DNA of 64,000 nt, taken from positions 801,212-865,211 of the forward strand of contig NMRA01000126.1 in the NCBI GenBank assembly GCA_002633005.1. Reading direction: 5' to 3'. Positions 1 through 64,000 of this stretch are shown here, piece after piece. The translations under genes were made by a program, and so were the position numbers. Every line of letters begins with the position of its first letter. The first letter of the stretch is position 1. This stretch comes from Phoronis australis (taxonomy: Eukaryota; Animalia; Phoronida). A model generated the notes under the pieces. It was given only the letters and a program-made list of their open reading frames with translations. It ran no database searches and was not told the origin of the DNA.

Positions 1-110
1 AAGTAATCCAACGGAATTAATGAGATTGAACATTTTGTTCTAAAGTTAGTCGAATCGTTTTCTACAATTCAGTCTCCCATTTTTCAAAGTGATTCTGTGT
101 GCGCTTTCAG

Positions 111-1497
111 GGCTATCAACCAAACAAGATGACATGTCGGCCCCTAAGCCGGGAAGTAGCGTCCCTGATCAGGAACAGTCCTTATTCAGCTATAACCCGG
201 ATGTAAGATTCACTCCCAAGGAATATGTTGGCTACCTGAAGCCGTCCGCGAGCGGTGGAGAACCGCAGCTTGTTTTCGCAAGAATTGTACGAGAGGCAGT
301 TGAACGGACAAAAAATGCCGATGATGGACCAGATATGTTTCGAGAGTATGACATTGACGTCGGTCTTGGGTATCCAATCACAGTGCAGTCTCTTGACCTG
401 TGCAGGGAGGTCAAACGTCACAGCATAGACGAAAATAAAAAGGTTGGTATTTTCACAGGTGGCTGGATGCATATCTCTAGATAGAAACAATAATGCAGTA
501 CTTTGTAAACGGGCGTGTTGTGTCAAAGTGTGAAAAAATATTCTCGCTTAAATTCTGGGATGGGGCATAGTGTCTGCCAACTCGTCTTTCAGTACCTACT
601 GCAGCGCAGAATTTGTAGGGGACAGGCGTGACACTTCCTTTCAAAATGACAACATCTTAAAATAGAGCAAAAAGAACTAAAAATTAGAAATAATCCACAG
701 CTAGTCAGAATGGAACCACTTTTAGGCGCAGGTCCATGTTAGGTGGGACCCTTTTATAAGATCGGATTCCTTGTCAGATGTAGGACTTGTCATAGTTCCC
801 TCCTTTAAATCTTTTTACGAAACTACTCCATTCACCATGACTTCACAATGCCCTCAACTCGACTCTTTGAAACGGTAGTTTTTGCGCCCAAAAAGCTCCC
901 AGGGGCCTCTTTCTGAAACATGTATAGCGACCGCTGCGCTTTAAGTGGCCATGGGATAGAAATAGCAACTCTGGTTCTTTTTGTAGTCAGTTTTGCTTCT
1001 GAAAAAAGTCCAGCCACGAGATCTTTGAAAATTTTTAACTTAAATATACTGAGGGTGAATTTCATCAAGCAAAAGATATCACTAAAATATGTAATTTCCT
1101 AATTTTCAACTCTGGTTTTGTCGTATTTTTTTGTATTTTTTAATTTTTTGAAAAGTGGGCGAGTTTCCGTGGAAACTTCATTACATATAGTGGCAGTTGA
1201 ATAAATACCCATGATGCATTAGTCAGTTGCCACTTTAATTCTGTTGAATGGTCATTATTTGGGTTTAAGTGCCTACTGAACTAACTTGCATTAAAATCTG
1301 TTTGATGAAGTTCCTAACTAAACTGCAGGGGAAAGAATATCTTTAATGGCCATTCTTAGGTTAAATATTCGAAAACTGACTGTACATTTGATCTGTAGTA
1401 GTCATGCAAAACGATCCCGAAACAGGCTCTGTGGGGACTTTCTCTTGGTGGAGCTTTTTCGGGATCACCAGTACAGTATTCAGGGTAATGTGACTAA

Positions 1498-1554
<57 letters not shown>

Positions 1555-3478
1555 TTATACTCTGTTTAACGAGAATACATTATGAATATACAAAACATGC
1601 TTAGCAAGTGCTAATATGATTCAATCTATTTACAAGATTAAAATTTTAACTAGAACAAATAAAATGAAAATGAGAGGGGACTACCACAGTTGCCAAATTA
1701 CACTGAGGAACTTTATGAGGTCACGTTTGAAGCCACTTATCACATCTGGCAAGGCGTTCCATTCTTGTGCAGCCTTTATAAAAATGAAGATCCACAAAAT
1801 GATGTCTTCTATTTACAGGTGTTGCCTGCTCATGACACTGGGCCTGTTCTCCATTCGTCGTCAGGGAGCGCTGCAACTGAAGAAGCCAAACACGTCGTGA
1901 CCCGCCTCATTGAGGAAGTTTACGCTGACCCAAACCGTGAACACGAACGGGAAAAACTGAAGAAAAGACTGTTCTTAAAGTGGCATCCAGATAAACATGA
2001 AAACGCTGAAATGGCCAAGGACGTAAGTAGGAAGAAGCAGTACTACAATCAGAATTGAAAGTGTAACTCATAAAGTTGCCTATACCTGGCAAACAGGCGT
2101 ATCTAAAATTACATGTTTTCTGACACCATTTCCGATCGTGACGTTCAGTTGGTGTTATTTATTCACAGCTGAAACATTCCTGGTGTGATTAATCGTCACC
2201 TTCTGTAATACTTTTCCAACTGTATGTTGTATAGTAGGCCTTTGTAATAGCAGTCCATTACTGAACACAAAATCATACGAATGTTTTGCATGGGACGGTC
2301 ATTGTACTATGGTTAGCTTGGTGTATCTTGGAATTGTTGCTTTAAAGGTCTTTCAACATTTAACTGTCGAGTTCGAGCGACTGGAACGCAAATACTTAGC
2401 TTCGAAAGAAGAAGAAGAAGAAGAAACTGAAGAGTGTGTGTATGAATGGGAAGGGGAGGTGGAGGCCATAGAGCTACAAGGTACATGTAGCTAATACGTC
2501 ATCCTGATCACTTCATTATATTCTCCCAAGATGGATGTATTTGTTTATTTTTGTACTTGTTTGTTTTCATTTATTTGTTGTTTAACTCGCCCTTCACCAA
2601 CTGGCCTCTGGCTAATGTTCTTGTTTAAAACACACCAGTAAAATAAATACCTCCATCATTTTCTCTGAATAATAAATCAGTCTATTTTTGTACAAGATTG
2701 CCAACTTGTACTTATTTTGTTGTAACTAAATTTGGCATAAGAAATCTCGTTTTTGGTGACTTTAGAGTTTATCGTGGCCCAAAATTCAGTCTTCGAACTT
2801 ACATTCACATTTGTAATAAAAATGAAATATTAGAAATCATTCAAATCGGAGTCAAGTTGACAAAAATGTTTGTCTTTTTGTGGAGTCCGATGGGAAATGC
2901 TAGTCTGAGCTTGAGTATGGTTTCTTACCACCTCCTGGCGATATTCAGGGTAATACCTTTTAGAACTTTTTACAGAAAAATCTCCTGAGGAAATCGCAGA
3001 AGAAGAAGAAGCGAAAAAAGCTGCTTTAACAAGGGAACAGGAAGAGCGTAGAAAGAAAGCTGAACGTTGGGTGAGACAGTGCATGAAAGACATGGCATGT
3101 GCTCAGATCTTGCAGGAGAATGGCGGCTTTGAGTGGGCGGTACGCGCCTGCCACGAGGTGGTGCGCAAGGTGTTGATAGCCGCAATAGTTTGTCATCAGC
3201 GGCTTTCTTCAGAGTTGGAAAGATGCAAGCAGTTATCACTGCTTGCTGGAGCTATTAAGCAGTTGAAAAGTTTACCCGTTGAACTTGAAGGTGACATTAC
3301 TGAGCTTAATAACTTGAAAGTTGATCCACTGTTGGCAAGCGATCCCGCCAAGCAAGGTGACAACCACGTGATACCAGCTGACGTGTACACGGAAGAAATG
3401 ACGGACAGAGCAGTAGAAGTGACAGAACGGGTTGTTGACTATATGCTGACGTTCTTGGGCTTCCAGGATGTGGGATGA
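111..3478 (+). CDS. SACS: Sacsin-like protein, C-terminal part (DnaJ domain + HEPN domain); 5' end lies outside the window
   Basis: Four GT-AG exons with compatible phases: 111-442, 1819-2022, 2348-2480, 2976-3478 (TGA). They encode a J-domain 'KLKKRLFLKWHPDKHENAEMAKD|VFQHL' with intact HPD, then 'KAERWVRQ...FEWAVRACHEVVRKVLIAA...IPADVYTEEM', matching the sacsin HEPN pattern. Orthology versus a sacsin-like paralog is not resolved. Confidence 0.85.
1244..1358. repeat. Interspersed repeat fragment, second copy at ~33281-33380
   Basis: 'attatttgggtttaagtgcctactgaactaacttgcattaaaatctgttt' versus 'attatttgggctgaagtttcgactgaactaacttgcgataaaatccgttt'. Confidence 0.6.
1498..1554. repeat. (ATT)n microsatellite in sacsin-like intron
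   Basis: Perfect ATT run visible directly; it produces the poly-Leu in spurious ORF 1346..1585. Confidence 0.95.
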
Positions 3479-6246
3479 CGGTGCGATCCAGTTGTTTGCA
3501 GACAGTCTCGTATCTCATCAAGGAAGAAGTCATTTAAAAAGTATCTATCCACTCGTAATTCTCAAATTAAGCAGAGGTGTTTCGCCAACCTGAAACGTCA
3601 CGATTCGATGTCAGTTATTCCTGCTAAGCAAAGAGTGCGTAGAGTGAAGACTCTTCACATCACGCACACTATAATAGTACAACAGACTCTTACTACGCTG
3701 ATCAGCAGGGCAGGCTCCATCAAGCGAATTAACACCACACGTATGGTGAAAACGACCAGGGCGAGGAAGACCAATGAAAAGCTAGAAGAAGTCTCTAAAA
3801 CAACACATGGTGACATGTTGACACACCACGTCACACCGGCACTGAAAAATTAGGGATTCAAAAATTGATCAAATTTGATCTTTAGCACCTTTAATAATGC
3901 ATCTTATGAGAAAGGCTCACGTGAGGACGAGATTCTTAGCATGCAACTGGAATTTGCTGTCAAAAACTTGTTTCGATTAATTGTACATATAATGTACAAA
4001 TATTGTGTTTAAGGGTGAATATAGTTATTAAAAGACCTTAGGCTAGTGCTACACGTAACAATCGCAGTGCGTTTGGAAGTGTGAAGTGCAAGGCACTTTA
4101 TATGACTATACAATAGCAGACGAAGCGGTTGCGCTGAAATTAATATATGAAACCGAGACACTCCGGCGATTTATTACACCCTCTAAAATTCAACGAAACT
4201 CAATTACAAAACAAGTACGGGGACACCTACAAAGGCATTCGTATCGTCACTATTTGTAATTTAGCATAACTCCATCTTGCATCAGTTATTGTGTTTAGAA
4301 AAGAAGTCAAGTAAACCATCAGCAACTAGTCTCACATCGCTGTTAGTTCCGTCTGCAGACAAACGTTGACCTACGACGAGGAACTAATCCACCAACGGTA
4401 TCCTGACAAATTAGATTTTAGTCTAATTTGTCATGATACCTTTCTTAAAAGAACGCTACCTGTAACGAAGAAAATGAAAGGGTTAAGATAAACTGCATAC
4501 CTTAGTCACCCAGTGACCAAGTCATAAAATAGTATGGAACATATTTTTCAAATTTTTAGCGATTACAGTATTAAGTGCATGAAATTATCCCTTATTTTTT
4601 AGTCAGGTTACTCGTTTTCTTACATACATGTATCGTGATTTTTCGGAGAAGCATTCCACAGATAAAATTCTGACGATTTTTTATGTAGCGTGTCTGAGGT
4701 GTAATTGAGTAATTATCGACTCTTGAAAAGGCTTCGAACTCAGATATCAAAAATAAAAAGGTCCAATTTTTAAGTTTTGCGAGTAGAATACATATCGTAA
4801 TTTGGCCTCAGTTATTGAATCCAGGCATCTTTTATAGTTGCATTCCAAGGTTAATTATACGGACATATTTTTGAAACTTGAAACAAAACCAAAATGTTAG
4901 CGGCATTTCACATCAAATTAAATAGAAAAAAATTGCTAACAACTTTCTGCTCCTTATTTCAAAATCTACAATTAGGCAAAGTTAGAAAAACGGTCCACAA
5001 TGCCTTTCAGGTTGTGTTGTAAAATTCGAATCCTGCTCTGAGATCCAAAATAAAGCTTTGTGGCAAAAATCTGTGAAAGATAGAGCGTCTTCGACCAGTT
5101 CAATATTATGCCGTTTTCTAGGTTCAATTGGACAATTGTGATCGAAAATCGTGATTAGAAGCCAACACCTTATGACATCTTAGACCCTCCAATATCTAGG
5201 TTTGATATTTAGCACTAAAACTGTCATATTCAACTGCTTACCATCAGAGATAAAAAAATGCATGTTGACGAGAGCAGACTGTCTTCAATAACGGAAGGCC
5301 CTCGTAAGCACGCATTGTAAGGGATCGTTCACACATTACGCCATCACTCGAGGGGGAGGGGCTTTGGGAAATATGACGATTTATGACAGCTGGAGAGGTT
5401 TAGACTCATGGTGACGTCATCATGTGGTTTATTAGAATATCACAGTACATACCGTTGGGAAACTGGTTCGCCTTCTAGCAGAATTAACTAATTCCAAAAC
5501 GGGACTCATCGTTTCACGCTTCCAAGATTTGATAACAAGGCTTGCCTTATAAACATGTTAACGAACGACAGTCCCTCTCCATCACTGCCTACCACTGATA
5601 AACATCACTGTGTCGAAGAGCATGAGGGCATGATCAGGACACCCAGCGACACGCGTAGTCATGTTTTGCAGGGAATGGTATTTACATTGTGAGCTTGTTA
5701 CGTACGTATGCAGTGTTGCGACAGATTTTTTCATTATTACTTACGTGTGCCAGAGTTGTTTTACTATGCTTTCATACTATACCTCCAGTTTCATCGTTCA
5801 ATCTCAAGTTTTGCTCTCCAAACTGCCGATTCCGTGGAAACTGGCCACAGAGTAATAGAAGTCGATAGTGCTGCCGGTCAATTATAATTAAAAGAGCAAC
5901 GCGGAGCGTTGAAATGCATCCAGTACCGAATCTCAAGAGTTGTTCTTCAAGGGGTGCTTTTACTATCACAAAAAATGACCATTACATGGCGCTAATAGGT
6001 CGAACCAGTCCGAAATTGGGAAGCGTCCTCTCTCTATTACAAAACTATTTGCCAAAAGCCATGAAAATAAACTAAGGGACTCCAAACATACGAAGGCAAA
6101 CGTACTAAAGCTGCCACTACGGAGCCAGCTGCGGTAGTCAGAGTCGTCCAAAAAGTCGTGAGCAGTCATTTATTTGACTCATAGCCATGGTCGCAAAAAT
6201 ATATAACCGCCACAGTCGTCAGACCCGTTCGAAAATCAGCGTCAAC

Positions 6247-8691
6247 CAGTGGCGGATCTACGTTTTCAGCAAGGGGGGGTTTAGGATTCCCGCCAAGGTC
6301 GAATCCTAGGCGCGTGGCGCCGAGCAGGGGGAGGTCGGGAGGGGGTTTCCCCTCCCGTGTAAGATATTTTTTTGTTTTTGTAGCCAGATAGTGAAATTTC
6401 CATACATCCTGGTAAGTTTCCGGCACTTAACATGTCTCTGGATTTTTTCTTAAGATAATCAAAAACCTTTCTCTATTTCGTCACATGAACTTGGCACATA
6501 AGTTTCGTGAAACCATATTGTGCACATCTGTGTATGAGTCACGCCACCAGCAAAAATTTTTGTTGGAACATCTGCTTACACTCACCTTTTTTAGCATACG
6601 AAAAGTCGTATACGAAAAAGTGTGGTGTGTTTACAGGGGGTTTAGACAATTTCCAAATATTCAAGAGCATAATTAAGCACCGACGAGGCGTAAAAACTTG
6701 AATATCAGATGATCGCGTAACAGCAGCCTCAAGTTGTTTAAGAACGAAGACCTGTATTGTTAGTCCGGAAATAAACATGTGGTATGTCTCGTTAGGAGAA
6801 AAACTGGCGAACGATGGTGCTCTCACCTCATAGTCTATTATTAAAAGCGACAATAAATAATTAGGTATCACTGTATTAAGCTGAATCACGTTGACAACAC
6901 TTGAAAAACGTCAAATCTATCAGGAAACAAATCATCTGAAAACAGTTTCACGAAACCAAAACATCCTGTGCACGGTGGTGAAAAGATACACTGGAATAGT
7001 TTGCAGAGGGTCCAGATGTACACTGAGAATACACAAAAAGCTGACCTGGTCCGTCACGAGACCACTAGAGTACACCTGTGCTTATTATTCCTATAAAAAT
7101 AGTCGATCTGTCGCGGGACCAAACAGTGCTGGCTGAGATAAATAGCTTTATAAAGCACACTTTGGTAAAAAAAATCACAAGACTAGTTCGCCGAGTGACC
7201 ACAAGTACACTGAAACTCAACATCTACACAAATCAAGCTGGCCTGGTCCGTCGCGAGACCTAAAGTGTACTATGCAAAACATTTTGAATTGAAAACTTCT
7301 CTCTAAAATTTTAATCCCCAGTGGTTACTCATACGTTAGTCCTAAGTATCCTTCTGTTGTCTAGACTGCCGAGGAATTTGTATATCGGATCCAATGATTT
7401 GCTCGTCTTGGAACCATTCCACCCAGATATCTTCGATGTTTGTTCCCAACGCTTGCACTTCGTCAACTGCTGTGTCAATGAGCTTGTAAGCCTCTACAAT
7501 GTCAGCATCTCGTTTCGCAGCTCAGTTGACACTAAGAACCTTGAGGTTGCCAAGTCCATTCAAAAGACTTACATGCGCAACTAAATTTGATCCGTTCATC
7601 ATGGACTACTTCAAACCTTGACGAAGCATACAAGGACCTATTTGCATCTCTTGCAATTTTCGAAATAAACGTAGCAATGTCTGAACGTTTGAAACCCGAA
7701 GTACTAATATCAAATAAATGCCCATGGGCATGAGCGTTTCATCGGGTGAGCCTTTCTGCGGAAATTCCCAGTATAGAAGACGGCAGTGTACTTATTGCAG
7801 GTAGACAGACGGTAGGTGTTGAGGTCGGAACTAGGGCTCCTTAGGAGGCCTATTGAACATCGCACGAGTCCCGCAAGACTTTGTTGTGAAAGAACAGCCT
7901 CCCCGCAATTTCTGATGCTGTTCACTTTTCGCGAATGCGGTCACTTTCTCAACGTGAGTGCCCCCTTGGTCATTCCTTGTATAGACATAACTTGTTATAG
8001 AGTGTGTCTTCAAACGGACTCGCGACCAGACCACGGCGCCCGCGACAATAGCAATTCTTCGGAAAAAGATATTTTTTTCAAAAATATTACATGTACATGT
8101 ACACAATATTACATGTACATGTACACTGTATGATATTGCGCAAGACAACTTTACTACACATCAGTTACAAACGTGTGGAGTGTAATAGAATGACACGGCA
8201 TGACAGCTGAGGTGAAAACGTTGCACGTCAATTCCCCTGAATATCAGGGTTGCGGCACCGCAGTATTTCCCCTAATCAAATCAAAATATATCTTAGAGTA
8301 AAGAAGCTAGTTACCTAAAGAAATCAGCTATAGAACGGCTCTTTCAGCGGTGAATCCATATAAAATGCTTGGCTACTTCAAAAGTGTCGACGGAAGCGCG
8401 GGCACAATAAATCCCGCGCGTTTTGCCGATGAGCCACAAAGACTCAGCAATTCACAATGCCAAAAACTATATTTTCAGAGTGAACCCCCCTCAATTTTTT
8501 CCAAGTTGGTTTACTTGGGGTTTACACACGCTGGCGGTGCCGTTTTTGTTTCGCTGGAGACGCTTTTGTTTTTTTTTAATTTTTGGGTCCTGGCCCGAGG
8601 GGGGTTTAAACCCNTTGTTTTTTTTTTAATTTTTGGGTCCTGGCCCGAGGGGGGTTTAAACCCCCTGAACTCCCCGGTAGATCCGCCACTG
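6247..8691 (-). mobile_element. Decayed hAT-type DNA transposon with 15-bp TIRs and a 5-bp target duplication
   Basis: TIR cagtggcggatctac (6247-6261) / gtagatccgccactg (8677-8691); flanked by TCAAC on both sides; contains a transposase-like remnant on the - strand. Confidence 0.8.
7345..7670 (-). pseudogene. hAT (ZMYM1/P52rIPK-like) transposase remnant
   Basis: Manual translation gives 'NGLGNLKVLSVN*AAKRDADIVEAYKLIDTAVDEVQALGTNIEDIWVEWFQDEQIIGSDIQIPRQSRQQK', resembling the LQ..D.DI..AY...IPR...RQ region of hAT transposases; it has in-frame stops. Confidence 0.65.
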
Positions 8692-11600
8692 TCAACAATG
8701 GTCTGCTCATTAGGAACATGACTGCTAAGTTAAATAATGATCCTTCGAGCAATTTGTAGGATAAAGAGGCGGACGACTTGAAATAGTTAAAATGACCAGG
8801 GTGGCACAGAATATGCCTAATCTGCCTGACAAGGAATAGGAATTGTTGTCTCCTGAATAGAAAACTATTTGCCAAATTTCATGAAAATCGACTCATAACT
8901 CAACGAACAGAGGCAAACATAAAAAAACCCATAAAATTGCCACGCACTATGGGGGGGGGGGGGGGGGGNTGGTCTGAAACTCGTCGCCATGTGCTGTCAT
9001 CTCCATAGGAACATTTCTGTCAAATTTCAAAAAGATCCCCCAAAGAGTTAAGGAGAGACAGCAGTGGATGGCCCGAAATTCGTAGTCGTTTGCTTTATAC
9101 ACATCAGCCAAATCTCATTAAGATCCTGCAAGGCATTAAGATACAGCAGCGGACGGCCATATACATCCACATATGAATATGTGGGCTCGTAAAGAAGCCG
9201 CCCTTATTAAGACATTTTATTTTCCCCGCTTTATCCTAACTCCTCTGACGTAGTTAGGAACAGCGTATGAAAATATTCATTATTTTGATCTGATAGATTA
9301 AATGGCGTACTTTATTTCACTGCTGAACAATACAGCGGATAATGCAACTTACAATTATAAAGCGACATTAGTTTGTCATTAGAATCATAAAGATAGAATC
9401 TTCAACAAACTGTCAGTTCTTCTGAAAACGTACAAGGGTGAGGGGGTGGCTGTGACAACTAGAGGCTGGATGAGAGGGGGGGTATGATGACGGAGGGGGG
9501 CATGTGGAGGCTCTACTTGCGCTAAATGGACAACTGCTGGGAGGCTATACCCCACAGGCGCCGTCTACATGAAACTTGCCTCATTAGTGATACCAGGGAG
9601 GCCTTAATGATGAAATGTAATGTGAACAATTACTCTACAGGACTTAATAATCTGAAACAGGTAACTCCCCTTGGGCGTAATAAACAACGCGGTATGACGT
9701 GGTCTGTCTGAGAAGCATCTTAACCATTTTCCTCTGTTCGTTGGTTCGATTGCGGTACTTAACGCTTGGGAAAGGAAGAGCGATGCATTTCAGTATGAAG
9801 ACGGGTGTGAGATTATGGTTTATTTTAGGCTGGTCAATGGCGCTAGAGTCCGGACAAACGACAGCTGTTCAGGTACACAATCAGGTGGCTATGAATGACT
9901 CACGGAGGAGCGACCAGGGCGTTACAGGCACGGGACTATACGTCCCAATAATTCATAGGTCCAGGCTTTGAGCAAAATACTTCTTATATTTTAGGAATTG
10001 GAACGTCCCTAGGATGGTTCTATTTTCTGACACCGCCAACCGCGTTCTCACTAACAGCGACTATTCACATGAAAGTAATTATTTTTGTTAGGAACTGCTC
10101 ACTTCATCTCGCACAATGTATGCATTTTGTGAAACATAATTCATAAATCACAACTAAACGCCGCTGTAGTATATAAAAAGCCGCTGAAACTTTAAGGATA
10201 AATCTTTTGTCGGAGTCCAAATTAATGAGAGAGTTACTCCTGCCAAAAGAAATACGTTTATGAGAAAAGAATTATAGCTCAAAAGATCGTTGATAATGAG
10301 AACGCCCGTGCAGCAAATGAAGAAGTAGTGAGAAACCTTTACTCTCAGTCCTCGGACTCACCGAGGCCACTCGATCGTTAGAAAGATAGTGACTTCAGAA
10401 AGTCTAGGCGAAAAATGAAAATATTCTATATTTGAAGAACGTTTTATATAACTATAACTTAATGGAAAATCTGTAACAAGTGTTGATACAAATTTTGTCT
10501 TGACCTTCTCATATTTGCAATACTTTCAGGGCAGGATTAAGTAATGCCCCAAAGCGATATGTGATGTTCCGTAGTCAGTTGTCGATCATGTCCATCGTAT
10601 ATTTGTTCATCGTAATGGAGCAGCTTCAACCACATCTTTCGAAAGAAAATGTTCATATTAGCAATAAAATTGGTATGTGGGCGGCGTTTTGGTCGTGCAC
10701 GGAGGGGCAAGGTGGGTGCTGGCCAACCTTGGCGTCTATTGGTTACAAGTTATTGCAGTCGAAAATTGAGATTTTAACTGTTAAAACAGTTCGATGCAAG
10801 TTTTTTCCTATGGTTCTCTTATTAATTGATGTTTTTGGTATCAGTTTCCAAGTCGCTTTCATAGGGAACGATTTTTCGGTCTTAGCAATACGGACATGGA
10901 TAATCTTCCAACATAACGACTGGGTTAGGAAAAAGCGTTATAGGATCTCAATTTGCAGATCCCATTGGAAACTACGTTTGACGGCTTCTTAAAAATATAC
11001 TTTGGCCAATCACGGTTTCGGGTTGTGACACATGTGACCGGGTGCATGAAGCACTTCCTATAGGTATTTATCTATGTTCCCGCTAAATTCGCAGAATTTT
11101 TGTAGACTTTTTACCAATTAATGGTACATTTTCACATCACCTTATCTTTAATGTGAACTCCTCTTTTACTTATGACATTTCTCTTATTAATATACTTGAA
11201 AATCAAATCTTTATTACACCGAAAATATATAGGGACCACGTCCGTCCTTAACCTGGGTTCCTTGCACGAAAAGGCCATACCTATTTAATGTCCATAATAT
11301 TAAGAGCTTAATGTGTATTTCACTCTCTGTATGTATCAAAACTTGACGTAACAATGAAGATAAAATACCAGAAAAGTTCAGTCAGTGTTTGCATAAAGTC
11401 CACAAATGCGCAGAAAAGTTAGAGAACATATAGGAGTCTATATTAGGACCGTTTTATGTCACCGGACACGGGAACCGAAAGGATAAGAGACGCCACGTTG
11501 TTTACTCAAGAAAGCATGTTATGTCCGCAAAGACATAAAACACCCTTTTTTCTCCTATAGATTCAGGATCAAACGACTTCTTCAAACGTGATGACCGAAC

Positions 11601-12499
11601 AAAAGAAATCGAAACTCGCACAGCCGTTCTTTCGTGCAGTCTGCCCTAGTGTTTCCAACTTTCAGTTGGTACAGTTTGCCTTTAGCAGCGATTTACAAAA
11701 GGTAGAATTGGTACCTAACTCCTGGTTTTGGGCAACAACCTGCCTGAAGCCTCAGCATTCGTGTCGCGACATTGGTAAGTTGCTTTAACTTTATAATTTC
11801 AAGGGGCAGGTGCTTTCAATGAAAGCAGTTTCTTGCGAGACTGAAGTGATCGCTTTAGAGAGTGTTTTAATTGATTTGAGTGCGTTTTTGCAGCAGTGGC
11901 GCGATTTTAATAGTGACAGGCACAAAGTTTAAAGTTAAAAAAAATTTGATTTATACTAATAACGGTTATGAAAACTAATTCGTGATTATTGTTCGAGAAT
12001 GCAAGGACAAGCGGTTTTGGTGATTTTTTGTACCCGAATAAAAGATCGTGATTCGTTTCGACGTAAAAGATACAAGATGTCTTTAATTTGAAATTGATCC
12101 GCCTTTCTACAAACTCGCGTCCAGCTCCTCGGGTGCGCAAAATTAATGAAAGTCTTCCCCATGCCCACCCATTTTAAAGTAGAAAACCGAACCTTTTCTC
12201 CCTGGCCAACAACATTCGTGCAAATTAAGTTCAATTATGTACGAAGTCGCATTTTGAAGTTTTGCATTTCTTTGTTTTCCGCTGATGCCACGTGCCGCAC
12301 ACTTTCCAGTCCTGCCAGACCAACATGAGCACATGACTTTGATGTTCAATTTGAATCCTGCTTTAAGAGCAGCCTACCTAATGTTCCGAAACACGTTGCA
12401 CCTCACTTGCCAGCATGTAAAATGGCAGTGATTGATTAACTAAACCGATGTTTCTATGGTATTAAGAAATACTCGCCATGTATTTATTCAATAACCCAC

Positions 12500-14230
12500 G
12501 GTACATTTTTATCCCACATGCGTTGAATCTGTACAGTGCTATACGACCACGTAATAACGTTTTCCGTATTCACCTCCCGCACTACTTCAACATGGAAAGT
12601 TCAAAAGGTACGTCTAATTTGTCGACTCGACGTCGCTAGCCGGTTCGATCATCAAACTTTCCGAATATAGTTTAAAGTAATACAGTTGCAGTAGCAGAAA
12701 TAACACTCAACATGTAATCAGGCCCTAAACGTAACATCTGGTACAAAGCTGTTAATCATATGACATTTCTGTCTCTTGCTAAATATTATATCGTCTGCAA
12801 CTCAGTCGCAGATTCCTCGGTAATTACAATATCAAATATTGTTCTTATTTAGCTATTTTCATGAGGTGTTACAAGTTAAGTGCACAGTTACCGATGTTTT
12901 CATCTTTGTTATCTCTTTTCAAGTAATAAATCGATACATTTAAAACACAGTTTCTTTTACTAGAGAAAACTTGCAGCCTGACGCGCAAGTATATATAGGA
13001 TGTTATCCGCCATGTGAACAGTCTGAGTGAAGTATTTGATAAAAATCTGCTTAAAAAATCAAAGAAACTTAGGAATTCGAGGTGTATGGGATAAATACAA
13101 AACGTATCTCTACTGGTGTAGATTAATATCCCACGAGACACTATTCCGCGCATCGACCAAGACCGAATAATGTCTCGTGGGATATTATTTCATCTACGCC
13201 ACTCTCGGTACGTTTTGTGTATATCTCGTCAGTACACTCCGATATTTCGTCGAATGTCAATGTATGTATCGGAATTTATCCTATACGCGTGATAGTATGA
13301 GCATGAAATACGGGTCGTATTGTGTGGTGTGATGTAGAAGAACTACTTTTCTGTCTTTAAATGAGCATCCAATACGGATTTTTGGTCTTTAATGAGCATC
13401 CAATACGGATTTTTCGTATTCAATGCGCGTTGAATACGAAAATGCAAAAACATCAGAAATGGAGGCAAACTTTACCTTAGAAATAGATTTCAGCTAAAAC
13501 TCTGACGAAAATACTGAAGATAAAAGATATGCACCCCAAGTCTGTAGCTAATATAAATACACAAAACGTACCGAGACTGGCGTAGATGACTTTTCCACGA
13601 GACATTATTCCGCGTATCGACCGACACCGAATGTATTTATCCAATACGCTTCGAATTCCTAAGTTTCTTTCAATTTTCGGCAGATTTTTTAAAAGCTTCG
13701 CTCAGACTGTACACGTGGCGTATCACATCCTATATGTATGTACTTGCGCGTTAGGTTGAAAGTTTTCTCCAGTAAACGAAACAGTGTTTTAGATGTAACA
13801 ATTTATTACTTGAAAAGCGATAAAAAAAGATTAGAAAAGCGGTAACTGTGCATTGAATTTGTAACATCTCCTGAACATAGTTAAAATAACAACATTTGAC
13901 ATTGTAGTTACCGAGGAATCGGCGCCTGAGTTGCAGACGATATATTCAGCAAATGAAATGACTGAGACAGAACCGCCATATAGTTAACAGCCCTATTCCA
14001 GATGTTACGGTTGGGACCTGATTGCATGTTGAGTGTTATTTACACTGCTCCAAATTCATTACTTATATTATTTTCGGAAAGTGGTGATCGAACCGGCATT
14101 GGCCTACCTTTTGAGCTTTCCATGTCAGAGGTCACTGTTGAAGTAGTGCGGAGGTGAATACAGAAAATTTTATTACATGGCCGTATTTCCCTCGACAGAT
14201 TCAACGCGTATGGGATAAAATACAATTTGA
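12500..14230. mobile_element. Long inverted-repeat (foldback-like) non-autonomous element
   Basis: Arm ~12500-13222 is the imperfect reverse complement of ~13555-14230 (e.g. ttttatcccacatgcgttgaatctgt / acagattcaacgcgtatgggataaaa; ctcggtacgttttgtgt / acacaaaacgtaccgag); spacer ~330 bp; no ORF. Confidence 0.8.
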
Positions 14231-15386
14231 ACTGCGGTGTCATGCAGGCTGCAAAAATTCATTCATAAAAATATTGTGTGTTCGTGTAGGCTTACGTGTC
14301 ACACGACCTGCGATCACCATTGATAAAAAATGACTAAACGACACAAAGCAAGCGGGGCAATCTGTGTAAACCTGTTTCTTTAAAGTATCCTCATCGGGGC
14401 GCGTAGGATAAATATACGTACGTGTTTTAAAGCTAGAGGGGTTGCTCGCAGAACATGGCGAAATCTCGCGTTTTCGCTAGGTTCAGGCTGTTACAGAACG
14501 CTACCCAGATGTTTACCCAGTTTAAAATAAAGAGCCGTCACTGAACACGAGGTGGATAATTAGATAACACAGGAAAACTTGGCTCTGAACTAATGTCCAG
14601 GGGATGTGTATTGTTGTGGGTAGCGTTTCGAGTTCGGTGATCCACAAGCATAATTGCGCAATTAAATCCCACCAGGGAAATGTTGCTGACGGTTTCTCAT
14701 ATTAAATATGTTCAAGCGTCACCGGTCAAAATAGGCTTTAGGTTTTGGTTCAATGTTCTCATAGAGTTCGCGCTGAAAACAATCCCAATGTAGGTAAATG
14801 TAGACTCATCGACTTAATCTTAGAACTGGTTTTTGCATGCAACACATGCGCATTATTTTTATAAAGTATATTCATTGTTTCCGCCATTTGAGCTATATTA
14901 GCACTACGGCACAAGTATATGACAATCCACGATGTTAAGCCACATTATTTTTGTCTTAAAGGCACTAATACCGCTTCAAGTTGCAAACAGAAGCAGTCCT
15001 GGGTCCAAACAATGGCACGTGCCACTCAACGAGAGTCATGGCAATGGCACTGGATCGCCGTTAACTCTTCCTGCAACTGCGGCGTCTCACCCGCCTACGC
15101 TGACGTAATTAAGAAGGATGTTGCATCTTCACTCTTCAACCATGTAAGAAACCCAATGCCCATCAAGCGAGGAAATGGCCACAGTGGATAGACCACATGC
15201 TCACACGTGAAATTATAATTAGTGTTGCACACAAAACTGTTGAATTTGAAACTGGCCAAGTAAAGCTACCCGTTTAGGTTTCTTTGATCTTGCGCACATC
15301 TCAACTTTACCCAGTTTTCTGTCGTGAAAGTAAAGACAGCATCAAGCTGACTGTGGACTTCTTCTGTAGGTTTGGTTGGCTCATCT

Positions 15387-15576
15387 CAGAGCGGATCCAG
15401 GATTTTGAGTTAAGGGGNACTAAAAAAAAAAAACGGCAAACAGTGTTTGTTCAGGGCCTATGCGTTGTTTATTCACCCCCAACGAGCCCCTGCTTGCGCG
15501 CACCCGAACTCCCAAATGGTATCTGGTAGAATTTTAGGGGGGGGGGGGGGGCATGGCCCCCTTAAATCCGCCACTG
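15387..15576. mobile_element. hAT-like MITE related to the 6247-8691 element
   Basis: Ends cagagcggatcc / aatccgccactg; perfect 5-bp duplication CATCT (15382-15386, 15577-15581). Confidence 0.75.
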
Positions 15577-16686
15577 CATCTATCTTATTTTGTTATTGTA
15601 GGATGAATTTGTCTTTATTGTAAATGTCCATAATTCCTTTTTGAAGCATCAACAAAATTTACACATATATAGTAGTTACAACTTAGCCAGAATTAAATCG
15701 AGTTCTCCAGTACTGTCCAAAACACATGGCTCAAAAACAATAAAATGAAGCTGCTACCAATGTAATTGATATGGCCTGGGGCCAATGATTTAGGGGCATT
15801 ATTAGGCAACCTGTCTGATGATGACTAAAGTTTCGGGCACATTTTGACTTTCAATATTTCACCTAATGCAAGGCCTGGTGCAACTTCCAAGTCATCCAGT
15901 CACAACTGATACTGGTAGAAAAGCAAGCAAGTAATCTACTCCTTGCCTAAATGGTGCTGGAAGAGAAAACAGACATAATATTACTATGTGTCTTTTAGCT
16001 CAGAGACATTCCACAGTACTCCCAAGAGGGCATTCTAGAAATGTTGAAAATAAAAAAGTAATACTAGCTGGTATAAGGCATTTATTTATTCTCTCTCAAT
16101 ATATCCTAGTAATCAAGCACCAGTTCTATGAACATGAAAGTTTTGATAGTTTGAGTTCAGTAAAACCCGTACACGTCTAACGCTTGGAAATAAATTAAAC
16201 TAAAAATGCGTGGGAAGTGACATGTGCGAGTTTCACTGTAATTCTCGGTCAGAAAATGGGAAAGACCAGCTACACACCAATAAGTATAGGGTGGTATAAG
16301 GAGAACAACTTACTTCAAAAGAGTGTAACATCACTATCTTGTTGACTTTTCAAGGAATTGAAGTTTGCTACATCAAAGTCTCACCAATTTCGGAAAAATT
16401 AATTTGCCAAAGTTGATATTTTTCATTTTTCAAAGGCTTCTAACATTACAGGTACTAATAATCTTTCAGGGAAAAATAAAAGACAAATATCATTTGTTCT
16501 CAATACCGTCTACTAAATTGGTGAGATTTCACAGTACAATTGATTGACCGTAATTGCCAATGGCCATATGACCTTGCAGCGACAAACATAATTAACGGGC
16601 CACGCCTAGTCTGATGAAGAAATAACCCCCCGCCACGTTTTTCTTAAGACTAGAAATAATTTCTAACCTGAGTAAAGAACAAGATT

Positions 16687-16925
16687 GAGGAGGCAGTGTG
16701 GCCTAGTGTGATGGTGCCCGCCTTCTTTACTCGAGGTCGTGGGTTCAAGTCCCACTGGACCACACTGCTAGACCTTTGAGTCAGGTTTCTAGCTCCTCAG
16801 TTCGGTTTTAACTAAATGTTAATAAAACACAAAAATAGTTCCAGGTGATCAGTGCAATGGGCCCACATGCACGGCCTGCCCACGTCTGGTACAACATGTA
16901 CCAGACCGCCTGCAATTATTTTTTT
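16687..16925 (+). mobile_element. tRNA-derived SINE
   Basis: A-box tggcctagtg (~16699) and B-box ggttcaagtcc (~16742) in a tRNA-like head, unique body, AT-rich tail; flanked by taaagaacaagat (16673) / taaagagcaagat (16926), a probable target duplication. Confidence 0.75.
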
Positions 16926-17100
16926 TAAAGAGCAAGATGAAAAGGAGTTCATAACAAACAGTAAGTGGTCTAAAACAAATGTGGTTTTTTGACAGAAGGG
17001 GTGGGTCTATTGTCTTTTAGACTTAAGCTCTCTGGCATTATATAATCTCATCCCACTAACACATAAGTCATACACCCTGTAGTCATTTTTCCAGTTAACG

Positions 17101-20100
17101 CTATTTAACAGCATGTTTGTTTTTCACTGGTTTTAGCTGATATATGGCAAACACTTTTACATTTACAAACTTGATGGCCTTAGAAATTCTTTGTTGAATT
17201 GACAACTGTCCATCATGTGCGTCAACTTGTGGATCACATGACCCCTCCCACTCCTCACATTGTTCTTCACGAATGGTAAGCGGAGGACCAATTGTTTGAC
17301 TGACATAACTTGCTATTTCTTTCGCTTTTCTGTGAGCATTTTCTACAGCAACAAGACTTGCACGTCGTCTGAAAAACATAAATATGGGTGTATGTAGGCC
17401 CATGTGCTAGCAGTATTTTGCATATTACTGCATGCACCTAGGTTGTACCTACTGGGAGCAGCCTATTCCTTGTATAGATAATCACATTTTGAACTGGATG
17501 TTTTTGTTTCTCCTTTGTCTACTTCAATTGCTTTTCATTTAAATGATACGATTGCCTTTGACTGGCTCTAAATTGCATACACGTCAACATTATCATGACA
17601 AGAAACAGAAATTCATAAAATCAATGCCTGGTAGGCCTACCCGCCTAAAATTCAGCTCAATGACTAAGGGGTGGTGAGATAAAAATGAAGTTGTACAGGT
17701 AATCATATGCTACCAGGGCCCTCGCTCATCAGAAATGAAAGGTGCCTGTGCCTTCTGAGATTGGATTTTTTGGGGGTGAGGGGAATATTCTACGCTTAAT
17801 GGCATCCCCTACCCTGTTCAAGACCTCTAGGCTTTGCCTCAAGTAGCCAAGACTAACATTTTGTGCTCTTTCAAAATGTCACCCGTGCGAATTACAAGTG
17901 ATTCGAACTTCGAGGGGAATTTGTCACTATTTTTCAGAGGAGAATAGGACCGATATTCGGCCTCAAAATTGTGGGATTGAGGGCCCTGGGTACTTAACTT
18001 GTTTATCGCCACTACAAATAAATACAATGATTCACCATTCTTCACCCCATGTAAAACGAAGCAATTTGATAACTTAACACACTTAACACAATAGAGCATC
18101 ACTAATGCTGTGTTTAGTTGCATCGTATACCAGGTAACGGCAGTCAGTAATAAACACATGGACACTGTGTTTAGTACCAATTAAGCATTTGGTGCCTGTC
18201 TCTCAAAGTGACAATTGGATTTTGTCTTGAGACAAAAGAAAAAATCTGACTACAAAGAGCCAAAAGTTCATTTTTTTGTCTTGAGTGTTTCTCAGAACGT
18301 TTCGTCTTCTGTCTAGTAGAGCAGATTTCTGTCTTTTGTCAGATTTTCTGACTTTCAGCTTTAGTCCAATTTTCGTGAAACAGGTGAAGCCATCGCAGAC
18401 TGGTTTAGTCAAAGTCAAAAGACTCTTTGAAAAACAGGTCCCCAGAACCACATAGTTTTGGGCACTTGAAATGGTCTTTAAAGATCACAGTTAAGATTTG
18501 AGTTACTTATGCAACAAGAAAAAATCTTTGAAACTGCTGAGCAGTTACAGTAATTTCATGAAATTTAAGACAAGATTTGATCTCATTTCTATGCTAACAA
18601 AATCATCTTATTCTATACCTCAGTGTCTCAAGATTCTGAGTACTATGGTAAACAACAGGGGGTAGCACTGTCACAGAGCTGTCTAACTTCTCCACCAAGA
18701 AATTACAGACGGTCTGAAGCTTATGGACATCTACAAATGTAATAGTTATCTCCCCTGCCATTTGAAATGTAGATCCGTCTCGTGACAGTGTTCTCACAAC
18801 TTGAATATCACCTTCCTGTAAAAGAAGCAATCATTACGAAGGTGCAAGAATCATGTTAACAGACCATGGCTAATATTTTTACTGAAAATTGAAAACATTT
18901 TTGAGATTCCCATTCTGGTTTAATACAAACTGAGGCCAACTGTCCATTATTCTGTGCTCTGTTACAGTATTAGTATGTCTCACACAGATGAGAGTCAAGT
19001 ACTTAACAACCCCAAAATTCCAGCTACAAACTCAAGTAGAAACATGAATTGCCAATGTTTGTGTGTCAATGAAATTGAAAGCCAATGACCTGCTCAAAGT
19101 CTGCCGTTATAACATCATAAATTCATGATAGAATGAATGTTCATAGATGGCGCTCTACATAGTATAGGGAATAGAGTAGTTACCTATCAGTGACATGTTT
19201 GTGTTTGCAAACCCACAGTCAAAATACTATCTACAGAAAATAAATTGTGGAATCCTAAAATGAGAGAAGTAGTCAAAATCATGAGCAATAAAGAAAAGTT
19301 GAACAGACATTGGCTATGAATTACCAGCTGTTTACCAGCACCTCCTTGCAAGTAACAGCCACCAGGTGGTGTTTGACAACCGCCAAGGATCACCCACTGG
19401 TGGCCATGTGACGCTAAGATTCCCGCCAGTACCCCGACGAAGACCCCAGGAAGGGCCCGAAAGTTAGGTCCACAAACACAAACAATAGGTAACTACTCTA
19501 TTCCCTATATCATAAATTCAAATAACAAAATAACAGCAAAGCAATTTTTAGAATTTTCAATCAAAAACGAAAATTTTAAATTTCATCATCGACAAGTTTT
19601 ATATTAGCAGGGCTTGACATCAGCAAGTAAACGCTCAAAACATGTGGAAAAAGTGAAATACAAGTTGCAAATTGACATCGCTCATATAGGCATCAAGTGG
19701 GTGTTCGCCACTTTCTATGAGCCCAAATCCAGAAATACGAATGGCAAATGTGACGTCACTCATTTTTTCAAGCTCACATTTTCGCCTGTGTCAAGCACTG
19801 ATTAGTCATTTCTTACTGACAAAGTGGTCAGTTAATTTGTTCTGACTTGCGCTTTGTTTTGCAGGTAATGGGACTTGCAAACAACGCATCAAATTTTCAA
19901 ATTTCCATACAAATATGCATGTTTTGTCTACGGCACACAAGTCTAAATCTGCGCCATTTCATAAAGATCCATCAAGGAACCGGGCAGATATTGAAGTAGA
20001 TTCAAAGAAAACTAATAAAGATTCATAATTGACATCAGCCATGTACTATTCAACAGAGACTCACATATCAAAATTCTTGATTATCCATGGCGTTTTGCAG

Positions 20101-23100
20101 ACTGAGGCAGATGCCAAAAACAAACACCTAACCAGTAAAACCACCACAAGGGAGTGCACCACAACATGGAACTGACCAGAAATTAGGACGGACAGTCCCC
20201 TCATTAGGAGGAACACTGGTATACTGAGGCACACACAGAAAGTAATACACTGCCACTAAGGGGCACAACAACAGAAAGTGAACATCACCTATGCTCTCGT
20301 CAGTAATAGGAAAAGCACGTCAGGGCGTCAAGTCAAATTTCTCTTCAGAAAATAGGAAAATAGGAATAATTACACATAATGTGTTGAATACATGAAAAAT
20401 TTTCAAGTGTTTCAGCAGAGAGATATCTGGACAATACATATAATAAAATTCTGAAAGTTCCACTGGAGGATGCAGCATTGGTTGACCCATTCAAAAATGG
20501 GCAAGCGCCATCCTTTACATAATAGAAACATATCTGCAAGTTAATGCGAAAATCCATTAATGACCTTCATACATAAACAGACGTAATAAGCTAATTGTCA
20601 CTAGGGGGCACAACAGAGGGTGAATACATCCAAAATTGTCACATGGTGTGCTATTTACAATAGAAACAAGTCTGCAAAACTTTACAAAGATTCATTGAGG
20701 TTGAGGACTTTACACTGTTGATTGGGAAATACTGGAAGCCATGATTTTTGGGGGAAATACATCCATGTTCTGTGACACCAGGGACACCTGAAATGGAATC
20801 CCCGTTCCCAATCTGACAAGTGTTGAGAAATTGCGTGCAGTTAAACTTTGGGTTTTATTCAATTAAATGGCAAGTTAGTGGATAGCAATGGTTTATTTAG
20901 TTTGAAATTCGACCTGGTAAATAATTCACCCACTCCCACCACACTACATTTTACAACTATCGATGTGCATTGTTTGCTGTCCTCTGAACAAGAAAAAGCA
21001 TGCATGTGCTAAAATGCAAGGAAAATAAGTCTTGTTATGTAAAAAAGAGGGATACCTCCCAGCCCCCCTTCAACGCTATGTGCCTCAGAGACACGCTCTG
21101 AGCAACTCCTCAATTTTGCAAATTAGGACCCCACTTTTCAAATCCTAGACGACATAAAAAAGAAACAAATAACAAAATGTTCTGTAACAACTGCCGATTT
21201 GCACAGAGCAGGGAATGGACTCATTTTTGCATGTATAAGACAATTTTGCTCCAGTGAAATATGCAAAACACAATTGTCGTCAGTGGTAATGATAAATTCC
21301 ATAATTTTACAATTTTTGAAAAAAGGAACCATGACTTGAGGCAGCATAAAATAGTTGTTACACCAACAAAACACAGCCCACTTGGCTCAGCACATTACAA
21401 TGCAGAATTTACAGAATTCTCAAAATGTCACAGAATTTCAGTCAAGCACATTTTGTCACAGAGAATATATTCTCTGACGGTAAAACATGACTGAACGTGA
21501 AGGATTATGTGGATTGACACTATGTACAGACTTTTTTGTTAAGCAATGGGCAGTAAGAGCACAGCATTATGCAATGGCAGTGCCAGTACCTGAACTTGAT
21601 GGTTGTGTAATGTCTGCAGTACGTAATCAACTCTGCGCGACACACTGTTCTTCACATCCTGTACATGCTCTTTTTTGTTGACCACGAGCACAGTGACTTT
21701 AAAACGATCAGGAGATGCGCTGACCTCGCCAAAAGCACACACTCTGACATCTCGCTCTGAAATGAAACAAGAGAAGAAATCAGTGACAGCATACAGAATA
21801 TCTCACACAAGTACTAGAACAACAATTCTGATGCCTCCATCATGACACTGACTTAAGCCTTAAGTCAGAGAGTTTGTCTTGTGCTCCACATTTCTGAAAA
21901 ATAATTTTGCCTCAACTACAGAGTATCTGAAATTACCCCAATGCTAGTACAGTAGTCGGACGATTTTTAGGAATTATTTCTTAACTGTGATGTGCTAACA
22001 GTTACAATTTTATTCAGCAATTGCAAAGTGGGAGCTTCAGTCAAATTGTCCGACTTCGAGTCTATCACGAGGAGTGAGATGTACAGCCCTGGATACCAAG
22101 TTTCCAGCAGTAGCGAACACTAACAGATCAGTAGTGTAGTGCGTTAACTTAGTGACTGCCTGACCTTGATGTGTGTCAGAATAAATATTGATTAAGTAAT
22201 TAGTAAGAATAGATCCATTTTAAGTTGCCCAAAATTTGTGCATATGTACTTTTAAATCATGGGGTCAGACTTGCTGACATGTACTTTAACGTCAAAATCT
22301 ATTTTTAAATGGTGTTTACAACTTTGTGTTCTAGGGTAAAGTACTCCAGAGATTCTAGAAAATTCTGAGAACAAACTGTTACAGCCAATGATATGATTGG
22401 ATATGATCATGTGGTTTTTGTTAACCAATCACTATTATTATAATATGAGCTTAAGTCAACAAGATATTTAGATGCGCTACAGTAGTTGAAGCATAAAGAC
22501 TTGCTACAGAGTACAGAGGAAATTGTACGACAGAGCCATCTCTTAGAAGATTCTAGAAAGGATCTTGGCAAGAGCAAGGGTTAATGAACAGGAAGTTAAC
22601 TAAGAGGTTGTCACTTGCATCGTGGGTAGTAAGATACTACCTGAAGTGTTGCATCATCAGCCAGAGACTGTGACCAGCAAGAAGAATCGTGGGTAGAAGA
22701 AATTGCCTGCAAGTGTAGCATCACCAGAGACGGTGACCAGCAAGTACACTGTCGTTATACAGTGTGTGTAGTTTGAAGATTTACCAACAGGACAGACATC
22801 CAACAAGTGGAGAGTCCTAGCTTGGATAGCAGATAAGACATTTGATTATTTTGGTTGATTGATTAAAGTAGTCTTTAAAGAGGGCGCTAGCGTAGTTACT
22901 CTTCTTTGTAGTTGATTACTTAATTAACAATAGCTTTCATTTGTCTAATTAGGGGTTATCATATAATAAATTAATTACTGGATTTGATTATTCACTCTCC
23001 ATCTACGCACAATCTCAAGGCATAGCTACCTTTTAAACAAACCCACCGTCAATCGTCTGACAATGTGACTATAATATAGACATGCGTAATAATGCAATCA

Positions 23101-26100
23101 AAATTGAAATGAATCAATTCAAAATTTTGTAATGAAAAGAAGGACTTTTCAAAAAAAATTTTGATTGTAATATTATTTGTTAAAGAAGGAAGGATTTAAA
23201 GGCCCTAACTTCCACCAAGTAGACTCAAAATGTAACAAGACTTTTATAGTTTAGACAGGCTTAAGCACAATTTGCACAAAATCTTTCACACTCAGCAGTA
23301 GACTGGATTAGCATGTGATCGCCTAGCTGGCTAGCACTCCATCTGGTCGTAAGCAGGTTAAATGAAGGTTAACGAGCAGGCACTGTGAAATTTCAAGATG
23401 TACATAAATTCACAGGCATCGCTCAATAGACTCTGAAAGTTTATGCATAGGATGGCTCCACAACTTCAGCAGTAAAATAATGACAATGAATTAGCACTGG
23501 TAACTAATTTAGTTCATGTACTCAAAGATGGTAGTTTTTCATGACATTAACGTTGCCAGTTTTTTACCCACAGCGATCCAAAGCAACATCTTTAATATAG
23601 CTTTGCACCAATGCAGGTAAAAACGGCTACATAAACTCAGACAAAACATAAGTGTCATTAAAATCTACACTTTTCCGTGGGTAATCTAAATTATAAACCG
23701 GTGTTAGAAAATTTGGCGTTCTACTATCATTCTGCTTCTAAAGTTTTGGAGCGATCTTATGCGTCAGTTTTCCCTCCCATGAAACATAGTGCCACCTAAT
23801 GGTGAGTTTCTTTTTTGTTGATTCTTCAACTATTCTTTTTCCAAAATGTTGCGTACATGTTACATCAAATTATTGGAAATGCTTTAACTTTGTTACAAAT
23901 TTCTAGTATTTTAATATCAGGAAGCCGAATTTCAGAGCAAATTTTGCTGCTGTGAAGTTGTCCCCATCTCCTGAGAGATGTCACAAAAAATTTAAAAAAT
24001 GGTGCCCGTCACAAGCACACCATTTTCAAAACGATGATACACTTTTCTATATTACAAAAGGATGAGAATTGTGTTTACAAAATGATGCTAGTCATATTCT
24101 TTAAAACTTAAAGGGTTGCAACAGGCAAATGATGACTGTTGGTTGACTCCCAGATTTCTCATGCATCCCCGCAGGTTGATAGTTTAACAAGGAGGTGACG
24201 AGCAGAATTACCCAAGTGGTGTGAAATTTCAAGGTCTACTGGAGCATAACACACAGTCGTTCAGTGGTTCCTATTAGTAGGTGTATTTAAACGTTAGCCT
24301 TCATACATCTAGCTGGCAACCTAGACCCTGGTTAGACAATACACACCCGTTCAACTGGCTCCAGTAGAGACCCTGGCCATCCTGTGGGCCCTCCATACAC
24401 CAGAAGCTTTTTGACACATTGTGCCTCACACTGATTAAACCATCAAAGTAATGTTGCTATAACTACCTTTTGCACACAGAAGAACACCTTAGGAGGCTAT
24501 TGATGTCTTTAATTCGTACTTTCAACTCAAACAAATACTCCTATCACATACCCTGCGCGAACAGTTAAAGATGGCCAGTTTTTGGCCACTTGACGATTTG
24601 GACTGTTCGAAAAAAGTTTGATTGCAAGAGTATTTGTTTGAGCTTGGAATGGCCAAAGACACCAATACCTCCTAAAGTGTCTTATTATACACTTATAGTG
24701 GAATAGTGGAGTAATTGCCAAGATTACCCGACCTGAGTACCAAACCAATGACCCCGATAAAACTGGCACGCGCATCAACCATTCACCTAATTAAGGCAAT
24801 TAATTTTCACGCAGCAAGAGGCTAACAGAGGCTCATATGATTCACCGGAATAACATATCTACAACATTCTTCCCTTTCCTATGGAACAGGCACGTCTCCT
24901 GGCTAAAAATCTTGGCAAAACCTTAACGACCTGGAAATTTGTCATCAGCAACGCTCTCCACATCAATTGCACCTTGTCCGATGTCTGCAGCCCCCTGAGT
25001 TTGCAGTGCTTCCTCAGAAGGAACTTTAAAATCAATGCATACATGTTTCAGTTTATTATCACTGAACCATTCTCAAGACAAATGTTTTTCATAATACTCC
25101 AGTCAGGTAACACAAGAGAACAGTCTGCACTGTAAGTACTGTATATCAAAATGCATAATGCGGATCTTGGACAAGGACAATACCACCTTCAAACTCCTCA
25201 TAGGAGGCTTTGTATGGTTGAATCACACTGAGTACTATTTCAATAGAAACATTGGTTCATTTGAGCTCCAACTGTTTTGACTTCTGGTCACTCCTCACAA
25301 TGTATTTTGACATGTACCTGTGCAGACTGTTTTCCCGTGGTACGCGACTGGGGTATATATTGTAAAGAACATTTGTATTGAGAATGGTTTAGTGAAAATA
25401 AACTGAAACATAGACCAATACAATGCCTTTGTTTATGAGTGCACTGATTTTAAAGTTCATACTCATGCTTTGGCCCAAAACAAATACTTCCTCACTATAT
25501 CACGCCTTTGTCAACTACGCCAATTGCAGTAATAGCACATAACGCTAAATCGCCGTAAGAGACCATCCAGAGTTGATATATGGTGCAACTCCGGGTGGTC
25601 TGAGCTCAACAGAATAGCACGATTCTACTGTGAGTCTACACAAATTATATGTGATAAACGAGAGTAGTTGTACTTGCCGCGTCAGCTACACATGTCATTA
25701 TCTCTTTTATGACACACAAGGTGTGACTGGACAAAGCCTTTTCAAATTAGTGTAGATAAGCGAGTAGAGCGTGACCGTGAGACCCCTGAGGTACCTGTCA
25801 AGTCCTCATGACAATTCCACGTTATGAGAGATACTTCGACCTAGGTCCTAGGCTAGGATTATACCAACGGCCCCGATAAAACCGGCAAGCGACCCAGCTA
25901 ACCATTCCGCTGTTAAAATTTAGCGAGTGACTGTGACTAACAGAGGCTCATATGAGTCCCAAGAAGCATGTCTACACTGTACAAATACAACACTAGCAAC
26001 ATGACTTTGATGATTTAATCAAAGTGACTGTGAGGCATAATTCACCAAAAAGCTTCCAGCGTATGAAGCCTGCACTATGAAGGGCCTGGTATGTAAATGG

Positions 26101-26431
26101 CCACCGTCTCTTCTATGGCCAATTAAGACGGTAATCACAACTGACTGTTAGTGTATAACCATAACATTGCCATAACCATACTGGCTAGTATAGACCTTGG
26201 TTTACGCCGGTTAGCTGCATTTTATTTTAATCATCATGATCATGACACTTTTCGGGCTGCTTTTTATTAGTATTGTTAAACAAACAGCTGCGCACCACCT
26301 ATATTTCGTCAAGTACCTGAAGCTACAGTTCGGATTGGCACTTCATCCTTTTCAACTTTATTCTGGTCGCGAACACCTATACCCGACAGACGGGCAAACA
26401 CTTGCGAACGATGCGGCTGAAGATCTGTCAT
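17101..26431 (-). CDS. IRAK1BP1: IRAK1-binding protein 1 / SIMPL (DUF541) homolog, 4 coding exons
   Basis: Phase-compatible exons 26431-26317, 21756-21590, 18815-18619, 17368-17101 (TAG). Peptides 'GEVSASPDR', 'VKNSVSRRVDYVLQTL', 'VCNFLVEKLDSSV', 'LRRRASLVAVENAHRKAKE', 'IREEQCEEWEG' match vertebrate IRAK1BP1. Confidence 0.93.
17714..17988. mobile_element. CAG-terminal MITE in IRAK1BP1 intron 3
   Basis: TIR cagggccctc / gagggccctg; flanks gctac / ggtac (4 of 5 match). Confidence 0.65.
18191..18443. mobile_element. Diverged MITE (PIF/Harbinger-like ends)
   Basis: ggtgcctgtctctcaaag versus ctttgaaaaacaggtccc, an imperfect inverted repeat. Confidence 0.45.
19163..19509. mobile_element. MITE with perfect 25-bp terminal inverted repeat
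   Basis: tatagggaatagagtagttacctat (19163-19187) / ataggtaactactctattccctata (19485-19509); the outer TA may be the target duplication. Confidence 0.8.
19608..19800. mobile_element. CAG-terminal hAT-like MITE with 5-bp target duplication
   Basis: TIR cagggcttgaca / tgtcaagcactg; perfect ATTAG duplication (19603-19607, 19801-19805). Confidence 0.8.
22280..23061 (+). mobile_element. Possible solo LTR
   Basis: TG...CA boundaries, CCAAT boxes, repeated ttctagaa, ~60-bp internal direct repeat (22619-22745). No convincing target duplication, so boundaries are uncertain. Confidence 0.3.
24290..26210. repeat. Diverged composite repeat: inverted arms with internal direct repeats
   Basis: ~24290-24465 is inverted relative to ~25990-26210 (aagctttttg..tgcctcacac..catcaaagt / actttgatg..tgtgaggcata..caaaaagctt); ~24720-24862 is directly repeated at ~25835-25975 (ccccgataaaa..taacagaggctcatatga). 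Confidence 0.55.
25548..25835 (+). repeat. Interspersed repeat, second copy at ~37565-37835
   Basis: Shared blocks 'atatggtgcaactc', 'ttttatgacacacaa.gtgtgactgg.caaagc.ttttcaaa', 'gtgagacccctgaggt.cctgtcaagtcctca'. Confidence 0.8.
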
Positions 26432-26934
26432 CGCTAGACACGTATCTCGAACAAGTAGGCTACATAGCGTATCTGGCGCGTTTGGACATACGCATGCGCA
26501 AGGCCCACACACACTTTGGCAATTGTTCACACCAATGTGCTTTTAAAAAATAAACATTTTTATTAATTTGGGTTGAAATTTACGATGCTCAACGTGCCGT
26601 TTGAATACTTACTGTCAAACGTTTTTCAAAGAGTAATACTTTTAGTTATTTTAACATAACACAAGCGGTATCAGAAAACTGTTCCATGAATTTTAGGGGC
26701 GTATGGAATTGAAGGTTATTTATTTTTTGAACGACAGAAATTTTGTACTGAACAACTAACCGAAAACGGATATTTTCTAAATGCTGTGTATTTGACAAAG
26801 TAATTCTACAAAAGTGTTATGGGTTTATGTTTCAATATTTGGACATTCGTGTACGTCGTTCTTAGCCTACCTCCCGAATTATTTCGGATCAAACCGGCAC
26901 GTCGTCGCCCGTGCGCTGCACAGACAAGAAGATA
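26432..26934. promoter_or_regulatory. Putative bidirectional promoter shared by IRAK1BP1 and JAGN1
   Basis: Only 503 bp between divergent ATGs; NRF1-like site cgcatgcgca at 26491-26500; CpG-richer ends around an AT-rich core. Confidence 0.65.
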
Positions 26935-29900
26935 ATGTCATCCTCAGGTGTGCGGGCCCGTGGAACAGATGGTAGTGACTTCCTTCATCGTGAACGCGTG
27001 GCAGATCATTATGCCGTCAGGTGAGTGAATGGCTGTGGGAGGCGTGAATCACTTGGCTGAGGTCAGATTTTCGGTGAGAGTCACTCAGTGAGATTTGTCA
27101 GGTTGTTGGTGTTACTGTACTGTAGTTCGTTGAGCGGTGCTAGGCCTAGACACCTGGCCTATTACCTCAAACCTGTATCTGTTTGTAAATGACTATACCT
27201 CCCAATTCAACCGTGAACATTCTCAGAAGGCACCTGTTTCTTTCTCGTGTACCATCCATAAACCAATGCAAGTGCTCACCGGCTGCTCACAACCTTGCCA
27301 GATAACGTAGCTGGATAGACTAAACAATATCTAATCACTAGTCTAATGCACATAGCTCATGTTGATTCAAGTAAAAACGGCCACATCAGTGACACGCTAC
27401 TTTAGGAGAAGGAATGATTGTGTGAAGGCATTTCTCAACTTCCTTAGCTACTATACTTACATGTTCATAACCTCCTAAACTTTTTGGTTAAATTAGTGCT
27501 AGTGTATTCGATGCTATATGTCCGTGTGGCGTAACAAGGAGTTAATGTGGTGAGTTTACGTCTATGTGCAGGTGAAAGTGTGACCAGTGGGCAAATCACT
27601 GTCACAAACCTTTCCAAGTACGCTGTCACTGGTATTTAACTGCTGCCTCGCATGGGATTTTTTCTCAAAGAAAATACAGTCAAACTAGAAAATCTAGCAA
27701 AACTCAGAGCCCTCTGTTTTGTTTACAGCAATGACGTTAGCACGCACGAACAACTACTCTCACTAGCTAACAAACCACCCCTTCATCTACACAGACTTCG
27801 ACGTATTGCAATAGAAGTATTTAAAATCCTTTATGGTGAATTAACCAAGATACTTCTTTCACTTTTAAAGAAGCAAGAAAACGATTACTCCTTTTGCTAC
27901 AGCAACCTTTTAGATATTACTCAAGTTAAATCTGTCAAATATGGTAAAACATCTTTTTGCTTCGAGGCTGCTCGGGTCTGGAACAGTCTACCGAATGTGT
28001 TGCGCACAACAGAGCCTTTCACTATTTTCCGTGAAGTGATCCGGACCTGGACCGGCCCTGAATGCAGCTGTTCTCTGTGGAAACACTCGAGGTTATGCTG
28101 CAATTAGTGTATGCCATCGTTTCTTTTATGATTTATCTAGATTGTAGCATTTACATGTGTACCTCTTATAGCTTATACTCAGACCCTAGTCTATACTTTA
28201 GCGATTACGACAACTTAACTTTTATTTCGTACAATTATATATCTGTGTTATTCTCCACCTTCAGCTTAAGTTCCATTTTCTTCATGATTCTGTTAAACTT
28301 AATTTCGTAGAAATAGCACAACCGGCTAATGTTAATCTGTTCTTCGAACGATGTGAAATAAAGATTTTTGATTTTTGATTCTTGATTCTTGATAAGCTTC
28401 TTGGAGAGATTGTGAGTGACCTTACTAGTAGACTAACAATTGTACATGGCAAAGGACAGCAATGGCACCAGGTGAATGTTCACGGTTGAAATGGGGAAAA
28501 CCTTGAAGTACAATGCTGTTTATTGGTGTCGTTCTTAACAAATGTAATGGGTGAACATGTTATAGCAATTTAGCTGCAGATAAAGCTGTCTGATGTAAAT
28601 TACCCTCAGATTGAAAAGATTTGAGTTGTCCCGCTGATACTGCTTACTGGGTGGCTACATTGAATATCACTTAAATAGCTTTATACAATAGTGTCACTTG
28701 GGGCGGCAAATAAAATTGCACTGTGATCTAATCATGTCTCGGAATAAATCTTCAGTGTTTTACATAAAATGAACACTGTACAAAATGTTTTAAACCAAAA
28801 ATCAAAAATCTTTCAGTGTTACACAATTAACAAACAGCTTCTAAAATGGCATATTGTCAAGTCTTTTTGAAATGTCTGCAGTTCTCGCTAATGAATTTGG
28901 TAGTGCCGGTATTTGAAAATTATTCACAATATAATAGTCATTGTCAAGGATGTCTGCTGAGAGCACTTAGCTTCATGAATAAATTCTCTTTCTGACCTGT
29001 TGTGAAGCTAGTGTTTTTCCTGCACTCTTACATCAGTCAAAGTTTTGATATACCTACCAAGGTGTTTTCCATTTGTGCTATACACAGTACAGTGCAGAAA
29101 GAGATATTTGAATGGTATTGAAAAAGCTGCACAGCTTATGAAATATGGTAGACGAGTGCTACATACCGTGTGCGCAGCACTTTTTGGGCAATGTTTTTTT
29201 AATTGTGTCAAAAGTGTGATAACCAGTTGTGTTTTCTATCGTGTGTGTCCATCACAAAAACAACCTATTTTGCATTCTTGCAATGAAGTAATTATATAGT
29301 TTGCCTTCAGACTCTTTCTTTGGTCGTGTTGGACCCCTATGTCTGTACCTACACATGTCCTCAAAAGTTTCTTTTGTGTGTAAGCTATGTACTTATTCCA
29401 TTTTTGGGAGTTCAACTTCAAACAAACCAGCAGCTAATTAATTAGCTGTCTGACCACTGTTAAGAATGACAGTCATGTTAATTAGGAAGTGTTGGTTTAC
29501 TATGTACACTGGAGTGTGTGCCTGCCTATGGAATGTGATTGGCTTGTTCTGACAATTTGCTTAAGTATTGAGTATGGACTCTGCAGCTGTGTCAAAAGCT
29601 ATAGAAGTTTTAAGAAGGGGGTGAGTTGCAGTTGATTTGAATTGGGTTTTGGTTGGACAAGTAGTCCTTTGCAGCTGAGCTCAAACTTTGTACAGTGTCA
29701 TCTAGGTGTTATTTGTCAACAACATCCAAGTCAATGCGATTATGATCTTAGAGTTTCGTCAGAGACTGAGAAATCAACCTGTTCATGTACAGCTTTATAA
29801 TAGAAGCTAAGATTGTGAGCTAACATGTTCTCGGAACAACCTCTAAATATTTGCAACAGTGGAAATTGTATTACTTGATTTCAAAATGCTCTGTTTGTTT

Positions 29901-30807
29901 GCTGTAGTGGAAAATTATATTATTAACATTAAAATTATTTTTGGGTATACGTTGGTATGGGTGGTGCAGCACTGAAAAAAGTGGGGACTATAGTTCCCCA
30001 GCCCCCCTCTTATGAAGTGCCCATAGACCATGGGCGGCATAGCGCTGAAAAAAGTTGGGGGTTATAGCCCCCCAGACCCTTGTGGTGTGGCGCCCATGTT
30101 TGGGTGCTGGCCTGTGTTTGTGTGTCACTTAATTGAGTTTACAGTTCCATGAGCCGTGTTGATGAGTGCATGAAACATGTTGTTCTTGTAACCTCTGTTT
30201 GTACTAGTATTTGTGTTGGTGTTTGTGCCAGGCTGTTCAGAACGTGATACCCAGGACACACCCTTGGATCAAATCTGAGTTAGGCAATTGAAACGTCAGT
30301 TAATTGTTGATCATTTCTTATTTCAGTGCTGTCAACAAAAGCCGCCTGCGACTCACCGCTTGCCTTCATTTGGCGGTATCTCTACTCATGGTGACTCGTC
30401 TACTGCCCTACCTGCTCACACTACTCAAAATGAGCGTCCCCCAAAGACTGGCACAGCTGGCTTTACCTGATCCCAATGCCTGGGAGTATGCCTGGTGCGC
30501 TAGTATTTTGGCTTCTATCTTTGGACTGATGTCTTTAGCCAAGAACCGCGTTTTCCTGATACAGCAGTACATCATTGGAACAATCATGTTTGGATTCTTT
30601 CCGGTTGTGTTTGGAATTTACAACCTATTGGATGACCTAACGTTATACATCAACACCAAGCAGTACAGGTCCTCCATTCTTGGAGTTCCATCAGTCATCC
30701 TCTACTGTATGTTTATAGTAATAGCTCTACAAATTCATATCTTTGGTACATACTTCGCCTGTCAACTACTATCATCATGGAAGGGCAAGCGTGTGAAAAC
30801 CAAGTAG
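26935..30807 (+). CDS. JAGN1: Jagunal homolog (ER membrane protein), 2 coding exons
   Basis: Exon 1 26935-27020 '[29 protein letters not shown]' (jagunal signature GTDGSDF.HRE.VA.HY), donor gtgagt, phase 2; exon 2 30327-30807 with 'WEYAW', multiple TM segments and a basic C-tail. Confidence 0.95.
27652..28392 (+). mobile_element. 5'-truncated CR1/L2-type LINE (ORF2 C-terminus, 3' UTR, repeat tail) in JAGN1 intron
   Basis: 'LHLHRLRRIAIEVFKIL...YGKTSFCFEAARVWNSLP..LR' is the typical post-RT C-terminus; ends in aataaa plus (ttytga)n tail at 28357-28392. Confidence 0.85.
29956..30098. mobile_element. Dimeric CATGGGCG-ended mini-MITE
   Basis: Two ~70-bp monomers joined by catagaccatg; flanks gttgg / tttgg; inverted copy at 34669-34801. 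Confidence 0.65.
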
Positions 30808-33670
30808 TTGGCTGCTAACTGTCACCATCTGTAATATGATTTGGTGCAATTTTAATACAGAATTCTTCCGTTTCTTAGAAGCACTGTACATTAAATCTCT
30901 TGCTAAGACAATGTGCATAAATCTGGTCTTCAGTTAAGTTGACAGAGTGCAGTACACTCTTTCACAGTGCTACGAAAGGTACTACTGTCGAATGTTGTTT
31001 AACATGGGTTAAAGTAATGAAAATGATGTCATAACATTCAGTCATTCCCATTGGTTGAAAGTTGGGAAACACCTTTCAAATGAAATATTACAAATCCTAA
31101 TTTGTGTTTTGAAATCGCTGCAGATAGATATGAAGTTTTCGTAAACGTACAATTAGGTTTGTTACATTTTTTAATGTTTACTTGCTTGAATTGAAGGTTA
31201 GAATTCATTATGAAGTTCCTGCCATGGTACAAGCGGAATTTCATGTGTGGTTCATCATGTTTTCACAGGGCCACTTTTCAGTATAGGTTGCGCTGTGTCA
31301 GAGGGTACAGGGTGCAGTTGACTTTGTCTTAGTATGTGTTGTCAGTCCTTCAGATAAGCTGGACAGAATTACTATAAAATCTCACTAATTAAGGACATCA
31401 TTTGGGGGAAAATGAAATTTTATGTTTTTCATTTTTAATGAAAGATAAGCACTGTAGCATGAAGTCTGTGCTTGAATGTTATTTTAAACTTCCATACCAT
31501 AACTAAAATCAAACAATGTATTGAGACATTGTAGTCATTCATGATTCGCAACAAGGTTAGAAACCTTTGAAACAGGAAAAAAAATCAATTTTGTTATTTG
31601 TTTTTGTCCAAAGTTAGTGATATTTTATTCTGAACAGGTCCTTGTATTGTTCTTAAATTCTGTAAATGATAACATGGTATGGTTTGTAATTTTTGTGTGG
31701 TTCACTTAAAACAGTTATAAATGTTGCAACAATCGGTATTAATGTTTAAATGTTACTGTCATGAAAAGATTCTAAACCCTGCTTTGGTGATTTCAAGTAT
31801 CCTTGTTCTGTCCCCTGATTATGCACCATCATGTCTCCTTTGGGTGATAAATGCAATGTTGAACTAAAAACACCAAGTTCATGCATAGGCCACCGTGAGA
31901 TTAAGCAGGATTCCAAGTTCTTGCACAAGAGCCGTTACTTTACCCTCCATATGGGCAACTGAACAACTGAACGAAGGACTGTTAGATAAAAAATTGCGTT
32001 GCACAGTATTTGTTGGAGCTGTGAAGAGTTAAAGGCGTCATCTGCCTTCTAAGGAACCCCTTTGTGTGCAAAAAAGGTTCTTATAGCAACAAGACTTTGA
32101 TGGTATAATCAATGTGAGGCATACTAGTACTCACTACCTTCAGAATGGATCGTGGTTCTTTGTGTGGTTTTCCCATAGCTATTTTACCGGCGCTTTATGC
32201 ATACGTTACACTTGCTGGTTTATGCAAACTTTGTAAGCAATTTTAATACAAACTTTTGAGAGTAGACAGGATTACAAAGCATAATTTTGTTTTGGACAAC
32301 TTTATGGGAAGTAGTTGTTAATGTTACCTTTTATTACGGCAAAACCGGGGTTGGTATCCTTTTAAATGTAATTCTCAGCATGAAAATAATATCAATAATT
32401 TCAGTTTATAGTATTCAGTTGTCTAAATAAATGACAAATTATTCCTTACTTTCTGTGACATCAAAAAGAACGTACTCATGATAATGTTTATGATATAATT
32501 GTCTCATTTCTCGGACTTCGGGAGACACAAAAATACAAATCGATACAAATACGGAACACATTAAACTTCACGGCAATGATTGCAAGCGCATACCTTCTTC
32601 AGTGTATAGACCTAGACATGTAAAAGTTCTTCACTCTTTTTAACAAATACATTGATATTGAGGCTCAGTATCTTCGTTTTTATTGACATTACTTTGTCTC
32701 GCTCTACCATTCAGGATAATTTGACCTGGGCCGTGTTTTTGATAAAATTGCACCACTTCGCAGACGGATTGTTATCAGCAAAAATGCCTGTTCTGCTGAA
32801 CATACGAAAAAGATTTTTATCTTAGTAATTAGGTAAACATTAATGATCAGGGCATTTCTAATTCGTCCAAACGATGAAATATCTTGGTACGAAATTTGCC
32901 CTTAACTACTCCAAAGTTGTCTGGCTTACTTTATACATCTTTGGGCCAACAGGGCCTTAAAGATACTCATTTCTTTATATTCATCATTTTAGAACACTGG
33001 AGCTTCGTCAGTCGAAAGGTATAGCTAAAATATTAACATTTTATAACTTTCAGCTCTGTCCGGCTTGCCTTATTATACAGTTTTTTAAAGCGAGCGAGGT
33101 TTTCGCGGTACTGGACCTAATTACGTACAGTGTATGGCGATAGTTGAGTGAGAACCCACATTGCATGAATCAGTTGTCACAACAGCGATCATTTTAGGTG
33201 GTGGTGCACCATCGAAAACAAAAGTTAAACTGTAAATCATATTTAATTCCATTAAGTTCGATAATGTTCGGAGTTGTGTTAAATGAGTATTATTTGGGCT
33301 GAAGTTTCGACTGAACTAACTTGCGATAAAATCCGTTTATGAAGCGGAAAGAGTAGGCAATGGACGATAGCCATTCTTTCCTGCTATTGTCAGATCATCC
33401 GCACAATTACTGTCATTGAGTTGAGTATGCTCTGCACCGGAGTTCAAGACACCGTTCCAAGGAACATACGTAATTATATCGAACCCGGACTTTAAGGTCC
33501 GTAACTCGGGTAACACTTCATCGTGACGTCAGAACATTGTGCTGCTGGCCTGCATGTGTGCGGGGTTTTGCTGAGTGAGGTTCTTTGTTTTCATTGCTAA
33601 CCGTCACCTAGAGAGCATTATAACATCACCCATATGTTGCCGTAGCATTTGCAGTCAACATTAGCACATT

Positions 33671-36600
33671 ATGTTTGTTCTGGTACTATCGTTTTTATCG
33701 TTGTTTCTTCGCTGGGGGCTGACCAGTTCAGATTATAGTAAGTTAACAACGGAGCAAGTAGATGAATTAGTTGAAAAGACGCTCTCTGAAATATCCTCTG
33801 CCGTAGATGAAATGAACGCTTCCTCTGATGAGAATGGTGAAGACGACGCATCAAATCGAAAGAAAAGGGATGACGAATGTGGAAAGATCTCGTGCTGGTC
33901 TGAATGGTCTGAGTGGACTGAATGTTCGTCTGCTTGCAACAGCGGTCACCAGATCCGATCGCGGACGTGTTTACATGATCGTAGGCGAAAGAGAAGTTCG
34001 TTGGGTGTGTCCACGTGCGAAGGCGATGATCACAGTATCCGCGAGTGCCAAGGCGAAGCGGGGCACTGTGGGGCTCAACACCGGCAACACCCGCCGAGTA
34101 ATGACGAAAGGAAGAGCTCGAAGGAGGAATTGACCGATGGAAAGTTTGAGAAAATATTAAAGATTCTCGACGGGACAACTGGTAGAGATGGTTGGAAAAG
34201 TAAGTAATCTATTACAGCAGCACATTGTAAACTTCAGAGTAGTCACATAATGACCATTCCTCCAAGTGAACTACTTGTTGTGCAAATTAGAAATAAACCC
34301 TCTGAAAACTCACTGCATTATTTGTGCCGGCATTGAAGAGCCACCTGATTTTTTATGGGAATTGATGATTGTCTTTCGCTAAAATTGCGTTGCGTTGCAG
34401 GGCCACGAGTCATAACTTAAAGCTGACCTCTCCATGTCTATGTTGGGAGGTGTTCTTGGCTATCTGACACCCCACTCAAACCAAGAACTGGTTTATTGCT
34501 CTGTCTATCACCATACGTCTGCAATCGGTGACACTGAGGTGCCCAAAGACTTCGAATTTGACTGGCATTCGCACAGCGATGCTTAGATGAGTGTTATTCG
34601 AATTTTTATCGTACAGGAGCAGTTTGCATCATTGCCTACATGGTCGGTGCGGAGAAAGAACCCTTAACCATGGACGGCTCACCATATAGGGGGCTGAGGC
34701 CCCTAGCCCCCGCTTTTTCAGCTCTGCGCTGCCCATGGTCTATAGGCGGTGCACCACAGGGAGGCTAAAGCCCCCATTTTTTCAGTGCTGCGTCGCCCAT
34801 GTGAACGTGTGCTTTGAATAACTGGTTTGTGCTATCTACAGAACTTCACACCTGAAGGCTGCGCGCTACGATCAAAATTTCTGGGTATAGGTGAGACGGA
34901 ACATCACCGCGGTTAGACTCCGCCGTATCTGAGAGGTATAGTACACGGTGGAGACGGCGGATGTGAGGGAATGAACAGATAAAGTTCTTGGTTTGAGCGG
35001 GGTGTCAGTGAGGCTGTGTCGGTACCGACAGCCAAGAATTCCTTACTGTGCAGACATGGCGGTGTGCGATTTAAGTGACCTGCCTCGTGACCCAGGGCTG
35101 TTGAAATATCATAGAACTCTAGTCCGGAGTTATTTAGCAACGCACACAGCAGTGGGCGACCGTCCCAATTTTCGCGGTCATCAGTCAGTCTCAGTAGGAA
35201 CCACACGCCTCGAAAACGTTGGAAGAAATATTGCTGTTTTCAGTGATATTTCAGAAGCCTTGCGGGGTTAACTTGAAACAAAATATCTGGCAAGAGAATT
35301 TCTGTATTAAGGATTTTTTGCAACCTTCTTTTGTTCCCGTTATTTGAAGCTGTTGAGCTTTATCGATCCACACTTTTGTTGGAGTACCCCATGGTATATG
35401 TTTTCCAAAGAAAGGACAAATTTGGAATAAAATGTTTTCTTGAAAAATATTTATTATTATAAAACCGCTGGAAACACTGACAAAGTTATAATAGGGGAAA
35501 AAAAAACGTTTATTAAGCGACTGTCTGCTACAGTGTTCTCAAGTGAATTTTTCCTTAGCGAATTTATCGATGATGTCTTCAAAGTAAAATGAGTCTAATT
35601 CGTCTTTCAAGGCATTAGAGTAGTCCCCCGACCTTGATTCACCGTTCATCATAGGCAACTTTTAACTATCTTCATGGTCAATGTGTTCTATCGAAATTGG
35701 AACCCCTGTGTAAAAGAGGTATCCTAAAGTCGAAAACATACTCCCGCACCTTCAAAACAGCTAACCAGCCCGAAAAACACGAACCCCGACCTTTAAAGCA
35801 GGAAACCCCGGGATCGAACAGGAAACCTAGGAACCGAAAAACCTTACCCAGTACCTTAGTCTTGTAACCTGTAGTTTGTGGCCATACAGCATGTAGACCT
35901 ATCAATTTCCCATTATGATGAAAAATCAATCTTTCTACTTTAAATAGTTGTGACATGTTGTTTTACTATATGAGAATTTTAGACAACTTATGACTGATTG
36001 GAGTTTTACCATTCTTCTGGTGCTAAAGTTGTGGTGCGATCTTTTGACTCCGCTTTCGACGCCATGAAATATTCCATCACTTATTTGCCAGTTTTTTTCT
36101 TCTACATTTCTTCAATTTACTATTCGTCTTCCACAAGGTTGCGTACATGTCACAACAAATTATCGAAACTGGTTTCATTTCGTTTTTAGTATTTTAATAC
36201 CATTAACTAAATATTCACCGAGATTATCAACGTGTTGAGAGTATGTTGAAATTCACCCACAGACAAATTACGCCAGTTTTACGGATAAAAATCAAATCAC
36301 AATGGAGTCAAGTTGAAATCGGTGCAACGTTTCAGCAAACATCATTGGTTAGGAAGCCGACCTGAGAGTTCAAATCAGTGCGTGAACACGGACACATTGA
36401 CGGGTGAAAAAAGGCAACTTTGGCCGAAAACATGCCTGGAATGCAACATCATTCCTGGATTCTTAATACTCGTGACGAGTGTACTGAACAACGTATCGTT
36501 AATGTTGGTTTGGCTCTTACTCAGTTTTAACCGGTTGTACCAAACTTTCTTAGAAATTAATGATAGAGCCATCTTAGTATGAAATGCACCTTCGATAATA

Positions 36601-39600
36601 AACGTCAGTGTAGGCTTACGTATTAAATGTGTATTGCAGGAAACTGTGAACATTCCGTTTGGAGCAGCTGGTCGCAATGTTCTGATACATGCGGAGAAGG
36701 AACTAAATCGAGAAAGAAGGCTTGCATGGATGAGCAGGGTGTAAAATGCAACGAAACCTTGTGTAAAGGACAAGGAGAAGAATCAATGATCTGTAACCGC
36801 GGAAAGAACGGGAAATGTGATCATAAAGCCGGGTTGACTATACGGAAGGTGAGAGCAAGCAACTGGCAGAGGAGAGACGCTGAGCAAGGTGAGTTGTCTG
36901 GGATCTGTCTGTGTCAGATAGTGGACATTTCTACTACTCTCCAGTCTTATTTTTGATCTCCAACACTCCAACCTCTCAATCAACCGCACAAGGATCATTA
37001 TTGAAATTTACAGATGTATTTCCATTAAGTAGATCATGGCTGATGCTGATTTTAAGCCAGCTTTGACTTCTTTTGCGCCCCAGCTAGTGGCGATGTTTGA
37101 GTCTCCGGCTGTACCCCGGCCTTTGACCAGAAGGATCCTTATGACATTTGGCTAGTGTCTTCCTCATGAAAATGTTAATGTTTGACCACGACTTTGGAGT
37201 GAATCTGACTACCGCTGTTCCCCTTATTGTTAATTTTAGTTTTTTATGTTTGCGTTTGTATCAAAATTTCCAGACGAGTGTTCATAAAATATTAAGATAG
37301 AGAGAACAGCCGCGTGTTGTGACTTGTATTGTTGTCGCCCGGGCAACAGTTGTGTGGATGTTAATGGCATGTATTGGCGTGCACCTCTATGCATCAAACC
37401 ACCCAAAAAATCATTATGGAAATTGACTGATGTGTTCATTCTGACAAGAGGACGTTGATTTTTGACGTTGCCGACTACTGTGGCGACCTCATTTTGTTGC
37501 ATCTGCGGCTTTATCTTCTATGGCCCTTGCTATTACAGTCTTTGTCTCCTAGATCATAACGCTTAATCGTCGTGAAAGACCGTCCGGAGTAAATATGGTG
37601 CAACTCGGGACGGTCTGGGGTCTACAGAAAACCACAGTTCAACTGTGGGTCTACACCATAAACGAGTGTAGTTCTACTTGCTGTGTCAGCTGCTGGTATG
37701 CTTATCGCTTTTATGACACACAATGTGTGACTGGGCAAAGCGTTTTCAAAATAACTGTGGATAAGTCAGTGGAGTGTGAGACCCCTGAGGTCCCTGTCAA
37801 GTCCTCACGGCAATTTTACGTGCTTGAGGCAACTTGATGTTTTGCGTTTGCGCCTGAATGTTAAGATTTCCTTGACGGATTTTCATGAAATGTGCTAAAT
37901 AGTTTTCTATCAGAGACACGACAATTAATGCTTTCCCATTGTCGGACGAGTTTGGCGTATTCTGGGCAATCTATTAGCAAGGAGCCTAGTACTACACTCC
38001 TTGCTATCAGTGTCCATTATTGTGATACTAATAAACACCCATAGAAACATTGCCATTTCCGGTGCTATCGTGGGCGCATTTCAGAGCTTCGCCTTGCTCT
38101 TGTAGATTATGAGGACGATGAAGAAGAAGACGATATTTCAGATCCAAAAATAAAAGAAGTGCTGAAAGTATTGAATGAATCGTTTTATTCTACGAAACCA
38201 ACAGGGATCACGACCACATCCACACCAGCTCCGACGCGTAAGTTCTTTTTATAAGAAAACATCCGGGGGACCTGGCCATCATCGCCATCGCCACTTCCAC
38301 CACCACTTTCAACATCGGGTGGGAGGCGTAAGTGATCTGTTTCGAGAAACATTCCCGTATCCCCGATGACATAAGACACGGTGGTTACCAATGCAATAGT
38401 TTGATGGGATTTGCGTTGGCAATTTGGATGTGCACTCTTTTCAAAACAGACCAGGTGCATATTGATGAAGTGAAAAATCGATCAATATACGAAAGCGTCG
38501 AGAAAATTATTTCATAGTCTGAACAGAGTTGACGCGAACAAATAAACCATAGACTGTGATATTATTTTTGTGTTCTGGGCTTTGCGAAGGATTTTTCTAA
38601 GTTCAATGAATGGAAATGTCCTGCACTGGGACCACCACCACCACCACCAGTCATCGTGTGGGCCCTGTCCGTCACTATTTTCCACTAAAAATTATTACAC
38701 GACCACTGATACTTCTAGCTTCTGTGAAACGCAGTATGACAACTTCCCTTATGAAGTGATGTTGACCAGTTAGCTGTGGAATAAAACTTTCTTTCTCACC
38801 ACCCTAACGTCAGATGTCGCTATTCACGATCTCACTAATTACAGGGCGCAGAAATTAAAAACCCCTGACAAAGAATGCAGACGATGGCTACAAAAACTGG
38901 TAAACACATGCCAAGTTAATAAGAAACGAAGAAATTAGAGGAAAGTAACATGATCAGTGTTTGAATAATAAAACAAATAATTTTCAACCTACTTCAGATT
39001 CACATCTTCACTAGGCCTATACATGTATGTTGTTATAACCTTCATCTTTACAACGTTTAAACTGATGAAGTTTATAGCCACCGCGCTTATTATTCGATTT
39101 CTAAATAGCATTGGCCAAAGAAAAACATGCTGTCAGTTGTGTTTAGTCAAGCTATCATAGTGATACGGAGTTAGCCTGCAAGTACCACTTTAAAGCTTCA
39201 AGTTCGAGTCAGATCTTGGAATTTTGAGTGAAACTCGGGATTTCGAGATGCAATCGAGTTTAGCTCAAATCTATGAATCGTCAAGTGTGAACTTTGACAT
39301 TCATGTTATTAATGTGCATATTGACTTTGTATCAAAACAGAAGCGAGAATGTCAAAAATAACTTCGGGCGAGATTGCGAGTACAAAGATTTGACCGCGGA
39401 CCCTCTTCTTATCGACCTGGGGCGAGCAATGTTGGAACATTGCTCCGCTGAGGCCTGTAAGACCTTATATCAATCTCAGGATCGGTGCGTTATTTCTTTG
39501 TGTATTATATAGAAAGCGTGTTTACTATCCCTGTGTATTTCAGATCGTTATGACCCCATCACAGACAGAAAAATTGAAGCCTTGTTAAACACTCTAGCCA

Positions 39601-42600
39601 AAAATTATCTCAATTCAAAGCAAACACAAATGGAAGTGGCTCAACTGAACATCGGACCACCTCGAAGAAAACGTAAATTGATATTACCACATTTTCTGCA
39701 TTGGGTCACATAGGCATTTTTATGCACCCATATACATATGTCGGTGCATGTTACCGTCATCTCTGTCCGGGCGTCTAGCGTCCAGCAAACATTGCTGTAC
39801 TCCTAAACAGCTTGCTAGATATTTTTGTAATTTGTTTTCTTATGGAGCTGGTGACGATTATGACGATTCTCGGACGACTTCAACTATTGTTGTACCTTCA
39901 AGTGGCAAATGTAGTCATTACGTTTGACTCTGTGTCTGCCCACTAGCCATTGACGCATTTTTACGAAATTCCGTAAATAAGTTTCATTTGAGATTACGAC
40001 GACACCCTCCCGATATGGAAATGATTCGGCGGAGCCTGCACCCCATAGTGCATGGCTATATTTATTACTTTCTAGTCCATTTTCGGCGTCCGCCTCTCTT
40101 GCCGACGATGCCTTTCCATTTTCGGACAGCTTCTACCTATTCTGCGCCACGTACTGACCATTTTAACCACCTACATTTATTTTTGTGATCGTAAATTGTC
40201 CGCCGTCTGGCATCCACTGCTGTATCTCCAACCCCCCTCGGAGGATGTTCATGAAAGCTAGCAGATGCGTTCTTATGGATATACTGACAAATGGCACCGC
40301 CGCCTTGGCGACAATTTTAGTATTTTGCTTTTTATTTTGCCTCTGTATCTTCGGAGTCCCTTTACAGATTTTATGAAATAGGTATCCATTAAAGACCCTA
40401 CGTAACGGGGACGTCTTAACGTATTTGGACGGATTCTATCAATTCTGCCTACAATCTAGTGGCCATTTTGTTACTTACGAGGGCCTACAACTTTTTTCGA
40501 GCATATCCAACTACATGTAAATTTGTGTATTCTAGTAGCAATTTTGTTTTTTACATTTGCTTCTGTACCTTTGAAGTTCCTGAAAGTATTTTCATGAAAT
40601 TAAAAAAGCGGGTTTCTGTTACGAGAAGATGACGCCTTCTCATTTTAATCGTCGTTTACGTACTCTTCGCCACCGAATGACCATTTTTTATGGGATTAAT
40701 AAACACTCCGAGAATCATCGTTTGCGGTGCAGTCGCATTAGTTTTATAATTTTATGTAATCTGTATCTAGTATTGAAGTGGCTTTGAATTCACATAAAAT
40801 TGTTTACCCTAAGACATCAAGTGTTAAACGAGATGGTAAGGTCACGACCTGTCACCACACTGAAAGAAATACAACTGTATATTCCTTTGAAATTGTAGGT
40901 GACATTTTCAAGGACTTCTTAGAACACGAAAATAAGACTCGAAAGCCCCGTAAGCATACCTTGATACAAATAGTTTCTCGATCCGTATTATCGCTTTAAC
41001 GATAACCGAATAGATGTCATGGACACCTCACTTATTAACACTATTCACCGCACACCTAATACTCATGGCTATGCTATCTTCTGCGGGTTGATCAGGGGCC
41101 CGTTTCATGAAACCCGACTCAAGACTTGAGAAAAAAATATCTAAGGAAAAATCATAAAAAACCAATTCATGAACATGAAATCGGATTTTGGTCTTCAATC
41201 ATGATAACTTAGACAAAAATTAAGTCACTTTTGACATAGGTGGACATACAAACTACGCTTTTGCCACCTATACTGCATTGCGAATTTCGAAAACTAATCA
41301 AGGAGGTGTGTGAATTACGGTTTCAAGAATAGTCTTGGTCTTAAAACTCTAAATGGTGATTTATTTACATTTTGGATACAATTGGGGTGTCGTTCGCTGG
41401 AGAACACTTCGGTATGTCTGACAGAAAAAGTTCCATGAAATGGGCCCAGAACCATAAATTGCTGTTTCACCACAATTTTATTCAATTGCTATTCATGCTT
41501 AAAGCTGTTACAAATCCGCCTTCTGTTAAAAAATCGATGCAGGCCAACTACCGATGATTTTTTATTACTTAAATTAGAGATGATTTCTGAAGTTGGAAGA
41601 ATTGTCTAATGATCAAGAACAGACTCAGCAACACGGATGTTTAGTGATGACATGATTTGGACGCGCCAATAGGAAATGTATAGCCGTATCACATTCAAGA
41701 AACACCAGGGGCAATTTTGCACTTGAAACCTTTACAAAAATAATGCGTTTGGATTAACATCGGTGCGCCGTTACCGGTACATCCATTGTATGCTTCCGGG
41801 GAACGATTTACCAGATCCATAGCCCGGTAATAAATTCTCACTAACGTATATCACTACGTAAATGTCGCCTAAATATTATTACTATTTTTAATTTGGGCTT
41901 TTAATTTCGTTTGACTGTGTAATACTAAATAATCGAATTATGCACCAGACATGGTCTCTTGCGCTGATGAATTATCCGTTAAAACTAAGCCTGGCAGTCA
42001 CATCTAATATGAATAAGTCTCAAGCGGCCTGCATAAAAGGTAATTTTTGGCAGAAGACAGATTTCCTTGCCACACAATGTGTTGATGGAGGCTTTGAGCG
42101 CTCTCCATTCGCATTCTACGAAGACAATGCTGCAATTAGCTCATAGTCCAGTCATTCTACGGATGACCCGGAAAAAATGCAACAGAAGGTTTTATTGCAT
42201 AAATCGTATCCCCTCACACCTCTTAGTGTGAGAAAAAAGTCTACCGGAATCGGAGTGGCGGAAGTTGGTTTTTCAAAATGGCGGACAAAATGGCTGCTAG
42301 CATTGCAGATGACCATTATTACTCGAGAGTGGCATCTGATAGAGTAAAAATTCAAAAAGGTTTACCTTTCTTTCAAGGGTCAACAAATCCATTGGAAATA
42401 GTTTAGCATGGTTGTGGTGAAACCGTCCACCTTTTTCCAAGATGGCCTCCAAAAGTACTTCGAGTGGCACAACTTTGCACGAACACATTAGTGTGTCGTC
42501 TTGCTTCAAACATTGCATCATAGGTTTTCAGGGTCGACTAATCCATTGAGACTCATTGCATATGACTGTAATGGTTACTTCCACCATTTCCAAGATGGCG

Positions 42601-45600
42601 GACAAAATGGCCGCCAGATTTGCAGATGAACATTATAACTCGAGAATGAAATTTGATAGAATAAAAATTTAAAAAGGTCATCCAAATTTCCAGAGCCAGA
42701 CATAGACACAACTCTTTCCAGCTTCAAATATGTCTTGCTTCAGCTGCATGGGTCTAATGAATACTCTAGCGTTTTCGCAGAATTCTCGATCATGCAGTTT
42801 CTTGAATGGGAGAGCCTTTGCTTGCGCAAATGGCAAAATTGCACAAGTTTCGTCTCCAAGAGACAACTGTAGTTTCTTGATGTCCCAGACTCTCCTCTTG
42901 CTTTGGTGCCTCTCGTCAAATTTCATGAACATTGGAAGTTGTTGTGAAACAGCATGGTAACACAAAAGAACCAACAACTCTGTGTCGTCTGCAATAAGGG
43001 TAGTTGGACCTTGTGCTGCGTTCTCTACTGCTGTTTCTATAATTAAAACGTCTGCGTCACCTTGAGCTTGTACCACTGTGCTACCAGCATTTCCTAGCAA
43101 ACTTGACAAGAAATGAATGAATCATTGTTTGTTTTTGCTGTTTGCCAAAAAATGTTCTGACATTGGCTTGATCATCATGTCACCATTGCAGTGAACTTCA
43201 CTTCCAAGCACCTCACCCAAAATTCGAACATGGGAAACATCTTTTGTTGATGATTCATCTCAGTAACCATCAAAAACAACAGTAGGCTGGGTGCACTTGC
43301 TGATGTAATCCACATAAGCTCTGCCAAACGACTGAAACGTTGCCTTTTGCACCTCTAGGCCATGGGATACTGTGAAGGAGAGAACAGCCGTCGATTACAT
43401 GCATCACCGTATTTTCTGGAAACTGAAACCCTCAGGTAGTCCCCCACTGGACCAGATTACATCAGCTAATATTGATTTAGTAGAGACTCTGGGAAGACCA
43501 GATGTTTCAAAAAGAGCAGGGGCACCAACACACAGCTCAAACTTGAAAAGGCTTCATGAACTTTCACTGTTATCTTTTGCAGATATCAGGATTCGCTGAA
43601 GTAGCAGTCGTGGATCCACTTATGTAAAATCACTATTAGCAACATGAACTGATTGACTTGTCATTACCACAACCTTGTCTTCCTTTCTGAATGTGAAGTC
43701 TTTCACGCTTGACCCCTCCATAGACAAGCGAATCGTCATCCCCACTTCTCTGCCATTCTCGGCATTGACGCGCGTGCGTGCAGTCACACCAGTGACGGCG
43801 CCCTGTAATGTTTCTTTTTAAAATGGGTTTCTGTTGTGGAGGAATTCAACAAGGCTGCGGATGTCTTTGTTGTCACTCGACTGTCTTGCCAGGGTACATT
43901 CTTTATGCTGCTGACATGTTTCACAACTCAAGTTTGTCACGGTCTGCATGGCACCATTTATACTTGAGCATACCGGCAAGGAAAGCAGCCACGGTGCACT
44001 CTGCGTATCTCCCATTTCGCAACCTCTAGTTAAAGCTCCTGGTGCTTTAATACTTTTCATGAACGTTTGTTAAATTACAAGATCATATGACAAGCCTGTC
44101 CAAAATCTGTCACTTTGTCTTATGACATCTGGACGGGTGTCTTTGAGTTGCTGCGTCTGCTCCAAGTATATGTATGCAGATTATGCATAAGAGTTGTGAC
44201 CAGCAGCTGCAAAGTAAGGCAGCATTTCAGAAACTGCTTTTAGGTGAACCTCCCAATCTGGCCGCGTTATTTGTGCTTTTAAAAAAATCGAAGGATGTCA
44301 GTCATCTTCATATACTGAAGCCAAAGACTAATAATTCAACTTTGCAAGGACAAGTCTAATTTATGTGCTTCGATTTTTATGGATACCTACAAGACACTCC
44401 GACGAGCATACATCGTCGCACACAGACGTCATGCCAGCAATAAGATCATTATACCGCTTCAGACCACCTCTCAGATCATCATCAAGTATATCATTGACCA
44501 TTGATTCTTCTGACGAACTATTCTCTGTCACTGCGAATTCTGAAGACCTATACTCTGATTCAGTCGTGTTTGAATATACCAGTGGCAGTAGGTCGGAAGC
44601 CAGAAGTGAACTCTCGTGAGGGTATTCCATTGTAATTCAAGGTTCAGAATCGGAAGACACTGGCTGTGCATTGCATGCCCCAGCGTATACATCTAGTTTT
44701 GTAATCAGTTGGGATGTCTGAAGAATCTGTCTCCATATTCTAACGAGCCAAAATTAGTGTTCAAGCATTGAAATGCCCCCCCGCTTGGCACGGAATCTGT
44801 GTGTTCTGCGTTGGTGACATTCGGGACTCTTGGGATTTCTGAAGAACCGGAACTTCTTTCATTAGTGGTTCTGGATTGACGTTACTTGATCTGTCAATAT
44901 TTGGAAGTGGGACATAAGGATCACACTGTTTCATGCATGCACCATCTCGAGAACTTTTTGAAGCTCTGTGCCTGACATTACATATCCAATACATCCCAGA
45001 AAGCTCATCTCAGTATGAAATCTGCCAAGCCTGGCGAAGAACAAGTGACTGCAGATTACTGTCGTTTTGTTTGCTGGCACTAATTTCTTCTAAAATCAGT
45101 TACCTATGTTCATAAAAAGCATGCATATTAAACAAATTGAGAGTACTAAATGTTAAAATTTAATTATTAACTTTGTTACACAATTTTATTTGCTTTTCAT
45201 CAAATTCAGATGAAATCAACAGCCAAATTCTCAACACATGCCAGCAGCAGACGAAATCATTGCTTGGGAACATCTAATAATATCTCCAATAGCAGATAAA
45301 AAAAGCCACTTTCTGCCCAATTTTATTCAGGGTTTGTGTAATGAATAAGCCAATAACTCCACCAGAATTTCATATTTTTCTGAGAATTATTATTTTTGAT
45401 ACCTCAAATGAATATATTTTACAGAAAAATAATTGAATGTGTGAAGTTTATTATGAAAATTTAACAAAAGCCTTTTCTGAAAAACACAACAAATTTTATG
45501 TTATGCAATCTAAAATGAGATTAAAATTTCACATTTAGTATCTAAATATGAAAAACAAATTATAGATACAATCCACTCATTAACCCTGACTGTAGATTGT

Positions 45601-46999
45601 AAAATGTTTTTGTGTAAATGCCTATCAGGTTACGGAACGTAAATGCTTTAAATTGGGGTTTTGTGAATTGGCGGCCATTTTAGCGGCCATTTTGTCAGCC
45701 ATCTTGATTTTTTTATCTCCAACCAGTGACCAATTGCAAGGTCCATATATTTTCAATTATCTACCTCACAAAAGAATAAAAATTTTGCCATTTTCAGAAC
45801 AAAATGTAAAACGAAATCTTTCAAAATGTACCAAATTGCCGTTTCGGCCGCCATATTGTCAGCCATATTGGTTTTCTTTCACGGAAAATTGGCATCTTTG
45901 GATTGGTATGCCTGTTACGGACAGTATAAAATTAATGACAAATTTCCAGCTGTTACATATGAGTAACATGCCAGAAAGCAGTAAACACCGGTTTAGACTT
46001 TTTTATGGCACCAAGGGATGTTTGAAGATGCCATTTGTGCAAAAAACCTTCTGTTGCAATTTTTTCTAGGTTGGGCCCTCTGGAGTCCTAGAATGACTGG
46101 ACTATTAGGTGATACTTGCGTCACAAAACGTCCTGTTGGCTCTTTTTAAAAGCTGACTGTGAGTTTACGCCCTGGTCCATTTGGTCTGTGTGCTCTAATA
46201 CGTGCAAAGGCGGTATGAAGATGCGGAAAAGAGCTTGTTTGGACAAACAAGGTGTTGTATGCGGGTCGAGCAAATGTAAGGGACTAAGAGAACAGTGGTC
46301 CAGTTGTCCTGAGGAGAACGACTGTCATGATGTTGGGTCAGCTGGCCGCCGTAACCTTCTTCAGGCGCGTTCCCTGATGGCAGGTAAAAGTAATCCTAAC
46401 TTAATGGTACAGAGCAGACTGCTGCAGCCGCATGCACGCGGCGTCAATTGGTAGGGTTCTTAGGTCACTGCCACTGATTAAATGTGCTAACTAGGTACTG
46501 CAAACTGAAAGATTGACATGACCAAAGAGTTTCCTGAAATAACTAGAAATTCAAGTATGTCCTGCTACAAACTTGCTTTCTCATTTGTGGAATTCCTTCA
46601 TTCCGAAAATGCCCGAATGTGGCAAAGTTAACGTCACTATGAAGTAAATCAAAAAATGTCCTTGCGAAATTCACCATACATAACGACTTATGGGTGTGAA
46701 TAGTGGTATCAGAAATTTTTACCAACCGATCTAAAACGGTGGACACTTTTTGTTTTTTCAGCACACCAAACTGTTGAGGTCCAGTGTTATGTCTTATATC
46801 ACTTCTTTCAGATACTGGGAATACACAGCCAAATACCCCGAAGTCAGTCAATAGCTTCATTTTAATTCCTACGATTGCAATCATTTTTGGAATACTCACA
46901 TCCACGTTAGTTGCCATGACGATAGTTTGTAAATACGCCATGAACCGACGGCGTTATCGTCACTCCGTCGACCGTTCTCATCGACTAGTACTAAATTAG
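33671..46999 (+). CDS. Predicted type I membrane protein with signal peptide, three thrombospondin type-1 (TSR) repeats and a C-terminal TM; internal exons partly uncertain
   Basis: Supported exons: 33671-34199 (signal peptide MFVLVLSFLSLFLRWGLTSS; WSEWSEWTECSSACNSG..RSRTC), 36640-36888 (WSSWSQCSDTCGEG..RKKAC), 38106-38237, 39544-39672, 46153-46383 (WSIWSVCSNTCKGG..RKRAC), 46812-46999 (TM FILIPTIAIIFGILTSTLVAMTIVC, then basic tail); all have phase-1 junctions. Candidate exons at 34401-34890 and 39341-39484 do not reconcile in phase. Confidence 0.7.
34669..34801. mobile_element. Dimeric CATGGGCG-ended mini-MITE (inverted copy of 29956-30098)
   Basis: catggacggc...cgcccatg with internal catggtctatag junction; flanks ttaac / tgaac. 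Confidence 0.65.
37565..37835 (+). repeat. Interspersed repeat, copy of 25548-25835
   Basis: Colinear similarity, including the hairpin agaccgtccggagt...actcgggacggtct. Confidence 0.8.
41096..41447. mobile_element. PIF/Harbinger-like MITE
   Basis: TIR gggcccgtttcatg / catgaaatgggccc, CAG at or overlapping both boundaries. Confidence 0.6.
42144..46104 (-). mobile_element. Decayed Academ-type (XPG-domain) DNA transposon in an intron of the TSR gene
   Basis: TIR tagtccagtcattcta / tagaatgactggacta (TAG...CTA termini), extending inward as tgcaacagaaggtttt / aaaaccttctgttgca; flanks tca / tta. Fragmented - strand ORFs include 42678-43109 'QAQGDADVLIIETAV...LIADDTELLVLLCYH', an XPG/PIN-like acidic motif. 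Confidence 0.75.
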
Positions 47000-49900
47000 T
47001 GCTCCATCTATAGAATTTTACATGTCTTTGACAGTGTACTATTTACAGTTTAGGCGATAACGCATTTTACAGTAAATACTTACTCCACTGTGTTGTCGTC
47101 TTTCGTTTGTCTACTTTGTTACTCTCAGTCATCACACAAACCTAGCATCTAATGTATTTATCTCTGCTATTCGTTACTGGAACTTTATTGACCACTCAGT
47201 AAAATTTTTACACAATGTCATGTTTCCGGACAATTTAACAACTTTAATTGAACCTCTTTGCGCTCACTGCGGACGGAGAGTTAAGGGCTGAGTTGAATGG
47301 GTGTCTAAAGTGACACGACAGCTTTGCTGACAGCTCACGTCAAGGCGTGAAACTACGGCAACAATGAATGAACAAGCCGTCCGTTCTTCCAACTGCTCTT
47401 GCCTAGACGTAAAACATCAACTCGGCTATCCTTCACTTGAGGCAACTGGCTCAAATCACCACACACCAGAAAACATGGGCCATCACTGCTGGACCTATTG
47501 TGCCGTTTTCAGTATTGGCCCAATATCGTATGCCACTCTTATTCCACTAACATTACCATTCAGAGACTAGTTTATAAAAGATTGTGGTATAAAGGGCCAG
47601 TTATGGTCCAGCTGTAAGCCAAAGACTGGGACTGGCCCTGTACGAATGGTCATTAAGGAAGGTTGCAATATTGGGGCACTGCATATGCAGCATTGGACCA
47701 GTAGGAGTATTATACTGGTCCAGTGCAGAGAGATTTATGTCCAATGAGATGATTATACAAGGAGAGCGCTGAAGACACAACTCTCTAAAATCGCCATCCT
47801 GGGATTAAAAAGACCCAGTCAATTTGCTCTGGATAATCTGTGCATAACAAGTTTTGAACCACGTATGATGCGTACGTTACTGCAAACTGGGCCTCCAGAA
47901 TGTATTGGCTAAGGTCAAACACTGGCAGGTGACAAATGTTTTCGTCTGTTTTTGTTTTCTCGACTGCCCTTCGGTCTTACGCCTATGCCAGCCTTCGAAG
48001 TTTCATTATACGCACGCCCGCCTACCTGCTTTGCTGGCTATTTCAATCCAACAAATGTCAGTTTACGAAGCGATGAGAAAGCTATTAAAATAACTGAAGT
48101 ACGTACTCTTATACCGTGATGTGGTAACAACACTGCCGGATTCTAGTCAAGACGCATGCCAATTACATCCCTAGTAATTGATCCATGGTGTAACTAAGTC
48201 TGTTTTGTCGCATGACTGTCTCCTTAGTTTTGGGGTTCGGATACTTCTTCGAAATGTGATTAAACTTGGGATCTGCCAATGCAATAAACCCGCTCGAGCA
48301 GTTGGCATCGTTAAAGTCTTGGTTTCAAAATGCCCATGTGGTTCCAGTATTCGAAAATATTTACTAAATAAAATTTTATTTTCGACACTCTTTCTTTATA
48401 TTCCTTCCGCCTTTCTTGCCAAAAGCGATTTTTAATAGTATTTGACCCTTCTCTGTGAGCGTATAATTACCGGCTGTCATCGGTTATTTCCGTACTCAAA
48501 TTTCCGGCTCATCAGTTCAGGAACTTGTCCTGAACGCTGCCATTTTTTCCTTGTAACTGAATGTGCTATCGCTTGCTCGAAAAGTCTTCATTATTTTGTT
48601 TTATTAGTAATATCTCGTGATTCGTTTGCATATGTAGTGTATTTATAGTTTGTAGTTAGTGGTCGCTGATTTTTTTTTGGAATGTTACGCGTACTTGTTA
48701 TGTTAAAATAACACTGGTGTTTAGTTCCTTACGTAAGGCGGTGGAACCTAGGAACCAATATGAGTCCAACCAATTTTTTTTCGTTTTGATTTTTTCTCGT
48801 TTTTAAAAAGTACTTTGCTATCATCGGAAAGGTAGCGCATTCAACTCAATAAAAATCGAAAAAGTATCAAAATAGGGGCAAACAGTGTAAAGTTATTGCA
48901 AATTTTGTGGCGAAATTTGGGTCACTTTGTTTGGGTCGCGTAGGCCATATTGGAAGACAGCGGTATAAGTTACGAGTTTAAAACTTTGTGTAAATTGTTT
49001 TCACCGACAATTTACGGTGAAATTTAGTGAGACATGTCTTTACTTACTATTCTGCACGATTCAATAGTGTTCACCAAATTTCATCCTCTCAGTTGTAGCT
49101 CATTAAGTGATAAATGTGCTCACAATTCCCGTTGGACTACTTCTCATTTCCGGCGGCACCGACAACAACTTTTGCTGAACTGGAAGGCATCTTCAACCTT
49201 TTACTTTGTAATTTGTGAAGATTTAACGTTGATACATTTTGACAAACGTTGCTACAAAAAAGGAACTTTGTTCAATTTTCGTTTTTTTGTGCAAAAATAT
49301 AAGATAGATTTGAATTATTTTACTGTGAATGTCCCATTCAGGTGATCTTACACTAAGGTAAAAAACAGTTGAAATAATTTTGAAATGGTTTCTTGTTTGA
49401 CTGTCAACTGCTGTTCAAGGCTTGATTAGGTGTCACAAAATGATTCATATTTTTCTAAATTTTAAGTCTAAATTGCTTTCAAGTCATGTTTTGTAACTTA
49501 TTGGTTCTTAATTCAGGTTATCAAGTTAACAATGTGAATAATATTAATTTGAGAAATAAGCTATGTTAGGTTGTGAAGCTTCAAGCCTCTAATTCTTGTT
49601 CCTTGCAACTTTTTTTAATCATGCTTGTTAAATTCTGGTGTAAGGAAACACTATTCCGTCACCATGTCCACTTTCATATCATGGAAACTTTTGCTATTGA
49701 ATAGTGTTTGTAATGCTAAATGTGGTAAAGTATTGTGTATTTTAAGTTACTTATTATGTTAAAAGGTTGAATCATTTTGGCTTAATGAATAAAAGATGGT
49801 AACATTTTTCATTGGACTTGTCATACTTATGTGCTCGAACGAGCCCCCTATTTGGAGAAATGGAAAATTTTTTGCCTCAGTCAGAGAACCGTGAACTCCG

Positions 49901-50808
49901 AAAAAAGTAGAAAACGAGACAATATTCTACTAGACGACAGGAAGTACCAAAATTTAGCGTCTGCAATTCATAGCTCTGAACATACCCAATGAATCTTATA
50001 GTAAAAGATAGACATTCCAAAAAATTCCAGCCCCCCATTTTTTAGGGTTGGTGCTCTCAAACAAAGTCAGGGAAAATCTCTTTTGAAAGCCAACATTTTT
50101 GCACAGTTCGCCAGAAGTACCCAAGTTCCAGCGACCAGGTAGGCCTAAGGGTAGCCTTGATGCAAAGCTGTATAGGCCTACTAACAAGCTGTAGTTAGTC
50201 TTCATACTGGTCACGGGTAGCTGGCACTGAGGCTAGCTAATGGCTGCCGCGGCAGTGTGACACAGGACTAACCAGCCCGTAATTTTATGCAAGTGTCTGA
50301 AACTACCTCTGAATGTATACGACATTTGAACATTTTACTTCGACAAAAGAGCTTGCAACCGCATGCCTTTACCGTTCGCCAGTGTCTGGTCTCGATCCGC
50401 ACCGGGTCCGATAGGTTGCGGTCCCTTGTACGGCAAAATAATTTCTGTCAAAATTTATTCGCCACATTTTTTCAGCAAATTCGATAAAATTGTCCGTATT
50501 TTGGTTTTATTAAAATTAAGGCGCGTTGTCGATTATTTTATCCCCATTTGCAGGCTGGTAACAGGCACTCGTCCATTCACACTGACGGCGTTTTTAACCT
50601 GAGTCCTGAATGAATTGTACTTCCGGGTTCGCGGTAAGTTCAAAATGGCGGTGGTTCTTCGGGTACGAATCGTGAGTGGCGCGTTCAATTAAACTTTTTT
50701 CGAGTACGGACTGTGTATTAGTTATGGGGTAAGTACTTCTTGGATCCTTATAACAACCTCTAACCATGTAATAAGGGTTAACAACGTGTGAGACCAGGAC
50801 TTTAAGGT

Positions 50809-50814
50809 TTTATT
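50809..50814 (-). terminator. Candidate polyadenylation signal (AATAAA) of the amidase array gene
   Basis: tttatt on + strand, ~150 nt downstream of the TAA at 50963. Confidence 0.5.
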
Positions 50815-50962
50815 CGAATTCATGAATGGCTTACAAATATTCGGATTGGCAATTTTTCTGTTATTCTACGATAAACTTGATTTGAAAGCCAAAAATTTGA
50901 TTTTTTGGCTAAGAGGTCTCAAATAACCACGTGAGACCCCGTAGTCACAGATCTACAAGCAG

Positions 50963-52559
50963 TTATGTCGAAATTTCAAACAAGCAGAACTCTTTACACT
51001 TGACGAAGTAACACTTGTTTCTACATTTCTTGCCGTCCCACAAGTCGATATGTCCTGTGGGATGCTTGGGGTTATTCTTCCAGGTGCAGTGACGGAATGT
51101 AATGATTCCTTTCTTTCCCTGAAATATAATGACAATCGTCAAGTCGTTTGAATACTTAACTGTAGTAGTCAACAGACTGATGTATAATGTATGGAATTTT
51201 TCGGTAACGTTTTAAGTATAGATTGGAATATCAAATCACCGGTGTTGTAATTAAAAAGATTAACCATCATTGTACAGTGACAGGCCCGTAGCCAGCATTG
51301 CGCGGAGAGTGATTCGAATTTCTAAAACGGTGGACCTTTTGATCATATTTTGTGAACGTCGGCCGCTTTTTCCGTAGCGCCCTTAGACAGAAAAATCCGG
51401 CATCAAGCGCTTTGATTCACAACCAAATTTGAAATTAGTAGCAAGTTGGTTATTATTGTAGTTAGTAGTACCAACAATAACTAGTACAATTTTGTTGATA
51501 TTGATGTTCAACTATATTCTATGCTATTCTGCTGGGGTTGGACCTTTTCCGCGGGGGGTCGATCGAACTCCCCAACCTCCCGTGGCTACGGTCCTATATG
51601 TACGTTATTCGGGAGAAAATAAAACCAAAAAGCGCGACAAGCTAGTCAGTGTACGAAAAACTAATATATTACACGTTTGAACATGGTGTAACAGACGTTT
51701 GACAGTGAAATCCTTCTTTACTTTTAAATTCATGAAGTTGCGTGAATTTAGTAAGCACCCGGATATTGCTCTGCAGCCGGCGGAAGTGGCGAATGAAAAT
51801 GTCATGGAACCGATGTAATATTGTTTGCAACTTCAGCAAAAGAACATTTCTACAGCATTTTGATGGCGTGTTATATGTCAATAACTTACCGCTAATTTTG
51901 ATTCCTTCTTGACACACAACGGCTTTTTGAAAATCTTCGTCAGGTAGCAATGCCACGTGTCCGCTCTGATGACGTATTTTTGACTTTGTTTGTTCTTAAA
52001 GCCAGACCAGTTACAATTATCAGATTCCTTGATGCATATCTTGTAGCCTGTTCGAAGATGCAGGGCAGGAAGAACGGTATGAGTAAGGTTCAAATCGTGT
52101 GCAAAATTGTAAATTCATTTGGTACCTTTTTGGTTTTCCGAAATTCAGTTAAATTATGATGACTAGATGGACGAACATAAAATCTGTGTTCTGATGTTTC
52201 AAAAAATTAAACATTAACTTAAACCAAACAAAAGAGGAATAAATACTTATCACGTGGATCATGAGATTACATAATCTTGATAACATTGGGCATAATTATG
52301 TGACTTGATGCTTGACTAGTGGAGGTGGCAATTTTTTGTGAAATTGATGAACATGGAAAAACAGAGAAGAGCCAAGGTGAGATTAAGCCTTGCGTTAACT
52401 TCGGAAGGTCGTACTTACCTAATTGATATAATGTGTAACTCAATCTCATGCCGCATGTATCACCATAATTTTTATCAAATCCCGCCTTTTTCCACATTGC
52501 AGATTTATCGAACGTTTTTGGGTCAGGATACTTAGTCCACAAATCGTTGAACGTGAAAC
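50963..52559 (-). CDS. dae4: Tae4-like amidase domain, C-terminal unit (no linker, true stop)
   Basis: Exons 52559-52419, 52047-51890, 51118-50963: GFTFNDLWTKYPDPKTFDKSAMWKKAGFDKNYGDTCGMRLSYTLYQL|GYKICIKESDNCNWSGFKNKQSQKYVIRADTWHCYLTKIFKKPLCVKKESKLA|GKKGIITFRHCTWKNNPKHPTGHIDLWDGKKCRNKCYFVKCKEFCLFEIST*. Confidence 0.88.
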
Positions 52560-55500
52560 CTGCAAAATCACAGAAATAACAAATACAGCGTTCACGTGGC
52601 GTCCGATCAAAAGGCGGGTCAGCCGCGGTACAAAAAGGTTACCCGCACCATTAAAACGACAATACACCCCCTAGTGCCATAAAGTATTTTATGTTGGATC
52701 ACGTGACGCTGTAAATTAGCTCTCAAACAAAGAAACAAATGACAGTTCATTGAAATGATACAAAAAGTGGTTTGAAGATTTCAACCAATCCTCGTTCTGT
52801 CACCTGCTAATGCATCATTACCGGTAATCTCGAAAGATACAAGCGGGAATCAACTATTAATTCACACTTCCAATCTCACAACTTGCACGTTACGTCATTG
52901 GTGGGTGGCCTTTTCCCACAGTTGCCGCCTAACTCGCTAAAATGAAAGTCACTTTTGCCCATTTAGAAGTTTTTAAATTTCCTAGCAAACATTTGATGAA
53001 GATTGAGGTCTGCTGAGCATTAGCTTGCTTCAGAGAACTGGATGGAGAAGTCGTTTTTAGTAGCTGTTAAAGGGCCAGAACCTGGTTTGGCATCTTTTCA
53101 ATAGTTGAGATCTTACGCCGTGATCGATCTACGCTATGCAGCTTGATTTCACGTAATAACAAACCGCTAGTTTTTCATAAGCCCAGGAATTCAGTCGCCC
53201 GACTAACAAACAAGCTAAGTCCAGATTTGTAGCGGTATCGTCATCAATTCGGAATTAGTTTTTTACTACAGCGACTGTGTGGAGGGCTTAATCGACAGAG
53301 TCTGTGCACTGTGTCAAAATATCTACAAAAACTGTAAAGCTTTTTATATAACTGAGAAAAATTATGCTTTTTCTGACAGTAGAAAGACTGTAAAATTTAT
53401 TTGCGTCTCCACCTTTTGGCATCAATACCGCAACCAAGTTTTGTTTGATACATTTGTTCAAGATGAAATCTCAAACATGATGTCACAGTTTTCTTCTTAA
53501 TTATCATTTCATTTTTGTTTACTGAAATGTTTGATTTTTCCATGATAAACATAAAATTCTTCATAAGCGCTACACTTACACAGTGGTAGGCCAGCGAGAC
53601 GAGCTAGTTCAAAGTGAAACAAGAGCATGAATGAGAATATAAAGTCAAATATTATGACAATGAATAATCATACAATACAGACTATTATCTACTGTGTAAA
53701 GGTTATGACAAAGTGTGACAGATGCAGGCCGATGCTGCATCCATTCACCCTTATATTTTGTAAATTCCAGTCACAAAAGTTTATCATTCAAAAAGCAAAT
53801 ACCAAAATTACTTTTGAGAACAGTGCATGTATCTCAAAGTTCCACTTGAATTGGATTACCCATATCTGAGATATGTTTCAAAACTCGCCAAGAAATGTGA
53901 AATTTTCCTTGGGTTCTGTCTAACCTTAATTTAAGTAGCGCTGAAATAGATGGTGGTGTATTTCATACATTAGAATTCGTTTTAAGAGTTCTTGATCAAC
54001 AAGATCGTGGTTTAAAAGACAAAAACAAAGTCTTCCAAAATTTGTTGAAAAAATTCCCATCATGGTCAATTTTAAGAAAACCATCACACGCTACTCAAAA
54101 AATCAGATCTTACCTGCAATCTTCTTCGTTTCATTACATGACGGAGATGGTGTAGTAGAACCATGGATGGGCGAACTAGAGGAGGATTCGGTAAATCGAG
54201 TACTTCCCGATGGTGTGATATCTGTTGCTGGCGAAGCGTTTTTTGCCGTGGTGTAATTAGTTGGGAAAGTGGTGGCAGTTGATGCTGGGGTTCTAGTTGG
54301 GGATCTGGTGGTAGTCGGGGTAGTGATGGTAGTCGGGGGTCTGGTGGTAGTCGGCGAGGTGGTGGTAGACAGGGGTGTGGTGGTCGTTGGGGATGTGGTG
54401 GCATTCGGGGAAGTGTTTGTAGTCGAAATTTCAAATAAGCAGAACTCTTTACACTTGACGAAGTAACACTTGTTTCTACATTTCTTGCCGTCCCACAAGT
54501 CGATATGTCCTGTAGGATGCTTGGGGTTATTCTTCCAGGTGCAGTGCCGGAATGTTATGATTCCTTTCTTTCCCTGAAATATATTGCCAATCGTCATGTG
54601 GTTTGAATACTTAACTGGGGTTGTCAACAGACTGTTGTATAATGTATGGAATTTTTCGGTAACGTTTTAAGTATAGATTGGAATATCAAATCACCGGTCT
54701 TGTAATTAAAGACATGAACAATCATGGTACCATGTCGAAGTTTTTCGGTAGAAAATGAAAACCTTAAACGTGACAAACTGAACAGTGTACGAAAAACAAA
54801 TATCTTACACGTTGAAACACGGTGTATCAGACGTTTGGCACTGAAATCCTTCTTAATTGGGTCTAACTTTTACATTCAATTAGTTGCGTGAAATTAGTAG
54901 GCGGTCATATATTGTTTTGCATCCGGCGGAAACCGCCGATGAAAATGTCATGGAAGCGATGTAATATTGTTTGCAATTTCAGCAAAAAGAAATTTCTTCT
55001 GCATTCTGACTCTGAGACCAACTTACCGCTAGATCTGATTCCTGCTTTACACACAACGGCTTTTTGAAAATCTTCGTCAGGTAGCAATGCCATGTGTCCG
55101 CCCTGATGACGTATTTTTGACCTTGTTTGTTCTTAAAGCCCGACCAGTCACAGTTATCAGATTTCTTGATGCATATCTTGTAGCCTGTTCGAAGATATAG
55201 GGCAGGAAGAACGACATAAACAAGTTTCAAATCGTGTGCAAATTTGTAAATTGACTTGATAGTTCTTGTTTTCCGAAAACCATATTTGAAATTTAAATAG
55301 TATTTTACGCGTCTTGATGCCCGACAGCTTCAGGAGAACTGTCCAGGAGGCCAAATTTTGTCAATTTCTTGCCAATGAAAATACAATGGGAAGTGTCATA
55401 TTAAGATAAGTCCTGAGTTAACTTCGGAAGCTCGTACTTACCTAATTGATATAATGTGTAACTAAATCTCAGGCCGCATGTATCACCATAACTTTTATCA

Positions 55501-58500
55501 AATCCCGCCTTTTTCCACATTGCAGGCTTGTCAAATATGTTTGGGTCCGGGTACTTTGTCCACAAATCATTGAAAGTAAAATCTGCAAAGTCATAGAAAT
55601 AACAAATACAGCGTTCTCGTGGTGTCCGATTGAAAGAGTTGTCCGCCGTCTTTTTTGACTTGACTTTTTATAAACATTTCACATCTGACTGCGTCATAAA
55701 ATTTTTATCTGTACCATTAAAGCGAATATAAACACCCTAGTTGACGCAAAAATAACTTGGGTTAGATCAATTTCCGCTGTAAATTAGGTCTCAAACAAAG
55801 AAAGAACTGACAGTAGGCTACCTTAGTAAGGTACAAAAGCCTGTTTGGACGATTTCAACCAATCCTTGCTCTGTCACCTGCTTATGCATCTTTGGCGTCA
55901 ATTTCGAAAGATAAGGGCAAGAATCAACTAAAAATTCATATTCCAATATCGCAATATGGATATGACGGTCACTGGTGAGTGATCTTTTCCGACAGTTGCC
56001 GCATGATTCGCTAAAACGTAGGTTACGCTTGTTCATTTAGCAGTTTTTAAATTTCCCTGCAAACCTTTAAAGATTATGGATGGTTGCAGAGCATTATTTT
56101 GTTTCAAAGAACTGGATGGGAACGTCGTTTTTAGTACCTGTTAAAGAGCCTGAACCGGGTTTGGAAGCCTGTTCATTGTTGAGATAATGTGCCGTGATCG
56201 AGTTACGCTATCAAGGTTGATTTCGCGTAATAATGAAGTGCTAGTCTTTAACAATCCCGGGAATTCATCCGCTCTACTAATGAACAAGCTAAGTCTAGAG
56301 TTGTAGCGGTAATATCGGAAATCAGAGTTAGGTTTTTTACCGAAGGCGGCTTGATGTAGGACTTAATCGACAGAGTCTGTAAATTCAACTAAATTTCTGG
56401 ATACATGTAACTATAAAGTTTAACTGAGTAAAAGTATGCATTTTCTGAAATAAAATCCTATAAAATTTGTTTTGAGTCTTTCTATTAATCAGCCGTCTAT
56501 TGGAACACGTCACTTTGTCTTTTTAGTAAAGAAAGACACATTCTGTGAAAAACAACTGCATCAATATCGTAGCCAAGTTTTTGTTGATACAAGTATTCAA
56601 TACGAAATCTAAACAATTATGTCAGAGTGTTCTTAATTATCATTTCGCTTTCGTTTCCTAAAATGTTTACTTTTTTCATCATAGCCGTGAAAATTATTTA
56701 TATGCGCTGCACAAATGCAGGCCGATGCTGCATCCATCCACCTTCTATATTTGATAAACACTGGTACCAAATTTGATCATTGCAAAAGCAAACACCAAAA
56801 GTGCTTTTGAGAACAGTGCATTAGTATAGTATCTGAAAATTTGACCTCAACCTGGATAGCTTTTCCGAGAATTGTTTTAACGTTCGCCCTGAAATATGGA
56901 TTTTTTTCTGGAATCCTATGTAACCTTAGTATATGGACAGTAGATGATGTACAGAAATGTTCGATTTTTCATTCTTCAAAATTCGTTTTCGGAATTCTAG
57001 ATGCACAAGATTCTGGTCTAAAAGGCAAAAGTAACGTTTTACAACATTTGTAAAAAATAGTCAGGATGGCCAATTTTAAGAGAACCATCACACTCTTTTC
57101 AGACAATCAGATCTTACCTGCAATCTTCTTCGTTTCATTACATGACGGAGATGGTGTAGTAGAACCATGGATGGGCGAACTAGAGGAGGATTCGGTAAAT
57201 CGAGTACTTCCCGATGGTGTGATATCTGTTGCTGGCGAAGCGTTTTTTGCCGTGGTGTAATTAGTTGGGAAAGTGGTGGCAGTTGATGCTGGGGTTCTAG
57301 TTGGGGATCTGGTGGTAGTCGGGGTAGTGATGGTAGTCGGGGGTCTGGTGGTAGTCGGCGAGGTGGTGGTAGACAGGGGTGTGGTGGTCGTTGGGGATGT
57401 GGTGGCATTCGGGGAAGTGTTTGTAGTCGAAATTTCAAATAAGCAGAACTCTTTACACTTGACGAAGTAACACTTGTTTCTACATTTCTTGCCGTCCCAC
57501 AAGTCGATATGTCCTGTAGGATGCTTGGGGTTATTCTTCCAGGTGCAGTGCCGGAATGTTATGATTCCTTTCTTTCCCTGAAATATATTGCCAATCGTCA
57601 TGTGGTTTGAATACTTAACTGGGGTTGTCAACAGACTGTTGTATAATGTATGGAATTTTTCGGTAACGTTTTAAGTATAGATTGGAATATCAAATCACCG
57701 GTCTTGTAATTAAACACATGAACAATCATGGTACCATGTCGAAGTTTTTCGGTAGAAAATGAAAACCTTAAACGTGACAAACTGGACAGTGTACGAAAAA
57801 CAAATATCTTACACGTTGAAACACGGTGTATCAGACGTTTGGCACTGAAATCCTTCTTAATTGGGTCTAACTTTTACATTCAATTAGTTGCGTGAAATTA
57901 GTGGGCGGCCATATATTGTTTTGCATCCAGCGGAAACCGCCGATGAAAATGTCATGGAAGCGATGTAATATTGTTTGCAATTTCAGCAAAAAGAAATTTC
58001 TTCTGCATTCTGACTCGGAGACCAACTTACCGCTAGATCTGATTCCTGCTTTACACACAGCGGCTTTTTGAAAATCTTCGTCAGGTAGCAATGCCACGTG
58101 TCCGCCCTGATGACGTATTTTTGACCTTGTTTGTTCTTAAAGCCCGACCAGTCACAGTTATCAGATTTCTTGATGCATATCTTGTAGCCTGTTCGAAGAT
58201 AGAGGGCAGGAAGAACGACATATACAAGTTTCAAATCGTGTGCAAATTTGTAAATTGACTTGATAGTTCTTGTTTTCGGAAAACCATATTTGAAATTTAA
58301 ATAGTATTTTACGCGTCTTGATGCCCGACAGCTTCAGGAGAACTGTCCAGGAGGCCAATTTTTGTCAATTTCTTGCCAATGAAAATACAATGAGAAGTGT
58401 CATATTAAGATAAGTCCTGAGTTAACATCGGAAGCTCGTACTTACCTAATTGATATAATGTGTAACTAAATCTCAGGCCGCATGTATCACCATAACTTTT

Positions 58501-61500
58501 ATCAAATCCCGCCTTTTTCCACATTGCAGGCTTGTCAAATATGTTTGGGTCCGGGTACTTTGTCCACAAATCATTGAACGTAAAATCTGCAAAGTCATAG
58601 AAATATCAAATACAGCGTTCTCGTGGTGTCCGATTGAAAGAGGGATCCGCCGTCTTTTTTGACTTGACTTTTTATAAACATTTCACATCTGACTGCGTCA
58701 TAAAATTTTTATCTGTGCCATTAAAGCGAATATAAACACCCTAGTTGACGCAAAAAGAACGTGGGTTAGATCAACTTCCGCTGTAAATTAGGTCTCAAAC
58801 AAAGAAAGGACTGACAGTAGGCTACCTTAGTAAGGTACAAAAGCCTGTTTGGACGATTTCAACCAATCCTTGCTCTGTAACCTGCTTATGCATCTTTGGC
58901 GTCAATTTTGAAAGATAAGGGCAAGAATCAACTAAAAATTCATATTCCAATATCGCAATATGGATATGACAGTCACTGGTGAGTGATCTTTTCCGACAGT
59001 TGCCGCTGGAATCGCTAAAACGTAGGTTACGCTTGTTCATTTAGCAGTTTTTAAATTTCCCTGCAAACCTTTGAAGATTATGGATGGTTGTAGAGCATTA
59101 TTTTGTTTCAAAGAACTGGATGGGAACATCGTTTTTAGTACCTGTTAAAGAGCCTGAACCGGGTTTGGAAGCCTGTTCATTGTTGAGATAATGTGCCGTG
59201 ATCGAGTTACGCTATCAAGGTTGATTTCGCGTAATAATGAAGTGCTAGTCTTTAACAATCCCGGGAATTCATCCGCTCTACTAATGAACAAGTTATGTCT
59301 AGAGTTGTAGCGGTAATGTCAGAAATCAGAGTTAGTTTTTTTACCGAAGGCGGCTTGATGTAGGACTGAATCGACAGAGTCTGTAAATTCAACTAAATTT
59401 CTAGATACATGTAACTATAAAGTTTAACTGAGTAAAAGTATGCATTTTCTGAAATAAAATCCTGTAAAACTTGTTTTGAGTCTTTCTATTAATCAGACGT
59501 CTATTGGAACACGTCACTTTGTCTTTTTAGTAAAGAAAGACACATTCTGTGAAAAACAACTGCATCAATATCGTAGCCAAGTTTTGGTTGATACAAGTAT
59601 TCAATACGAAATCTAAACAATTACGTCAGAGTGTTCTTAATTATCATTTCGCTTTCGTTTCCTATAATGTTTACTCCTTTCATCATAGCCATGAAAATTA
59701 TTTATATGCGCTGCACCGAGTCACTGGAAGGGCTGCGAGACGAACTCCCGAAGCTAATTAACAGTGAAACAACAACATGGATTAGATTATAAAGTCTTAT
59801 ATTATGACAATGACTGATCATTTATTAGAGAGTAAAATCTACTGTGCAAAGGTGTGTGACAATGTGCCACAAATGCTGTCCGATGCTGCATCCATCCACC
59901 TTCTGTATTTGATAAACACTGGTACCAAATTTGATCATTGCAAAAGCAAAGACCAAGAGTGCTTTTGAGAACAGTGCATTAGTATAGTATCTGAAAATTT
60001 GACCTCAACCTGGATAGCTTTTCCGAGAATTGTTTTAACGTTCGCCCTGAAATATGGATTTTTTCTGGAATCCTATGTAACCTTAGTATATGGACAGTAG
60101 ATGATGTACAGAAATGTTCGATTTTTCATTCTTCAAAATTCGTTTTCGGAATTCTAGATGCACAAGATTCTGGTCTAAAAGGCAAAAGTAACGCTTTACA
60201 ACATTTGTAAAAAATAGTCAGGATGGCCAATTTTAAGAGAACCGTCACACTCTTTTCAGACAATCAGATCTTACCTGCAATCTTCTTCGTTTCATTACAT
60301 GACGGAGATGGTGTAGTAGAACCATGGATGGGCGAACTAGAGGAGGATTCGGTAAATCGAGTACTTCCCGATGGTGTGATATCTGTTGCTGGCGAAGCGT
60401 TTTTTGCCGTGGTGTAATTAGTTGGGAAAGTGGTGGCAGTTGATGCTGGGGTTCTAGTTGGGGATCTGGTGGTAGTCGGGGTAGTGATGGTAGTCGGGGG
60501 TCTGGTGGTAGTCGGCGAGGTGGTGGTAGACAGGGGTGTGGTGGTCGTTGGGGATGTGGTGGCATTCGGGGAAGTGTTTGTAGTCGAAATTTCAAATAAG
60601 CAGAACTCTTTACACTTGACGAAGTAACACTTGTTTCTACATTTCTTGCCGTCCCACAAGTCGATATGTCCTGTAGGATGCTTGGGGTTATTCTTCCAGG
60701 TGCAGTGCCGGAATGTTATGATTCCTTTCTTTCCCTGAAATATATTGCCAATCGTCATGTGGTTTGATTACTTAACTGGGGTTGTCAACAGACTGTTGTA
60801 TAATGTATGGAATTTTTCGGTAACGTTTTAAGTATAGATTGGAATATCAAATCACCGGTCTTGTAATTAAAGACATGAACAATCATGGTACCATGTCGAA
60901 GTTTTTCGGTAGAAAATGAAAACCTTAAACGTGACAAACTGAACAGTGTACAAAAAAAAAAATATCCTACACGTTGAAACACGGTGTATCAGACGTTTGG
61001 CACTGAAATCCTTCTTAATTGGGTCTAACTTTTACATTCAATTAGTTGCGTGAAATTAGTGGGCGGATATATTTTTTTTTGCATCCGGCGGAAACCGCTG
61101 ATGAAAATGTCATGGAAGCGATGTAATATTGTTTGCAATTTCAGCAAAAAGAAATTTCTTCTGCATTCTGACTCCGAGACCAACTTACCGCTAGATCTGA
61201 TTCTTGCTTTACACACAACGGCTTCTTGAAAATCTTCGTCAGGTAGCAATGCCACGTGTCCGCCCTGATGACGTATTTTTGACCTTGTTTGTTCTTAAAG
61301 CNNNNNNNNNNNNNNNNNNNNNNNNNNNNNNNNNNNNNNNNNNNNNNNNNNNNNNNNNNNNNNNNNNNNNNNNNNNNNNNNNNNNNNNNNNNNNNNNNNN
61401 NNNNNNNNNNNNNNNNNNNNNNNNNNNNNNNNNNNNNNNNNNNNNNNNNNNNNNNNNNNNNNNNNNNNNNNNNNNNNNNNNNNNNNNNNNNNNNNNNNNN

Positions 61501-63905
61501 NNNNNNNNNNNNNNNNNNNNNNNNNNNNNNNNNNNNNNNNNNNNNNNNNNNNNNNNNNNNNNNNNNNNNNNNNNNNNNNNNNNNNNNNNNNNNNNNNNNN
61601 NNNNNNNNNNNNNNNNNNNNNNNNNNNNNNNNNNNNNNNNNNNNNNNNNNNNNNNNNNNNNNNNNNNNNNNNNNNNNNNNNNNNNNNNNNNNNNNNNNNN
61701 NNNNNNNNNNNNNNNNNNNNNNNNNNNNNNNNNNNNNNNNNNNNNNNNNNNNNNNNNNNNNNNNNNNNNNNNNNNNNNNNNNNNNNNNNNNNNNNNNNNN
61801 NNNNNNNNNNNNNNNNNNNNNNNNNNNNNNNNNNNNNNNNNNNNNNNNNNNNNNNNNNNNNNNNNNNNNNNNNNNNNNNNNNNNNNNNNNNNNNNNNNNN
61901 NNNNNNNNNNNNNNNNNNNNNNNNNNNNNNNNNNNNNNNNNNNNNNNNNNNNNNNNNNNNNNNNNNNNNNNNNNNNNNNNNNNNNNNNNNNNNNNNNNNN
62001 NNNNNNNNNNNNNNNNNNNNNNNNNNNNNNNNNNNNNNNNNNNNNNNNNNNNNNNNNNNNNNNNNNNNNGCGTCAATTTCGAAAGATAAGGGCAAGAATC
62101 AACTAAAAATTCATATTCCAATATCGCAATATGGATATGACGGTCGCTGGTGAGTGATCTTTTCCGACAGTTGCCGCATGATTCGCTAAAACGTAGGTTA
62201 CGCTTGTTCATTTAGCAGTTTTTAAATTTCCCTGCAAACCTTTGAAGATTATGGATGATTGTAGAGCATTATTTTGTTTCAAAGAACTGGATGGGAACGT
62301 CGTTTTTAGTACCTGTTTAAGAGCCTGAACCGGGTTTGGAAGCCTGTTCATTGTTGAGATAATGTGCCGTGATCGAGTTACGCTATCAAGGTTGATTTCG
62401 CGTAATAATGAAGTGCTAGTCTTTAACAATCCCGGGAATTCATCCGCTCTACTAATGAACAAGCTAAGTCTAGAGTTGTAGCGTTAATATCAGAAATCAG
62501 AGTTAGTTTTTTTACCGAAGGCGGCTTGACGTAGGACTTAATCGACAGAGTCTGTAAATTCAACTAAATTTCTAGATACATGTAACTATAAAGTTTAACT
62601 GAGTAAAAGTATGCATTTTCTGAAATAAAATCCTATAAAATTTGTTTTGAGTCTTTCTATTAATCAGCCGTCTATTGGAACAAGTCACTTTGTCTTTTTA
62701 GTAAAGAAAGACACATTCTGTGAAAAACAACTGCATCAATATCGTAGCCAAGTTTTGGTTGATACAAGTATTCAATACGAAATCTAAACAATTATGTCAG
62801 AGTGTTCTTAATTATCATTTCGCTTTCGTTTCCTAAAATGTTTACTTTTTTCATCATAACCATGAAAAGTATTTATATGCGCTGCACCGAGTTACTGGAA
62901 GGGCTGCGAGACGAACTCCCGAAGCTAATTAACAGTGAAACAACAACATGGATTAGAATATAAAGTCTTATAATATGACAATAACTGATCATATATTAGA
63001 GAGTAAAATCTACTGTGCAAGGGTGTGTGACAATGTGCCACAAATGCAGGCCGATGCTGCATCCATCCACCTTCTATATTTGATAAACACTGGTACCAAA
63101 TTTGATCATTGCAAAAGCAAACACCAAAAGTGCTTTTGGGAACAGTGCATTAGTATAGTATCTGAAAATTTGACCTCAACCTGGATAGCTTTTCCGAGAA
63201 TTGTTTTAACGTTCGCCCTGAAATGTGGATTTTTTCTGGAATCCTATGTAACCTTAGTATATGGACAGTAGATGATGTACAGAAATGTTCAATTTTTCAT
63301 TCTTCAAAATTCGTTTTCGGAATTCTAGATGCACAAGATTCTGGTCTAAAAGGCAAAAGTAACGTTTTACAACATTTGTAAAAAATAGTCAGGATGGCCA
63401 ATTTTAAGAGAACCATCACACTCTTTTCAGACAATCAGATCTTACCTGCAATCTTCTTCGTTTCATTACATGACGGAGATGGTTTAGTAGAACCATGGAT
63501 GGGCGAACTAGAGGAGGATTCGGTAAATCGAGTACTTCCCGATGGTGTGATATCTGTTGCTGGCGAAGCGTTTTTTGCCGTGGTGTAATTAGTTGGGAAA
63601 GTGGTGGCAGTTGATGCTGGGGTTCTAGTTGGGGATCTGGTGGTAGTCGGGGTAGTGATGGTAGTCGGGGGTCTGGTGGTAGTCGGCGAGGTGGTGGTAG
63701 ACAGGGGTGTGGTGGTCGTTGGGGATGTGGTGGCATTCGGGGAAGTGTTTGTAGTCGAAATTTCAAATAAGCAGAACTCTTTACACTTGACGAAGTAACA
63801 CTTGTTTCTACATTTCTTGCCGTCCCACAAGTCGATATGTCCTGTAGGATGCTTGGGGTTATTCTTCCAGGTGCAGTGCCGGAATGTTATGATTCCTTTC
63901 TTTCC
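50963..63905 (-). CDS. dae4: Multi-domain Tae4-like (domesticated amidase effector, Dae4-type) peptidoglycan amidase with Thr/Pro/Ser-rich linkers; 5' end outside the window
   Basis: Repeating exons A (141 nt, phase 1-1), B (158 nt, phase 1-0), C (460 nt, phase 0-1; 156 nt with stop in the last unit) join in frame across all units. Catalytic Cys motif DTCG[ML]R[LF]SY and His motif GKKGII..GHIDLWDG..CxxxC correspond to Tae4 NACPIRMSY and GKKGII..GHVTLWNG..CSDQC. Confidence 0.85.
51281..51596. mobile_element. MITE inserted only in the terminal amidase unit intron
   Basis: TIR caggcccgtagcca / tggctacggtccta; absent from the paralogous introns at ~54730, ~57735 and ~60890. Confidence 0.7.
54114..55582 (-). 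CDS. dae4: Tae4-like amidase domain + mucin-like linker, unit 2
   Basis: Exons 55582-55442, 55184-55027, 54573-54114, all AG/GT with gtaag donors, open in frame. Confidence 0.88.
57118..58586 (-). CDS. dae4: Tae4-like amidase domain + mucin-like linker, unit 3
   Basis: Exons 58586-58446, 58188-58031, 57577-57118; near-identical to unit 2 at +3004 bp. Confidence 0.88.
60275..61301 (-). CDS. dae4: Tae4-like amidase domain + linker, unit 4 (exon A and start of exon B fall in the assembly gap)
   Basis: Exon C 60734-60275; exon B visible from 61301 to its donor at 61189. Confidence 0.8.
61302..62069. other. Assembly gap (N run) within the tandem array
   Basis: 768 Ns; the flanks correspond to positions ~760 bp apart in intact units. 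Confidence 0.98.
63446..63905 (-). CDS. dae4: Tae4-like amidase unit 5, exon C + linker (exons A and B beyond the window)
   Basis: Same acceptor, donor and 460-nt length as the other internal units; one visible linker change (GSTK versus GSTT). Confidence 0.82.
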
Positions 63906-64000
63906 CTGAAATATATTGCCAATCGTCATGTGGTTTGAATACTTAACTGGGGTTGTCAACAGACTGTTGTATAATGTATGGAATTTTTCGGTAACGTTTT

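Follow-up and report, generated by a model that had tools for sequence, protein, structure and literature searches.

Tandem Tae4-family amidase domains joined by mucin-like linkers in a spliced gene of the phoronid Phoronis australis

Tae4 is a bacterial T6SS amidase of the NlpC/P60-like Cys-His type that cuts the D-Glu-mDAP bond of peptidoglycan, and its domesticated eukaryotic versions, the dae genes, reportedly encode small, single-domain secreted proteins. One preprint presents as an open question the route by which such domesticated amidases, deprived of the ancestral injection machine, reach and damage bacteria (bioRxiv 10.1101/2020.04.10.036376). The locus described here lies in a 64-kb stretch of Phoronis australis DNA (the window) and raises the question of whether tandem copies of such a domain belong to one many-headed protein or to several separate ones. 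The favored reading, with a probability of roughly 0.6, is a single secreted chain whose five to seven heads are connected by Thr/Ser/Pro linkers and predicted to cut peptidoglycan stem peptides.

The minus strand of the window carries five tandem three-exon units, of which three are complete (58586-57118, 55582-54114, and 52559-50963), one falls partly in an assembly gap, and one is cut by the window end; the exon coordinates thus bear out the initial annotation of at least five units, though only three are complete. An internal unit comprises exon A (141 nt), exon B (158 nt), and exon C (460 nt). The proposed 253-aa amidase repeat therefore holds in length (759 nt/253 aa) but not in content, since a 150-aa Tae4-family amidase domain is followed by a mucin-like Thr/Ser/Pro linker that takes up 102 of the 253 residues. 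Exons A, B, and C have AG acceptors and GT donors, and the exon C donor (CAG/GTAAGA) is in phase 1, the phase of the exon A acceptor. This fit had been noted in the initial annotation, and joining the exons conceptually from exon C of unit 2 through unit 5 yields a single frame of 810 codons with one stop, after FEIST. It is the array's only stop and belongs to the terminal unit, which is devoid of a linker, with an AATAAA downstream as originally noted. The features are as follows:

63446..63905, minus strand: unit 1 exon C (domain C-half plus linker); 459 of 460 nt match the other internal C exons
61302..62069, no strand: assembly gap of 768 N, the expected place of unit 2 exon A and the start of exon B, judged from unit spacing
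61189..61301, minus strand: unit 2 exon B, 3' part, from sequence
60275..60734, minus strand: unit 2 exon C, from sequence
58446..58586, minus strand: unit 3 exon A, predicted catalytic Cys codon 58482-58480, from sequence
58031..58188, minus strand: unit 3 exon B, from sequence
57118..57577, minus strand: unit 3 exon C, from sequence
55442..55582, minus strand: unit 4 exon A, predicted catalytic Cys35 codon 55478-55476, aligned with nvDae4 Cys63; RNA joints
55027..55184, minus strand: unit 4 exon B, from sequence and RNA joints
54421..54573, minus strand: unit 4 exon C, domain part, with His122 (codon 54507-54505), Asp124, and Cys131/Cys135, from Pfam PF14113 and PDB Tae4 chains
54114..54420, minus strand: unit 4 exon C, linker of 102 aa with phase-1 donor; RNA depth 54-74 in two runs
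52560..54113, minus strand: GT-AG intron of 1554 nt from the unit 4 linker to unit 5 exon A; exact joint in RNA reads of three runs
52419..52559, minus strand: unit 5 (terminal) exon A, Cys codon 52455-52453, 88% identical to internal exon A; sequence and RNA
51890..52047, minus strand: unit 5 exon B, 92% identical to internal exon B; sequence and RNA
50963..51118, minus strand: unit 5 exon C, coding part including the stop, without linker; stop-type read ends
50809..50814, minus strand: candidate polyadenylation signal AATAAA about 150 nt past the stop, from sequence, in a 3' flank covered by repeat-derived reads

Exons A and B of unit 1 and the 5' end of the gene lie past position 64000. The spacing of the gap-spanning unit is 3171 versus 3157 for the next one. 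A dispersed repeat is located near 52727-53119, inside the intron at 52560..54113, and the neighborhood of the array contains jagunal, TSP1, and HEPN exons. Spliced introns and animal neighbor genes rule out bacterial contamination. Nor does the locus resemble a bacterial effector-immunity pair of an intronless tae4 beside a tai4 immunity gene: it is a spliced animal gene whose flanks contain introns, repeats, and animal genes.

At 151 nt, the RNA reads show neighboring splices, not a full-length transcript. Joints from linker to exon A occur in 24 reads of RNA run X6 and 21 of X7 as well as in two contigs of a second study (X5), and none is found in DNA run X3; A-B joints are present in 33 (X6) and 31 (X7) reads and B-C joints in 31 (X6) and 27 (X7). 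The joint into the terminal unit is represented by 1, 8, and 2 reads in three RNA runs, and back-splicing within one unit is excluded for it because that unit has no linker. Expression of the gene and the presence of each neighboring splice in RNA are thereby confirmed. Since the exon C to exon A junction that had been singled out for checking occurs in these reads, including 54114->52559, the units are not separate genes. A set of tandem genes, each ending at an in-intron stop after its linker, is accordingly largely refuted and extremely improbable. In its favor are the reads that run unspliced past the linker donor (5 in X6 and 5 in X7) and short hydrophobic ATG-started frames in some spacers; however, spliced reads exceed unspliced ones about 4-5 to 1 at this donor, and the X7 intron reads just upstream of exon A form the pattern expected of pre-mRNA. 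The four spacers share no conserved signal-peptide exon, as the initial annotation had reported, an AATAAA follows the donor within 700 nt in only one of four, and no spacer to exon A joint appears among the RNA joints listed. A 5' exon is likewise absent from the RNA loose ends listed.

The number of units has been approached from the RNA reads as well. Reads passing from domain to linker (31 in X6 and 31 in X7) compared with stop-type ends (5 and 7) suggest about six units, with a 95% range of 3.8-11.5, and four terminal-unit SNPs suggest 6.6-7.5. A highly unlikely alternative accepts the linkage but not the number, invoking assembly stacking of alleles around the gap, intron retention, and a frameshift allele, so that most products would have only two or three domains. 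The scaffold gap within unit 2, the identity among internal introns (97-98.7%, within the allelic range), the unspliced reads, and a frameshift variant in the linker would all fit it, whereas no gap interrupts the stretch from unit 2C through units 3, 4, and 5, and the C-A introns have three different lengths (1688, 1535, and 1554 nt). Moreover, the terminal unit accounts for only 13-16% of RNA reads, and DNA contigs of the internal type are deeper (21-49) than the divergent types (6-10), a depth that is not a copy number. The frameshift itself is a one-base insertion seen in 12 of 64 (X6) and 4 of 54 (X7) linker reads, or 7-19%; some alleles make shorter chains because it would stop translation within that linker.

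The annotated Tae4 identity, for which an HMM search had been proposed, is upheld by profile comparison. Exon C alone scores 29.9 bits against Pfam Tae4 (PF14113, cut-off 27), exons A and B searched singly against Pfam give no match, and the spliced domain reaches 83 bits (nvDae4, 110 bits) against a custom profile of six homologues from outside the animal clade. Profile matches also extend to solved Tae4 chains (PDB 4J30, 4HFK, 4BI3, and 6IJF; E 1e-17 to 5e-5), which supports assignment to the Tae4 family of amidase domains. The predicted catalytic triad Cys35-His122-Asp124 (H+2) is retained and is of the Serratia/Agrobacterium type, the H+11 position being Asn as in nvDae4; cleavage of the D-Glu-mDAP bond has been shown for Ssp1/Ssp2. 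The domain is basic (pI 9.4-9.5), with Ala in place of Val at position 75 and a short insertion preceding the His motif. At position C-2 relative to the predicted catalytic Cys, all three array A exons encode Asp, where 91 of 94 homologues (24/24 animal rows and 67/70 others) have Asn, a residue that does not formally define the family but in Ssp1 is part of the catalytic water network.

The loss of this near-invariant Asn, together with further changes at the active-site rim, a long branch, and mucin-like spacers, could mean that the enzymes are weak or altered and that the main role of the chain is to bind peptidoglycan multivalently or to trap bacteria in mucus. This is considered unlikely: the domain retains Cys, His, Asp(H+2), Arg(C+3), Ser(C+5), and the Cys131-Cys135 pair, and the comparison of units 4 and 5 (dN 0.035, dS 0.31, dN/dS 0.11, p=6e-9) shows a signature of purifying selection on the domain.

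In a quick tree, the array domain falls inside a 26-row animal clade (SH-aLRT 97) on a long branch of 1.84; one relative was too short to be included, one without the catalytic Cys stands outside both the tree and the residue counts, one sequence without a Tae4 domain is omitted from the alignment, and two further matches were discarded as chance similarity of repetitive sequence. The best 25 BLAST subject rows all belong to this clade, in which Cys, His, and Asp(H+2) are present in 24/24 rows and with which the array domain shares Trp60 (24/24), Cys58 (16/24), and Cys80 (19/24). By sequence, it thus groups with Dae4 proteins of cnidarians, hemichordates, and amphioxus, and like an animal Dae4 it is spliced and expressed in a eukaryotic genome, its GT-AG introns being removed in RNA.

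The linker of unit 4 consists of 52% Ser+Thr (67% with Pro) and includes five N-X-S/T sequons, one Cys, and one Lys-Lys near its end. Each linker has one such dibasic pair just ahead of the following domain, a possible cleavage site. The array might consequently encode a polyprotein precursor, cut near Lys-Lys or by extracellular proteases into single amidases with a mucin tail, which would make it a dose amplifier and not a multivalent enzyme. This possibility is doubtful but the most serious of the alternatives. The dibasic pair is apparently retained in the X5 variant junction, the domains of units 3 and 4 are identical in protein, as dosage predicts, and small enzymes enter the wall better than a large glycoprotein. 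On the other hand, Lys-Lys is a poor convertase site, a furin site (R-X-X-R) is absent from the linker, a 102-aa linker would be costly if merely cut, and the amphioxus linkers are acidic and contain no dibasic site.

Under the preferred reading of one intact chain, a single transcript would carry all units, and a signal peptide would be supplied by a 5' exon beyond the window, as in several relatives. The basic domains may attach to anionic bacterial walls and cleave stem peptides like nvDae4 and bacterial Tae4, and the linkers, as O-glycosylated extended spacers, could preserve an intact chain and retain it in mucus. Several heads acting on one insoluble wall would provide avidity, mainly against exposed Gram-positive walls. 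Once the linker had a splice donor behind it, the phase-1/phase-1 three-exon module may have been duplicated in tandem to build up the array, which unequal crossing-over or conversion may have kept uniform. Antibacterial activity, secretion, and an intact many-headed protein are thus what we infer for this gene. If so, nature would have supplied a series of identical heads strung on glycosylated spacers, with which one answer to the delivery question could be tested directly. Animal capture of this known domain family and hydrolases with multiple catalytic domains are both on record, and a tandem layout already exists in public gene models; the array contributes a divergent branch to the animal Dae4 proteins and draws attention to a tandem version in amphioxus that is unannotated.

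Comparison with known systems begins with nvDae4 (Nematostella vectensis LOC5507694), which is secreted and cleaves Gram-negative and Gram-positive peptidoglycan (bioRxiv 10.1101/2021.05.13.443009 / PMC8713801) and which kills B. subtilis, unlike its C63A mutant (Margolis et al., PMC8713801). Its Tae4 domain is 36-37% identical to the array domain over 156 aligned residues, the tested Cys63 aligns with array Cys35, and a His-x-Asp motif, basic pI, and tree clade are held in common. However, nvDae4 has one domain in 180 aa, carries a secretion signal, and has been assayed for activity, whereas the array has at least five domains, mucin-like linkers, Asp instead of Asn at C-2, and ten Cys per domain versus four; five disulfides are predicted for each array unit.

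Three Branchiostoma RefSeq models, XP_035684889.1 (657 aa), XP_078604954.1, and XP_078586281.1, are uncharacterized, predicted proteins with three tandem Tae4 domains, in which near-identical internal copies are followed by a diverged copy at the very C-terminus. They qualify the claim of an undescribed architecture: tandem Tae4 exists in these models, while no paper was found on either array. A literature search, mostly of titles and abstract starts and not extending to Chou et al. 2015 (Nature 518:98), which may already list tandem Dae4 proteins, yielded no paper on multi-domain Dae4; PMC9113151 and PMC13514124 have no bearing on the matter. Among 65 longer relatives, the amphioxus cluster alone has more than one Tae4 domain, and twelve long proteins with two profile matches were rejected as tandem, each being one domain split in two. 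Among proteins of 91-2000 aa, a word search based on the 51-aa exon C gave no match, which is weak evidence. The amphioxus linkers are about 25 aa and unrelated to those of the array, the domains are acidic (pI 4.7-5.1) and 31-35% identical to the array domain, and a hydrophobic leader and a cysteine-rich region (C-type lectin by UniProt in a related entry) stand at the N-terminus. These proteins are nested among single-domain amphioxus proteins (SH-aLRT 99), and the two arrays are probably of separate origin, with an AU test not rejecting a common one (p=0.118). A wider scenario, more tentative than the single-chain reading, is that a captured bacterial toxin became a secreted, mucin-tethered string of five to seven identical wall-cutting heads, of allele-variable length and with a changed active-site rim, that the amphioxus tandem design arose independently, and that multivalency is a repeated step of domestication after the loss of injection.

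Bacterial T6SS Tae4/Ssp1 (PF14113) resembles the array domain at the profile level, in the Cys-His-Asp triad of the Ssp1/AtTae4 type, and in the Cys pair, which matches the bacterial disulfide; in contrast, the array has spliceosomal introns and no evident T6SS or Tai4 context. Insect Cht10 chitinases offer an analogy only, as several catalytic domains on one chain act on an insoluble polymer; AgCht10 carries four (PMC3097210). Their fold and substrate are unrelated, and they are native animal genes with separate chitin-binding domains.

The minus strand of 64000-50963 carries the same three-exon unit five times at a spacing of 3.0-3.5 kb, as the initial annotation had claimed; three of the five are complete, unit 2 is gapped, and unit 1 enters the window as exon C alone. 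The elements of the array are as follows.

Exon A, minus strand, 141 nt, phase 1 to 1
Exon B, minus strand, 158 nt, phase 1 to 0
Exon C of internal units, minus strand, 460 nt, phase 0 to 1
61302-62069, assembly gap of 768 N, removing exon A and part of exon B of unit 2

All exons listed have an AG acceptor and a GT donor, and A, B and C together make 759 nt, or 253 codons, per internal unit. Spliced in silico from exon C of unit 2 onward, the sequence reads through 810 codons to a single stop closing unit 5; the exon C of that unit has no Thr/Ser/Pro-rich linker, and an AATAAA lies about 150 nt past the stop. Internal units are 98.7-100% identical in exons and 97.0-98.7% in introns, the exons varying less (units 3/4, p=0.018; units 2/3, p=2e-5). 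Unit 5 has diverged further (exon identity 88, 92 and 97%; intron identity 78-86%). The domain is under purifying selection, with dN 0.035 and dS 0.31 between units 4 and 5 (ratio 0.11, p=6e-9).

The array sits in animal DNA, as indicated by the jagunal, TSP1 and HEPN exons among the neighboring features.

50-3478, plus strand, exons carrying a HEPN domain and a J-domain-like HPD motif, reminiscent of a sacsin-like gene's end
12507-14220, long inverted repeats, nested and 79-90% complementary, resembling a non-autonomous DNA transposon
17101-17406, minus strand, weak SIMPL-like exon under the Pfam cut-off
30304-30807, plus strand, jagunal exon
33665-46454, plus strand, several TSP1-domain exons
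52727-53119 and 53382-53512 (C-A intron) and 50500-50890 (3' flank), dispersed repeats to which numerous RNA reads from both strands match in part

Mapping to two stretches used three raw RNA runs from a single study (X6, X7 and X8, with about 18-19% of each run sampled), an X5 contig set from a second study and X3 DNA contigs; X6, X7 and X5 served on both, so counts overlap. On 54050-55700, the joint from linker to exon A is present in 24 reads (X6), 21 reads (X7) and two X5 contigs, alongside the A-B (33/31 reads in X6/X7) and B-C (31/27) joints, none of the three occurring in X3 DNA there. On 50500-54421, 1, 8 and 2 reads of the three runs lack precisely the 1554-nt intron that leads into the terminal unit; as that unit has no linker, this is forward splicing rather than a circle. 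In 31 and 31 reads the sequence continues from domain to linker. Exon reads are nearly all first-mate-plus, consistent with minus-strand RNA. The units are therefore spliced and the array is expressed, and separate genes, each transcribed alone, are scarcely credible beside these joints. X8 depth over the linker is about 20-40 times below that of X6 and X7; therefore, expression differs between samples. The loose read ends listed for 54050-55700 contained no 5' exon.

The joints bear out the proposal of one long spliced protein, and the intact chain is a reconstruction from short reads. Two observations tell against a simple one-chain picture. Unspliced reads cross the linker donor (5 and 5 in X6 and X7, with three start places each), whereas the two short introns show zero same-strand depth in inner bins. 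In addition, a one-base insertion in the linker A6 run (54238-54244; an equivalent site lies in each linker) occurs in 12/64 X6 and 4/54 X7 RNA reads. The insertion would end translation inside that linker, truncating the chain; it is absent from the window's four linkers and from X3 and X5 contigs. Stop-type ends (5 and 7 reads) give about six units per chain (95% range 3.8-11.5) and four terminal-unit SNPs give 6.6-7.5, estimates that are rough because of 3' bias and allelic variation; that there are fewer domains than assembled is very improbable.

Other variants were also seen. A synonymous A-B junction variant, not in the window's units, is carried by four reads in X6 and by four in X7. 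On 54050-55700, 3-4 X6 reads and X3 DNA contigs represent a more divergent exon type, and in one X3 DNA contig exon C ends in a short tail and an apparent phase-1 donor in place of the long linker; these may be the unobserved first unit of the array or a paralogous Dae4 (domesticated animal Tae4-type amidase) gene.

Each internal unit encodes a 150-aa domain, a 102-aa linker and one split codon. The annotated Tae4 affiliation is borne out: exon C alone scores 29.9 bits against a Pfam Tae4 cut-off of 27 (exons A and B, searched singly against Pfam, gave no match), the spliced domain scores 83 bits and the Nematostella vectensis enzyme nvDae4 110 bits with a profile of six homologs from outside the animal clade, and a profile of the window exons plus four animal-clade or close proteins matched six Tae4 chains of known structure (E values from 1e-17 to 5e-5). 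Cys35 aligns with nvDae4 Cys63. The pair His122/Asp124 fits the triad type, and Cys131/Cys135 the disulfide, of Serratia Ssp1 and Agrobacterium Tae4 (PMC6277958 and PMC3852654); by alignment, the catalytic triad is retained. A departure that matters is the Asp two residues before the catalytic Cys, where Asn stands in 24/24 animal-clade and 67/70 other rows. A chain acting as a binder with weak catalysis is improbable.

The domain is basic (pI 9.4-9.5) and has ten Cys. Ser+Thr make up 52% of the linker, which also contains five N-glycosylation sequons, a single Cys and one Lys-Lys. Eleven Cys per unit would permit one catalytic Cys and five disulfides, fitting a secreted protein. nvDae4 is secreted, cuts peptidoglycan from E. 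coli and S. epidermidis and is lethal to B. subtilis, unlike its C63A mutant (bioRxiv 10.1101/2021.05.13.443009); tick Dae2 work describes such enzymes as unable to cross an outer membrane unaided (bioRxiv 10.1101/2020.04.10.036376). The favored reading, with a probability of roughly 0.6, is that a secreted chain would bind and cut exposed bacterial walls with its basic heads, O-glycosylated linkers spacing the heads and retaining them in mucus; we infer its secretion, glycosylation, activity, intactness and avidity. The main rival is a precursor cleaved at Lys-Lys into single enzymes, an unlikely yet serious contender; the linker sequence contains no R-X-X-R.

Searched exhaustively by phmmer, exon C matched 18 proteins, headed by an amphioxus protein with three matches whose cluster includes XP_035684889.1, and a near-length search returned 81, foremost from sea anemones, hemichordates and amphioxus. 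Several Tae4 domains occur in only three of 68 long proteins scanned (65 from a search for longer relatives plus three cluster members), all from the cluster of XP_035684889.1 (657 aa, named uncharacterized; the P0019/P0001 pair with XP_078604954.1, Branchiostoma). A quick tree of 96 rows places the window domains on a long branch inside a 26-row animal clade (SH-aLRT 97) and the tandem domains of amphioxus within a group of its single-domain proteins (SH-aLRT 99). This nesting, the unrelated linkers and the 31-38% identity between the two sets of domains favor separate origins of the arrays, but a shared origin is not rejected by an AU test (p=0.118).

Other relatives vary in layout. P0004, P0009 (both from Logan contigs) and P0017 lie outside the animal clade. 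Their C-terminal Tae4 domain is preceded by a hydrophobic leader, small cysteine-rich repeats and linkers of Pro/Ala/Gln; these proteins look eukaryotic and may represent another capture. The hemichordate model P0007 (Ptychodera XP_070570416.1) has its Tae4 domain behind a fused DUF6973 domain, and fungal Tae4 entries exist in Pecoramyces (P0141) and Purpureocillium (P0050).

Tae4 capture by animals was reportedly described by Chou in 2015. It also appears in Margolis 2021 (bioRxiv 10.1101/2021.05.13.443009), and hydrolases with multiple catalytic domains are known, AgCht10 being an example (PMC3097210). The initial annotation was aware of no earlier account of the tandem architecture. No description of tandem Dae4 was found in the literature searched, whose coverage excluded Chou 2015 and most subscription papers, but the layout is not unique, as the amphioxus models have it. 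XP_035684889.1 combines a hydrophobic leader, a cysteine-rich region (lectin-like in the Branchiostoma models, per a related UniProt name) and a repeat linker with three Tae4 domains that acidic 25-aa linkers join; these Branchiostoma models, with leader, cysteine-rich region and three acidic Tae4 domains, merit separate study. What is new here is an RNA-supported array of at least five near-identical domains with long mucin-like linkers on a divergent Dae4 branch.

Follow-up and report, generated by a model that had tools for sequence, protein, structure and literature searches.

We conclude, with a probability of roughly 78%, that the minus-strand locus whose last unit occupies positions 50963-52559 of the window, i.e. 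the whole stretch of 64,000 nucleotides that was analysed and to which all positions refer, is a spliced and transcribed animal Dae4 gene, which consists of tandem domains joined by Ser/Thr/Pro spacers, was inherited from a shared transfer and encodes a predicted secreted, multi-headed peptidoglycan endopeptidase. Secretion, glycosylation and activity are predicted from relatives and from composition. The locus is a member of the known domesticated animal Dae4 family and not a new transfer; what is new here is the long chain with mucin-like spacers together with the diverged active-site rim, the transfer itself being already known.

The three exons of the last unit (A, B and C), read on the minus strand, encode a 150-residue Tae4-family domain. 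The earlier note had placed the catalytic Cys on exon A and the His on exon C, split by two spliceosomal introns. Indeed, its coordinates and phases proved exact, and RNA reads span both introns (counts are given for the read runs X6, X7 and X8, respectively).

52419-52559, minus strand: exon A of the terminal unit, 141 nt, with splice joints at both ends in RNA reads
52455-52453, minus strand: catalytic Cys codon in terminal exon A, aligned with C63 of nvDae4 of Nematostella vectensis
52048-52418, minus strand: intron A-B of the terminal unit, 371 nt, GT-AG, phase 1, crossed by 33, 31 and 1 RNA reads
51890-52047, minus strand: exon B of the terminal unit, 158 nt
51119-51889, minus strand: intron B-C of the terminal unit, 771 nt, GT-AG, phase 0, before GKKG, crossed by 23, 25 and 5 RNA reads
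50963-51118, minus strand: exon C of the terminal unit with the stop codon, 156 nt, with Pfam and PDB matches to Tae4
51052-51050, minus strand: His codon in terminal exon C, aligned with the Tae4 His
51046-51044, minus strand: likely triad Asp (His+2) in terminal exon C
51019-51017, minus strand: Asn at His+11 in terminal exon C

The phase-1 intron A-B interrupts the Gly codon after YQL. The view that catalytic residues on separate exons are unusual was rejected, as this appears to be the normal state of the Dae4 family. An AATAAA at position 50814 on the minus strand, 149 nt past the stop codon, represents a candidate poly(A) signal.

The terminal unit closes an array that repeats every 3.0-3.5 kb and reaches the window end; three complete and two partly visible units lie in the window. 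When the three complete units are joined, they give a single 656-codon frame with its sole stop at the end.

52560-54113, minus strand: phase-1 intron of 1554 nt between terminal exon A and the linker exon of the unit before it, crossed by 1, 8 and 2 RNA reads in X6, X7 and X8
54114-54573, minus strand: exon C and linker of internal unit 1, 460 nt, no stop, transcribed over 54114-54420
55027-55184, minus strand: exon B of internal unit 1
55442-55582, minus strand: exon A of internal unit 1
57118-57577, minus strand: exon C and linker of internal unit 2
58031-58188, minus strand: exon B of internal unit 2
58446-58586, minus strand: exon A of internal unit 2
60275-60734, minus strand: exon C and linker of internal unit 3
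61189-61301, minus strand: visible 3' part of exon B of internal unit 3, with exon A and the rest of exon B under the N run 61302-62069
63446-63905, minus strand: exon C and linker of internal unit 4, with the gene running on past the window end

The internal exons C have no stop and read through into a 104-residue Ser/Thr/Pro-rich linker (55 Ser/Thr, 15 Pro, five N-glycosylation motifs, an 18-bp degenerate repeat), which ends at a phase-1 donor, so that each three-exon unit starts and finishes at a phase-1 intron. The chain probably arose by tandem duplication of this phase-1-flanked unit. The coding sequences of the internal units differ by only 0-3 letters and their introns by 1.3-2.7% as well as in length; recent expansion or homogenisation would keep these units near-identical. 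The catalytic residues are intact in all visible copies, as had been claimed earlier, with Cys in 3/3 exons A and His in 5/5 exons C, the remaining exons A being located under the N run and past the window end.

The RNA evidence consists of the raw-read runs X6-X8 from one study and the contig set X5 from another, taken to be RNA by guess; these four runs were mapped to positions 50500-54420. The X5 contigs show the same two introns, A-B and B-C, spliced out. In addition to the reads across the 1554-nt intron, 11 and 10 more reads connect the linker with an inner portion of exon A, which is the pattern expected of internal units. The first mate of intron-crossing reads always lies on the plus strand, which in most stranded libraries corresponds to minus-strand RNA. 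Most reads over introns A-B and B-C carry the letters of internal units: all ten variant letters checked were of this kind, and at 10 diagnostic sites 761 of the 900 letters from X6 and X7 were internal-type, i.e. about 5.5 internal units per terminal unit, a rough ratio given allele differences and mapping bias. X8 contributed few reads, and its exon C site was internal-type in 0/7. These read ratios suggest a total of about six or seven units in the gene. An apparent joint going back 3454 nt was dismissed as an artefact of where the mapped stretch ended. Three further stretches (50500-50890, 52770-52820 and 53029-53069) were covered by RNA reads with many loose ends, partly on both strands; they are dispersed repeats located downstream of the gene and within its intron.

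Exon C alone matched Pfam Tae4 (PF14113) with 29.9 bits (cut-off 27, E 6e-7) and, in the PDB, the Tae4 chains of Salmonella and Enterobacter. Searched singly, exons A and B had no match in Pfam, and exon A matched nothing in the PDB; neither the window exons nor nvDae4 matched NCBIfam, and no candidate emerged when longer proteins were searched with exon C by word index. A profile of 10 animal-type Dae4 rows, built without the window row, scored the spliced domain at 118.7 bits, compared to 113.6 bits for the best bacterial row and at least 165 bits for the other full-length animal rows; against a profile built from 7 prokaryote-type rows the domain reached E 4e-24. Among the 1.84 billion representatives searched, 18 matched, 17 of them with Pfam Tae4; P0002 and P0003 are repeat-inflated matches, which were excluded from every tree. 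In BLASTP comparisons with 78 rows, the best 30 non-self rows were all animal-type Dae4 domains (top match 38% identity and 96 bits, best prokaryote-type row 67 bits). Relatives from named animals belong to Nematostella, Exaiptasia, Actinia, Branchiostoma, Ptychodera and Glandiceps, and one cluster of relatives contains LOC5507694, which is nvDae4 (P0024/P0025). Of the mollusc, annelid and hemichordate Dae4 genes that the earlier note referred to, acorn-worm members were recovered, while none of the relatives in our searches was named as a mollusc or annelid sequence. The Exaiptasia relative P0006 was modelled with AlphaFold from an alignment which included the window exons; the model reached a pLDDT of 89.8, all of its 11 PDB matches at E <0.001 were Tae4/Ssp1 chains, and other NlpC/P60 folds were matched only at E 0.09 or worse.

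Cys35 of the window domain aligns with C63 of nvDae4. An Asp is found at His+2 in all 23 animal-type rows read, the window included, and in 51/62 across all rows read; at His+11 nvDae4 shares the Asn of the window. Tae4 enzymes have one of two triad types, with the Asp either at His+11 (St, Ec) or at His+2 (Ssp1, AtTae4) (PMC6277958, PMC3852654), and Tae4 of Salmonella and of Enterobacter requires the His+11 Asp (PMC3695027). In the window domain, an Asn does face this Asp of the Salmonella enzyme, and the pairing made by eye earlier, of the Asp of Tae4 'CSDQC' with the Asn of 'CRNKC', was therefore right. A triad crippled by this Asp-to-Asn change was rejected, since the His+2 Asp is present and the active nvDae4 carries the same Asn. 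From the alignment, the third triad residue is likely to be the Asp at His+2, as in Ssp1. Of the 44 columns that show conservation in 19 or more of the 21 animal rows, the window domain retains 30, and 14 are changed. Among these changes is an Asn to Asp replacement two residues ahead of the Cys, at the site which corresponds to Asn48 of Ssp1 and holds Asn in 47 of the 48 other rows with the motif read. Further features are an Ala to Gly change after the Cys and a four-residue insert ahead of the His strand. The window domains are strongly basic (net +14 to +17) and contain 10 Cys each.

A papain-like NlpC/P60 enzyme fold is predicted for each domain, in which His122, oriented by Asp124, would activate Cys35, and the triad would cut the gamma-D-Glu-mDAP stem bond or its Gram-positive equivalent. 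The basic domains would attach to anionic cell walls, and the linkers would represent O-glycosylated extended spacers, which would retain the enzyme in mucus or matrix and provide avidity.

For the phylogeny, 80 domain rows were reduced to 62 in a quick tree by removing 18 duplicates, fragments and faulty models, and to 37 in a careful tree by removing a further 10 long branches and 15 near-copies; P0034 and P0037 were counted as animal-type by similarity. In the careful tree, which is unrooted, the window grouped with 14 animal-type rows (support 97/84), i.e. with the Dae4 domains of anemones, lancelets and acorn worms, and the quick tree also joined it to the animal-type rows (SH-aLRT 86). 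The window row has an odd composition and a long branch (1.68), which lies outside those of the remaining animal rows; being unrooted, the tree would fit both a position as sister to the animals and a separate gain from a near donor.

The intron sites of the relatives were derived from protein records, i.e. from gene calls and not from DNA. On this basis, a phase-0 site before GxxG is apparent in P0047, P0005 and P0045: of the two on anemone-like contigs, P0047 departs from the P0006 sequence with a Val just before GxxG and P0005 joins after Gln, and the lancelet model P0045 contains a retained insert which opens with Val at the same site. In the lancelet P0040 and the Actinia P0033, the end of the Cys helix is joined to the domain start, which fits phase 1 at both sites. 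For P0048/P0055 the start site fits, but there is an Ile where a phase-1 donor predicts Gly. The three intron sites of the window thus agree with boundaries inferred from P0005, P0047, P0045, P0040 and P0033, which would speak for one origin. When metagenomes were scanned with the animal alignment, 23 loci were found (27-37% identity), none of which resembles an intron-bearing animal gene. Chou et al. 2015 reportedly described several independent tae transfers and took shared splice sites as evidence. According to Margolis et al. (bioRxiv 2021.05.13.443009), the Nematostella genes had been identified by Chou et al. 2015.

Terminal and internal units differ with dN 0.035 and dS 0.29 over 149 codons, and the resulting dN/dS of 0.12 (Fisher p <0.0001) indicates purifying selection; exon C alone shows 4 silent and 0 replacement changes, and the introns have an aligned identity of 77-86%. 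Two internal units are separated by 3 silent changes in 252 codons. The GC3 of the gene is 0.53, close to that of two host ORFs (0.52 and 0.47). The proposal of an old bacteria-to-animal transfer kept under selection is supported by the tree, the inferred intron sites, the dN/dS ratio, the host-like GC3 and the Tae4 sequence with the P0006 fold, and the gene is likely to descend, as far as sequence comparison can tell, from an ancient bacterial transfer common to anemones, lancelets and acorn worms. In bacteria, Tae4 domains are found on their own with Tai4, on RHS proteins or next to SH3 or peptidoglycan-binding domains, and hence the donor need not have been a strict T6SS effector. P0004, P0009 and P0017, which look secreted and have Cys-rich and Pro-rich repeats before the Tae4 domain, cluster together in a separate clade within the prokaryote-type rows and might reflect a separate transfer into a microbial eukaryote.

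Among the alternatives, it seems unlikely that the ancestry is as described but that peptidoglycan activity was lost or changed, so that the domains would bind bacteria multivalently or, as proteases, cleave a different substrate. The Asn to Asp and Ala to Gly changes next to the Cys, the insert before the His strand and the long branch would fit such a change, as would the mucin-like chain layout, which is suited to trapping, and a Nematostella paralogue (P0023) that is without its Cys; however, the Cys, the His and the His+2 Asp are retained in all visible copies, and exon C has accumulated silent changes only. We regard it as quite improbable that Tae4 was acquired from bacteria in a separate, lineage-specific transfer and intronised afterwards. 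This could account for the position of the long branch outside the other animal rows and for the narrow profile margin above bacterial rows (118.7 vs 113.6 bits), and the P0004/P0009/P0017 clade suggests that the family can move repeatedly, but the three intron sites fall where they are inferred to lie in anemones and lancelets, the animal group is supported at 97/84 and the top 30 BLASTP rows are animal-type.

The near-identity of the internal coding sequences and the N run inside the array could also mean that only one domain is real, the internal repeats having arisen in assembly or belonging to separate genes in a row. This is very improbable, considering the sequence and length differences between the internal introns, the reads from linker to exon A (11 terminal-type and 21 probably internal-type) and the prevalence of internal-type letters at the diagnostic sites. 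Bacterial contamination, rejected in view of the GT-AG introns spliced in RNA and the animal neighbours, and descent from a vertically inherited eukaryotic papain/NlpC family together have a negligible probability, and we found no evidence in favour of either; the latter, which the earlier note had named among the outcomes that would overturn its proposal, is contradicted by the Tae4-only matches of the P0006 model, and of those members of the nearest Atlas clusters of nvDae4 that have a record, 93-100% are bacterial.

The closest relatives of the gene described here are the animal Dae4 proteins of sea anemones, lancelets and acorn worms, among them nvDae4, which cleaves Gram-negative and Gram-positive peptidoglycan, kills B. 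subtilis and is inactive as C63A (Margolis et al., bioRxiv 2021.05.13.443009 / PMC8713801). The two have Tae4 domains that are 37-38% identical, the corresponding Cys, the Asp at His+2, the Asn at His+11 and an animal immune-type context in common. However, nvDae4 has a single domain with a secretion signal, whereas the window gene encodes a chain of at least five domains with 104-residue linkers; moreover, the window has 10 Cys per domain compared to 4, an Asp instead of the Asn before the catalytic Cys, and, as the only one of the two, the insert at the His strand. Branchiostoma floridae LOC118421628 (P0019; relatives P0001 and P0022) also has three tandem Tae4 domains with low-complexity linkers and a stop directly after the last domain, and the inferred intron sites of its group match those of the window, but this group is acidic (pI 4.6-5.2) with short linkers, while the window domains and linkers have a pI of 9.4-9.5. 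Since P0019 groups with single-domain lancelet Dae4, the lancelet chain is separate in origin and chaining happened at least twice. The lancelet chain (P0019, P0001) has a lectin-like part at its N-terminus, which in the lancelet P0040 is named a C-type lectin by UniRef. Bacterial Tae4/Ssp1 (PF14113; PDB 4J30, 4HFF, 4HFK, 6IJF, 4BI3) have the same Cys-His dyad and a CxxxC pair after the His strand; the window gene differs by its introns, its chain layout, the missing T6SS/Tai4 context and the lack of the His+11 Asp, its triad type being that of Ssp1/AtTae4. Tick Dae2 is likewise a domesticated Tae-superfamily amidase used against bacteria, but belongs to the Tae2 family and to another, younger transfer (bioRxiv 2020.04.10.036376). 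Other fusions are found in Ptychodera flava P0007, with Dae4 behind DUF6973, and in Glandiceps P0057, with Dae4 behind a small Cys-rich domain.

It is possible, although we consider it doubtful, that the bacterial amidase turned, after the ancient transfer, into a phase-1-flanked module open to duplication, from which multi-headed cell-wall hydrolases were assembled independently in two animal lineages, here as a basic, mucin-spaced chain with about six or seven active heads and a reshaped active-site rim; held in mucus, this chain would act as an antibacterial polymer, in a host group without a recorded Dae4. Our literature searches, which covered search listings, yielded no description of a chain with mucin-like spacers; Chou et al. 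2015 and Zhang et al. 2013, which lay outside their scope, may already describe the lancelet chain, the common introns or additional host groups. The locus adds a strongly diverged member to the Dae4 family as well as evidence for an intron layout common to anemones, lancelets and this host, and raises the question whether the chaining of a domesticated bacterial toxin alters its avidity, mucus retention or target range. If the host phylum is one without a recorded Dae4, the range of the family widens and more losses are needed.

In the window, a search with one Tai4 query, which is a weak test, gave a best E of 1.3, in line with the earlier statement that no Tai4-like gene is visible; the locus has no T6SS/Tai4 context and is not classed as a T6SS effector. 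The ordinary metazoan genes that had been reported beside it could be validated, i.e. a Jagunal exon (PF07086, E 4e-40; 30304-30807, plus strand), three exons with TSP1 domains, which possibly belong to one gene (33665-34207, 36627-36956 and 46113-46454, plus strand), and exons that match DnaJ weakly and contain a HEPN domain (50-3478, plus strand), a layout known from the end of sacsin-like proteins. The transposons reported alongside could not be validated: both candidate ORFs (27640-28107, plus strand, and 42678-43121, minus strand) resemble decayed transposon pieces by eye and are without a significant Pfam match. A weak SIMPL match (PF04402) under the cut-off was found at 17101-17406 on the minus strand, and positions 12507-14220 form a long imperfect palindrome of about 1.7 kb, whose nested inverted arms are 79-90% complementary and which resembles a foldback element.
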